This document shows, in pieces, positions 1-64,000 of a DNA stretch of 64,000 nucleotides; the stretch's first letter is position 1, and each line of letters starts with the position of its first letter. The translations under genes were made by a program, and so were the position numbers. The DNA is from Heteronotia binoei (taxonomy: Eukaryota). The notes beneath the pieces are model-generated. The model was not told where the DNA came from. It searched no databases and worked only from the letters and a program-made list of their open reading frames with translations. The DNA lies in contig NC_083223.1 in the NCBI RefSeq assembly GCF_032191835.1, forward strand, positions 62,806,001-62,870,000, written 5' to 3'.

Positions 1-2099
1 AGATCTTTGTGGAACACAGATCAATTCTTTGAGAAGACTCTTCCGAAACATCATCATAACAAGCAATACCACCAAGGAAGAAATAACCCTAAGTGGATCT
101 TCACACACTGTAGGCAATGCAGGTTGAGTTGGGAGTCCTCACCTTATGTCCTCAGTCATGTGACTAGCAGGCTCCCTCTAGTTCCTGTGCATATAACAGC
201 AACTGCAGTGTACATTAAAAAGTGGCTTCAGCCCTCATCATTTTCACAACCTGAAATAATCAAAGGGGTGCTATTTGGCCAGTTGGTAGAGCTCACAACT
301 GTATGAATGCATTTTCTCAACAGGCCAAATAGCATGCCCCCCAGAACCACTGCTTGTTGGGAAAACAGTGCAGGTGGCAAGGCCAAAGTCCCTTCTCCAT
401 TTACATCTCAGTTACAGTCCCAACCAAGAACCATGTGTATAGTAACAATGGAGAATCTGTCAGTCATGTGTTACATAAGACACATTTTCCAGTGCCTTTT
501 ACAGAACAGGCAGGCCTCTCCGAGTGTATACCTAAGTGATATATCATGGTGTGTAAGAATTGCAAAAACATAATAATTTCAGTATTGGACTTCTGGAAAT
601 ATGGCGCAGTGACACAGTGCACTAAATTGAGTGTCCTCTACTAGTGCACTGATTACTAGTCTTAGAGGGGACTCCTTGACAGGGGTACCCCCAAAAAGAG
701 AATTGGTAAGACTCTCTATAGCTAAGGGAGTTGGTTGGAATGCGGGAGGGTAGATGGAGATCCCCCCTCCAAGTTTCTAACCCATCCTGTGCCGAGGCTA
801 GTAAACGCTTCTTGTGACTCAATTGGGTCTCCGGAGCTTGGAGGAGTGAGAATGCAGAAATTACATCAACCTGCATTAACCCTAACAGAGAAGGGTTTAT
901 TGTTTTTGTGGAAGGAAAAAGATCTGCATACCTAACCATGTGAGCAATGGCAAGGAGAGAGCTGGTGGAGGAAGGGAGCTAAGGTGGAGAGACATGATGG
1001 CAGAGGCGACAGCGGCACTGCGGAGGCGGTGAAGAGGGAGCCGAGGTGGAGAAACGCGGCGGCGATGCGGCTGCAGCGGTGGAGAGGGAGCAGACTGCGA
1101 AGAGATGGGAAGTGGCATGCTGACAGAGAAGAAGAAGGTGAACAGGGCATGGAGACGGTGAGCGGAATGTGGAGGGGGAGGAACGGAGAGAGAATGAAGA
1201 GACGGTGGAATAGCGGTGAGATAGTTAAACAGAGAAGAGACTGAGATAGAGCTTTTGCCAGGAAAGACTGGAATAAATTGAAAGAGGAAGTTGAAAGGAG
1301 GACATTGGGAGATTGGTTGAAGTGAAGGAGAATAGAAGGTTGAAGGTAGTGCGTGGAAAGTGAGAGTCGCAATTTTGGTGAAATTAAAGGGGGAAGAGGC
1401 GGTTCTTAGCGAGAACGCGGCTGCCTCTTCCTTAAAGAAAGGGTTGTGAACTACTGCTGACTAAACTGGAGAAGAGAAGATTGGTGAGATTGTTGGAGGG
1501 GGAAACCATGGGTTGACTTGAGCTGTATTTTGGATTGGGAGGGGTGGTGCAAAATCGATTGACTGAGTGGTTTAAACTAACGAAGAGTACTACTGACTGT
1601 GTTGCAGGGGTTTATGGGAAGAAGAAGCAGGAAGCAGGAAGAAAGGAGAAGGAAGACGGAAGGACAGTATTATATTGTTATAGATGCTCTAGAGACAAAG
1701 CTTGTTGCCTGGGAGGAGGAAGTAAGACAGAAACATTTAAAGGGGAATCTAACAAAACCCAGTGGATGCTTTGAGTTTTATTAATTTCAACTAATCTGTA
1801 TTGAATGAATTGATTAAGTTTAGATTGTGTTTGTGATTGAATTAATTAATTTGTGATTTAGGATTTAATTAATGTTAATTGAACCATTGATTGGAAATAA
1901 TGATTAGAATAAGGTTTAAATGAATTAATAAGCGAATAGAAGGAACAAAATTGAATAGAGCTGACTTAAACTGATAGGAGTGATTAAAGTGTCCAGGGAA
2001 GTTATATATACAAGAAAGTAAAAAAGTATTGGGAAATTTAGTGTACATAGAACACATATCTATTGATAAGAATAAAACAGGGTAAGAGAGAGAAGGAAA

Positions 2100-3047
2100 A
2101 TGGAGGGGGGGGGGAGATTAAAAAAATTCAGACAAGGAGCCTCACCAGGGGTAAACAAGTCTGTTGCCACAGCAATAAGCCAAGATGCCATTGAAAATTT
2201 ACAGAATATGATGATGGCAGGCTTCAAACAAAATCAAGATACATTAGAGGGAATTAAAGTGGAGCTCAAAGAAGAAATAAGAAAGACTAATGAAAAAGTC
2301 AATGAATTTCAAAAGCAATTGTTAATTAACAGTCAACAAACCCACAAGTTATCAGGTAAAGTGGAAAAATTGGATGAGAAAATGATAACCATGTCTGCTA
2401 CACTACAAGAATGGAAAGATAAATGTAGAGAGATTGATGACAGAACTATTAAATTAGAAATGGAGGTTCCAGAATGTCCCAGAGGAAAAGGCAGAAGATA
2501 TACCCAGAAAAATTAATGAGCTCCTAGCGTCAAGTGTAGAGGCGGTGTTAAAGGACATCAAACAAAAGATTGATTGAGTGGCCTCATCCTATACTAAGAA
2601 CTCAAATTTGCTGAGGGAAATCCACATAAAATTTATGAAAGTTTTAACTTGTGAAGCCCTTTTAAGAACTACAAAGGAGTGGAACTGGTTTGGAAAGAAA
2701 ACAAAATTAAAATCTTAAAAGAAGTTCCCTGGAGTATGAGTCAGAGAAGAAATAGATACAAGAAATTAACAGCCTGGTTGATGGAAAATGATATTCAATT
2801 CAGATGGCAAATACCAGAAGGTGTTCTCTTTACCTTTCAGGAAAAAAGGTTTAATCTGAACTCAGTACATAAAGCACAAGATTTTTTGGATCATTATGCA
2901 GAAGTTAATAGACAATCATCGGAGTCTGAGGAAGAAGGAGAATGTGAATATGAGGAAGAAGAGGATAGTGGGAAAGTAGGAAAGAGAAAAAAAGAAAAAG
3001 AAAAAGAGGGAGAAGATGAAAATGAGATCCCAAACCCAAAAGGATAA
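2100..3047 (+). pseudogene. L1 ORF1p (coiled coil, RRM, CTD), frameshifted
   Basis: Heptad-rich LEGIKVELKEEIRKTNEKV... and C-terminal IQFRWQIPEGVLFTFQEKRFNLNSVHKAQDFL, followed by an acidic/basic tail. Confidence 0.8.
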
Positions 3048-3083
3048 AGAAATTATGTTAGATAGAAATAATCAGAAGAAATA

Positions 3084-3540
3084 ATGGATAGGGAAGGATT
3101 AAAAATAACATCGGTTAACATTAACGACCTGAATGCGCCCCAGAAAAGGAAAAAGATTTTTCTACAATTGAAAAAATTACAAGCTGATGTAATATATTTG
3201 AAAGAAACACATATTATACAGAAGAATGTAAAATATTTACAAAACAAGAAATTAGGAAAATTGTATACAGCATCAGATCAAGTGAAAAAGAGAGGGGTTG
3301 CAATCTATGTTAAGGATAAGATTGAATCCCAATTATTGTATGCGGCAGAGGATGGCAGAGTGCTCCTGGTTGAAATTATACATAATGACAAAAAAAAGTG
3401 CTGTTAGCTAATATTTACAAAAAATGAAAAACAAGAGAAATTTTACAAGACTATATATGATAAATTTGTTGGATTGGACTATCAAGAACATTGTATCATA
3501 GGTGATTTTAATGCTGTATTTGATACGGAATTAGACCAAT
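3084..3540 (+). pseudogene. L1 ORF2 APE endonuclease N-terminus, truncated
   Basis: ITSVNINDLN, YLKETH, KKRGVAI, DGRVLLV and IIGDFNAV motifs. Confidence 0.88.
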
Positions 3541-3769
3541 CTTGGGCGACTGCTCTGATAGCGGCCATTTGGTTGCCAGGACATCTGTGACTTCATCTTC
3601 TTTCTGCAGTTCAGCAGGGCAGGCAGTTCAGCTTGCTTTCAGTGTTTGGCTTTTCCTCACACCATGTGGGGTGGCTCTCACTCCTTTAGTAACTGCCCCA
3701 GAGTCCAGCCACATAAGGGCCAAAAGAGGCAGGACACGGGTGGAGGTAATTACCAAGCTGGAATAGGGG

Positions 3770-4330
3770 CCCTGTCCGATAAAGGTGGGACCTCTTTCTC
3801 CCTGTCCAGCTGGCTGCAGGAGTTGTTGGAGTCCTTTAATGGGATTTCATTTCGGAGGGAAAACATGAAACTTGAAGCAGAGCTTCAGGTCATGTCTGAT
3901 GCTGCTGGGTCTTTAGGTTTTGAGGTTTATTTTCGCAGACATTGATGCACAGATATATGGCCAGATTCATGGGTTCAGGCGGGTGTGAACCGAGATCTTA
4001 TGTTTCTTGAGTTCTTTCCCATTCTCGTTGCTGTTTGGTTGTGGGGGAGTTATATGGCCAATCGCACAATTCATTTTTGGTGTGATAACATGGCAGTGGC
4101 ACATATCACTAATTCCCTTTCATCCAAATCTCAACGGGTTATGAAATAGGTGTGGGCCTTCACTCTGCGTTGTCTGCGGCTTAACGTACTGTTTTTAGCC
4201 AAGTATGTTCCTAGGGTGAATAATGGAGTGGCTGACACTCTCTCTCATGAACAGATGGAGAGATGTCATCAGCTGGCCCCAGAAGCCGATAGAGAGCCAG
4301 CACAAATGCTCCCGGAGCTGTAGCTAATTG
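3770..4330 (+). pseudogene. Ngaro pol remnant: RT almost entirely deleted, RNase H retained
   Basis: GPCPIK start jumps directly to ESFNGISF...SDAAGSLGF. No YxDD motif in between. Confidence 0.75.
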
Positions 4331-5030
4331 GAGAGCAAAAGGCCTAGCCACAGCACACAGTACCAGGAAGTCTTGGGTTAGGGGTAGGGTATTGCATTGT
4401 TGGGCCCCTCCCAGTGGAGCAGTTGCTCCACTACTGTGTTTCTTTAAAAGGTAAGGGATTGGCTGTGCGATCCATCCAAGCTCTGGCTTTTGCTAGTATG
4501 ATGTTGGGGTATAAAGAAGAAACCATAGACTTTCATCTGCGGAAGATGCTGGAGGGCTGGGCTAGAGAGGCCAGGCCTAATCCTGATGCTAGGAGGTCTG
4601 TTTCCACTTTGATTCTTAGGGGCTTGAGGGGGGTTTGGGCACAGTGTGTGCATTCTATTTTGAATCCACCCTGTTTCATGCTGCTTCCCTGGTTGCCTTC
4701 TGTGGGGTGCTCAGAGTCAGTGAGCTAGTTGCATGCTCCTGAAATGATGTTTCTGGTAGTACTTTGTTGCCACAGGCCCTGAGGTTGGTGGAGAGTAAGG
4801 CGGTCATTACTGTTCGATGCTCTAAGACTGACTGGCGTCACAAGGGAACCATTTTGGAGCTTGGCACATACTCTGAGCAGGACTTGTGTCCTGTTTCCGC
4901 TTTGGCTGCCTATTTGGCAGCACGCAGTCCTAGGGATGGAATTTTGTTTTGTCACCTCAACAGCAGTTTGCTGACAAAACATCAGTTTTGGGTTGTGACT
5001 TCTCAGGCTTTAGCTAAACTACCTTAACTC
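4330..5030 (+). pseudogene. Ngaro tyrosine recombinase, decayed, C-terminal catalytic segment deleted
   Basis: LAVRSIQALAFASMMLG, MLEGWARE, SKTDWRHKG, CPVSAL and LLTKHQFW motifs. The HSFRIG segment is absent. Confidence 0.8.
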
Positions 5031-5120
5031 CCTAACTTAATCCCTAACTTTGTGTGGTTTGTAACATGAATTTTATGGTTATTGTTTCTTGTTTCTTGTT
5101 TAACTGTTTTTTCTTTTTAG

Positions 5121-5745
5121 ATGCTGTTGTTCCTGGCCAGAGGAGCTGAGTTCTCATCTGTGGACACAGTTATGTGTTTGGGGCTGCACATCAGGCTCGG
5201 AGAACTTTGGTCGGCTCTTTGCTGGGACTCAGCCAATGGGTCACTATTGAATGGCATGGTTACAAGGGTCTTCATTGGCCTGGCCTGCTGCCATTGTTAT
5301 TCTACAGGAATGCTGGCCCTCCTCCCCAAGTCCTAGTTATTCACCTGTGTGGGAATGATCTCAGGCTAGTAAAAGGCAAGGTGTTGGCCTTGCAGGCCAG
5401 GGATGATTTTAGGGACCATTATAATATGGCCTGGGACCATTATAATATGGCCTGGGACCATTACAATATGGCCAGATATGATTCCCCGCCTTGTTTGCCG
5501 TAGTGTTTGGGACCCTGCAGGCATCGAGAGGGCCCGTCACAAGACTAGTAAGGAGATTAGGAAACCCTTAGTAGGGGGGGCGGGTTGGGCCACTACCTGC
5601 CCCATCTGGATATTTCTCTTAAGTTCTCTTACCTCTACGGAGGGGATGGGGGCATCTCTCTGAAAAGGGTAATATGCTTTTCTTGAGAGACCTTCGGCAA
5701 GGGCTGTGGGTGGCATTGGGCCTTCTGGTGGGTGCTAAGGCCTAA
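5121..5745 (+). pseudogene. SGNH/GDSL hydrolase ORF of Ngaro copy 1
   Basis: ICGHSYV (block I), HLCGNDL (block III) and a DGxH-like block V. Preceded by a splice acceptor ttctttttag at 5119-5120. Confidence 0.82.
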
Positions 5746-5766
5746 GCAGAGGCTTGTCCTTAGTGG

Positions 5767-6516
5767 TGGCAGGTTTTACTGTGTTTACAGTACTATGCGG
5801 CTAGGGGAGGACCAGAAAGCATCCCCTCTTGGGGGGTTAGGGGTCTGTCAGGATCAACCTTGGAGTTTGATGACCTGGGTTGGGAGAATGCAGACCGTCC
5901 TTTAAGGCTTGACTGGAGGGGGCATTCCATTGAGATGTGCATCTGGTGGTTGGACCCTCTGGGCTTGCCCTCTTGCTGGGCTGGTCTGGCGGGAGCTGTG
6001 CCACACAGCTCCGGCTGGGGGCCGGATCCCTCGCCCGTTGAATTGCAGGGGAGGGGTCTGTTGACTGTACTGTGCGTCTAGTGGACGGACCCTCTGGGGC
6101 TTGCCTTCTTGCTGAGCTGGCCTGGAGGGAGCTGTGAAGTACCGCTTCGGCTGGGGGCCGGGTCCCTCGCCCGTTGAATGGCAGGGGAGGTGTCTGTTGA
6201 GACCCCTGGTTCTGACCAGGCCGCAGTTTCAGTACTGGAGAGTGCCTTCCATTGAGATGTGCGTCTAGTGGACAGACCCTCTGGGGATTGCCTTCTTGCT
6301 GAGCTGACCTGGCAGGAGCTGTGAAGTACAGCTTTGGCTGGGGGCTGGGTCCCTCGACTGTGGAATGGCAGGGGAGGTGTCTGTTGAGACCCCTGGCCCT
6401 GACCAAGACACAGTTTCAGTTAGCCCTTGCTGTTTGTTACTTATACTTTAATAAAGTGGTCCTTAGTTATACCCAATACCTTGTGTCTGACTCTTTAATC
6501 CGATTTGGGGGACAAT
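5767..6516 (+). repeat. Ngaro repeat B1 with three tandem GC-rich units (about 135-190 bp)
   Basis: Near-identical to 6888-7402 plus 8839-8942. Has AATAAA near the end and terminates gggggacaat. Confidence 0.88.
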
Positions 6517-6887
6517 TCATCTCTAGCAGCCAGCAGCATCGCTGCTTGACTGCAGGGATGTCTTTGCCTTCCTGGAAGGAAAAGGGAGGACTTCTGCTGC
6601 CCGTTTGGGTGCAATTCTGAGGGGGCGGAGCTTGCTGCTGTAACAGCAGCACCATCCGCCCCCTACCTCAGTCTTTGACAAATGATCGGCCCTCCCTCCC
6701 ACCCTGTTTGTTATGTAGGCAAGCGCTGGTCGCCTCATAGGATTGGGGGACCGGGTAGGAATTTTTTGCTCCTCAGCTGATTGGAAGTTTGCTGCGGGTG
6801 TTTTTTCGCCTACCCTACATAGCAGTTCAGTGGGTTGCAGATTTGGCTATAGGGAGGCGCTGTTAAATAGGTTGGTCACTTTAGATT
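6517..6887 (+). repeat. Ngaro repeat A2
   Basis: Unique segment sandwiched between B1 and B2. Structurally analogous to the 5' end of copy 2 (ttgcc.tcc...aagg..gagg; ctcagtctt). Confidence 0.7.
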
Positions 6888-8942
6888 TGGCAGGTTTTAC
6901 TGTGCTTTTGGTACTGTGCAGCTAGGGGAGGACCAGAAAGCATCCCCTCTTGAGGGGTTAGGAGTCTGGCAGGATCAACCTTGGGGTTTGATGACCCGGA
7001 GTGGGAGAATGAAGACCATCCTTTAAGGCTCAACTGGAGGGGGCCTTCCATTGAGACGTGCATCTGGCGGTTGGACCCTCTGGGGCTTGCCTTCTTGCTG
7101 GGCTGGGCTGGCCTGGCGGGAGCTGTGCCACACAGCTCTGGCTGGGAGCCAGGTCCCTCGCCGTTGAATGGCGGGGGAGGGGTCTGTTGAGACCCCTGGC
7201 CCTGACCAGGCCGCAGTTTTGGTACTGGAGGGTGCCTTCCATTGAGATGTGCATCTAGTGGACAGACCCTCTGGGGATTGCCTTCTTGCTGAGCTGACCT
7301 GGCAGGAGCTGTGAAGTACAGCTTCGGCTGGGGGATGGGTCCCTCGACTGTGGAATGGCAGGGGAGGTGTCTGTTGAGACCCCTGGCCCTGACCAAGACA
7401 CACCAAGGCAACTGGATCGAGGCGGTGTGGCAGTGCTGATGTTATTAGATCTGTCGGCTGCATTTGACACAGTCGACCATCAGCTGCTGATCCACCGCCT
7501 CACCGACATAGGGGTAGGGGGTTGGCCTTACAATGGCTTTCCTCCTTCCTCATGGGTCGGGGACAAAGGGTGGCAATTGGGGGTGAACGATCCCAGAGGC
7601 GCACACTAGATTGTGGGGTGCCTCAGGGAGCAGTTCTCTCCCCGATGTTATTTAACATCTATATGTGCCCCCTTGCCCAGATTGTCCGGAGGTTTGGGCT
7701 GGGTTGCCATCAATATGCAGATGACACCCAGCTCTATCTGCTAATGGACGGCCGGCCCGCCTCTGCCCCGGGGAGCCTAGATCAGGCCCTGCAGGCTGTT
7801 GCAACATGGCTTAGGCTGAGTGGGCTGAAGCTGAACCCAGCGAAGACAGAGGTTCTCTGTGTGGGTCGTGGCGCTCTGGGGAAGGAAATATCTCTCCCAA
7901 CCTTTGACGGTGCGCCGCTGAAGGCGGCGCAGCGGGTAAAGAGCTTGGGTGTTTTACTGGAGCCTTCATTATCAATGGAGGCCCAGATAACAGCCACTGC
8001 CAAGTCAGCATTTTTTCATCTGAAGCGGGCGAGGCAGTTGGCCCCTTTCCTAGAGCGCCGGGACCTAGCAACGGTGATCCATGCGACGGTCACCTCAAGA
8101 TTGGGCTACTGTAACGCCCTCTACATGGGGCTGCCTCTGTGCCGGACCCGGAGATTGCAGCTAGTGCAGAACGCGGCGGCCAGGCTGCTGCTTGGCCTCC
8201 CAAGATGGGAGCATATACGGCCGGGGCTACGCAAACTGCACTGGCTGCCGATTGTATACCGGGTCCAGTACAAAGTGCTGGTGATTACCTTTAAAGCCCT
8301 ATATGGCTGAGGACCGACCTACCTGAGGGACCGTCTCTCCCCGTATGAGCCCCAGAGAGCACTGAGGTCAGTAGGTAAAAACAGATTGACCACCCCTGGG
8401 CCAAAAGAAGTTAAACTTCGGACTACCTATGCACGGGCCTTCTCTACCGCGGCCCCATGCTTGTGGAATCAACTCCCAGAGGAGGTGCGGGCCCTGCGGA
8501 ACCTTGATCAGTTCCGCAGGGCCTGCAAGACCACCCTTTTCAAACAGGCATTCATGAACGGCTGACCAAGCCCACAAAGAAACATCAAAATGGTCCAATC
8601 TGGAGATCCGCCATCATTACATAAATTGACAGGCATAGCGTCGATCAATAACGGTACTGCCAGATTTAACTTAATGTTTTTAGACTCAGTAACTGTTTTA
8701 ACTAATGTATTAATCGGTTTGGGGTTAATTTAATGTTTTGTTAAATGTATTGTTATTTTGCTGTTGTTAGCTGCCCTGAGCCTGCTTGGCGGGGGAGGGC
8801 GGGATATAAATAAAATTTTACTTACTTACTTACTTACACTTTCTGTTAGCCTTTGCCATTTGTTACTTATACTTTAATAAAGGGGCCCTTAGTTATACCC
8901 AATACCTTGCGTCTGACTCTTTATTCCAACTTGGGGGGCAAT
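6888..8942 (+). repeat. Ngaro repeat B2 (two tandem units), split by an L2 insertion
   Basis: Matches B1 up to gaccaagacaca (7402), resumes at about 8839 and ends ggggggcaat. Confidence 0.88.
7403..8836 (+). mobile_element. L2 LINE, 5'-truncated, with (CTTA)n tail
   Basis: LLDLSAAFDTVDH, GVPQGAVLSP and YADDTQL motifs. L2-type 3' end gccctgagcc...gggcgggatataaat. Confidence 0.93.
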
Positions 8943-9718
8943 ACCTTGACCACCTTTCTATGGATCATGGATCAGTTTCTAGTGTGGCAACATAATAATT
9001 TGGCTGGAATCTTGATAAGCAGCAAAGATGTGTTGAAAAAGATATTTGAAAGATGTGTTTTCAAAGATATTTGAAAAATTTGGAAGAAGTTCTTCAAAGT
9101 CTTTAATTCATAAGGGTTGTTGTTTTTCAAGACCAGGTTAAATATTTGGGTCATGACATTAAAAAACTGCTGTTAATCTCCCCTCAGAAGGAAAAATGTT
9201 CAGGTGATCTTAGATTACCTAAACATGCAGATATTTCAGAACTGCATTCATTTTTTGCTATACATGGTTCATTATCAATATCTAATATAATTTAGCCACT
9301 GTATGACTTTTTTTGTTCAAGAACAAGCCTGAATCTGCTCTTGTTGGTTTGTTAGCTTGTTAGCAGACTTTTCAGGTAAGCAATGAGATTTTCAAAAGCA
9401 CCTCTACTTCTCCGCACTTTCATTGCTTGTTACCACTGATACAAAAATGTGATGCTTCATTCGTGTCAGTAGGGGAAGTTATTTCTCATGTCATTTTAGA
9501 TTGGTCAGACCAGCCAATATCTCATGCATCAGAGTCACTGTCCAAGGCAAAATCTGGCTGTAGCTTTGACTTTTGAGATGGGAAATTTCATGAGTATTTC
9601 TATGGTCAGCTGATCATAACCACTGGTTTGTACTCTGGTATCAGAGTCACTTGTTGTAGCACTGGCCTCTGGTTCTGAATTCCAATTGATGTGGCTTTGT
9701 TTTCAAATTCCCTGCACA

Positions 9719-10068
9719 TAGGGTTCCCAGCCTCCCACTGGGGACAGTGGTTCCCCCAGTTTGGGACTCCCAACCCACTGGCACGAAGCTAGCCTGTGGG
9801 GGGACACCCAACCCCAAAGAGCTCCATCACGCCCAACATGCCCAGCATGATAACATCACTCAGAAGTGATGTCATCATGCCAGGCACATTGTGAAGAGGG
9901 TTGCTCTAGCAATTTCGGAAAAAAATTTACCCAAATTGCTAGAGCATCCCCATGTTTCATGCCCAGCATGGTGATATCACTTCCAGGTAGCAGTGCATCA
10001 AGCACACTGAGTGCTTGAGAAACTCCTCCCCACCCCCACCAGGAGCCAGGTAAGACCTGGCAGCCCTA
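9719..10068. mobile_element. hAT-type MITE
   Basis: TIRs tagggttccca / tggcagcccta. 8-bp TSD cctgcaca / cctgaaca. Confidence 0.85.
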
Positions 10069-11185
10069 CCTGAACAGCTTGCAAATGCAGTTGCATACTC
10101 ACTTGGCTCTACAAGAAAGGACATCTCATGTCATGCAGCATAAATACTCTACAATTTCCTGTCAGCCAAGGATGTTGCAGACACTACTGATGCACATCCC
10201 CATCCTGAATATATTGTGTAAATAGGTTAAAGAGGGCTGGGGCTGACTGGCTTATATGACAGTATTCACTTTAGGTGGTCTTAGGGACACATTCTACCAA
10301 CTTTCTCCTTTAGCCCCCTGAAGGAGAGAGGGACAAGGAGACATATGAAAGGAGATGATATGAAGAAAAAAACGTTCAAGAGCTGAAAGTCTGCCCAAAC
10401 CCTGTTTCCAAATCAAAAGACAGGGCGGATCTCTGACACTAGTAGGAACTTCTCCCCCATGCGAGATCCAAAATGGAAATTTGTCTCCCACTCAAGAGGA
10501 AATCAATACTATCATATGTGTAGACTGATGTTGATTAAGTTACAACAATGAAAACATTTCAATATTAGATAAATATGTAAGCCATTGCTACTGAATTGGT
10601 TCAGCACAGCGCATCAGGGACAGAAAGACATTTGGAAGCAGCCAGCCACTCATCTTAACATGAAGTTCCTTCACTGCATAGTGATGTAAAAAAAAAGGAC
10701 CAACATGATACAGCCTCTACAGAATCAGAACAAGTATTGTGTTTATTCTGGCTTAAAATGTATTAGGCAGCTGGGCTCAATTGACAAACTATAATCAATC
10801 ATGTACTAATTAGGACAGCAATCACTACTGAAAAAACGAACAGCTGAGATTGATTACTGAACATTTTAGTAGCAATTGCATGAGGAAAAAAACTCCAAGT
10901 ACGTTCTGCTCATGCCACAGGACCTTTTCTGCTCAACCCCTCCCTTTTTTAACAAAGAGATCTTTGAACCTACCTAAAATCCATTCCTTGAATGGCACAG
11001 GATTTTTCAGAAGGCAGACTATGAGTACAATACAGAGGCACAGAGGAGGTGGAGATCACACAGCATTATACTGGCAGTGTGGCTAGTGCTTCATATTCTC
11101 TGGATACAAGTAACAGAATTTTAAAATAAATATACTTTCAGTAGTCATGCCCAGAACCTTTCACTATGGACCAATCCATTAATAT

Positions 11186-11250
11186 GTTGTACTCCGTCCG
11201 GAGCCCTACGGGGAATGGGCGGAATAGAAATATACTAAAATAAATATATA
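11186..11250 (+). mobile_element. Short L2-type 3' end
   Basis: ccgtccggagccctacggggaatgggcggaatagaaat followed by a TAAA-rich tail. Confidence 0.5.
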
Positions 11251-11369
11251 AATACTAAAAACAAGAATCCCCAAAGAACCTCAAAAGATCATAGCGTCCT
11301 CTTGAATGAATTCCAAGATAAACTGGAATACACACTGTGTGAACAAATGTACATTGTGTGACTATAGGC

Positions 11370-11590
11370 CAGGGGTGGCCAAACTTGCTTAACATAAGAG
11401 TCACATAGAATAAATGTCAGATGTTTGAGAGCCACAAGACCTGAATGTCAGATGTTGGAGGGAGGGAAGACAGGAAGGGAGCCAGGCAGGCAGGCAGGAA
11501 GGAAGGAAGGGAACATGGGGAAGGAGAAAGGAGAGAGAAATGGAAAAAAGCAACTTTAATTTTAAATATCTTCTCCAAGCCAGATAATAT
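11370..11590. mobile_element. hAT (Charlie-like) MITE fragment
   Basis: Left TIR caggggtggccaaact. The right end is not found. Confidence 0.55.
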
Positions 11591-12784
11591 CTTAGTGAAC
11601 AGAGTTTTCCATTACTTTAATAAGCAGTCCTGTCTATTAAAGATACACACATACCTCTCTTTCCATGAAACAACTAAGCTATAACAAATACTTAAGATGC
11701 ACCTGACAGCTTGCTGAATTGCCTTTCAGGATTTATATTCAGTCTTTCAAAAGGCTCAAGCTGGCTAACAGATAATAAAAGACAGTCTTTAAAAAAAAGG
11801 CATGAAAAGATCTCCATTTCCAAAATTCACTGTCAGATGCAAAATTTTGTTTGTTTATAGGGAATACAAACACTGATTTTCCTGGCAGCAAATATGGCTG
11901 AAGTCAGCGCAATGAAGAAAAATGTAGACAGCAGTCCAGGCATGTTCCTCAACTGTCTTCTACTAGCAGAGGTTTTTGGACATGAAAAGGTATCAGATGT
12001 TTCCATTGACCCAATTTCTTTTTCCTCTGTCTACTCTAGTTTCAAACTAACTACATGGTAACATCTCTGATTTTCATTCATATAAGTAATAAGATCTAAA
12101 CACTATGCCAGAAAAAAAAACCTAAACTAAAATTTAAACATATTTTGCTCTTTTTTTAAAAAAAAAAGTGGTCAATGCAATTCATTTACCTTTTTAAACA
12201 TGACTTAGGACATCATATACAACTTCAAATTCATCAAAGCACAGCTCTCAAGTATCTTTCACCTAGGTAATTCAGTGATAGCCACTCTTGGGCAGATTCT
12301 TAAACTAAAGTGCAGGCTCAGAAAATGCTTGAATGTGCAGGTGCACTCAAGTTATGTGTATGTATATGGATGGATTCAAAGAATGACTTTATCTCACCAC
12401 ACAGCAACATTCTCAGTCCTTGCAGGAGAGCTACATAGAACAAAGGTTGCCCAAAGAATCCCAGCTTGATCAGCTGTACTGCTTTCATGATTACATCAGT
12501 CAGCGTTTAAGTTTATTGAAAGCATACCAGTACTAAAGTTCAGTTATGTCCACGACCCCATAGGAGCTATCACCCCTCAATGCAAAGCACAGTAATATTA
12601 GTCCAGTAAATGAAGAATGTTCTAGAGCAGAAGTAGACTGTCCAAGTCCTGTCTGAATTTTTTTTCCTGGGGGGAAAAAAAACCTTGAACCTTCATAATA
12701 CTACCACTTTGTACAAGTACAAAAATGCAAGAGATTATCATAAAAACATATCAAAGTTTTTGTTTTGTTTTGTTTTTTACTTAC

Positions 12785-12838
12785 AGGATCACCCCTTCTT
12801 CCTTCTGGCCCAGCAGAACCCGGCAGTCCAGCTTCTCC
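12785..12838 (-). CDS. COL21A1: COL21A1 exon (54 nt), GEAGLPGSAGPEGRRGDP
   Basis: caatactaag acceptor, gtaagt donor, 6 Gly-X-Y triplets. It follows GFK, the expected order for collagen XXI. Confidence 0.92.
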
Positions 12839-13081
12839 CTTAGTATTGGATGACAAACAATTAAAAATCCGGTCAAAATATTAACTCTTGGTGCTGTGTT
12901 TTGGATTTGTTTTCATAAAGAGATATGAGACATGTGCTAAATGGCTAATATACAAAATCTGGTAGGGAAATGGTTAGATATTAGAGATAAAACTATCAAT
13001 TGTAATATATCAAGAGAATAACCACTTTGAAACCCTTTTTGCCAGCCTTGCAATAAAGGTTATTTGATGTAAAATCAGCAC

Positions 13082-13310
13082 CAGGGGTGTCGAACTCATA
13101 TGCTATGAAGACCAGATCTGACATAAATGAGACCTTGTAGGGCCAGGCCTTGTGTGTCACAAAATGTAATGCCAGATTGGGGAGATATAAACTTTATGTG
13201 ATGCAGAAGAAATCAAGAGAGAGGGGAAAGGAAGCAGACCTGCTCCTAGGCCTGATAGGAGACCTCCAGGGACCTGCTTTGGCCACCGGGCCACATGTTT
13301 GACACCCCTG
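13082..13310. mobile_element. hAT-type MITE
   Basis: TIRs caggggtgtc / gacacccctg. No clear TSD. Confidence 0.75.
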
Positions 13311-14105
13311 GGCTAAACAATTACATAGTATTGGATGAACAGGCACCATTCCTTTTTTAAATCACAATTCAAAAGTGAGCTTCAGACTCTTGACTTCAAA
13401 ACATGCTGGCAATTTGATTGCCAGCGGTGCTCAACAAGAAGTACCACTTCCTCTAACTCATGGCCACCATCCCTCACTGTTATCCATGTGCTGACCAATG
13501 AGTGGTCCTTCTGTTCTGACTCCCCAGGTGATGTCTGGTTAACTGGCCAAGAAAGAGAGTCAACTGATCCACTGGTGGGGCAGGAAGGCTGAATGGTAGA
13601 AAGATGGGAAAGCAGAATGGAAGCAAGGGTAAGACAGCTCCTCCTCCCCCCCCGCCAAAAAAAAATTCTACCACCTCATTTTGCTTCATTGTATAGCCTG
13701 TCAAGCTGATTACCCCTTATTCTGATCAAAATGTTTCTGGTAATGTGGTAATTATATTCTGTCTCAAATATTAAAAATGTGTCCCATCTAGCAAAACAGG
13801 TACATTTTAAATATACTGGGCACAATCTAGATGACATGTATTTAAATACATAAGGCATTGGGTATGCACAGCACAGTCATATTGCTTTTCAGGACAACAG
13901 CCATACACACACAAAATAAAAACACCTATCACAACCATTTAAAAAAACTTCTCCTCTATATATCTGCAGACTAAAATCCAAACAATCACATGTAGACTTT
14001 CCATCATGCATCAAAGCTTTTCAGTTTCTTCTCCCACAGGCACTCTTTACTGGTTTAAAAATCCTCAGTGGTACCCGTGTCTGAGGGGTTTCCTGTTTGT
14101 CTCTT

Positions 14106-14300
14106 TGTTTTTGCCATCAAGTCACAGCTGACTTATGTGGCAACCTCAAGGGATTTTCAAGGCAAGAAACATTCAGAGGTTATTTGCCATTGCCTGCCTT
14201 CACATCATGACCATCGTGGTCTTTCTTCCAGATACTGACCAGGGCTGAGCCATCTTAGCTTCTGGGATCTGATGTGATCAGAGTAGCCTGGGCTATTGAG
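14106..14300 (-). mobile_element. 5S rRNA-derived SINE
   Basis: Minus strand has a 5S-like head (gatcacatcagatcccagaagctaag...ccctggtcagtatctgg) followed by a non-5S body. Confidence 0.75.
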
Positions 14301-14898
14301 GTCAGGATTTGAGTAACAAAATAGCTATAGAATTATTCAGGCTCCTTGAATTTTTTTTCTGAGCACTGAATTCATTAATTACAATTTTAGGAATTATTAA
14401 AAGATTTGCAAAGATTGTACAAAAGGGTCTAGAAAGAAGTGGAATCCAAGAAGAATGGAGATGCCAATTTTTAAACTGGTGAACTTTCATTCTCACAAGT
14501 AAGATGACATTTAATTTTCAATTAGGTACTGACTGCAGGAATCAAAAAACTTCCCCAGGATGGCTAAGCAGTGCTGAGGGAATAAAATCCAAGGAGAAAA
14601 GTAAGCACACAATGAAGTAGTAACTGGACAACTAATAATCTGACCACACTAACCCAAATTTTATGGTGACAGTAAAATAAAAGCAGGAATTTGGTCCTCC
14701 AAACCTAAATATGGGCCAAAACCAGAATCAGATAAGACTCTCAAGTTCTTAGGGACCAGATCACATGAACTTACATGCAGGCAGAAACAATCACAAGAAA
14801 GAGCTTGAACATGGGTCTTGTTCACAGAAGGCCCAAACCCAGACCTCTCTACACCATGCTGGGGCTCTAACAGTGAAGAAAACAAAACATCTACCAAC

Positions 14899-15092
14899 CA
14901 ATGTTCCCTCTAAGCTGCAGAGTCTTGTGAGGAAAAATTCTGCTTTGTGAGCTATTGGCCTTAACGTTGTCAGCTACTGCATAAATTAGTGTACTCTAGG
15001 GTCATCCTTCCTGAGCTAAAACAAAAATGTGTGAGCTGGCGGCTAAAAATCTGTGAGCTAGCTCACGCTAACTCAACTTAGAGGGAACACTG
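14899..15092. mobile_element. hAT-type MITE
   Basis: TIRs caatgttccctctaag / cttagagggaacactg. Perfect 8-bp TSD ctaccaac. Confidence 0.92.
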
Positions 15093-15110
15093 CTACCAAC
15101 AGATCACGCT

Positions 15111-15330
15111 TAAGAACATATGAGTCAGATCAGACCAATGGGTCTTCTAGACTAACATTCTTTTTCACATGGTGGCTGACAAGATGCCCCCAGAGCCCAG
15201 GTGCCTATCCCACCATTGTTGTTGCCCCTTTAAGCACTGGTATTTACTAACCCAGAGGTTCCAATTGTCACCATGCTTAATAGCCATTGACAGCACTGTT
15301 CTCCATAAATTTATTGAATCCCATTTTTAA
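15111..15330 (-). mobile_element. CR1 3'UTR-type fragment
   Basis: Reverse complement of the ...ggtctgatc...atgttctta end also seen on the CR1 at 55995-56632. Confidence 0.6.
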
Positions 15331-16172
15331 AAAGCCAACTAAACAAAGGGCTGCTGTCACATTCTGTGTCAGCATATTTTGCAAGTCAGATTATTTCAAC
15401 ATCCTGTTAATGCTCCCGGATTGAGACCAAAGCTATTAAACAAGCTGTCTGTGCAAGTTTTCTTCTATCTCACGCTAATTGTGGACACAAGAGCATGAGA
15501 AACAGATGCTGCACCTATCAGAGAAGCAATGGCATGGCAAGATAGCGGATGAAAAAAATGAGATCTTGAGCCCAGAAAACTTCTCTATTCAAAGTCACCT
15601 CTTGCAGCAATCCTCTCTGCTATGCAAGCTAGGGATACCAGCCTCTTAGAACTTGTATTGGTTGCAATGGGTGGGTAAGGAAGGAGTCCTGATGTTCTCC
15701 TCAGGAAGGATGTGTCTGCAAGATGGCTGGCTAGGCTGCAGACTCCCTGGGCCCCCTCCTCCAATAAGACATGAATGAAGTGAGGTAAAGAGCAAGTCAT
15801 GCCTCCTCCACTGGCTGTCATCTCCAGCAGCAAATTCAATCAGAGGCATTTCTTTTTTTGTTTTTTCTTCTTTTGTGCTCCCAAAAGGTCTGCCACAGGT
15901 CTCACAATGTACAGAGCATCAGTGGGAGATTCTTCACTTGCAACAAGAAGCTTTCAACTCTGCCTTTCTAGTTCCTGGAAGCAGAATCTATTGGAACTTC
16001 CTACTGATATAAAAGGAGAGAACAAGTGTTTTGCCGAACTGTCCACACATCATCATACGGATGATGATGATGATTATGATGAAGGACAAAGGTTATTATG
16101 CTTGTATTTTGTAGATTAATTCAAATACACATACAAACACTAAAGAAATAGTACCTTGGAAATGGATGTAAG

Positions 16173-16349
16173 CAGGGCTTTTTTGGTAGAAAAAGCCCAG
16201 CAGGAACTCATTTGCATATTAGGCCACACACCCCTGATGTCACTGTTGTTTCACAGAGGGCTTTTTTAAAAGTCCAGCAGGAACTTATTTGCATAATACG
16301 CCACACCACCTGGGACTGTTCCTCTGCGTTCCTGCTCAAAAAAAAATGG
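16173..16349. mobile_element. hAT-type MITE with duplicated octamer (ATTTGCAT) unit
   Basis: Left TIR cagggctttttt and a damaged right TIR. Flanks gatgtaag / gatgtagg. Confidence 0.7.
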
Positions 16350-16484
16350 ATGTAGGGAGAGTACAGAAAAAGTCTGGCCATACAGTCAAGCTGCAATTTA
16401 GAGGCTCACCACTCCACTTCCCAGCCTTTCAGTCACTTGCAACAGTCCTTATTTAAGATGCAAAAATGCCAAACATACAAAAAG

Positions 16485-16686
16485 GAAGCTATGGCTCAGA
16501 GGGAGAGCAGCTGCTTTGCGTGCACCAGATCCCAGGTTCAACTCTGGCATCTCCAGTTAAAAGGATCAGTTAACAAATGACGTGAAAGACCTGAGATCCT
16601 GAAGAGCCAGTGCCAGTCAGAACAGGCAGCGCTGATCTTGACAGACTCATGGTCTGTTTCCCTGTGAGGCAGCATCATTTGTTCAG
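16485..16686 (+). mobile_element. tRNA-derived SINE
   Basis: Decayed A box (ggctcagagggagagc) and B box (ggttcaactc). Body shared with the copies at 34743, 37547 and 63394. Confidence 0.75.
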
Positions 16687-18299
16687 GCCTGAGATACTGA
16701 ATTGAAATGCCTCCAGAGTTCCTTCTTGTACTCGAGCACACTTACTCATGAACAAAATGAATAAAAACTCCATTAAAATTGAACACTATGTATAATTTAC
16801 AGATTTCTCCCCTTCCAGTAATTGTGACCAGGCACTTGGTCCAGTCCCCAAGTATATTTGGAAGGGAAAAAAAACTAGTGAATGCTATGTATAATTTTAT
16901 ATTCCATTAAGATCTGGCACATGGGATTCTGCAGCAGGCTTTATGCAAGTGGAGGCAGATGGCCCAATCTCATCAGCAGTGCCGTAAGGGGCCCCCACCT
17001 ATTCCAGTGAGCCCTTGTCTGTACCACACCCTATATTTTCACACAGGCAAACAGCCCACATATGGGATAGCCATCTACACTTCTCATTAGGACACCTAAA
17101 ATTCTAAAGAAAGAAGAAGGATGGCTGGCTGGTTTTGAATATCTACAGAGTCCGAACTCTTAAAGCCAACAATTTCTATCACACAGTTCCATTTGGTTCC
17201 AGAACGGCTGGGCTTCTGCCACTTTCTGTTCTTAATCTGTTCTTTATCAGCTTATAAATTGGACAATCGTTATAGCAAGAATCTTGTTATATGAGGGGGT
17301 GAACAGTTGACACATCATGAAATTAAATTTCTTCTGTTGTGTTACATTATCACATAATCTGATTACTGCTTTTGCAATTCCTGTGGAGTGAAGAGAATGT
17401 ACCAGTATCACCTCATAACTAGAGCACATGAAACAAATCTCGATGGAGCGTGTTCACTTAACATTAAAAGGTCTATCTCAAATTTCAAAGCAGTAAACAA
17501 TCCAAGACTTAAGGAACAGTTTCCTTTGCACAAAAAATAATTGTTGGCCAATGTGGGGCTTTGGATTGCCTCATTTCCTGAACCAGTATTTCCAGGCATC
17601 AAAACTGCTGACTATTGTTAACAGTAGCAGTTGACTACTGCACTATTCAGAAGCTGTTTTCACAGATGACTCCTCTGTGTAATAAATAGCATGCAAGACC
17701 TTTCTTGTTCTAGTAGGATGACAGTTCATAGAACCCAGAAGAAGAAATGCCGCAGATGTAATGACGACATGCTACTTAACAAAATTAGGAACTACCTTCA
17801 GGGACACAGAAGCAAATACTTTTAAAGCCCCAAGTGATCCATGAACAAGTTAGGAACTATTTATATTTATTTATTAGGATATTTCTATACTGCTTCAACC
17901 CCACCCCCCACCCCCCACCCCAAAAAAGAGGACCCAAAGTAGCTTTGCAAGATATAACATACTTTAATTAAGCAAAACAAAGAAGCAACAATCCGTCTTG
18001 GGCAGATCATGATTCACTTGGCCTAGCTAACAATGCCATAAGCCAAGAATCCATTGGATTTTGCATTTCAGCTCACAGGGATCTCCAACTTCTGGCCATG
18101 CCAAGCTAAGCACTCACAAGCAGAAAAGAAAAACTCATTCTAAATGGTATTCGGCTAATGTTAGCAAGTGAATGAGATCTTCCCAACTTCTTTTCCTGAC
18201 AGAAATGGCTCTGGCCAACAGCAGCTCTAACACCGGGGGGGGGGGGGTGCGGGGCGGAATGGAAGCCAGTAAAGTTCTGTCACTACTAGCAAAGTATGT

Positions 18300-18395
18300 T
18301 TCGTATAACCAGCTCCACTCAGCAGCTACATTCTCTACTAACTGAAATTTCTGAATAGTCTCCAAAGGAAGCCTCAGGTAAAGCATACTTCAGAA
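18300..18395 (-). mobile_element. Old L2 ORF2 fragment
   Basis: LYLRLPLETIQKFQLVENVAA resembles the L2 LYMGLPL...KLQLVQNAAA segment. Confidence 0.55.
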
Positions 18396-19805
18396 GCCTA
18401 ATCAAAATATAGCTATCTATGGCTTTTACATAGAAAGGATGAAACTGGTGAATGAACCCATATGGATTAAAGTTCTGAAGTGCCACAGGCAGTACTTGAA
18501 TCCTCCTCTTTAGACATAAATATAAATAGCACTCTCAGGCTGTGAACCTTCTGTTTCACAGGGTTCACCTGAGACAGGCTGAGAACTCAATCCATGGGTC
18601 AACTATGCTGTCAACCAACATCAACTCAGTATTCTGGACCAAGCTTCACCATATTGATCCTCGTCCACTCCATTACTGACTCCAAGAACCTATTCAGAAC
18701 ATGACTCAGCTGACCTGATCTAGCCATAAAGTAGAACTGGGTATCATCTAATGACCCCAAATGAATAATGATTATCTTATATTTTTTAAATGTGCTGCAG
18801 AGATGGGATGATCACACAACATTCAGCATGTGCCAGCTTCACTGAACAGACATATTCAGTCTACGGTGCTGTGGGGGATGGGGGAGGCAATGCACCTTAA
18901 ATTGTCTGTACACTCAGAGTGACCAGGAAACCATAATACTAACAGTGTTCTGCAAACCACACTAAATGTGGCTAAAACTGCAGCAATAAGGTTTAGTTTT
19001 GCTGAATGTCATCTCTACAGCATTCTGAGAGATCAGTGGAAAGAGACTGGAAGGGAAAGGTGGAACTCACCCGTATCACATACAAAGGATTATTTGGCCA
19101 TTCTACAGAGGAACAGCCTCATGGGTATGACCAAACCACAAGCCAAGCTGCAGAAGGATTTGGTGCGCAGTGAACTGTTTCTCATCTTTTCCAAGAATAA
19201 ATAGGTTTCTGAAATTTTCTAGGAAAATAAAGAAGACTCCAGCAGAAATCTCCAAAGAATCCTCCTGCTTGTTAAAAGCCTGATTTTGATTACAATAAAC
19301 CCAGAGTAAAGTGATGTTTTATAGAGAGCAGATGTTAAGAGGCAAGCTGAAAACATACTGTACTGTAGCAGAAATTGAGAACTACTGCTTTCAAAGTTTC
19401 AAGCAGATTCACAAAAATGCTATGAACTCTTCCCAGTTCTCCAATAAAATCTCCATCTGAATGACTAGACAAAGCAATTCCTTCCAAACAAAAAGGGCAC
19501 ATTAAAAATAGATTTAAAAGCAAAAAATTGTGCTTGGACCAATCAAAGGAAAGACAATACAAGGGACAATCCAGAATAAGCTCATATGTGTTTATATCTC
19601 ATTGATTTCAAAAGTGCATAAGCACTAGATTTTGGCTTAATTAAGGAAACTACTAAAATCAAACATACTTTAAAAGAGGAAATTCCTGCTAATACTGGAA
19701 GATATACTACATACCTATTCAGCTGCTAGTGAATTAAAGAGGAAGCAACTTACATACAGTTGTAGCAATTCAATGCCCTACCATTGGCAGTCCTGTCTGG
19801 GAGGA

Positions 19806-21404
19806 TTTTAGTTTAGTTTAGTTTATTTATGATTTATATCCCGTCCTTCCCACCAAGTGGCTCAGGGCGGCTCACAACATAAAATCCAACATAAAAATAT
19901 TAAGTTTAAGCATTGAACACAGTTAAAACATTTAAAACATTAAAACATTAGGGACAGCAGAAGTCTAATAGAACTACACTTAGTTTTCTGTGCCGGTTAA
20001 TTATAAGCCAGCCGGAAGAGGGTTGTCTTACAGCCCCTGCAGAACTGAGCAAGGTCCCACAGGGCCCTCACCTCTTCCAGCAGCTGGTTCCACCAGGAAG
20101 GGGCCATAACAGAGAAGGCCCAGTCCCTGGTAGATTTTAGGCGGGCTTCCTTTGGCCCGGGGATAACGAGAAGATTTTGGGTTCCTGATCTCAGTATTCT
20201 CTGGGGAACATGTCAGGAAAGACGGTCCTTCAGGTAGGCAGGTCCTAGGCCATATAGGACTTTAAAGGTAATAACCAGCACCTTGTACCGGACTCGGTAT
20301 ATTACTGGTAGCCAGTGCAGAACCCGGAGCCCCGGCCGAATGCGCTCCCATCTTGGGAGCCCCAATAACAGCCGGGCCGCGGCATTCTGCACTAGCTGCA
20401 ACTTCTGGGTTCGGCACAAGGGCAGCCCCATGTAGAGGGCATTGCAGTAGTCCAACATCGAGGTGACCGTAGCATGGATCACTGTTGCTAGATCGTCGCA
20501 CTCCAGGAAGGGGGCCAGCTGCCTTGCCCGCCTAAGATGAAGTAATGCAGACTTGGCAGTGGCTGCTATTTGAGCCTCCATCTTTAAGGAGGGCTCCAAT
20601 AGTACTCCCAGGCTTTTGACCCCATTCGCCACTATCAACGGCGCACCGTCAAAAGCTGGCAGGGGGATTTCCCCCCCCGGACCCCGACGACCCAGGCAAA
20701 GGACCTCTGTCTTTGCCGGATTTAGCCTCAGCCCGCTCAGTCTGAGCCACTCAGCCACAACCTGTAATGCCCGATCTAGATTTTCTGGGGCGCAGACCAG
20801 TCGGTCGTCCATAAGCAGATAGAGCTGGGTGTCGTCAGCATACTGATGGCAACCCAGCCCATACCTTCGGGCGATCTGGGCAAGGGGACGCATATAGATG
20901 TTAAATAACATCGGGGAGAGAACCGCCCCCTGAGGCACTTCACAATCAAGCATGCGCCTCCGGCATAGCTCACCCCCAATCGCGACCCCTTGTCCCCGAC
21001 CTTCAAGGAAGGAGGAAAGCCATTGTAAGGCCAACCCATGAATCCCCGCGTCGGCAAGGCGGCAGGTCAGTAACCGATGGTCGACCATATCGAATGCAGC
21101 TGATAGGTCCAACAACATCAGCACCGCCGAGCCGCCCCGATCCAGATGCCGTTGAAGGTCATCTACCAGGGCAACCAACATGGCCCAGGCGAAAGCCGGA
21201 CTGAAGTGGGTTTGAGACGGAAGCATCCTCCAGGAAGGTCTGTAACTGCATCGCCACTGCCCTCTCGATAAGTTTGCCCAAAAAGGGCAAATTTGAGACC
21301 GGCCAGTAATGTGCCAATTGGGCCAGGTCTAAGGTTGTTTTTTTCAAGAGGGGACGGACCACCGCCTCTTTAAGCGGCATTGGAAAATGCCCTTCCATCA
21401 GGAT
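19806..21404 (-). mobile_element. L2 LINE, 5'-truncated, closely related to the full-length L2 at 42099
   Basis: RT motifs LLDLSAAFD and YADDTQL. 3'UTR very similar to 42143-42360, with a (TAAAC/TAAA)n tail. Confidence 0.93.
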
Positions 21405-22786
21405 TGCAAACACCCCCTACCATGAAGGACTCTGCTCATGCAGAGGAAGGAAACCTGAATTGGTAGCTCGTATTCTACCCTGCTGTGATTTTTATGAAAA
21501 TGTGCAGGACTCCATAAGCCCCCTTTTGTTTAATTTTCATGGACTGTCTGAAGAGAGGCTAGTTTACTTTCTAAGATCTGACTGGCATCCCCATATTACA
21601 TAGTTGGTAGCAAAGTATCTTTCAATTGCTATGGTAATTAGGGAACATAAGATTAACAGGTGACTTTTTCTTGTATTTCAAATCTGAAGAAGCATTTCAA
21701 TCTGTATTCTTTGTTGTATTTTTTATGTATGCCAGTAAAGATACTGAACTAAACTGAAGATGCTGTTATAATACTGGAACAGCTCTGTCAGAATAAAAAA
21801 CATTTTTTTGCAACTTTAACAGAAGCTGTGTGCTAATTTGTTGAAAAGTTTGCAGGTAAACAGCAAACACCATGACTGATTTCACACTAGGCTTGTTCCG
21901 GGTGGAGAGCCCTTTTGCTCCTGGGGCTTCTCTATTTTCGTACAAGCTGCCCTGGAGCTGTGAGTTGGTGCACCTGGTATATTCAGTAAGTTGGTGCACC
22001 TGGTATAAAGCTGTTGTCTTGTTGTCCTGGTATATTCAGTATATACTGAATGGCTGGGGGGGTTGTCTTGTAGCTCAGTTTAAACAGAGCTCTAAGAGAC
22101 GCCAGAACAGGATCGGTCAGGGCAGCAGGAACTGAGAGCACCGTGGCATTAGCACAACTAATGAAAATCTAGCAGAAGAAAGCATGGGCCCAGGGAGATC
22201 ACATCAGGTTTCAGTAGCAGTGCACCTGCCCAGCAGCTCTGTTGCCACCTCTTCAGCTTACAGTTGTGCTATGTGGTGAATGGTGGAATATTCCCTGTTA
22301 TCCCTGAAACTGAGTACATTTAGAACATACCTCAAGACTGAGTATATTCCTGATCTTTCAGAATATATGTAAATGGTCTGAATAAGCCAGATCACAAGCA
22401 AATTGTGAAACATGGAATGTAAAGGTCTATTATGTTGTTTGGATGAAATTTATGACAGCAACAGAAAATTAACTAATTCCTAATTAACTAATTAACTAAG
22501 ATGTCTGCAAGCTGTTAAAATAGTGTTTCTGTACAACTGAATTATTACTAACACTTGAAGTCAGTGGCAAATTTACAGACTCACTGATCATGTGTACATG
22601 TTCACACACTCATGTTTCAAGGCAGTGAACTTTCACCACGTTTAAATATCATAGCTGTCTTTATCTCTCACCCCGCATACATACGCATTCACACACATAC
22701 ATGCATTGAGAATGTACATAAGTTTGCACTCATATAAATTCATTCTTTATTCACATTATCTATACTGTAGGGCCTGTATAAATTCA

Positions 22787-22879
<93 letters not shown>

Positions 22880-22944
22880 TCATGATATATAACAGAAACA
22901 TAAAATGAAAAGGCAAAAAACCCTCCCCAAACCTAAAAACTTAC

Positions 22945-22998
22945 AGGCCGGCCAGGCATTCCAGGAAATCCTGCTTCACCCTTTTCTCCTTTTGCACC
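22945..22998 (-). CDS. COL21A1: COL21A1 exon (54 nt), GAKGEKGEAGFPGMPGRP
   Basis: ccttttaacag acceptor, gtaagt donor, 6 Gly-X-Y triplets. Confidence 0.94.
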
Positions 22999-23706
22999 CT
23001 GTTAAAAGGATTAGAAACGAATAAACAAGACAACTGTTTGAGCACTAGCTAGCACTAGCTAACATTTCACTAGTGTCTAAGTAGAAACCCACGCAGGAAG
23101 AGGCAGTCCATGGCAGCATTTGAGGGATGAATATAAAACTTCTAACCTATAGGACAAGTCCACCAGTCACAACACCGTCTATAGATTGTCCCATCTCTAG
23201 AGCTGTCGCCCACTGGCCTGAAACTGAGCTGCAACTTGCTTAGGAAAATAGGAGACTTCAACCTACCACAAAAAGTCGAGTCTTAGAAAAAAAAGAGGAA
23301 CATCTTTTTAAAAGATACATAAACATAAGATGCAGCAACGGACACTTAGGGCAAGAATCATGAGCGATTCTTGCAACATGGATGTGGAGAAGTGGTTTTT
23401 CTGCCTCCAGCGCACATGCAGACATCCCCTTGAGTTCACCACGATATTCTCACTTACATTTCTTTTAAACGACATAGGATATATTATACAAGACACAACA
23501 TTTATGACTTTCCAAGCTCCCTGCAGAAAATCAAGAATAATAGTTTGTAGTCCTCAGTGTTGAAGGAGCCAAACTAATCTTAATTCCTCACTCCTTTGGA
23601 CACTTGGGCATACTGCATCAACACCAGCCCCACTGCCATTTAATTCACTCAATATATTTCTGTCATACAAACTCACACCCAACTGCAACACCAAAACCAC
23701 TCCAGC

Positions 23707-25143
23707 ATAATTAATAATAAAAATAATAATAATACATTTTTATTTATACCCCGCCCTCCCCGCCGAAACAGGCTCAGGGCGGCTTACAAGACATAGTACT
23801 TCGTACCATGATACAGCAATAAAATTCAAAGCAATAGCAATTAAAATACAATTACATATAAAACAACATTTAAGTTAAATAATTTAAAACCATATTAAAT
23901 TAATAATTATTAATTAATAATTAATTAAATTAATAATTTAATATAGTGCTACAGTCTTGATGTACATGTAAACATAGCTTTTATGTTGATGCAATGGTTC
24001 CACCTTAACAAGCCAGCTGGAAGAGGATGGTTTTGCAAGCCCTACAGAACTGATTAAGGTCCCGCAGGGTCCACACCACCTCTGGTAGCTGGTTCCACCA
24101 TTGGGGTGCTGTTATCGAGAAGGCCCGCTCCCTTGTTGCTTTTAGTTTGGCCTCCTTTGGCCTAGGGATTTTTAGCAGATTTTGTGAACTAGATCTCAAT
24201 ACTCTCTGGGGAACATATGGGGAGAGACGGTCCCTAAGGTAGGCAGGTCCTCAGCCATATAGGGCTTTAAAGGTAATAACCAGCACCTTGTAACGAACTC
24301 TGTACACAATTGGCAGCCAGTGCAGTTCCCGAAGCCTAGGCCATGCATGTTTCCACCTAGGTAGTCCCAGTAACAGCCTGGCTGCCGCGTTCTGCACTAG
24401 CTGCAGTTTCCTAGTTCAGCACAGGGGCAGCCCCATGTAGAGGGCATTACAGTAGTCTAACCTCGAGGTGACCGTTGCATGGAGCACTGTTGCCAGGTCG
24501 CCACGCTCCAGGAAGGGAGCCAACTGCCTCGCCCGCCTAAGATAAAAAAAGGCGGATTTAGCGGTGGCTGTTGTCTGGGCTTCCATTGTCAGGGAAGACT
24601 CCAGTATCACTCCCAAGCTCTTGACCCTGCGCACTGCTACAAGTGATGCACCGTCAAAGGCCGGTAGGGGGATTTCCCCTCCCAGACCGCTGCAACCTAG
24701 GCAAAGGACCTCTGTCTTAGCTGGATTTAGCTTCAGCCCACTCAGCTTAAGCCAACCTGCCACGGCTTGCAACGCCTGGTCCAGATTTGCAGGGACATCG
24801 TCAGTCCGGCCGTCCATCAATAGATAGAGCTGGGTGTCATCAGCATACTGGTGACAACCCAGCCCATATCTCCGGGCAATCTGGGCAAGGGAGCACATGT
24901 AGATGTTAAACAACATCGGGGAGAGGACCCCACAATTAAGTAGGTGTCTTTGGAATAGTTCTCCCCCAATCGCCACCTTTGTCCCCGACCCTCAAGGAAA
25001 GAGGAAAGCCACTGCAAGGCTAGCCCCTGAATCCCTGCGTCGGCGAGGCAGCGGGTCAGCAACTGGTGGTCGACCATATCGAACACAGCTGATAGGTCTA
25101 ACAACAGTACCGCCGAACCACCTCGATCCGAACCACCTCGATC
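23707..25143 (-). mobile_element. L2 LINE, 5'-truncated, with (TAA)n tail
   Basis: RT motifs present. The 5' junction carries a 15-bp tandem duplication (25114-25143). Confidence 0.93.
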
Positions 25144-25195
25144 AAGAATATACAGCACACTGGTAACACAGGTCTCTTCTTTAATCTAAACTCAC

Positions 25196-25249
25196 CTTTT
25201 TCCCATAAATTCCTGGTGGGCCTTGATCTCCTTTAGGTCCTCTGTCACC
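25196..25249 (-). CDS. COL21A1: COL21A1 exon (54 nt), GDRGPKGDQGPPGIYGKK
   Basis: ttttgatcaag acceptor, gtgagt donor, 6 Gly-X-Y triplets. Confidence 0.92.
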
Positions 25250-26028
25250 CTTGATCAAAATACATATAAGAGGAAATAATCACTTTTATTTCAAAATATA
25301 AGGAAACAAAAATAAAAATGGAAAAAAAGAACTTGCAATCCCACACACTCAGCATATTATGAGTTAAATGTTACACTATATTTTGGGTAAAGGCAGACAG
25401 AAGAAATTAATTGGGACATATTTTTACTGGCCTGCAAAAAAGTACTCCAGAATAAAGTGGATTCAGATCTTCAAACCACCTTGAAAACATACATTAGCCT
25501 TCATGTTCTACAGCCTAGTCTCCTCTAAACTATAAGAAACTACCAAGCAATCCTATCTAGATGAATGAAAACCCAATCTTTTTCCACTACATGAGATGGA
25601 ATACTAGAAACATGTAACAGTTTCTCAGACACAAATTAAAGTTTCAGTCAACATTAAGAATATTTTTAAAGATTCAGGATTAAAATAAATAACAAGACAA
25701 GAGACAGTCAGCATCTGTTCTGGGCCATTGGTTGGTTTCTATGGCAGAGGAAATAGTGGTGCACCTAGCACTGTTTCACAGCTTCTTTGACGGAATAGGA
25801 AGCTAAACTGCCCCAGATGGAAGGTAGCTGTCTTGTGCATACAACCTCAGTGGGTATACTTGCCTACTGGTACCTGCTGAGTAACTTCTCCATTCTGAAC
25901 TACTGAAGACCAATTTTGAATTGTGTGTTGTTGTTTTTTAAATTAAATACAGAATACTATTTTGCTTTCCAAAATCCTTTGATACTTTAACATCCTACCC
26001 ATTGTTACAAGAAGCATTTGGTTTGAAC

Positions 26029-26082
26029 CTTAGATGCCGGCATCCCATGCAATCCAGGGAAACCTGGAAGTCCACGTTCACC
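26029..26082 (-). CDS. COL21A1: COL21A1 exon (54 nt), GERGLPGFPGLHGMPASK
   Basis: tttttctag acceptor and a weak gttcaa donor. The last triplet has Ala at the Gly position. Confidence 0.9.
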
Positions 26083-26241
26083 CTAGAAAAAGAAAACAAG
26101 AACCATGAGAAAGTAAAAACAAAAAGGGTAAGAGCCAACTGTGAAGTATCACTTCTTGCCCACAAAGAGCTTCAGTGGTCTGTATGGACATAACTTAGAA
26201 TCTTATTATCTTACCCATACAACCCCTGAAGCCTCCCATTT

Positions 26242-26372
26242 NNNNNNNNNNNNNNNNNNNNNNNNNNNNNNNNNNNNNNNNNNNNNNNNNNNNNNNNNNN
26301 NNNNNNNNNNNNNNNNNNNNNNNNNNNNNNNNNNNNNNNNNNNNNNNNNNNNNNNNNNNNNNNNNNNNNNNN
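26242..26372. other. Assembly gap (131 N)
   Basis: Run of N. Confidence 1.
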
Positions 26373-26730
26373 TGATGTGGTGCTGGAGAAGACTCTTGAG
26401 AGTCCCTTGGACTGCAAGAAGATCAAATCAGTCAGTCCTAAGGGAAATCAACCCAGACTGTTCCCTGGAAGGTCAGATGCTGAAGCTCAAATACTTTGGC
26501 CACCAAATGAGAAGGGAGCACTTCCTGGAGAAGATCCTGATGCTAGGAAAAACAGAAGGCAAAAGAAGAAGGGGACAGCAAAAGATGAGATGTCTGGAAA
26601 GCGTTACTGATGTTACAAACACAAATTTGAGCAGACTTCGGAGGATGGTGGAAGACAGGAGGGCCTGACGTGACTTTGTCCATGGCATCGCAAAGAGTCG
26701 GACTTGACTGTACAACTGAACAACAACAAA
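26373..26730 (+). mobile_element. BovB (RTE clade) LINE 3' end
   Basis: WCWRRLLRVPWTARRSNQS...LKYFGH...EKILMLGKTEG and the end gagtcggacttgactgtacaactgaacaacaacaa. Confidence 0.92.
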
Positions 26731-27439
26731 ATAGTTTTATATAATCTGGCCATTACCCTCAGCCTTTCGTTCTTAGAAAATGATGCACAAAATTAGGTGC
26801 ACAGCCCAATGCTTTAGCTAGAAAACTAACAGAGTCTCATATATCTGCTGGTTGTAGCACCCAACTGCAGCTTAATTTCCACCTGCAAAACACCATCTAA
26901 AATGCACAAAAACATAGAGGCCATGACAATCCAGGATTCACATGGCCCTTCTCCACCAGTCAAATCAAGAATTTGCCTAGAGAAAGTGTAACATGTTAGA
27001 GGCACTTTATGGCATTATTAAAGTACGTTTAGAAAAGCACCACTAATTCAGGGGAGAAGATGTTCATATTTAATGAAAGCAACTGAAGATTACAAGTATT
27101 TAAATTGGTACACTTTGCCTGTTTAGAGAAAAAAATGTATTCAGATATTGCTATTTATGAATTTGGCCTCACTGTTGTTCATTTACAATGCCAGACGTGA
27201 AATTTTTGCAAATACTTTTGAACTACAGATAATTTATTTTCAAGCTCATCTCATACTGTTCTAAGACAACAGCTACCTCAAAGGAACTGAAAACACATCC
27301 TAGCCTAAAGGTTTCTTTCTTTCAAACATGGAAGTCCTAATGATCACTGAGAGGATCCAGTAAGCATGGGCTTCCCCGTTCACTACAAATGTCATGGAAC
27401 TGGTCAAACCACACTTCATTGCACTTGCAGCACCTCTGT

Positions 27440-27587
27440 TTTAGATGTATTTAAATGGTTTGAATGGTTTAAATGGTTTTAGATGTATTTAAATGGTATG
27501 AATATGTGTGTTTGATGTGTTGGTATGTTTTGTGGAAGAGCACCTCATTTCGTTGCTCTCTTTTTGTTGAGAACAATGACAATAAAT

Positions 27588-27600
<13 letters not shown>
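27440..27600 (+). mobile_element. Possible LINE 3' end (Rex1/Babar-like) leading into the TATC microsatellite
   Basis: atttcgttg...caatgacaataaa followed by a simple-repeat tail. Family assignment is from memory and weak. Confidence 0.3.
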
Positions 27601-27620
<20 letters not shown>

Positions 27621-27658
27621 CATCCATCCATCCATCCATCCATCCATCCATCCATCCA
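27588..27658. repeat. Compound microsatellite (TATC)n(CATC)n
   Basis: Directly visible. Confidence 0.95.
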
Positions 27659-28324
27659 GCTTACTCCCACAATTTCTACACAGCCGGCAGATACTCATAC
27701 CTGTGATCTTCTCTGTGAAACACTGGATACCCCCCACTCTCCTAGTGGTGTTTATCTGAATCTGTGCAGATTTCCATAGCAGGACATGCAGTACACTTCC
27801 CTCCTGATGCAAAGCTTGCATGTCCTTTTTTCAGAAAGTCCAGACTACAGGAGTTCTTTCCTGCTTCCCGTCAATCTCCCAAGCTCTGCCCCCCTGTCCA
27901 AAAGCATGGGATCCAAACCCAAGGATGTAAGCACCCAGAAAACCTATTTATGAACTTGAATGAACTCTGTCTTACAGTTGGGAGCTGTGGATCCACCCCC
28001 AAGGGGTCAGAAAATAGCAGGCAACTAACTCACCTCACTCAAGCAGACGCCCCTCCCAGCAAAACTACCTGCTTCTAGAACACTCATCAAAAGCTAGAAG
28101 CAAGAAGGCCAAGTCCTTTAAGCGCTTTTTACATGTAAAAGGATTTAAAAGGCTGACTAGCATGAAAACATCCTTCACAGAGATGTGCCATAAATGTGTG
28201 TTCTAGGTTTGAATTTTCCACATTTGCAAGATGATATCTTGAAACACGGCCAACTTTGTTCTTAAAAATATTAACCATCAGTAGGACATAACGTGGAAGC
28301 ATTTATACCTTTATGTCTCAAACA

Positions 28325-28455
28325 TCCAGATTCAGGTGGGTAGCCATGTTGGTCTGAAGCGACAGAACACAGTTTGAGACCAGTGGCAACCTTAAGATCA
28401 ACAAACTTTAATTCTGTGTATAAGTGTCTGCATGCACTCACACTTCTTCAGATAC
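28325..28455 (-). mobile_element. Penelope-like element terminal (pLTR) remnant with decayed hammerhead motif
   Basis: Minus strand: CTGAAGA-agtgtgagtgcatg-cagacacttatac...gttgatcttaaggttgccactggtctc. Confidence 0.55.
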
Positions 28456-28798
28456 AATTGTATCTAGCTAGAAAGTTCCAAAGACACTGTGATAAACACA
28501 TTCACAACACACTCCCAGATGTAACCTATTTCAGAGTGCTAAAATTTCTCTGCGATTGGGGGAAATAAAGTTCAACAGTGAGCTTTGTAATATGGGACAA
28601 AACCATCAAATAAAAGGTCCAAGTCTTCGTAGAATAGAAGAGAGCTGTTTTGAAAGTATTTTGTAAATTCAATCGTGGGACTTTTTACAAGCAGCAAAGT
28701 ATCTATATGAAAGTATATTGTATATATTTCAAATATTCTGAAGGTGAATATCCACTTATCCATGTTATATGGATTTGTAAGGACACTGCAACACTGAC

Positions 28799-28852
28799 CT
28801 TTTTCCCATCAGCCCCAGGTTCGCCCTTCATGCCTGGAAAACCACGTGGTCC
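28799..28852 (-). CDS. COL21A1: COL21A1 exon (54 nt), GPRGFPGMKGEPGADGKK
   Basis: tcttccccag acceptor, gtcagt donor, 6 Gly-X-Y triplets. Confidence 0.94.
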
Positions 28853-28971
28853 CTGGGGAAGAATAAATATCAGTTACTGACTCTTTTATAGATTTACCTT
28901 TGTTTATCGATGGGATTGCACCTTTACAAAGACTTCACTTTAGAAGTCCAGAAAAGGCTCAGAGAACTTAC

Positions 28972-29025
28972 TTGAATCCCTGGGGATCCTGGAATACCTG
29001 GAGTTCCTGGTACTCCTTGGTAACC
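28972..29025 (-). CDS. COL21A1: COL21A1 exon (54 nt), GYQGVPGTPGIPGSPGIQ
   Basis: ctctttttag acceptor, gtaagt donor, 6 Gly-X-Y triplets. Confidence 0.95.
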
Positions 29026-29924
29026 CTAAAAAGAGAAACACAAACATTATCCCAATGCACATTTTAACAGTCTGTTTTCAGTTATTTAATACTGTGAGCT
29101 TTGTGATCAGGAAGAAAAGCATTGAATAAAAGGCAAAAATCAAAGGATCATAGAAGGCGGAGCTGCATGAATTTGTTTGCAGTGCCATCAAAAGCTGTAG
29201 TCAGACTTGAAGACCCCATTCTCAGAATAATGCCTGGCATTTTGATGTTACAATTTTGGCAAACTAGAACTAATACTATATAATTGCACAGAGCATTAGT
29301 TTTCTCTAAACGCAGTGCTTGTTTATACGATTTTAGAGCAACTATTACAACTAAGCTTTAGATCAAATGCCATGGTTGCATGAGCGACTGTTATTCTGTG
29401 TTAAATAATCTTGATTCACCACCACCCCCAGTTACATGCATACAGTCTTTCCTCCACTTGAAAGCATGTGTTGAATGAGTGGTGACTGAGATAATCTTTA
29501 CTTCAACCATGCTTTAACCTCCACATTAGTCATACTTCCAAGTAGCCAAGGTGGGGCAGAGTGGCTGGGCTAGTGCAGGCACAGTGAGGCCACCACTGCT
29601 GAGCCAAGTTGGTTCTCATTGACTGCTCACTGCTGGCTACAGACGCAGAGTTGGAATGGGCTACCCAAGTCCAGCTACATGGTCCTGCAGCCAAAGAAGA
29701 CTGCATGCCCACCTTGGCTGAAGAGGACTGGTCTGCTCTGCTTGGCTGTGTTGCTGGGCTCCTTGAAGCCATCATCTTCTGCTGCTTCAGCAAGTAAAAT
29801 GTGTCTTCTAGGCCCAGCTACATGCCCCAGCTCCTTTTATTTTATGTATGTATTCATTGTGAGGTCAAAAGTGACCTCATGCTCCACCAGTGTCCCCCAC
29901 CAAAAAATATTCTGGCTATGGGGT

Positions 29925-30125
29925 GCTGCTAGCCCTGACCTGGATGGTTCGGGCTAGTCCAATCGATTCAGCTCTTAAAAGATCTCAAAGTCAGAGTCAG
30001 CCCTGATTAGTATGTGGACAGGAGACTACCAAGGAAGTCCAAGGTGGCTATGCACAGGAGGCAATGGCAAACCATCTCTGTTGATCTCTTGCCTTGAAAA
30101 TCCTATAGGGTTGGCAGCACTTTCC
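29925..30125 (+). mobile_element. 5S rRNA-derived SINE
   Basis: 5S-like head (cagccctgattagtatgtggacaggagac) with body ggcaatggcaaaccatctctg...ttgccttgaaaa shared with the copy at 14106. Confidence 0.72.
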
Positions 30126-31368
30126 ACAAAAGTGCTATCAGCTATCAAATCTCATTAAACAATTACCATACACCTTGAGATTTCTCTTTATCTACCACTG
30201 GGATCATAACCCTTTTATAGAGAGAAAACTGTTAAATAATTATATCATCGGGAAGAGAAATGCACTGAGTGCCATGTAACACTAGTGAAGCACAAGCAAC
30301 TCTTTAAAGCCAGGAAACTCTCTTCAGTTTTTCCAGGACAGCATCTGCAGCAGTGGGACCATTAATGCAATCAATGCCCAACAGTGGGGCTATAAGGTGG
30401 GTCATAAGTATGACAGAAAATAGATACATTTGCTGTTGACAAAATGAAAATAAACTGCTTCTTTTTTTTTTAAAGAAACACTTTCAAACTTTGTCTATAA
30501 AGTGCTGCTAATGTATCTGGCTTTTATACAAAGAACACAGTGTAAAGATTCAACTTCAGGCCATGAACAATCAGAGAGCATTAAAAAAAACCCTCAAACC
30601 CCACAACAAAGAAAATCAGTACCAGTATCCTGCAGTTCTTTGTTTTTAAAAAAAAAAAATGCTGGCACCACCGGGGAAAAACTACTTTATTAGGTGAGAC
30701 ATTTGGTATTTTCTAAGAAAGTTAGGGACAAAAATCCACGTGTAGAGTCTGCATCTGGATATCTCAGCAAAGCCAGCTGTGCCAGGCCATTTTTAAAGCT
30801 GCAACCACTGAACTGGACACTAGAAACCCAGAATAAACATTTATGAAATTCCATAAAGGATACAAGATGTGAAACTGGTACACATCTCTTCAGGTCAAAT
30901 TCTTCACTAATAAAAAAAACCCCTCTGAAATTGTATATATTAGTTTCAATCCACTAGTGAAGAATTTTCATATTCTTCCTATGCTCCTACTAAGAAATCA
31001 TACTGTTGTCTTTTCCCCCCAAATGCAATGGATTTCTGACATTCTTACGCAGACTACGAAACAGCAAACTATCCCTGCAAGTTTCTTGCCCAAGAACCCA
31101 ACCAGGACAATAACAGAATTCCTGAAGTATCTTAAAGTCAGCACCTGCCTGGCCAGAGGACAGACTGTTTTCACCAAAGGCAAAGCTGTTGTCTTGCATG
31201 TGTTCTAAACGGGGCCAGAAGATACAGACCCATATGTATTATCCCATCATCTGAGCTATGGATATCCTGGATTGTAATTTATAAAGTGCTTTAGAGAGCC
31301 AAGATTGGCTACAGTTAGCATTCTAAAGTATGATACTGGGGTGAGAAGATGCAAGGTGAAAACTTTAC

Positions 31369-32550
31369 GTTCGATTTCGCACTCACCTTGCGCCGCTCTC
31401 ACATCCGACTTCTCAGCGCGGCGTCTTCTCGATTTCCCACTATTTGCGTCGCGCTGCAGCAAACATCGCGGTTTTTGTGCAGCAAACGGAAACTGTTTTT
31501 TAGCTGTTTCCATTTGCTGCATGAAAACCAAGATGTTTGCGGCAGCCCCGGCGCAAATAGTGGGAAATGGGGAGGACACTGCGCTGAGAAGACGTAGGGT
31601 GACCATAATGTCTGAAGGCCAGCCAGGGACACCTGGGGGGGGGGGAAGGTAGGGGTGTGTGCGCGCGAAGCGCGTGTGGTGCCGGAAACAGGAAGTGACG
31701 TCACTTCCGGTGACGTCACTTCCGGTGATATCATGCCACCGCTGGAAGCAGGAAGTGACACCACTTCCTGTGACATCATTTCCCCGCGTCACCTGCCGGA
31801 AACGGGAAGTGACATCACTTCCTCTGACATCACTTCCCCCAAATGACATCATTTCCCCCAAATGCCACTGCCGGAAACAGGAAGTGACTTCACAGCACTT
31901 CCTGTGACGTCCCCAAAAATCCCCCAAATATCACCGCCGGAAACAATTTTGTTCTCAAATCCTGTATATACTTCATCAGTATATGGGATAAGGCACTTTC
32001 TCAACTGTGCTGCATAATGCAGCCTATTTATTTTGTCCTGTTTGCTCTGTTGGCTCTATCTGCGCCACCTTCATCACTTTCGGGGTGTGGATCCCCCAGT
32101 GGGGTGGTCTCCCGACTCCCTCCGCCGGCTGTTTCTGATAGCCCTGCGCCCCCTCTTTCATTTGATATGTGTCCCGTGCGGGTGCCACCCTCCCGCCGGG
32201 AGATGCCGCAAAATGAGCCCCCTTGAGGCTTATGGCGGCAGGGCTCGGGGGAAGCGAGCTAGACTAATAACACAGGTCGAGATGCAGGACAGGAACCCGG
32301 AAGTGACCGACAGGCTGCTTCAGCAGGCTGCTGCGCCGGCCCCCTGGGTCCCACAACGATGAGACCGATGCCACAGGGACGGGCTCGAAACACTCTATAA
32401 CCCCTCAAAAGAACAGCAGTCTAGCTCGGTCCCGGTATAGGCAGCCCGGGAGCCGGGATTGGGTGGCCAGAACCGGGAATGTCCCGGGAGACCGGGACGG
32501 TCTGGCCACCCTAGACATGAGAGCGGCATAAGGGTGAGTGCTAAATCGGC
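31369..32550. mobile_element. Fold-back (long palindromic) MITE of about 265 bp, interrupted by another MITE
   Basis: Left arm cgatttcgcactcacc...tctcagcgc...tcccactatttgcg mirrors the right arm cgcaaatagtggga...gcgctgaga...ggtgagtgctaaatcg. Confidence 0.8.
31595..32513. mobile_element. TAGGG-TIR MITE (hAT-like) with an array of GGAAGTGACGTCAC-type motifs
   Basis: TIRs tagggtgacca / tggccacccta. No 8-bp TSD visible. Confidence 0.85.
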
Positions 32551-34742
32551 CTACTTGTACCCTCTATAGGGTATGCCTTTAAAAAGGTATATCAAGATTG
32601 CTGCAAATGTGAATTTGCACCAATGCCAGGATTCAGGCTGAAGAAGACTAGGATGGTGACTCAGGCAGCTATGCCTTTCTAAGGCACATCAACTTATGCC
32701 AGTGGAGCTTTGTTGTTGTCCTAAGCAAGCAATCATAAGCAGATCTACTCAATGGTGCTCACTCTCTGAAAAGGGCCCTTATGATCATATTGTAAAGTGA
32801 TCAGAGGCAGGGCTTAAGACAGGATACCTAGTAAAATAATAGGTGGTGATATTCTATACTGTATTTCAATCATTTCAAATCAGCATATTTAGGAACTTAA
32901 TGGTAGAATACAGTAGCTAGCCTTGATCTAAAGTTATTCCAGTTTAAAACACTGATTAATGCACTTTCAATCCATGCTCAATGCACTTCAGTGATCATCT
33001 GCAAGTGGATTTTGCTGTTTCCACTGTAAAATCCAGTGGCAAAGTACATTGAACTTGGATTGAAAGTACTTTATTCAGTGTGTGTAAAAGTTCCCTTTGA
33101 CTCATCAAAAGCAAATGCAGAAGCCCAGTGTTTATCTGATCTACGGCTTTCGAGAGGTCTTGGTTAAGAGTAACTTGAATTGTGTCAAGAACAGTATATT
33201 TCAGGTTTTTTACTGTCTCCATTTCTGATTTTTGATGTCCCTCTCCTTCTAAAATGTATTTCCCAAGGAAAAAATCTTTTCCATACTCAAAAAGATGTTC
33301 AACTTGGTAACTTGTGACTCATCTGAGGAAAATATACACAAGTGCCAAATTACAAAGCTACAGAGAAATGGTTTATTTTTCTTCCATGGGTCATTATGCC
33401 ATGATTTATGTTACTACTAGGAAGCTGAGTCAAAAACTAAAGCCGATATGTGGATGATGATAATAATACCAGAAATGTTTTATGTCATTTACCTGTTTTA
33501 ATATAACAGTGGTATTTTATTCCTAGTCCCAGATGTAAGTACTAGGGGGTTATCTGCCACTCTAAATCAGTAATGGGAGCAAGGTGGGGGTCAAGGAGAA
33601 ACTGAATGGAAGTGGGCAACTTAGTGTATATGTGCCAGGCTGCAGTTAATCATGTCAAGCTTCTGGAATGGCTAAAACCCAGAATTCACATATGCAATCT
33701 TTCTATAACTCTTGAAACTGTCACATTCTTGATCTCTGATCCAACACAGAGAATTTATCTCAGCAATTTCAGGAAGCCTAACCTTGTTTTGTTGGAAAAA
33801 TAAATGTCCTTTCTGGCAAGGAAAATAACTGCTATAGTAGCCAGACAAATTAGATTGCAGAAAGAAGACTACATAAAGTAGACAGTAAGTTTCTTTGACT
33901 GAGGGCAATGCAGTTTTGTTTACTCCAGGACATACTGCAGATCTGGAGCATGGCTGTGGCTCACATTATCCATTTCCTTCTCTCTCCTCCCACAAAATTT
34001 CCCTCTTCCATCACCAGCTTTTAGCACCATATCTGTACTAATACAAAGTAAGGTTTTTACTCATATTTGCAAACCTGGTTGAAAGATTTATTTCAAACCA
34101 CAGCTAGGACAAGCAGCCCAGTTAGCATAAGGCTGATGTAATACTACACCACAGATAAGACCAAGAAAAGAAGAAACAAGAAAGTACACAAGAAGAAAGA
34201 AGCAGGTGAACATACCAGTCCATCTCTGATTATTTAAACATTATGTGAAGTCTGCACGAGGAATATGACATTTGAGCTGTATAAAAGAATTAATGGCCTG
34301 CAATACAATGCTGCAATAGGCAAAAGAAATGGTGTGGGGGGAGGGGTAATGGAAACAATCCTAGTGACAAAAATAACTGATTTTTGCAAGGCTCAAGTGG
34401 AAGATGCATTTATCTTGCAAGGAGGAATCCAAACAAATAGGTTCTTTTAAGTTCTCCCAACTACAACTGGAGCCTGATTCCTGAAGATAAAAAAAACATA
34501 AGGCTAAACTGTTTAATGTAACAGCCTATCAGCATGTGCCATATTCACATCTCCATCTGACTGTCAAAAAGAGATTCCAGCATGTCCATTAAAGATGGGC
34601 ACATTTAACACAATAGGGACTTATTATTTAAATGGGGGGGGGCAATTCTTTGGGAAATGGGGAACAAACTTTGCTTTTTAAAAAAAGATGAGAAACAGTT
34701 TATGCATATATGCACTCAGTCTTCATTTTATTTTACTAATTG

Positions 34743-34953
34743 AACATATGAAGCTGCCTTATACTGAATCTTACCCTTGGTCCATCAAAGTCAGTATTGT
34801 CTACTCAGACTGGCAGCGGCTCTCCAGGCTCTCAAGCTGAGGTTTTTCATGCCTACTTGCCTGGACCCTTTTCAATTGGAGATGCCGGGAATTGAACCTG
34901 GGACCTTCCGCTTACCAAGCAGATGCTCTACCACTGAGCCACCGTCCCTCCCT
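34743..34953 (-). mobile_element. tRNA-derived SINE (well preserved)
   Basis: Minus strand has A box ggtggctcagtggtagag and B box ggttcaattcc, followed by a non-tRNA body. Confidence 0.88.
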
Positions 34954-35599
34954 CATTTAAAAATGAGTTTAAAACGTGTTAGTCTGTGGGGAAATTGACA
35001 TATTGGCATCAGGTAAGGTGGAAAATTTCTTTATGTTTTTCTGACATGTGTGTGTCTCTGTAGTCAAATCATATTAAACCACCACTTCTTACAATGTCAT
35101 CAAAAAGGTCAAAGCCGATTTTTCTGCCTTTTCTAATTTGAACTATAATTCATGAACCAAGTAACCAATTTCAAATGTTAAAGCACTGCTGTAAACTTAA
35201 TAAAATTCTACAAGAAACTATTACCAATAATGCCCCTACCCTACCCATTATGAGTTTTGTGATATAAGGCATAAGTACAATTAAATTTATACATATCTGG
35301 AAAGTTTATAGCATATAGCTCTTTACCTAATCCAGATAGTCACCTGAAGTATTATTAGACAACTGTAGCTTATTCTTTTGCCTTTCAAAAGAGCCATGGT
35401 ATTAAGAAACTTCTTTTGATATTCCATAGTTAGGTACATGAGAACAGATCCAGTTTTCATGTCATTTTTATCCAGTGTAACAGGATAAAGAGGAACTTTG
35501 TATTACTGCAAAGAAACATCTTTTAATTTTGTGAGTTCATTAAGTGTTCAATATGCATACGTTTTTATTTAAAAGGTCATCTAACAGGTTTCCATGATG

Positions 35600-35993
35600 C
35601 AGTGGGGATTCAAGCTTGAGTCTCCTAGATTCCAGTCTAACACTCCCAGATTCTAGTCTAACCCAGGGGTCCTTAACCTTTCTGATACAGGGTAGGGGCC
35701 CCAGCTACAAAATGACTTCCTTGGAGACATAGCCAGCCACATAATAGCTGCCTTCACTCACACAGTGAAGATACTTGTGTTGTTGTAGCAGTTGCTGCCA
35801 AAACAATGTTTTTAAAAATCTGCACAACCAATCAAATTGTCAATTTCAATCAGAGATGTTGCTGGGCAGAAATCCCACCTGGCCCCATTCAGTTTCTAAA
35901 AATACTTGGTGGGTGTGAGGAAAGGTATTGACAGCTGCCATGGCACTCATGGGCACCCCACTGGGGACTCCTGCTCTAACCACTACACCACAA
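35600..35993 (-). mobile_element. tRNA-derived SINE head interrupted by a hAT MITE
   Basis: Minus strand tgtggtgtagtggttagag...gaatctaggagactcaagcttgaatcccc. Confidence 0.55.
35664..35973. mobile_element. hAT-type MITE
   Basis: TIRs caggggtcc / ggactcctg. TSD gtctaacc / ctctaacc. Confidence 0.85.
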
Positions 35994-37546
35994 GATGTCA
36001 GCCTTGGCACAAGGGTGCTGCATTCTACAGTTCTACTCTAACAGGCGAGAACTGGAAAAACAAAGGATGGAAGAAGCAAGAATGATATGGGTAGTGTTTA
36101 TAGTTCTAGAGAGGAAAGACAGTGAGATTTAACACAATACATTAGAACTTCTGGATCAAGAGACTTGTTTCTCAAGTCCTGTTTGTTATCCAGTGATTCA
36201 AAAAGTGTGCTCTGTACTTGTTCAAAAGCTTTTCCCATCTATCTTCATTTTATAGGTTCCGGGGCACTGAAAAGAAGTTTTGAGGCTGACACAAATTAAA
36301 CCCTAGGTTGTGCCGTGGGAAAAATCTTGAACTGACCTCACTTCGTCCAGCCAGAGTGCAAAAAGCACCTGCCCCTCCAGTTCGACAATAGCCTCTGGGT
36401 GCAGTACAGACAGGGTCATGACTAATGTGGAGCACAGTTTGACTCATGAACCCAGATGAACATCAGAGATAATCCAGTGTAAATCTGGCATCCCACCCAC
36501 TACCTAACAAGACAGCCATATCTCCAGGAACAGCTACTTTATCACTACCCATGATAAAAGTCTCCAAAGAATACAATCATACAAAATATCCACCTGTGTC
36601 TCCTTATTTCTCCTTCAAGTTATTGTTGCTTGTATTATCATCATCATTCTTTTCTTTTCTTTAAAGGACTACTGTGAACAGTAACAAATAATTTCCAAAA
36701 TACCTTCTTTTGTCTATTATATAGTAGTTGGGTAAATTGATATATTTATAAGTCAGTCATGATAGAGCCTTAAAACCAGTTCCATTAGCTAATAGACCTC
36801 TGAACCCTACTCCAAATTTCTTATTTGGATTCTTGGACTTCATCCAAATCTAATCTGCAAAATGTGGAATAAGTGTATTTTTGGTATTATTGCTCTTCTT
36901 ACTATTATTGTGTCAGCATCCAAGGGGAACCACCACAATAATTTCAACCATCTGTTATCCATATGCACATGGCCAAAATGCAGCTTAGCAACCGAAATAG
37001 GAAATTTGGTCATTTTATAAAGTGTAACATGGAATTCTCTATGTAACTGGCAATATTCTGAAGACTTACACCAGTTCTAGCAAGCATTTCTTTAAGACTT
37101 TCCATAATGCCACCAAAACTTAAGACTCACACCAGAAATACAATTTGAAATGTTTTAATTAAGATATTAAAATAATCATTAGCCGTTTACACTGTGATAG
37201 TTATCTTGCATAGCATCAGCAATAATATAGACAATGTTGCTTAACAAGCATATAAATTTACTGGGATTCCTAGAATCATTCTAAGAACTGCAGAATTAAA
37301 ACCAGATTCTGCCAGAGTTTAAAAAAAAATGAATGTTAAGAAGCTCTAAAAGACTGTGATTCCATTATCAGTATTTTAATTTACCTTTAATTATGCAATT
37401 AGCACAGGGTATCTGATCACCAAAGTCTCCTTTTATAACAAACACCTTTCTTCACTGAGAATGGTTCCAGTATTAACAATAGACATTTATATACCTTTTG
37501 GCCAGAACAAAGAGCAACTAATCATGAGTTTTAGAATTAACCTGGG

Positions 37547-37746
37547 ATAGGGGAAGAGCTTTGGTAGAGCATCTTCTTGGCAAGCAGAAGGTCCCAGGTT
37601 CAATCCCCAGTATCTCCACTTTAAAAAAGAATAACCAGGCAGTAGGTGATGTGAAAGACCTCTAACTGAGACCTTGGGCAGCCACACTGCCGGTCTAACT
37701 AGAGAATACTGACTTTGATGGACCAAAGCAGCTTCATGAGTTCATG
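37547..37746 (+). mobile_element. tRNA-derived SINE
   Basis: tggtagagcatc...ggtcccaggttcaatcccc head and the shared body. Confidence 0.82.
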
Positions 37747-39022
37747 TAATACAGTCCCAAACATGCAGACCCAAACATCATCACATGTTGCAGACCCAAA
37801 CATTAAGCCAGATGATGAGCTTGGTAGCGTTTATCTGCTCTACAGATTGCTTGCTTCTCATTGTGCACCTAATGACCTTGTGATATCACAGCCTAGTATA
37901 CCAGAAGCATTGGCACGGGCTTCAGCAGGGTGAGGACACTGAAGGTGGGCAGGCAAAAAGCAGTGGCAAGGATCAGGCAGCAGTGACAGTGAAGAAAATG
38001 GGGACCAGGAAGGGAAATGGGATTTCCTTTCCCCCATTAGTCTTGTTGGTCTCTTGGTTGTGATTCCACTCTACATTATGTCAAAGTGTTACTTTAATTT
38101 GATAGCTTTTTAAAAAGTATACACTTGGTAACAGAATTAAAAAAAAACCACTAGTCATTCACATCCAAATCTCTTTTCTTCTCTGGAGGTTTGTTTTTCT
38201 TTAAACATATCTAAAACAATGTTAATACTGAAGGGATCTGATGAAAGCTCACTAGAAACAAATTTGATGTAATTCTAGTTTCTGGGGCTTCTGTGATTTT
38301 CTTGCCTTCTCCGCACATTTTCAGTAAATCTATGGTGTTGCACTCAAGCTTGGAAATGCGTACAAAGTGGAGTATAAATGTAAATAAATGTGTGGCACTA
38401 ACACATTATCTTCCTGCAGCCTGCTTAGATTATACAATTCTGTAGGTGACATATTATCCCATGGATTTGTCCAGATTTAACATGCAGAGGCCTCTTGCAA
38501 AGGCTTGAATCCTTCCTACGATTTCTGTGGACAGACAGATTTCCTTCCATGAAGCAGCAACTTCCCTGACTACTTCCCCACCACTGCAGCCCCAAACATG
38601 CCCTGAAATGCTGCTTCTGGAGGAACTGTGAACTCCAGGAATATCTTTGGGAGATCTGCTGGAGCAGGGTGTGGAATTGGCAAAAATCATAGCAACCATG
38701 TGGGCAGAAAATTTAGACATTATATAATAAGCCACATAATTCATCTCCTAGTAAAGAGACCAAGTATCAGCTTCACACAAATTTAATCAAATTTGCTTAT
38801 AAGGCCACCGTGGCTTTGGTGGTAGGCCAGCCGCTCCCACAAACACAGAAGACCAAGTATCATCAAAACTGGCCCATCACTGAAGAAGTCAACTAGTGAA
38901 AATCAATTCATGATTGCTTACATTTATACAAAACATTTATCACCTTTAGAAATCTTCTGATAAGGTTTCAATGTCAAGGACACATTATGCATACTGTATA
39001 TAACTAAGTTTTTAGTACTCAC

Positions 39023-39085
39023 AGGCTTACCATCTGGACCAGGTTCTCCAGGAAAGCCATGATTCCCAGGTTGCCCAGGATCTCC
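39023..39085 (-). CDS. COL21A1: COL21A1 exon (63 nt), GDPGQPGNHGFPGEPGPDGKP
   Basis: ctctttatag acceptor, gtgagt donor, 7 Gly-X-Y triplets. Confidence 0.93.
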
Positions 39086-39727
39086 CTATAAAGAGGACCA
39101 TAAGGTGTTAAAGACAAGCATTAAGAACAGCATGCACTATTATTATACTTTCAAAGGAGTGTTAATTCATAAAACCTTGGGGGTAAGCCAAAAGATGCTG
39201 TATGAAAGATCTGTTCCTGACAATACAATCTCCCTATGAGACACTTTCACACTTTTATAATGTTTTTGCAAAATATGGCCTTGAGCCTGATATTCAAGAA
39301 GTTACAGACTTATATAGTACACATAATTAAAAACATTTTGAGGAGATGATGTTGCAATGCATGCTGAAGGGAAAGGTCTTCAGATGGTTAGTAGAAGTAG
39401 GATCAGTATCCTTTAGCAAGTACAATAGTATCATAATATGAACTCCAGGTTAATCTGATAGATTTTGCTACAGAGCCCACTGAAAGACCTATGAAACACT
39501 GGTGATGGCAGCAAAGAAATGCTTACAGTAGCGAAGTAGTAACATCAGCTTGTTCACAGCCATCCTGATTGCTCAGGGTAGCTCAACCAAAAACTGAGCC
39601 TTTATTGTCTCAGGAATACACAATTAGCTGTGATACTTTTACCAAGATTTTTTGGTGATAGGTACTGAAAATATGCCTTGATCTGGCTATCAATTGTACC
39701 ACAGGCACACCAGAAGTAAGCCCTAAT

Positions 39728-41075
39728 TAGGCTTCCCAACCCCCCCCCGGCCCTGGCGGGGGACACCCGTATTTGCAGCCTCCTCCCCCGCTCTCCAAAA
39801 ATCCGGAAGCGGGGGGGGGGGGGAACGGCGCCAATTATGCTGCCACTCTCCCCAATGAGTTTCCCAGTCCTTATTATTGGGCGGCAGCAGGTAACGTTTT
39901 GTGCCGCCGCCGCAGCCGCAACACCACGCCACCAGCACAGGCAGCAGCCGCCACCCACCGCTGTGGCCCGAGCTACAGGCTGCCTGAGGAGAGCAGCAGA
40001 GGGTCTCCTCTCCCTCCATCCCACCAGGCCCTGGCGAAGGAAGAGGCCGGCCAAGGCCCACCAACCCCAACCTGCGGCGGCTGCAGCAGCACGGAGCCTT
40101 GTCCCCCCCCCACTAGAAAGCCCACCACCAAGCAGCCAGGTGGGAGGCAGCAGAGGAGGAGAGGAGAAGCGAAACGGGGAGGGGAGAGGAGAGGAGGGGG
40201 CGCTGGCCAGACGCCTGCCTGGGCTACCCGGCCTTTGTTTCCCGGCACCTCCGGGAGCCTCTCCTCTCCCAGCAGCACGGCCTCCTATCACATCCCCCCC
40301 CTTTCTTGGCCCTACCTGGCGTTTTTTTTCTTTCTTTTTTTTTGGCCCTCATTAGCAGGCTGGGAGTTCAATGTTGCCCATGGCAACCGGCTCCGCTTCT
40401 TCCACCTTCATTTTCCTCACTTCCCCCCCTCCCCGCTTGGCCCAGATGTGTGGCTTTGCCTTGGCCTGGGCGCTTGCGGAGAGAGAGAGGGGAGGGAAGG
40501 GGAGCCCTGCCTCAGGAATGGTGGAAGAGGGGGGGAGATTGGTCCAGGGGTCGTTTTTGTAAACAAATAGGTGCTGCCGCAGCGGCGGGGGGGGTGCGCG
40601 CCGCCGAGGCCAGGCGAGGCAGGAGTCCGGCTCGTGCGCCCTCCCAAGGTAAGCCCAGCCTTTCTTCTCCTCCCTCCCTCCCTCCCACGGGGGCCGGCGC
40701 TGCCTGCTTGGGCATGAGAGAACCTCCACCTTTCCTGCCTCCCGTGCCGTGCCGTCCCTCCCCGACCCTGCGTCGTCAGCGAAGGAGTGGAGCGAGGCAT
40801 GTGCCGGGAGCAGCGGCGGCCCAGGGCTGGGGGACTTGTGGCGAGCAGCAGCGCTGAGGCGAGGCAAGGCTAAGGAGAAGGTGCCCCTATCCTTCATTAT
40901 TTCCTATGGAGGGAAGGGATTTAAAAGATGTGCGGTCTCTTTAAATGTGATGGCCAGAACTCCCTTGAAGTTCAATTATGTTTGTCACACCCATGTTCCT
41001 GGCTCCGCCTCTAATGTCTCCTGGCTCCACCCCCAAAGTCCCCAGATATTTCTTGAATTGGACTTGGCAACCCTA
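39728..41075. mobile_element. Non-autonomous hAT element with about 1.07 kb of CpG-rich interior
   Basis: Ends taggcttccca / tggcaacccta and TSD gccctaat / ggcccaat. Termini shared with the element at 62600-63393. Confidence 0.85.
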
Positions 41076-41095
41076 GGCCCAATACACCACCTGGT

Positions 41096-41305
41096 CTATT
41101 TATGGATCACTTTGACCCAGTTGCCATGATGGATGTCAACAAGATCCTGGGATTGGTGAAGGCCACTACTTCTGGATCCTTGCCCAACCTGGCTACTAAA
41201 ATCATCTGAGGGCCACATCAACAAACGCTTAGTATCTATTGTCAATCAGTCACTAACTCTTCCGCCAGCCACTCAAAAAGGTGGTAATCCATCTGCTACT
41301 TTAAA
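41096..41305 (+). mobile_element. Old L2 ORF2 fragment
   Basis: DHFDPV..DVNKILGLVKATT..DPCPTWLLK resembles ...RPTTCKLDPCPSWLIK of the intact L2. Confidence 0.7.
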
Positions 41306-42098
41306 AAATATCTCTACATTAAAATGATGTAGCCAATCTGCCCAATTATGTAAGTTCACCTGGTGTGGCAAAAACCGTAACATTCCCATTTCAGACAGCA
41401 TTTAGTGCAGGGTAAATTAATTGATTTGACAGATTTCGCTGTACTTGTTTCTACACTCTGGGTATTTTCAGGTTGTTTTTTTTAACTTCAGAATAATTTT
41501 ATTTCAGAAATCATATACAAGATAACAAATATACAAAGCTAAAATTGACAGTTTACAAATAGATTCCGGCTCCTGTCCAGAAGCAGGCTTCACAGCCTTG
41601 CTTCTGGAGGCCGTTTTGCCTCCTCACAAGGCGGAGGAAGAGACAGGGCAGCATCAGAGGTGGGGGTGGAACAGGCACACCTAGAGGCGGGCTCCACTCC
41701 CTCCTCTCAGTCTTCTTGCAGGCAGACATTTTGAAGGCTATTTCTGTGCTTGTTAGCTCTTCGGCCTACTGTTGCTAGCCATTTTTGTAATTTTATTGCA
41801 GGTGGCCATTTTAAGGGCTTTTATTTGTGTATTGTTAGACATGCCTAAAGGGCAAGGAAAGCCAAAAGGCAAGGCCCCTGCTCCTAAACAGCCCAGGCGA
41901 CCTGCACCTCCTAAGCGCCCTGCGCCACAGCCCTTGTCATTGGATGAAGATTACAGCATTTTTGAGTAGTCATGCCTAATGGACAGGGCAAATCCAAGGG
42001 CAAAGGCCCTGTGCCAAGACCGCAGCGACCTGTTCCTAAGTGCTCAGCACCTTTGCCTTCATCATCTGACGAGGAGGATGGCTCTTTTGAGCAGTCTG

Positions 42099-42100
42099 CT

Positions 42101-42139
<39 letters not shown>

Positions 42140-45100
42140 TTTGGGATTTATATCCCGCCCTTCCCACAAGTGGCTCAGGGCGGCTTCCAGTGATAGATCC
42201 AACAAAATTACAGTATTTAAACATATAAAGGGATCAGCATTTAAAACAGATAAAAACAGATAAAACCATGGTTATCAATAAATATTAATAAATATTAATA
42301 AATATTTCAACTGTATATAAAAGAAAGAAATCCGGCAAGTTACATTAAAATTCTCAAGCTAGGTATAGGCTAGCCGGAAGAGGGTCGTCTTACAGGCCCT
42401 GCGGAACTGTACAAGGTCCTGCAGGGCCCTCACCTCTTCCGGCAGCTGATTCCACCATGTAGGGGCCATAACAGAGAAAGCCATTTCTCTGGTGGATTTC
42501 AAACGGGCTTCCTTCGGCCCAGGGATGGTAAAGAGATTTTGTGTTCCCGACCTCAGTACTCTCTGGGGAACGTGCGGGGAAAGACGGTCCTTCAGGTAGA
42601 CAGGTCCCAAGCCATATAGGGCTTTAAAGGTGATAACCAGCACCTTGTACCGGACTCGGTATATTACTGGAAGCCAGTGCAGGGTCCGAAGACCCGGCTG
42701 AATGTGTTCCCACTTTGGGAGACCCAATAACAGCCGGGCCGCAGCATTCTGCACCAGCTGCAATTTCCGAGTTCGGGACAGGGGCAGCCCCATGTAGAGG
42801 GCATTACAGTAGTCTAACCTCGAGGTGACCGTGGCATGGATCACTGTTGCTAGGTCGTCGCGCTCCAAAAAGGGGGCCAACTGCCTTGCCCGCCTAAGGT
42901 GAAAAAACGCGGACTTGGCAGCGGCTGCTATCTGAGCCTCCATCTTTAAGGAAGGCTCCAACAGCACCCCCAAGCTCCTGACCCTGTCCGCCGCTATCAG
43001 CGGCGCACCGTCAAAGGCTGGTAGGGGGATTCCCCTTTCCGGACCGCGGCGACCCAAGCAAAGGACCTCTGTCTTCGCAGGGTTAAGCTTCAGCCCGCTC
43101 AGTCTGAGCCATTCAGCCACGGCATATAGTGCCCGATCTAGATTTTCCGGGACGCAGGTCGGCTGGCCATCCATCAGTAGATAGAGCTGGGTGTCATCAG
43201 CATACTGATGACACCCTAGCCCGTACCTTCGGGCAATCTGGGCAAGAGGTCGCATATAGATGTTAAATAACATCGGGGAGAGAACCGCCCCCTGGGGCAC
43301 ACCACAGTCAAGTGTGCACCTCCGGGACAGCTCCCCCCCAACTGCGACCCTTTGTCCCCGACCTTCAAGGAAAGAGGAAAGCCACTGTAAAGCCAACCCC
43401 TGAATCCCTGCGTCGGCGAGGCGACCCTTCAGTAGCCGATGGTCGACCGTGTCGAACGCAGCCGACAGGTCTAACAGCATCAGCACCGCCGAGCCGCCCT
43501 GATCCAGATGCCGTTGAAGGTCATCCACTAGGGCGACCAGCACCGTCTCCGTCCCATGTCCCGGGCGAAAGCCGGACTGAAATGGGTCAAGGATGGAAGC
43601 ATCCTCCAGGAAAGTCTGCAGCTGCATCGCCACTGCCCTCTCAATAAGTTTGCCCAAAAAGGGCAAATTTGAGACCGGCCGATAGTGTACCAATTGGGCC
43701 GGGTCTAAAGATGGTTTCTTTAAGAGGGGACGGACCACAGCCTCTTTGAGCGGCGTTGGAAAGTGCCCTTCCCTCAGGGATCTATTTATGATATCCCGTA
43801 TAGGATATCTAAGGTCACCCTGGCAAGATTTAATAAGCCAGGAAGGGCATGGGTCCAATTTACAGGTAGTTGGGCGAGCAGCTAAGAGGATCCTGTCAAC
43901 TTCCTCCAGGCTGAGGGGTTCGAAGTCATCCAGCATATAATCCGAAGACAGGCTCGGAGCCTCGAGTTCGCTAACTGTCTCAAAATTGGCAGAGGAGTCG
44001 GGGCGGAGTGACGCGATTTTATCCACAAAAAATTTCGCAAAAGCCTCACAGCCTATTTCCAATTCAATAGAATTTGGTCTGCCTTGCGGCAGTGTTGTAA
44101 GTCCTCTAATTATGTCGAACAATTGGGCCGGGCGCGAAGTTGCGGACGCAATCTTAGCCGCAAAGAACGCTTTCTTTGCGGCTTTGATTGCCATCTCATA
44201 GGCCTTCAAACTCTCTCTATAAGATGTTCGGGTCACTTCGTCTCGAGTACGCCGCCATTGCCTCTCTAGCCTTCTGAGTCCCCGCTTTTGTTGCCGCAGC
44301 CCCTGATTGAACCAGGGCGACGGCTTCGGGCGGGAACGCAGAGGGCGCTTGGGTGCGACCTCCTCGATGGCGCTGGAGAGCCCATCGTTCCAGGACTCTA
44401 CCAGATCATCCAGGGAGTCGCCAGTAGGCCAGGTGTCCCGAAGGGCCGTTAGGAACCGTTCCGGGTCCATCTGGCTCCGCGGGTGAGCTAAAATACGCTC
44501 TCCGCCTAAACAGGTTTTGGGTGACACTCCCATACGAGCCTTAAGGGCAAAGTGATCTGACCATGGCACTGCTTCCATTGCAATATCAGTCACTGGTATT
44601 CCGGCCGCAAAGACCAGGTCTAACATGTGTCCCGCCTGATGAGTGGGCGTTGTAATAACCTGGGAGAGTCCTAGTGTCGCCATGGATGACACCAGGTCCG
44701 TCGCCTGGCCGGAGGCCGCGTCGTCAGCATGGACATTGAAGTCACCCAAGACCAGAAGCCTTGGGTGCTCCAACGCCCAGCCCGCCGCGGCCTCCACCAG
44801 GGACGGTAAGGCGCTGGTCGGTGCGTTAGGCGGTCGGTACACCAGCCAGATCGCCAACCCCTCCCCAACATCCCACATCAGGCCAACACATTCTATGCCT
44901 GGAATCTCTGGGGCCGGAAGGGCCCTAAAGGAGTAAGCCTCTCGTATGAGAAGTGCCACCCCTCCCCCCCGCCCGCTAGTCCGTGACTGGTGGAAGACCG
45001 AGTATCCCGGGGGAACGGTCTGGGAGAGAGCTACCGTCTCCCCTTCACGCACCCAGGTCTCGGTCACGCAAGCCAGGTCCATGTCCTGCTCGGTCAGAAA

Positions 45101-46879
45101 CTCTCGCAGGACAGAGGTCTTATTATTAATGGACCTGGCATTGCATAACACCAGTGACGGAGGCGAGTAATTCAGCCTGGCCTTACTACTTGTCACCGTC
45201 GGGATGGGACGGAGGCTGGAAGGGGGTCGAGCACTATTATGTCTCGATCTCCTTCCCTTATAACTCTGCCTCGTCCCACCGTCGTATCTTCCCCTCCCCA
45301 GTAGTACTGGTATCCCTAGGCCAGTCATCTTGTTAATGTTCCCTAGTCCGATGGAACCTTTAGAGCTACCCTCTTCTTCTCACCCCTCCTTCCCGCCGAT
45401 CTATCTGTTTTTATAAATTAATTAACTGATCTAATTAAACTAATCTGCCAATTACTATATAGCTATTTAATTAATTAGCCCCCTAACTTCTCAATCATTA
45501 GCTAAGAATCAAATTAATTTAATCTAAAAGTTCATTAATTGTAAAAACCCTCCCAATAAATATCTTTCCTTAATTAATTTGCCACCAATCGATTTTCCCA
45601 AGCTCGTTAATTATAAAACCCTCCCAATAATCTCTACCCTAATTAACTTGCTACTAATCAACTTTCAATTAGCTAATAATCAACCTCTTAATAGCCTATA
45701 AACCAAACCAATCTTATCGTTACACTGGCAGTTTAGATCTGCTGGGGTGGGGGATTAATACAAGGATGTAAACAATTTAGTAAAGTGCAGTAGTTTTTAA
45801 AGTGCTGAAGTCTATAAGGTGCCTTGATCTTATTTCCGTATCTTTGTCTTTCCGTATCTTTGTCTTTATCTTCGGGCGTGCTGAATTCCATGTGGAGCTT
45901 GTTCTTTAAAGTGGTGGGAGGGGAGGGGGTTGTTAAGAGGTAGGCAACTCGGTAGGGGAGTCGTTGGGATGATCTTAGGATGACTATATGGCCAGCCGGT
46001 GGACTCGGGAGGCCCACTGTGCAATCTCGGGGGGCCCAGAGGGGTATGAGCCCCGCTACGTCCCCTTCGTCACACAGGCTCCGCCCTGGTCAGCAGTTCA
46101 GCTCGGCCCCTTTCGATGTTATCCGGGCCCTTCGGCCACCAGTCGAGTCCCAACGCGATGCCCTACAACCACTCCCACGCCGGGAAGGGAGGGGGGGGAT
46201 ACGTCCCCAAATTCCGCCGCCACACACAGTTGATACAGTGGTCGGCACCACCAACAACCCCTCACTAGTCCCTTCCTCGGTCTCCTCCGGCCCCCAGCTC
46301 AAGCCCACAGCTCGGCTCCTCCAGCTCACGGCTCAAAGTCTCTGCCTCCACCGCGCTCCACCACGGCCCCGGCTGGCTCGGCTCGCTCCTCCCGCTATGC
46401 GGGCGCCGCCCGTTGTATTCCACGCCGCCCGCCGCCCGTTCTCCACTCAGTTCCGCGGCCCGGCGCGGCTCGGCTCGGCACCCCAGCAGGCCAGCAAGCC
46501 GTTGCAGCAGCTCACGTCGCCCGCCGCCGTTCTCTACCTGGCTCCACAGCCCCGGCGTGTCGCGGCTCAGTCCGGCACTGTAGCAGGCCAGGAGCACCGT
46601 CCGCTGTCGATCACTCCGCTCGCCTCGCCCGCCGTCACTCTCCACTCCACTCCGCGGCTTGGAGCGGTGCGGCTCGGCCCAGCGCCACAGCACTCAGAAA
46701 GATTTCCAATAGGAGAGTGGGGTAATAATACTTGAAATTTTCCCCTCACCTTCCTCTCAGCTGCAGTTGCAAGTCACTCAATAAAAACGGGTAGCTTAAC
46801 TTAGCTTGTGTTTAGTTGTGCGGCGGTGAAAGCTGTTGTCTCGAGGAGCTCCGGTGTTAGGGCTCCTTCACCGCCGCCA
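42099..46879 (-). mobile_element. Full-length L2 LINE (about 4.8 kb)
   Basis: (TAAA)n tail at 42099-42142, intact ORF2, about 1.55 kb 5' region and a terminal hairpin at 46820-46877. The 5' boundary is uncertain by about 40 nt. Confidence 0.9.
42359..45328 (-). CDS. L2 ORF2, APE endonuclease plus reverse transcriptase, 989 aa, uninterrupted
   Basis: APE: CNARS, TETW, VYRPP, GDFNVH, LDLV, SDHF. RT: LLDLSAAFDTVDH, GVPQGAVLSP, QYADDTQL. Confidence 0.97.
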   Translation of the reverse strand: MTGLGIPVLLGRGRYDGGTRQSYKGRRSRHNSARPPSSLRPIPTVTSSKARLNYSPPSLVLCNARSINNKTSVLREFLTEQDMDLACVTETWVREGETVALSQTVPPGYSVFHQSRTSGRGGGVALLIREAYSFRALPAPEIPGIECVGLMWDVGEGLAIWLVYRPPNAPTSALPSLVEAAAGWALEHPRLLVLGDFNVHADDAASGQATDLVSSMATLGLSQVITTPTHQAGHMLDLVFAAGIPVTDIAMEAVPWSDHFALKARMGVSPKTCLGGERILAHPRSQMDPERFLTALRDTWPTGDSLDDLVESWNDGLSSAIEEVAPKRPLRSRPKPSPWFNQGLRQQKRGLRRLERQWRRTRDEVTRTSYRESLKAYEMAIKAAKKAFFAAKIASATSRPAQLFDIIRGLTTLPQGRPNSIELEIGCEAFAKFFVDKIASLRPDSSANFETVSELEAPSLSSDYMLDDFEPLSLEEVDRILLAARPTTCKLDPCPSWLIKSCQGDLRYPIRDIINRSLREGHFPTPLKEAVVRPLLKKPSLDPAQLVHYRPVSNLPFLGKLIERAVAMQLQTFLEDASILDPFQSGFRPGHGTETVLVALVDDLQRHLDQGGSAVLMLLDLSAAFDTVDHRLLKGRLADAGIQGLALQWLSSFLEGRGQRVAVGGELSRRCTLDCGVPQGAVLSPMLFNIYMRPLAQIARRYGLGCHQYADDTQLYLLMDGQPTCVPENLDRALYAVAEWLRLSGLKLNPAKTEVLCLGRRGPERGIPLPAFDGAPLIAADRVRSLGVLLEPSLKMEAQIAAAAKSAFFHLRRARQLAPFLERDDLATVIHATVTSRLDYCNALYMGLPLSRTRKLQLVQNAAARLLLGLPKWEHIQPGLRTLHWLPVIYRVRYKVLVITFKALYGLGPVYLKDRLSPHVPQRVLRSGTQNLFTIPGPKEARLKSTREMAFSVMAPTWWNQLPEEVRALQDLVQFRRACKTTLFRLAYT

Positions 46880-47723
46880 ATGATGAGTTTAGGAGGTTCA
46901 AAACAAAAGCAATGTTTGAGTTTTAGACAGAATAGCTGACTTGGAGGGTTTGTGTAGGAGGCAGACAGTTGTATTGTGTGGTCAGGCTTCTAAGGCAGAT
47001 AAGCGGGCTGCCAAGAAGCGCTTCCAGGAGGATATCCTTAATCACTTGTCTTGAAAGCAAGTCTTCCGTGGACAAAATGGAGGGGGTGTCACCCCTTCCA
47101 GCGGAGGTGCCCGCTGTGGATGCTGTGCAGAATTGGAAGTTGGGTAGGGGTGAGTTTGCACAACACACTACCACAGCTTAGCCCTGGGGGCCATGGGGGC
47201 AGTCTGCCACCTTTGGGCCGGTTGTTAATAGCCAGCCTGCAGCTTTTAATAATCCCCAGCCTTGTGCTTGGGGTCTTAACCTGGCTAACCCTTGGGGTCC
47301 TTGGGGAGGCCTACCCAGCCAGTTCCCAGGAACGCCTGGGGCACCATATGGTGGCTGGGGGGTTTCTTATCCTTGGGGTTCATGATATTCTGCCATACCT
47401 GCTAAGGCTTTACCTTTTGATGATCTGGCCTTACCTCTTGGTTTATCACTTGTTGCCGGCTGCCAAGGATAAGATATTGAAAGGGGAATTCATGCAGGAG
47501 GTGGAATGCGCATGCTCTAGAGGAAGAAGCCTTGGCTCGTCCCTCTCCGAGACAAGAAAGAGATTAAGACCGAAAGGAATGTAAATAGTGTGGTTACGGG
47601 GGCATAAATAACCTGCAGAGTAGTTAAAGAGGCAAAAGGCGTGTTGAGACGAGAAATAGCAGTCAGAAGTAGGGAGTATTTAGTTAGTGAAATAAAAGAG
47701 TAAGGGCGATTAACAGCTTAGAA

Positions 47724-48690
47724 ATGGCTGCTGCAATGGTTAAACAGCTTTCAGAAAAGATGGCACAATTTCAGGCGTTAATGTTAGAATCTCATAACAA
47801 GATACAAGAAGCCATTGCCGAAGTAAAAAATGAGGTTAGTCAGCTAAATAAGGAGTTAAAAGATGCTAAAGAGCTGGCTAGCCAGGCAGACAAGATGGCT
47901 TCAGCAAATAAGCAGGACATAACTTATTTAAAGGAATAGATCAAGGGGCTTTCAGACAGGGCAAGGAGGGCAAATCTAATTTTCCATGGCATTTCAGAAG
48001 ATATTGATTCACGACATTTGGAAGACGGTTTGATAAAATGGATTTCAGAACAAGAAACAGGGATAACGATTACCGCCGACCACTTAGAAAGAGTGCACAG
48101 GATAAGGAGTAGGAGGACTGGAGGGGAGCCCAGACCGGTAATAATTAAATTTGCAAGAGAAAAAGTTCAGCAACAAGTGTTTCTGGCCTTGAAGAAAAAG
48201 AAAGGATTGGAATATAAAGGAAAAAAAGTATTTGTAAGACAAGACTTTTGTAATAAAACACTGGAAGAAAAAAGACGAATGAAGCCATTTGCAGACAAGC
48301 TTCTTCAGAACAAGATACTGTTTACATGGGCTTACCCAGCCAGTATTGAGCCTTCTACACGTCAGGAGAAACGACAGAGGACGCGATCATAAGATGTTCA
48401 AGGGAGGAGGAAGAAGCTTCTAAGAAAGGGAAGTACCCCATAAATAAGAGGGAGGGGTGTTATGGTCTTAAATGAAGGAAAGGATAGAGAATATAGGAGA
48501 GGGAGGAGATGTGCCCACCCCAAGGTACAGGGAGGAGAGAGAGATCACCCCAAATGCAAGCCCTATACCTGAAGAGAGGGGGGAGAAGGGTAAGGGAAAA
48601 GGGGGAAGGAGGGGGAAAGGGAAAAGGGAGAGAAGTATATTAGAAGTAACTATTCAGCCAGGGAAGGGAGAGAAGGGTTACGAATATGGT
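47724..48690 (+). pseudogene. L1 ORF1p
   Basis: Coiled coil followed by RRANLIFHGISE, LERVHRI and PRPVIIKF. Contains stops and frameshifts. Confidence 0.88.
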
Positions 48691-51600
48691 TAAAGCTTTG
48701 AAAATGCTCTCACTGAATGTCAATGGATTAGGTTCAGATTTGAAAAGATATAGATTAGCAAGATTTGTAAGGCAACAAAATATAGATATAATGTGCGTAC
48801 AAGAAACACATAAGGCAAAGGATGACACTAAACCATTGATCAAGCACCCAGGGTGGAAGGTGTTAGCTGAAGCAAGGAGTGGGGCCAAAGCGAGAGGAGT
48901 AGCAATTTTAGCACATACAAGGATTGATATCAGGTTACTAGATATGAAATAACAACCCATCCAATATGAATCTCAGATCGTGCCCCATTGATTATAGAAT
49001 TGGAGACAAGAGATGAGCAAATTAGAAGGATATGGAGATTTAATAGTATGGTGTTAGCAAAAAAATAAGATAGACATTATATGGAAAATCAGGTGAAGCA
49101 ATATTTCAGAGAAAATAGGGGAACAGTGGCCACGGATATTCTGTGGGAGGCAGCAAAGGCAGTACTAAGAGGACACTGTATGATGAAGGAAAAAGAAATT
49201 TTAAAAGAATGGTATGCTAATAAAACACAGACACTCCAGGAATTAGGTGCACTACAGAGTAGTCAAGGTATAAGATTTTGTCCTGATAGGAAAAAAAAGA
49301 TTGGAGAGATTAGGAAGCAATTGGACTCTCTTGACTTTAGGACACTATGGAGGAAGCAAACTATGGTAAGGAACGAGTTTCAAAGGGACTCAATAAATTC
49401 TGTTAGGAGACTAGCTAACTATTTTAAGACTAGGAAAGAAAAGCAAAGGGTGAAAAGTATTAGAACGCAAGGAAATATTACGCAGAATCCGAGAGAAATC
49501 AGGCAAGCGTTTCAAGAGTTTTATAAGGCGTTATATGCCAGGAGAGATATAACAGATTTTATGGAAAGAAGTGGAGAATGTCTGAAAGACTTAGACAAAG
49601 AGAGTTTGGAGAAGGAAATCACACTTCAGGAAATAGAGGAGGTAGTGAGCAGTTTAAAATTAGGCAAATCCCTGGGGCCAGATGGATTCACTGCAGATTT
49701 TTACAAAGAAATGAAGAAGATATTGATCCTGGAACTACAACAGGTGTTCAATATGATATTGAAAGGAGGGAAGGCTCCCGACTCTTAGAGGAAGGCCGAG
49801 ATAACTATATTAAAACCTCAGAAAGACCCTCGGGAAGTTGTCTCATATAGACCAATCAGGATTAATCAGGATTACAAAATATTTGCTAAAATATTGGCAA
49901 ACAGACTTCGAAATATATTACCTTGTATAATAAAAGAGGACCAATATGGATTCGTGAAGAATAGGAGCATAGCACATCCTATAAGGAATATACTAAATGT
50001 ACTTCATCATAGACATTCTGGGCAATTGGGATTGCTTAAATTGGATGCATATAAGGCATTTGATACATTGTCCCATGAGTTCCTGTGGTCCACAATGACA
50101 AAGTATGGGATAGGTTTATTATTTTTAAAAGCTATACAGGAGGTTTATAGGGAGGGTACAGCAGTAGTAGGGGTAAATAATGAACACACGGAACAATTCC
50201 CAATTGAGAGAGGGGTAAGGCAGGGGTGCCCGCTCTCCCCAACCTTATTTATAATGACAATAGAACAACTGGCAGAAAGGATCAGGAATGCAGGTAGAAA
50301 GAAGGTTGTAGGATAGGTAAGTTAGAAATGAAAATTAACTTATTTGCAGATGACATAATTATGATAATGTCGAACCCGAAAGAGGCTATTAGGGAAACGA
50401 AAATTATATTGGATAATTTTGAAGCATCTTCAGGTTTAAGAATTAATATGGAAAAATCAGAAATAATGTATTTCAACGTTAACTTGGAGGAAAAGAAAGA
50501 AAGTAATAGGTTAACTAATATAGGGATGGGAGTTAAGAAATGTAAATATTTAGGAATAGAAATATATAAAAATATTAATAGGATAGTGGAGGATAATTAT
50601 AAAAAAGTATTGGAGAAGATAGCGAGGGATATGCAGCAGTGGGGGGTAAGACACATGAGTCTGACTACTAAAATAAGAAGTGTATCGATGTTTTGGATGT
50701 CTAGGTTATTATATTTATTTCAAACGATACCATTGGAGATTGATAAACAAAAAATTAGTAACTGGAATACTAAAATAAGGGAATGGATATTTGGAAATAA
50801 GAAATCTAGAATTGCAAAAAAGCTAGTATACAATCATAAATTGGATTTGGGATGGGGAGTTCCAGATATAACTAATTATTATGAAGCTTTTCAGCTTAAA
50901 GCATTGTTAGAGATAGAGAGGGAAGATGATCAGAAATGGGTAAGGTTTGAGAATGAAGCTAATAACGGAGTAGGAAAACATGGTATCTTTACGAATATGG
51001 AGGAGAGGGACTTTAATTTAAATGAGGGACCAAGGAAGTGTGGGTTAATGGTGTGGAAGAAGTGGCAGCCAAAATGGTTAAATCGGGTATCTAGATGGAC
51101 GCCATTAGAAACGTTAATGGAGGAAGACAGGGATTACAGGTGGAGGGAATTACTCGGTTTTAAAGGATACAGAAGGGTAGAAGATTTGTTAATAATGGAT
51201 AAGTTAAAACCATTACAAGACTTGCAAGAAGCAGTACGGGTACAACACTGGCTTAAAGCTGTAGGATTGTATACTAAAGTTAAAAAGAAAGTGGAGAAAA
51301 GTAATATAAATGAAGAGGAACCTATGGAAAAGATTTATAAATTAATGGGTAAAACAAAAAAAGGAATAGTAAGCATTTTATACAGGAGTATGACTTCAGA
51401 CACCGAAGGAGTAATAGGTCACCTTCAACAGATATGGAGTTCAGAAGGCCAAATAACGAAACGAACAGTAGAAAAGTTAATGGAAGGTTTAAAAAAAGTT
51501 AAAATTTACAAAGTTAGGGAAATGGAATTGAAATTCTTTACTAAATGGTATAGAACTCCGGCTTCCTTAGCGAACATGTTTTCAGGGTTGAGCCCTAAAT

Positions 51601-52050
51601 GTTGGCACTGTAAGAAAGAGAAGGGATGGTTCGCCCACATGTGGTGGGAGTGCCCTGAAGCTAATAGATTATGGGAAATGGTAGTGGGAATGATAAAGAA
51701 GTTTTTTCAGGTTGAACCAAGAATAGACTTTGAATTTATGAAGATGAGTATACTAGGGAATGGGATAACAGGGAAGAATAATCAAGACTTATTAAAAGTA
51801 ATGATATCAGCGGGCAAAGCAGTATTGGAAGGATAAAAGTAAATGGAAGGAAAGAATCTGTCATGATTATCTTTTTGATTTTGTTCAATCACACATAGCC
51901 GCCATAATGACTCAGGAAGGGTCATGGGAGGAAAGAAGAACAAGGATTAAGGAAAAGTGGTCGATCTACCTGAAGTGGGCAAAAGAAGAAAAGAAAGCAG
52001 ACATTCAGTGGAAGCTCCAAGTTCTTTTTCCCTGGCTGGAAGATGATGTA
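48686..52050 (+). pseudogene. L1 ORF2p (EN with an internal deletion, RT, C-terminal CCHC)
   Basis: SLNVNGL, VQETH, LDAYKAFD, QGCPLSP, LFADD and CWHC...HMWWEC. EN jumps from DMK to an SDRAP motif. Confidence 0.92.
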
Positions 52051-52779
52051 TAGACTAAGGGGGGTGGGATGGGGGGAAAGTTGTTAAACGGAATGAGAGG
52101 AAGAGTGTAAGAGAAATGGACAATCAATAACAATAAAAATATACTTTAAAAAAAAAGAAAGAAAGGGGAATTCATGGACCTATTTTCTCTGCTCTATAGG
52201 GAGGTGGAGAAAAAGGACAAAGAGGATTTGGATGACCGGGAAAAGGAGAAAATCAAGAGGCTTAAAGTGGATAGGACATGGACAAACTGGGTGACCGGGT
52301 TCATTATTTATGCCAGAATTATTGTCCGGTCATAGCCATGGAGGGCCACTTTCCTTTTTCAGTATTTTGGCATCATTTACAAAAGCTACACCAGCTTTAC
52401 CGGCCCGACCTGGCTTCAATATGACGAGGTGTTCAGAATGAGGGCGGCTTTGAACCCAGCCCTTCAGTGGGATCAGATTCAGCTGCAGCTGTAGCTGCAG
52501 GTTATGTCTCCAGCACGACCTAACTTGGGTGATAGGTCAGACAGTGGGCATGTTGTGCACCGCACAGCCACTGCTTCTGACAACCGCAGCAGTGCGGGGC
52601 AGGTGGTTCAACCCCACCCGTTTTGTTGGGAGTTTGGGCCCCTGGGGGTGTGTGGTAAAAAGAACTGCCCATGCAAACATAAGCGCCCTCTTTGTGGGGG
52701 CTCTGATTCCTTCACTAATTGTTCCAGGGGTAGTTTCAGGCAGGGACAGCGCAAGCAGGGCCTGGGCAGTGCAGATAAG

Positions 52780-53757
52780 CCATTTGGTAAAGGGTCCCAG
52801 CCCAATAAAAGCGACAGTGCTTGATGCATGGCTCCGTGATTATCCAAAGGATGAAGATCAGCTTTATTTGTTAAATGGTTTTAGGTTTGGGTTTGGAATT
52901 CCTTTTCAGGGCCCCAGAAAGCCGTTTATGGCCAATAACTTGAAGTAAGTTATAGGGATGGAGCACATAGTTTGTCAGAAGATTGGGAAGGAATTAGCCG
53001 TGGGTAGGGTGAGTGGCCCATTTTCCACACTCCTTGGGAGTACCTTGAGGGTTCCACATTGGGCATTGTGCCTAAGAAAGCCCCAGGAGAGTTCAGATTG
53101 ATTCACCATTTATCTTATCCCCATGGGGAATCGGTGAATGACGCCATACCAGAGAATTTGTGTACTGCGTGGTACACATCTTTTGATGTAGCATGCGGGA
53201 GGACCTTGTACTATGGAGGGAGTTTTTTAACCTCATTTAAAGGTGTCTCCTTTTAGAGGGCTGAGTCACAGCTGGAGGCTGAGCCGCAAATAGCATCAGA
53301 TGCAGCTGGGTCCCTTGGGTTTGGCATTTTCTTTAGCGGACACTGGTGCGCAGAGGTATGGCCACTGGAATGGGTAGATGCGGGATGGAACAGAGATTTG
53401 ACTTTCTTGGAGTTCTTCCTGATTTTGGTAGCTGTTTGGCTATGGGGGAACAAGTTGGCAAACCACACAGTCCACTTTTGGTGTGACAACTTAGCCGTGG
53501 TGCATGTTATCAATTTCCTCACTTCCAAATCCCACAGGGTGATGAGGCTGGTGTGGGCCTTCACTTTCCATTGCCTGAGGCTTAATATTTTATTTTTTGC
53601 CAAGCATGTGCCTGGGGTGGCTAATGGGAAGGCTGACATTCTCTTTCGCAAACAGATGCAGAGGTTTCACCAGCTGGCCCTAGATGCAGATCTTCTCCTG
53701 ACAATGATGCTCCCCGGGATATGGATGATTGGCGGGTCGAGGCTGGCAGAGCGATAA
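52780..53757 (+). pseudogene. Ngaro pol: RT N-terminus joined to RNase H, RT catalytic core deleted
   Basis: KGPSPIK...GIVPKKAPGEFRLIHHLSYP...YTSFDVA joins ...EDLVLW at about 53195, then SDAAG, LEF, WCDN and HVPGVANxxAD. Confidence 0.88.
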
Positions 53758-54575
53758 GTCTCGCCATTGCTCCTAGTACCAGAGAATCGTACAACAAAGT
53801 TTTGGGAGCAAAGTTGGTTACAAAAGGGGTGGCCCCTTCCGGTGGAGCAATTACTCCACTGTAGTGTATTTTTAAGGCGCAGGGGGTTAGCAGTACGATC
53901 TATTCGGGGCCGGCTGTCTGCATTGGCCTTCGCTAGTGCGGCTTTGGGTTTCCAGGAGAATACCTGTGACTTCCGCATTAAGTAAAGGTTGGAAGGTTGG
54001 TCTAGAGAAGTTGGGCCCTGCCGGGATTCTCGGCAACCATTTTTCTCCTGCAGTTTTTAGAGGTTTACGATCGATCTGGGGCCAGGTGTGCGTGTTGGAG
54101 TATGAAACGCTGCTTTTTCATGCTGCCTCTCTCATGGCATTTTTCGGGGCTCATTGGGTGAGTTAGCGGGTGGCTCAGTCCAAAAGGGACATGTCAGTGA
54201 GGGCCTTGATGGCCCATGACAGATGTTTGGCTGGCGGATCTGTATATGTTACAGTCCGTTGTTCCAAGACCAATCAGCTGCAATGGAGGGATACTATTAG
54301 TTTGGGTTCCTGTTCTGATCTCAAGATCTGTTCTGTAGCGGCTTTAACACACTATAGTCCCTTGATGAAGCATCAGTTTTGGACTGTAACGTGCAAGGCC
54401 CTTGCTATGCTGGGTCTGTCGGGGATTAAGTTCGGCACCCATTCCTTCCGTATAGGAGCAGCATCTACTGCGACTGCCCCCAGAGTATTACCTGCCTTCC
54501 ATTCAGAAGCTGGGTAGGTGGCGTTCCTCGGCCTATAAGGGCTATGCTCGCCCTCTTGCACTGCAATAATTGGCA
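53725..54575 (+). pseudogene. Ngaro tyrosine recombinase
   Basis: GRLSALAF, FHAASLMAFFGA, VRCSKTNQ and HSFRIGAAST, with frameshifts. Confidence 0.88.
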
Positions 54576-54622
54576 CCATGTTATTAAGGAGCCATGTTAT
54601 TCATCGTTTCTTCTTTTCTCAG

Positions 54623-55207
54623 GCAATGTGGTCCGTGGAGAGAGATGACACATCCTCATATGTGGACACAGCTTCGTGTTTTGGGCTGCCCATCAGGCCA
54701 GGAGGACTTCGGCCAGGTCACAGCTGGGGCTCAGCAAGTGGGCCACCATTGAATGGCGTGGACAGCGGGGTCTCCATTGGTCGGGCCTGTTGCCCCTCTT
54801 GTTTGAAGATGTGCACGTGTTGCTGCCACATGTTGTGGTGATACATCTGGGTGGTAATGATTTAGGCCTGCTCAAGGGAAAAGCCCTTGTGTTGCAAGCC
54901 AAAGATGACTTTAGAGTTATAAAGAGGCATTGGCCACAGGCTTTGATCGTGTGGTCAGCCATAATCCCATGCCGCGTATGGCGTGTGGCTTGGGACCCAC
55001 GGGCAATTGAGAAAGCTTGCCGCAAAGCCAATTTAGAACTTAAAAGAGCCCTCGAGGTGGGGTTTGGGCCACTTTCTTCCTCACCCTTGGATCGGAGCTG
55101 ATTGCGCAGATTTATACAGGCGCGATGGTGTACATCTGTCAGACAAGGGTAGTGATGCCTTTTTAGAGGATTTGAAACTTGGGCTTCAGGAAGTGTTAGG
55201 CGTTTAG
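54623..55207 (+). pseudogene. SGNH/GDSL hydrolase ORF of Ngaro copy 2
   Basis: ICGHSFV (Ser nucleophile), RGLHW, HLGGNDL and RDGVHL (Asp/His). One early TGA and one frameshift. Acceptor AG at 54621-54622. Confidence 0.88.
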
Positions 55208-55244
55208 TGGGCGCGGCTGCCTAAGCAGAGGCTTGGCCTTGCAG

Positions 55245-55623
55245 TGGCTGGGTTTTGGCCTAAACTTCCGTTATGAAGCTCGGTGAGCACCTGTAGCACC
55301 CTAGTTTTGGGGTACGGGGTCTCACTAAATCATTCCTGGACCGTGCGGGATGGTTGAGTGATGAAGCGGACTATCTTGGGTTTGCATGGATTGATTCGCC
55401 CGTTAGCCATGTGGCTGGGGGTTGGAACTCCAGGGCATAACCTGTGGCCAGACCTAGGGGCAGGGTGGCTCGTCCGTCATGCGGCAGGGGAGGGGTATTT
55501 CGTCCCCTGGCCCTGCCGTGCTGCCTGTTATGTTATAGCCCTTGTGTTAATGTAATAAATAAAGTGGCCCTTTAGTTGCCCAAGCCCTTGTGTCCGTCTC
55601 TTCCTTCTGTCTGGGGGGGCAAT
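55245..55623 (+). repeat. Ngaro copy 2 repeat B (single)
   Basis: Homologous to B of copy 1 (gcaggggagg.gt...cccctggccctg; aataaagtgg.cc; ggggggcaat end). Confidence 0.75.
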
Positions 55624-55994
55624 GTTACATGTTAATATAAGATAGTACTTTCAAATGTGTAATTTGCATATTTTAACCTATGTTCTAATTTTGTTAACTG
55701 AAGTGGTATAAATTGTGTCCCCCAGCTTGGATGCTGGATTGTTCAACACCTGTCCAAGGAGATTACTTGAAACATTCTAAATAAACAAATAACAAACAGA
55801 CAAGATGAAGGCAATCTATTAAAATTAACAATTGACCTCACTGTTCCCACTAAGTGGCATAGCTTCTCCAGTATCTCATTTGAGATATGAAATGAGCTCA
55901 ACTCAACAAAGTTGAATACTGTCACTAGACTGAAGGGATTCCTTCAGCACATACATATATGCTTGTAAGACAAGGATAAATTTTTATTGTCTAG

Positions 55995-56632
55995 ATAACT
56001 CACTGAAAATGTCAAGACAGTGTGCGACTGCAATAAAAAAGGCCAACGCCATGCTGGGAATTATTAGGAAGGGAACTGAAAACAAACCAGCCAGTATCAT
56101 AGTGCCCCTGTATAAATCGATGGTGCGGTCTCATTTGGAATAGTGTGTACAGTTCTGGTCACCACACCTCAAAAACAATATTATAGCATTGGAAAAAGTC
56201 CAGAAAAGGGCAACTAGAATGATTAAAGGTTTGGAACACTTTCCCTATGAAGAAAGGTAAAACGTTTGGGGCTCTTTAGCTTGGAGAAACGTCGACTGCG
56301 GGGTGACATGATGGAGGTTTACAAGATTATGCATGGGATGGAGAAAGTAGAGAAAGAAGTCCTTTTCTCCCTTTCTCACAATACAAGAATTTGTGAGCAT
56401 TCAATGAAATTGCTGAGCAGACAGGTTAAAACTGATAAAAGGAAGTACTTCTTCACCCAAAGGGTGGATTAACATGTGGAATTCACTGCCACAGGTGGTG
56501 GTGGTGGCTACAAGCATAACCAGCTTTAAGTTTTAATTTAATACACACACACATATTGGCCACTGTGTGACACAGTGTGTTGGACTGGAGGGACCATTGG
56601 TCTGATCCAACATGGCTTCTCTTATGTTCTTA
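55995..56632 (+). mobile_element. CR1 LINE 3' fragment
   Basis: KKANAMLGII...LYKSMVRSHLE...[14 protein letters not shown] and GLFSLEKRRLRGDM motifs, then a 3'UTR ending cttatgttctta. Confidence 0.92.
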
Positions 56633-56757
56633 TTGTTTTAATTTGTATTATTGTGTTGTTTTTAACTTGTGTGTTGTTTTTACCTGTTGTACATTGCCCA
56701 GAACCTGGCTCAGGCTAGGATAGGGTGATTCAGTAAATTGAATTAATAACAACAACA
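56633..56757 (+). mobile_element. Old L2-type 3' end
   Basis: T-rich segment then attgcccagaacctgg...gatagggtgatt and a TAA/CAA tail. Confidence 0.4.
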
Positions 56758-57556
56758 GTACAGCAAAGCTCAAAACACTAGCTGGAACCAAAGACGCCCA
56801 GCACTGCAGCCTCTTTCATTCAACCCAACAAATCTTGGAGAAAACAAGTAACTAGAAATATTAAAGAACGAGTGAAGGATGCCAGTTTGCCTACCAATTC
56901 TTCACTGCAACATCCTTCACTACCTGTAGTAGAAACTCTTATAAGGAAAAATACATGGGGACGTACATGTGCACGATCCAGACCTGGCCTAACTGCACTG
57001 TAGGGTCATTCAAAAAAAATGAAACAGGGGACTTGACTTTGGCAACTAGTTCTATGTCCTAGAAGCAGGCAGCACCACAAAAAATTGAAGTAAGGCAAGG
57101 AAGCAATCATCTAAGAGATCTTATCCATTAACACTCTCAGAATTTTAGACAATAATAACCTCCCACTAAATAATTCACTATTCTAATTCCCCCAATGATT
57201 TCACCTAAGAGCTGCTAAATCCTGGATTGATGACTTAAATATACCAAGATAAAGATATAACCCTTGCCATTATCTTTGAGAAGACAGTCTTAGCATAAAC
57301 CCACTGCCTAATCATTACAGATTTATTCCCAACAGATTTCAATTTCTTTGTACCTCATATTCCAAGTATACATACTACCCTTCAATGTCCAGTGTATTCA
57401 CAGGGCACTGAACAGAATGGTCACTATTGATAAATGAGATGAGAGTTCAGCATACTTATGTTTTAAACCTATTTCTCTAAAGCTAGCAACTTTTGTGTTT
57501 AATTCTGTGACTGTAATACCAAAGCTCCTAGTCAATTAAATAGAATTTCTACTCAC

Positions 57557-57640
57557 CTTTGAACCTGGGGGTCCTTGTTTTCCTGGAGGGCATATACATG
57601 GAGCTGGTGTAGATCCTACATCACTAGGTCCATTCAGGCA
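57557..57640 (-). CDS. COL21A1: COL21A1 exon (84 nt), CLNGPSDVGSTPAPCICPPGKQGPPGSK, start of triple helix
   Basis: tttttggtag acceptor and gtgagt donor. CLNGPSDVGSTPAPCICPPGK is characteristic of COL21A1. Confidence 0.95.
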
Positions 57641-58762
57641 CTACCAAAAATAAAAATATTTCTCAAAAATACATGCACAAGCAATTTATATTTTCCGGCC
57701 CACCAGAAATTTTATGATTCCAACATTAGCACTTAGATGAAAGGCTGCTGGTTGGAGAAAGTTACTGGGATCATGTGACCCCAATGCTACACCAATTACA
57801 CTGGCTTCCAAGCTGTTCCCAATACTAATTCATGGTGTTGGTTTTGAACTTTAAAGTTCTGTGTGGCTTGGGACTGGGGTATCTGAAGGACTGTCTTCTC
57901 TCATATGTTCTGCCTTGGAACAAAGATCACGAGTGGCACTCTTGACTGTCTCATTGACCAAAGAAACTTGTCTGGTGGATATATGAGAGGGTGTCTTTCC
58001 AGTGGCAGCTTCACTACAATGGAAGTGCAAGGGAAGTGCACCTGCTCCCCCCACTCTCAATCTTTATGAGGCAGCTCAAGACAATTTTATTCATGATACC
58101 ATTTTATTAGTTCTGCTGCCTATCAGTGGTATAAAATTATTTATTCTAATTAGTGTTTTTAATGTATGTTATGGTATTTCATTATTATTTATTTTTTAAA
58201 CCACCTTGAACTCCTAGAAGGTAGAAAGGCAGTTATGCCTTCGTTACCATGGCTAACATGTGTATCTTAAGCCAGTAATTCTTTTTGTGTGTAACCACGA
58301 CTTTTAACAATTTAGGCCAAGAATCTTGTGAGGTCAAGAATCAACCTGAAAAGGATGCTGCTCAAAGCATCTCTGCATGATTCATTGCTGTGCCTTTGCC
58401 TTCTTCCAAGCAATCTTCACTAAGAGCAGACAGGGAACAGGGGCAAATGGATCACCCAGTCAGTTCCAGTGCACAGCAGAATGGCTCATCTTTACAGCTG
58501 GCAAGCCCAGAAGGATGACTCATGGAGAAGCAATGAGTATTTCTTCTTCTTATCAAGAGATCTGGTTCTGAGCAATGGTCCCACAGGGCAGATCAAAAAT
58601 TCACACAGTGGAGGATCCACCACATGTTTATTTCCAGCTTCTAAAGCGAAAGCATAAATGAATGAAAAATCTCCCTCTCTTCTATGGAAGCCATACTGTA
58701 ATGTTTTATAAAACATCAATGGAATTGTGCCTTGCATTCTTCTGCCAGAAACTTTGGACATA

Positions 58763-58971
58763 GGCTTGGAACCACAGAAGATTTCTGTACACAGCAGAGA
58801 ATTCCTCTCTTGTTTTCCCCATCCCACTACAGTCCAAAAGACTCCTCTGAATGATGTTCTTGGGGAAATGGGGACCCCCATGAACATTTGGGGAAGAATA
58901 AGAGGTTTGCAGGAGAGGGGAATAGGCACCCCCCCCTTCGATCTGCAGAAATCCTCTGTGGGATCCAAACC
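58763..58971. mobile_element. MITE with about 25-bp TIRs (possibly PIF/Harbinger)
   Basis: ggcttggaaccacagaagatttctg versus the reverse complement of cagaaatcctctgtgggatccaaacc. Confidence 0.7.
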
Positions 58972-59438
58972 ATTTTCTCTTCCAATTTCTATTATAATCA
59001 GTAAGAATCCACTGTAATATGCTCAGCTATTGGTAACATAAATCTTGTAAGTGTATATCTTTGCATAAAAACAAAAATAAATCATCAGTTTCCCTGAAAT
59101 ATTATATCCTTTCTGTCCTGCCATCAACAATTTAGTTTCAGGAACACATGAACTAACACTGCCCATTAAAATATTTTAATTCTGAATACAGGAGTGTCGT
59201 TTGCATGTCAAATTCAATGCAAAAAAAATACAATCCAACAGGGGTTTCATAATACAATTTGATCTTTTAAAGAGAATCTATGCCCAACAACACATATGGT
59301 GGGGGGGGGGGACCCTCACTTCTCCAAACAAAATAGCAAGTTCTTAGTTGAAGGAATTATGCTGAACTTACAAAAGAAAGAGGCAGAAAAGTTAAATACT
59401 ACCTTAAAGTCAATATGAATAGAAGTGCTTTTGCATAC

Positions 59439-59447
59439 CTCTCCATT
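59439..59447 (-). CDS. COL21A1: COL21A1 9-nt microexon, NGE
   Basis: Minus strand reads ttttttattccag|AAT GGA GAG|gtatgc. It supplies the NGE between ...EIPGF and CLNGP... of collagen XXI. Confidence 0.85.
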
Positions 59448-59836
59448 CTGGAATAAAAAAACAAACAATGTTCAAAAATTCAGAAAGGCTATGAAAAGGC
59501 AAACAGAAAGCATGTACTGTTCAATCAGCCAGAGTCAAGTGTTGTTACAGATGTTTCAGGGAACTAGTTTAACATCTTCAGAAAAAGAGGCCTAATGTCG
59601 TCTCACAGTAAAAGGCAACTGAGAAAGCTCCATCCCAATGGCATTTCTATGCACACTGTAAGTAAAAGCAGCTTACATTATTAGAATTGCTCGACAGATT
59701 GTTTATATACTATACACAATTAGAGCACATTTCTTTTTTTAAAAAAATGGACAAGTTAATTACAGGAAGTCCCTCCTATTTAAGTTTTAATAAGACACTT
59801 TCAACAATCCTTAGAATACTATTTGCTAATACTCAC

Positions 59837-59914
59837 AAAGCCAGGTATCTCACAAGCTGTTTCTCGATTGTTTTGCTCCGGGTCACAGTAGATCCTCAGC
59901 TTTTGGACATCAAA
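59837..59914 (-). CDS. COL21A1: Collagen XXI alpha-1 exon (78 nt, end of TSPN/LamG domain), FDVQKLRIYCDPEQNNRETACEIPGF
   Basis: Minus strand has acceptor ...aaaaaacag and donor gtgagt, phase 0. The peptide matches the TSPN C-terminal segment of human COL21A1 as I recall it. Confidence 0.95.
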
Positions 59915-60174
59915 CTGTTTTTTAAAAAAGATTATGAATTCATTAGATGACAGCCGGTATTAATTAAAATGTCCTGATAGGAGGAGGAAGAACAGATTGT
60001 CATTTAGAGTCCCCCATGCTTAACAAGCTTTACTTAAGTGCTGGGTCAATGTCTAGATTCCAAAATGGTTGAGCAATTATTTTCAGTAAGGAGGGGATTC
60101 CTCAGCCCTCCCAGCAGCTTCAGCTTTCAGTGTTACTTGACAGGCTACCCCCAGAACTTGTAGATTTGAGTCCA

Positions 60175-60330
60175 GTCTTACCCTAGAGACTGACAAGGTT
60201 TTGAGAGTGAAAGCTTCCTTCATTTGACAGAAAGAGAGCTGCCTTTCATAAGCTTATACCCTGAAAATCGTGCTATTCTATAAGGTGCTACTGCTAGCTG
60301 TTCTACCACAGACCAATATGGCTACCCTCT
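60175..60330 (+). mobile_element. Penelope-like pLTR remnant (inverted plus direct piece) with decayed hammerhead motif
   Basis: ttgacagaaagagagctgcctttcataagcttataccctgaaaat...taaggtgctactg. Confidence 0.5.
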
Positions 60331-61504
60331 ATCTTCACAGAACTTGGAAACTTTAGGGGCAGCCTCTAATGCACTAAGAAGAAATGCAGTCAGAGAGACA
60401 GAAGAAAAAGAAAAGGCCTCTCATGGAAGTGCTTAGACAGCTGCATGGGGTGTATCAACAAACAGGTCAATGTGGAAACAGTTCTCTGAAGCTGGAATGC
60501 TTAAAAGCCAATGACCAAGGCTATCTTTGGAGTCTGGCCACTGAGTTTATTTATAGTTTTAGAAGATGGCTTTTAATGAAGGTCACTGTAAATGTTTGTT
60601 GTGTGAGTGTGTGGGGAGCGGGGGATAGCAGAAGACATGCCTCCATCACATCCCAGAGGTCAAAAATAAGTCTGGCCCACAGAACATAATTTGGTTGTAA
60701 AGACAAAAAACACAACTTTGACCATTTTTCTACCTTTGTCCCCACAGGGGAATGCAGAGGCAGTGGCAGCTTTTCTACCTTTACTTCCAAAGTGGCTCTA
60801 ATGCGAAGTTATTACAGAAAGACGAATAATTACATTTAATTTCCAAAGTAGCAAAACACAGCAGAGTAATTGAATTTGGCCAAGAAGTGCAATGCAAAGG
60901 TCATCATCAACTCTGCCAGATTTAATGCATTTATTAAAATTCTTCTATTTCGCTATCCAAGAAAAAGTATTCAAGGCAGTTCATGACCAAACAAAACAAA
61001 TTAAGCAAAAAATGTAAAAAAATTGAAAAATATGAAAAGTACATAGCAAGATTCAAATTAGCTATAAAACTTAATTGAGAACTACAGCCACAACTACACA
61101 TTAAATATTAAATGCCAAGATAGTATTTTCCTGGCAGCTGAAGACCAATAAAGTCACCAAATGGAACTTCCATGACAAAAGAATCCCATAAATTTGTTGC
61201 CACTGCATCATGGATTTTGAGGGGGGCGGGGGGGGAGATACACAAGATTCCTGGTGGGGAGGAGCTTAAGATAGGTAGGCCTACATAAAAGATAACCTCT
61301 AATGTATCCAGGCCCCAGATCACCGAGAGCTTTAGAAGTCAATCCCACACTTTGAATTACCCCTAGAAACCAACTGAAAACCAGTGAAAATGTTGCAGAG
61401 CTAGTTGTTATACACTCCAGTCCACTGTGGCAACAACATTTTGAAGCAAATGTTTTTGAATGGCAACTCCTTTGAAATCCAGCAATGCTGATTCTGTGAA
61501 CTTA

Positions 61505-61792
61505 GCCAGATCATGGGAAGGAGGGCAGGAAGGATTGCATAAGTGCTTAGTTCTTGTGGCCCATTCTTACATGTCCAGGGGAATGCTGATCACTACTTTG
61601 GGATCAGGCAGCGATTTTTCTCCAGGCCAGTTTGGCCAGGGATCCAGGAGGGTTGGGGGGGTTTTTTGCCATCTTCTGGGCATGGAGCAGGGGTCATGGG
61701 ATATGTGTGGAGGGTATTTGTGAATTTCCTGCATTGTGCAGGGGGTTGGACTAGATGACCATGCAGATCCCTTCCAACTCTATGATTCTATT
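61505..61792 (+). mobile_element. CR1 3' end
   Basis: ggggttggactagatgacc...cccttccaactctatgattctat, the canonical CR1 terminal motif. Confidence 0.88.
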
Positions 61793-62047
61793 TTAAAAAC
61801 TTTACTGTAATCTTATCCAGATGTAATTAGGTATGAATTGCCATGATCAGACAGTCAGGAAAGGGCACTGGTAATGACCCAGATTAATACAATGAAACAT
61901 CCTTTTAGATAGACCATTCACTGGCACTTGGGAGCCCCAAGAGATCCCTTCACCTGTCACCTCTTCAGGGAAGAGTGGAAGACCATCCAATGCAAACTGT
62001 ACTCAGTTCCAGGATCACATAGATTGCCCAGCTGGGGGGGGGGGGTG

Positions 62048-62168
62048 TAGGGTTGCCAAGTCCAATTCCAGAAATATCTGGGGACTTTGGGGGTGGAGCC
62101 AGGAGCAAGGTTGTGACAAACACAATTGAACTGCAAAGGGAGTTCTGGCCATCACATTTCAAGGGACT
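62048..62168. mobile_element. Terminal fragment of the same hAT family as 39728 and 62600
   Basis: tagggttgccaagtccaattc... is the reverse complement of their right ends. Confidence 0.8.
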
Positions 62169-62564
62169 GACTATCAGAGCGCTCAAACACCACTTCAGAA
62201 TGTTAACTGCCTCCTGGGATTTGACAGAACAGTGAAAAAAACATTCCTTTGGAAACAACAAATCAGAGAAGAAGTTTAAACCCACCCCTTTTCTATTTAT
62301 GGTGCAGGCAGCTGAGAATTAACATAATAGGAATCTGGCAACAGACTGTACTAACTTTCTAGTTGCCCTCTGTTGGCAAAATAATTAATCTCTATCCTCC
62401 ATAATATTGCTGTGATTCACTTTCCACCTTACCACTCTCCAGTTCATCACCTTTGGATGGTGAAAGAATTGCCTTAAGAAACTACTTTATACAAGTCACG
62501 CAATTAGTCTAAGACATAAGTAGTCTACCTGGACTGACAACGGTTTTCCATGGCCTCATGCATA

Positions 62565-63575
62565 GAGAGGGCCCATTGCTCAGTGAAAGAGCATATACTT
62601 AGGCTTCCCAACCCTCCCGCTCTGGCGGGAGTCCCCTGGGTTTGCAGCCTCATCTCCCGGTCTTCAAGAAGTGGGAAGCGGGGGGGTGAGGGTGGAGGGG
62701 GGGGAGAACATACCTGTAGGCTTCATTATAGAGCTCCTGAGCCGTTTGTAAAATGTCTGCCCCTTTAAGGCTGGGCAGGGAGCAGGAAGGGCTTGGGAGA
62801 ACAGCCCCGCCCTTTCTTTTGCTTTCACTTTCACAGCAAGAGTTCTCTGGAAGAAGATCTGGTAAGTGTGTGTGTGTGTGTGAGAGAGGGAGGGGGCAGG
62901 GGATTCCCTGGTTTGGAGGCCCTCCCCCCTTTTAGAAAGCATGGGGGGGGGGGGAGGGAAATGTCTACTGGGCATTCTATTATTCCCTATGGAGAACGAT
63001 TCCCATAGGGAATAATAGGGAATTCATCCGTTGGTATTGGGGGCTCGGGGGGGGCTATTTTTTGAGGTAGAGGCACCAATTTTTTAGTATAACATCTAGT
63101 GCCTCTCCCCAAAATACCCCCCAAGTTTCAAAACGATTGGACCAGAGGGTCCAATTCTATGAGCCCCCAAAGATGGTGCCCCTATACTTCATTATTTCCT
63201 ATGGAAGAAAGGAATTTTAAAAGGTGTGCTGTCCCTTTAAATGTGATGGCCAGAACTCCCTTGGAGTTCAATTATGCTTGTCACATCCTTGTTCTTGGCT
63301 CCACCCCCAATGTCTCCTGGCTCCACCCCCAAAGTCTCCTGGCTCCACCCCCAAAGTCCCCAGATTTTTCTTTAATTGGACTTGGCAACCCTACATATAC
63401 TTGACATGCAGAAGGCCCCAGGTTAAATTCCCCAGCTTTTCCAGTTAAAAGGACTGAGTAGGCAGTGAAGTGAAAGACCTCTGCCAGATACTCTGGAGAG
63501 CTGCTTCCAGTATGAGTTGGCAGTACTTACTTTGATGCACCAAAAGTCTGATCCAATGCAAAGCAGCTTCATGTA
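62565..63575 (+). mobile_element. tRNA-derived SINE split by a hAT MITE (62565-62599 and 63394-63575)
   Basis: Head gcccattgctcagtgaaagagcatatact continues after the MITE as tgacatgcagaaggccccaggttaaattccc. Confidence 0.8.
62600..63393. mobile_element. Non-autonomous hAT element
   Basis: Ends taggcttccca / tggcaacccta. Perfect 8-bp TSD catatact. Confidence 0.92.
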
Positions 63576-64000
63576 TCCATGTGATATTCTAGAGCCCAAT
63601 ATTAAGAGGGTGTCTGGAGCACCAGTTCAAGGAGTCACTCTCTGCTCATCAGGCAATGTCAGTTGTTCGGTGGTGACTTGCCCTTAAAGGGCTCACAATC
63701 AGAGGAGAAGCAGGCATGAGCCAGGGGCGGAGAAACAAGAAAATGTGCAGGCCATGCAACTTCCCACAGGATGTGGATTTCCAAAGGGGCTGGCCTCAGG
63801 ATGGGAAGATCATGAGGAGGCAGATCTTTTTACAAGGCAAAGGAAAATAAGCCAAGGAGAACACATTGGCTCTTGTTCCTCAGGTTGAAAGAAACAAGAA
63901 GAAGAACAAGGGTGAAGAAAACCACCTTCCCTCTCAGTCTGAGGCCTGTGGGAGAATACACAGTGCTCCCGGATCTGTTAGATTCACGAAAGGCTTTTAC

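What the first reader, a model, noticed from the sequence alone, without database searches (positions are those of the whole stretch)
47143..54665. Ngaro hydrolase is probably made from a spliced RNA as a Gag-N/SGNH fusion
Seen: neither SGNH ORF has an in-frame start ATG before the CGHS motif. Both follow a long pyrimidine tract plus AG (copy 1: 5119-5120; copy 2: 54621-54622). In both diverged copies the AG lies exactly 2+36 nt before the Cys-Gly-His-Ser codons, so the spacing is identical and both are phase 1. In copy 2 gag there is a consensus donor AGGG|GTGAGT (GT at 47150-47151) and a second GT at 47144-47145, both phase 1 in the gag frame. Inference: splicing would join roughly 130 aa of basic plus coiled-coil gag N-terminus in frame to the esterase, skipping pol and YR like a retroviral env subgenomic mRNA. 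The product would resemble the coiled-coil plus SGNH-esterase ORF1p of some L2/CR1 LINEs (for example zebrafish ZfL2-1). SGNH ORFs in vertebrate Ngaro elements are known to me; this expression route is not.
Basis: partly seen in the sequence, partly recalled or inferred. Interest (0 to 1): 0.78.

Follow-up and report, generated by a model that had tools for sequence, protein, structure and literature searches.

The report
Jumping gene splices Gag onto esterase
A lizard retrotransposon likely makes its start-less esterase by splicing the front of its Gag gene onto it: the splice acceptor sits in the same reading phase in very distant relatives and an intron-less copy joined at exactly that point exists, which would explain how a long-noted orphan enzyme of these elements is produced.

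Summary
The best pyrimidine-tract AG before the SGNH motif is phase 1 in 10 of 10 loci, including relatives only 24-36% identical to the window copies. One metagenome contig (L016) is intron-less and becomes 95% identical to an unspliced relative (L006) exactly at that AG, in frame with an upstream basic ORF. RefSeq models from seven lizard families, and one Logan protein on a 1.7-kb contig, are Gag-N/SGNH fusions; in gecko models the junction glycine falls where the window donor predicts. Frameshifting from YR is impossible in 4 of 7 mapped loci. Corrections: read past the decayed stops, both copies have an upstream in-frame ATG; phase, not spacing, is conserved; gag starts at 41972, outside the given span. 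No junction read was seen, and the donor is the weakest link. Eight literature searches found no report of this route. This scan noted the same idea twice before on other DNA (e1-9190952, e1-9849322). New variant of a known kind; interest 0.62.

The parts
41841..41969 (+). First, diverged duplicate of the gag start (42 codons, basic, ends in a stop)
   Evidence: 67% identical to 41967-42096
41972..42103 (+). gag N-terminus part 1 of copy 2: ATG, basic tail, SSSDEE acidic patch
   Evidence: Gag-N profile match iE 7.6e-7; translation
42101..46917 (-). LINE insertion that interrupts gag-N (RT ORF 42359-45379); boundaries approximate
46920..47149 (+). gag N-terminus part 2: helix 1, basic linker, helix 2 (frameshift near 47048), linker up to the predicted donor
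47150..47155 (+). Predicted splice donor G|GTGAGT, phase 1 (weaker alternative GT at 47144)
   Evidence: junction Gly aligns with P0075 junction Gly
47150..54622 (+). Predicted intron: rest of gag, RT/RNase H, YR; 7473 nt now, about 2.8 kb without the L1
   Evidence: inference
47495..52176 (+). L1-type LINE inserted in gag, 16-bp target duplication 47479-47494 / 52161-52176
   Evidence: (RVT_1 1.3e-28)
52165..52824 (+). gag C-terminal half (conserved block, Cys/His knuckle), with stops
   Evidence: P0036 match E 2e-14
52830..53757 (+). RT and RNase H remnants (RT partly deleted)
53715..54569 (+). Tyrosine recombinase remnant; stop at 54567; rival phase-1 donor G|GTAGGT at 54514
54597..54622 (+). 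Branch-point-like YTNAY (-20), pyrimidine tract and acceptor AG of copy 2
54623..55207 (+). SGNH esterase exon of copy 2 (TGA at 54646, frameshift near 55070-55100; GHS, GGND, DGVH motifs present)
   Evidence: (PF13472 E 1e-4)
55210..55623 (+). Single 3' B-type repeat of copy 2
   Evidence: matches the ends of copy 1 B1 and B2
5097..5120 (+). Branch-point-like TTAAC (-18), pyrimidine tract and acceptor AG of copy 1
5121..5750 (+). SGNH esterase exon of copy 1 (TGA at 5147, frameshifts); its gag is missing
   Evidence: 73% to P0090
5767..8942 (+). Copy 1 split direct repeats B1 (5767-6516), A2 (6517-6887), B2 (6888-7400 and 8836-8942, cut by a LINE)
   Evidence: self-comparison

Best explanation
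These are two decayed Ngaro-type tyrosine-recombinase retrotransposons whose active relatives likely express the SGNH esterase from a spliced RNA that joins the first 120-200 codons of gag to a phase-1 acceptor just behind the recombinase gene. The unspliced RNA would give Gag, RT/RNase H and YR and serve as genome; the spliced RNA skips about 3-4 kb and would give a 320-400 aa protein: basic tail, two short amphipathic helices, a disordered linker and a catalytically complete esterase. Shown: the sites, the conserved phase, an intron-less copy joined at the acceptor, fusion models, the fold. Inferred: that the spliceosome makes the join in this family's RNA, and which GT is used. Predicted only: that the shared Gag head brings the esterase into the element's RNA-protein particle, where it would act on lipids or membranes as proposed for the ZfL2-1 ORF1p esterase.
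For: Best polypyrimidine AG upstream of the catalytic motif is phase 1 in 10 of 10 loci (2 window copies, 8 metagenome loci; L003 left out as a near-copy of L002), against 14 of 52 for the other AGs; it holds in 28 of 30 parameter sets at 10 of 10 and in 2 at 9 of 10; the same rule anchored inside the SGNH gives mixed phases. L016 lacks the intron, is 94.9% identical to L006 from the G of the AG onward, and has 127 open codons from an ATG through a phase-1 join into the esterase. P0095, a 394-aa Gag-N/SGNH protein known only from a 1677-nt Logan contig, is sister (support 99) to P0018, a read-through ORF that starts in the pyrimidine tract; both have 12 residues, beginning GE, before the motif. 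RefSeq fusion models in Eublepharis, Heteronotia, Hemicordylus, Elgaria, Anolis, Pogona, Rhineura; 8 of 10 gecko models listed with a gag-type head have G then exactly 12 residues before CGHS. Copy 2 gag-N aligns with fusion N-termini (z 1.6-14.3, above 5 in 11 of 14) and its junction Gly with that of P0075. YR-to-SGNH frameshift is impossible in 4 of 7 mapped loci and 5 of 10 loci have no upstream in-frame ATG. Relatives whose SGNH has its own ATG (L017, L023, L025) show no consistent phase. Catalytic S, N, D, H kept in 32, 35, 30, 29 of 35 aligned proteins; SGNH fold predicted.
Against: No junction read was seen. No intact element with both donor and acceptor was obtained; the unspliced 5' end of the L016 family is missing, so its donor and its gag identity rest on likeness (basic, repetitive N-terminus). 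RefSeq models are predictions whose RNA support I could not inspect. Donor 47150 matches 7 of 9 consensus positions and is one of 9 such sites among 180 GTs in the element; a better one lies in RT at 53009 (phase 0). 5 of 10 loci do have an upstream in-frame ATG and 3 of 7 overlap YR. 13 of 217 SGNH proteins have YR, not gag, upstream. The squamate Gag-N profile was built from 16 of the proteins it then matched (27 of 217), and 105 of 217 stayed unclassified. The ten loci are related, so the phase count is not ten independent trials.
Confidence: 0.85

Rival explanations
1. The acceptor is real but is used with another donor: the second GT at 47144, another site in gag, a non-coding 5' exon, or host exons upstream.
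For: Two phase-1 GTs six bases apart; amphibian models join different upstream parts to the same SGNH start (P0142 vs P0160, P0193 vs P0054); a keratin model (P0032) is joined to the acceptor; an AG lies directly before the gag ATG (41837-41838), hinting at a 5' untranslated exon.
Against: A non-coding exon would leave the first ATG at or after the catalytic serine in most squamate sequences, giving a dead enzyme; 47150 has the full G|GTGAGT and its Gly aligns with the model junction. Use of 47144 would still give a Gag-N/SGNH fusion, two residues shorter.
Confidence: 0.06
2. The SGNH is translated from its own upstream ATG, by re-initiation, or by a frameshift out of YR, as proposed for overlapping Ngaro ORFs.
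For: In-frame ATG upstream of the acceptor in 5 of 10 loci, both window copies among them; SGNH frame overlaps YR in 3 of 7. PMC9210276 (passages) says all Xenopus ORFs overlap; PMC13003380 (passage) quotes Poulter and Butler proposing frameshifts for YR.
Against: A stop in the SGNH frame lies after the YR stop in 4 of 7 loci; 5 of 10 have no ATG; the ATG at 54544 and one in L007 are the TAT-G of the YR tyrosine codon, a by-product; this route does not explain the conserved phase-1 acceptor or L016.
Confidence: 0.04
3. A short intron (54514-54622, 109 nt) joins YR at its LG|RW motif to the SGNH, giving a recombinase-esterase fusion.
For: G|GTAGGT at 54514 is phase 1 in the YR frame; 13 of 217 proteins have YR upstream, some joined at this motif (P0081, P0057).
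Against: The GT is present in only 2 of 7 loci; the splice would remove the catalytic tyrosine of YR; L016 and P0095 lack YR.
Confidence: 0.03
4. The fusions are gene-prediction artefacts and L016 is a chance internal deletion.
For: Many SGNH-bearing models are clearly chimeric (keratin, vomeronasal receptor, phosphatase); predictors look for phase-compatible AGs.
Against: The phase result comes from raw DNA, not models; the L016 breakpoint falls within one base of the AG and keeps the frame; P0095 sits on a contig with under 500 spare bases.
Confidence: 0.02

Closest known systems
Ngaro-like YR retrotransposons with a hydrolase ORF (Xenopus DIRS-53_XT, DIRS-54_XT; PMC9210276, passages read)
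   Same: gag, RT/RNase H, YR, then an SGNH ORF; 3' split direct repeats
   Different: The paper treats the SGNH as a separate fourth overlapping ORF 'with no proven function' and has no word beginning 'splic' or 'intron'; here it is the second exon of a Gag-N fusion
ZfL2-1 ORF1p, esterase-type LINE ORF1p (PDB 4C1B; PMC3905857, passages read)
   Same: SGNH esterase homologous (only PDB sequence hit, E 1.3e-6); esterase preceded by helical self-association region, basic peptides and a poorly conserved linker
   Different: ZfL2-1 is a LINE and encodes this as one unspliced ORF1 with a five-heptad coiled coil; here two 20-22 aa helices are borrowed from Gag by splicing, in an element that also makes full Gag
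Spliced subgenomic RNAs of LTR elements and retroviruses (env; Ty1/copia Gag RNA, PMC5580714 seen as search listing only; env details recalled)
   Same: One promoter, unspliced genomic RNA plus a spliced RNA skipping pol
   Different: Keeps 120-200 Gag residues as a structural head of the second protein; product is a soluble esterase, not an envelope protein; element uses a tyrosine recombinase

Membership tests
Ngaro-like YR retrotransposon | gag, RT/RNase H, YR in that order on one strand | tested here: met
   matches are to database proteins and motifs (HSFRIG, GRW..S.Y, recalled as YR motifs); Pfam gave no YR or RT hit on the decayed pieces
Ngaro-like YR retrotransposon | Split direct repeats A1 ... 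B1 A2 B2 | tested here: inconclusive
   Copy 1 has B1-spacer-B2 but its 5' end is lost; copy 2 has one B only; copy 1 A2 does not match copy 2's upstream DNA (different subfamilies)
Ngaro-like YR retrotransposon | SGNH hydrolase ORF behind YR (vertebrate members) | tested here: met
   PF13472, tblastn to intact relatives E 1e-40
Ngaro-like YR retrotransposon | No methyltransferase domain | not tested
   No profile search; none seen in the translations
Ngaro-like YR retrotransposon | RT/RNase H groups with Ngaro in a tree | not tested
   No named reference RT sequences were held
Esterase-type LINE ORF1p (ZfL2-1 class) | First ORF of a non-LTR element | tested here: not met
   Lies behind YR in a YR retrotransposon; works like, is not a member
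Esterase-type LINE ORF1p (ZfL2-1 class) | SGNH fold with Ser-Asp-His triad and oxyanion Asn | tested here: met
   (in intact relatives; window copies are broken)
Esterase-type LINE ORF1p (ZfL2-1 class) | N-terminal coiled coil that dimerises | tested here: inconclusive
   Two helices predicted at 33-52 and 74-95 of P0075, repeated motif ILxRLxALE; self-association not modelled
Spliced subgenomic RNA (env-like expression) | Acceptor behind pol in frame with the donor | tested here: met
Spliced subgenomic RNA (env-like expression) | Junction seen in RNA reads | not testable with these tools
   No run could be laid; indirect evidence only (L016, P0095)

The most novel reading that the evidence does not exclude
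The Gag-N/SGNH splice is the ancestral expression route of hydrolase-bearing Ngaro elements across animals; the spliced RNA is itself copied back into DNA as a short element (L016); and the built-in phase-1 acceptor makes the esterase a portable last exon that host genes have captured several times (a ZNF318-like fish gene, tandem-SGNH genes), with the Gag head loading a lipid esterase into the element's particle.
Probability: 0.4. Interest if true: 0.78.

Novelty: new variant of a known kind. Interest (0 to 1): 0.62.

Why it matters
The hydrolase ORF of Ngaro elements has been listed for two decades without a function or a way to be translated. The splice defines the real protein (Gag head plus esterase), shows that YR retrotransposons likely use alternative splicing like LTR elements, and makes the product converge on the layout of esterase-type LINE ORF1p, which points to a shared need for a lipid esterase tied to the RNA-protein particle. 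It gives direct tests: junction reads, a defined protein to express, and acceptor mutants in a transposition assay. It also explains dozens of 'uncharacterized' gene models in lizard and amphibian annotations.

Tried and rejected
No whole genome is held, so no genome-wide comparison of copies. The look-up of sequencing runs on 52170-55630, kind rna: no RNA holder listed; this is no evidence either way, and no reads could be laid. Search for full Gag proteins sharing the P0026 N-terminus: none scored among 6689 candidates (low-complexity query, not even the query's own cluster was returned). Direct tblastn of 12 fusion proteins on copy 2 gag-N found nothing useful; a profile and frameshift-aware alignment did. 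Viral-contig scan: 58 pattern matches, none a relative. The records behind L006/L008/L009/L013/L016 are not held, so the unspliced 5' end of the L016 family could not be sought. ESM Atlas on P0075 1-135: no usable hit. The SGNH tree is the quick one; the careful search did not finish. The glycine column was mis-picked and is not used. The metagenome scan covered 21 of 64 parts; of its 25 loci, 15 were scored, and those whose match did not reach the first catalytic motif were left out. Literature: searches; passages of PMC9210276, PMC6681497, PMC9341512, PMC3905857, PMC13343379, PMC13003380 (also section 12), PMC7192593; none mentions splicing of the Ngaro hydrolase. [quoted passage not shown]
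Full report
What is in the window. Two decayed YR retrotransposons on the + strand. Copy 2 runs from about 41.8 kb to 55.6 kb: gag start (41972, with a diverged duplicate at 41841), a minus-strand LINE (about 42101-46917), the rest of gag-N, the predicted donor (47150), more gag, an L1-type LINE with a 16-bp target duplication (47495-52176), gag C-half, RT, RNase H, YR (stop 54567), acceptor (54621-54622), SGNH, one B repeat. Copy 1 (about 3.5-8.9 kb) has lost its gag but keeps RNase H, YR, acceptor, SGNH and B1-A2-B2 repeats. The closest named proteins are gecko models; the host is probably a gecko (inference).

Check of the observation. All coordinates are right. The acceptor of copy 2 is the best in its element (17 of 19 pyrimidines; 6 of 2256 YAGs in the window reach that); copy 1's has 15 of 19 and ties with three other sites in its element. 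Both have a branch-point-like YTNAY at -18 to -20 (motif recalled; found in 7 of 10 element loci, too common to weigh much). Three corrections. Both copies have a TGA between acceptor and CGHS, so neither is functional; read past it, both have upstream in-frame ATGs (54544; 5066, 5075). The equal 38-nt spacing is not a family constant.

Acceptor in other DNA. A scan of metagenome contigs (21 of 64 parts, 25 loci) gave eight distinct loci with the SGNH start and no ATG directly before the motif fold: L002 (L003 a near-copy), L004, L005, L006, L007, L008, L010, L013; YR was shown upstream in seven, not in L010. With the two window copies, the best pyrimidine-rich AG within 120 nt of the catalytic motif is phase 1 in 10 of 10, against 14 of 52 for all other AGs. 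This survives 30 parameter sets (10 of 10 in 28, 9 of 10 in 2); anchored inside the SGNH the same rule gives mixed phases and lower scores (0.68-0.71 against 0.85). The metagenome loci are 24-36% identical to the window copies over 90 residues and fall into several groups, so they are not ten independent trials but also not near-copies. Three relatives whose SGNH has its own ATG (L017, L023, L025) show no fixed phase; in L018 such an SGNH lies upstream of gag and RT. Four read-through ORFs (P0010, P0018, P0097, P0110) show the protein imprint of the site: pyrimidine-coded residues, then L/T/S-G, then 12 residues to the motif.

A joined form. L006 has the YR end, a T-tract, CAG and the SGNH. 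L016 is 94.9% identical to it over 1225 nt starting at the G of that AG, and unrelated upstream, where it has an ATG and 127 open codons of basic, repetitive sequence that run in phase 1 into the esterase; its upstream part ends in AGGG, as the window's gag exon does. A chance deletion would have to hit this base and keep the frame. L016 carries 2.8 kb of AT-rich DNA behind the element and a TATA-like motif before the ATG, which looks like a genomic copy of a spliced RNA (inference). Its unspliced 5' end was not found, so donor and gag identity are inferred. P0095 is a second case: a 394-aa Gag-N/SGNH protein known only from a 1677-nt Logan contig, which leaves under 500 nt, too little for pol and YR; its sister P0018 (support 99) is the unspliced read-through, and the two agree at the junction. 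I saw the protein, not the contig.

Fusion models. RefSeq has Gag-N/SGNH models in Eublepharis, Heteronotia, Hemicordylus, Elgaria, Anolis, Pogona and Rhineura, often the same protein at several loci and as one of several isoforms. They share a basic start, an acidic patch, two ILxRLxALE helices and a variable linker. Copy 2's gag-N, with X at its breaks, aligns to them (z above 5 in 11 of 14), and the glycine formed at donor 47150 aligns with the junction glycine of P0075. In the window this same head continues in the genome into the conserved gag C-half, which ties the model N-termini to ORF1. Long low-complexity N-termini before the SGNH also occur in models from Zootoca, Paroedura, frogs, newt, caecilians and abalone, but I did not show these to be gag. 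Of 217 SGNH proteins held, 27 matched the squamate Gag-N profile (16 of them built it), 13 had YR upstream, 4 had RT or gag C-half, 23 matched a fish host-gene segment, 45 had under 25 upstream residues and 105 stayed unclassified. These are predictions; I could not see their RNA support.

Rival routes. Frameshift from YR is impossible in 4 of 7 mapped loci, and 5 of 10 loci have no upstream in-frame ATG; the ATG at 54544 is the TAT-G of the YR tyrosine codon. The phase-1 GT inside the YR LG|RW motif is present in 2 of 7 loci and would cut off the catalytic tyrosine. The donor remains the weakest point: 47150 scores 7 of 9, one of 9 sites that good among 180 GTs, though the only one in gag-N.

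The product. AlphaFold2 on P0075 with 35 sequences: helices 33-52 and 74-95, disordered linker, SGNH core mostly above 90 pLDDT; fold search returns SGNH hydrolases (2hsj, E 7.9e-8; PAF acetylhydrolase). The only PDB sequence hit of the profile is the ZfL2-1 ORF1p esterase 4C1B (E 1.3e-6). Catalytic S, N, D, H are kept in 32, 35, 30 and 29 of 35 rows. PMC3905857 (passages) shows the ZfL2-1 protein dimerises through a coiled coil, hydrolyses esters and binds liposomes, and does not mention Ngaro or DIRS. My proposed role, untested: the Gag head ties the esterase to the Gag-RNA particle.

Novelty. The element class and its hydrolase ORF are known (PMC9210276, PMC6681497, PMC7192593: function unknown). 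Eight searches and the passages read found no report of a spliced Gag-hydrolase RNA; the founding papers, Repbase and one supplement could not be read. Two earlier notes of this scan propose the same route on other DNA; they are unchecked and were not used as support. Verdict: splice route 0.85, new variant of a known kind, interest 0.62.

Noticed in passing
P0041, P0043, P0044, P0048, P0049, P0052, P0140, P0185; L001:4054-4680: A large bony-fish host protein (similar models are named ZNF318-like or CSDE1) ends in an Ngaro-type SGNH; the fish sequences form one group, and the genomic locus L001 keeps a phase-1 acceptor 41 nt before the motif. Looks like an old domestication of the esterase exon; P0052 is on a 3784-nt Logan contig.
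   Followed up: partly
P0072, P0073, P0074, P0076, P0077, P0094; P0084, P0092: Proteins of 1200-3100 aa with 2-6 tandem SGNH domains, two separate groups in the tree: possible host genes built by repeating the SGNH exon.
   Followed up: partly
L017, L018:1059-4823, L021: A related YR-type retrotransposon with the SGNH ORF first, with its own ATG, followed by gag, RT and RNase H: a different solution for expressing the esterase.
   Followed up: partly
window 41810-41843: T-rich tract and AG two bases before the gag ATG; P0085 and P0087 have read-through extensions of the same kind. Hints at an intron in the 5' untranslated region of these elements.
   Followed up: no
P0054, P0055, P0057, P0061, P0160, P0161: Amphibian models join a gag-like part to the start of YR, and some leave YR early for the SGNH; YR itself may be made from a spliced RNA rather than by frameshift. 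Models only.
   Followed up: no
window 41836-42096: The first 131 nt of gag are present twice in tandem, 67% identical; old duplication or two nested subfamilies.
   Followed up: no
window 42359-45379 (-): An open 1006-codon endonuclease/RT frame of a LINE, a young insertion; decayed relatives at 7.4-8.8, 20.2-21.3 and 24.4-25.2 kb.
   Followed up: no
window 900-3540: An L1-type LINE 5' part (coiled-coil ORF1, endonuclease start) abuts copy 1 and replaces its gag and most of RT.
   Followed up: no
P0032, P0035, P0083: Host gene models (keratin, vomeronasal receptor, phosphatase) joined to an Ngaro SGNH; P0032 joins 12 residues before the motif, as the acceptor predicts. Exon trapping or prediction artefacts.
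   Followed up: no
L016:1-21 and 1685-1706; L006:1625-1645: Both ends of the short element carry ACGTCATA; a weak 21-nt inverted match (E 3.3) may mark its termini. No split repeats seen.
   Followed up: no
window 39600-40900: GC-rich island that looks like a host gene promoter, about 1 kb upstream of copy 2.
   Followed up: no
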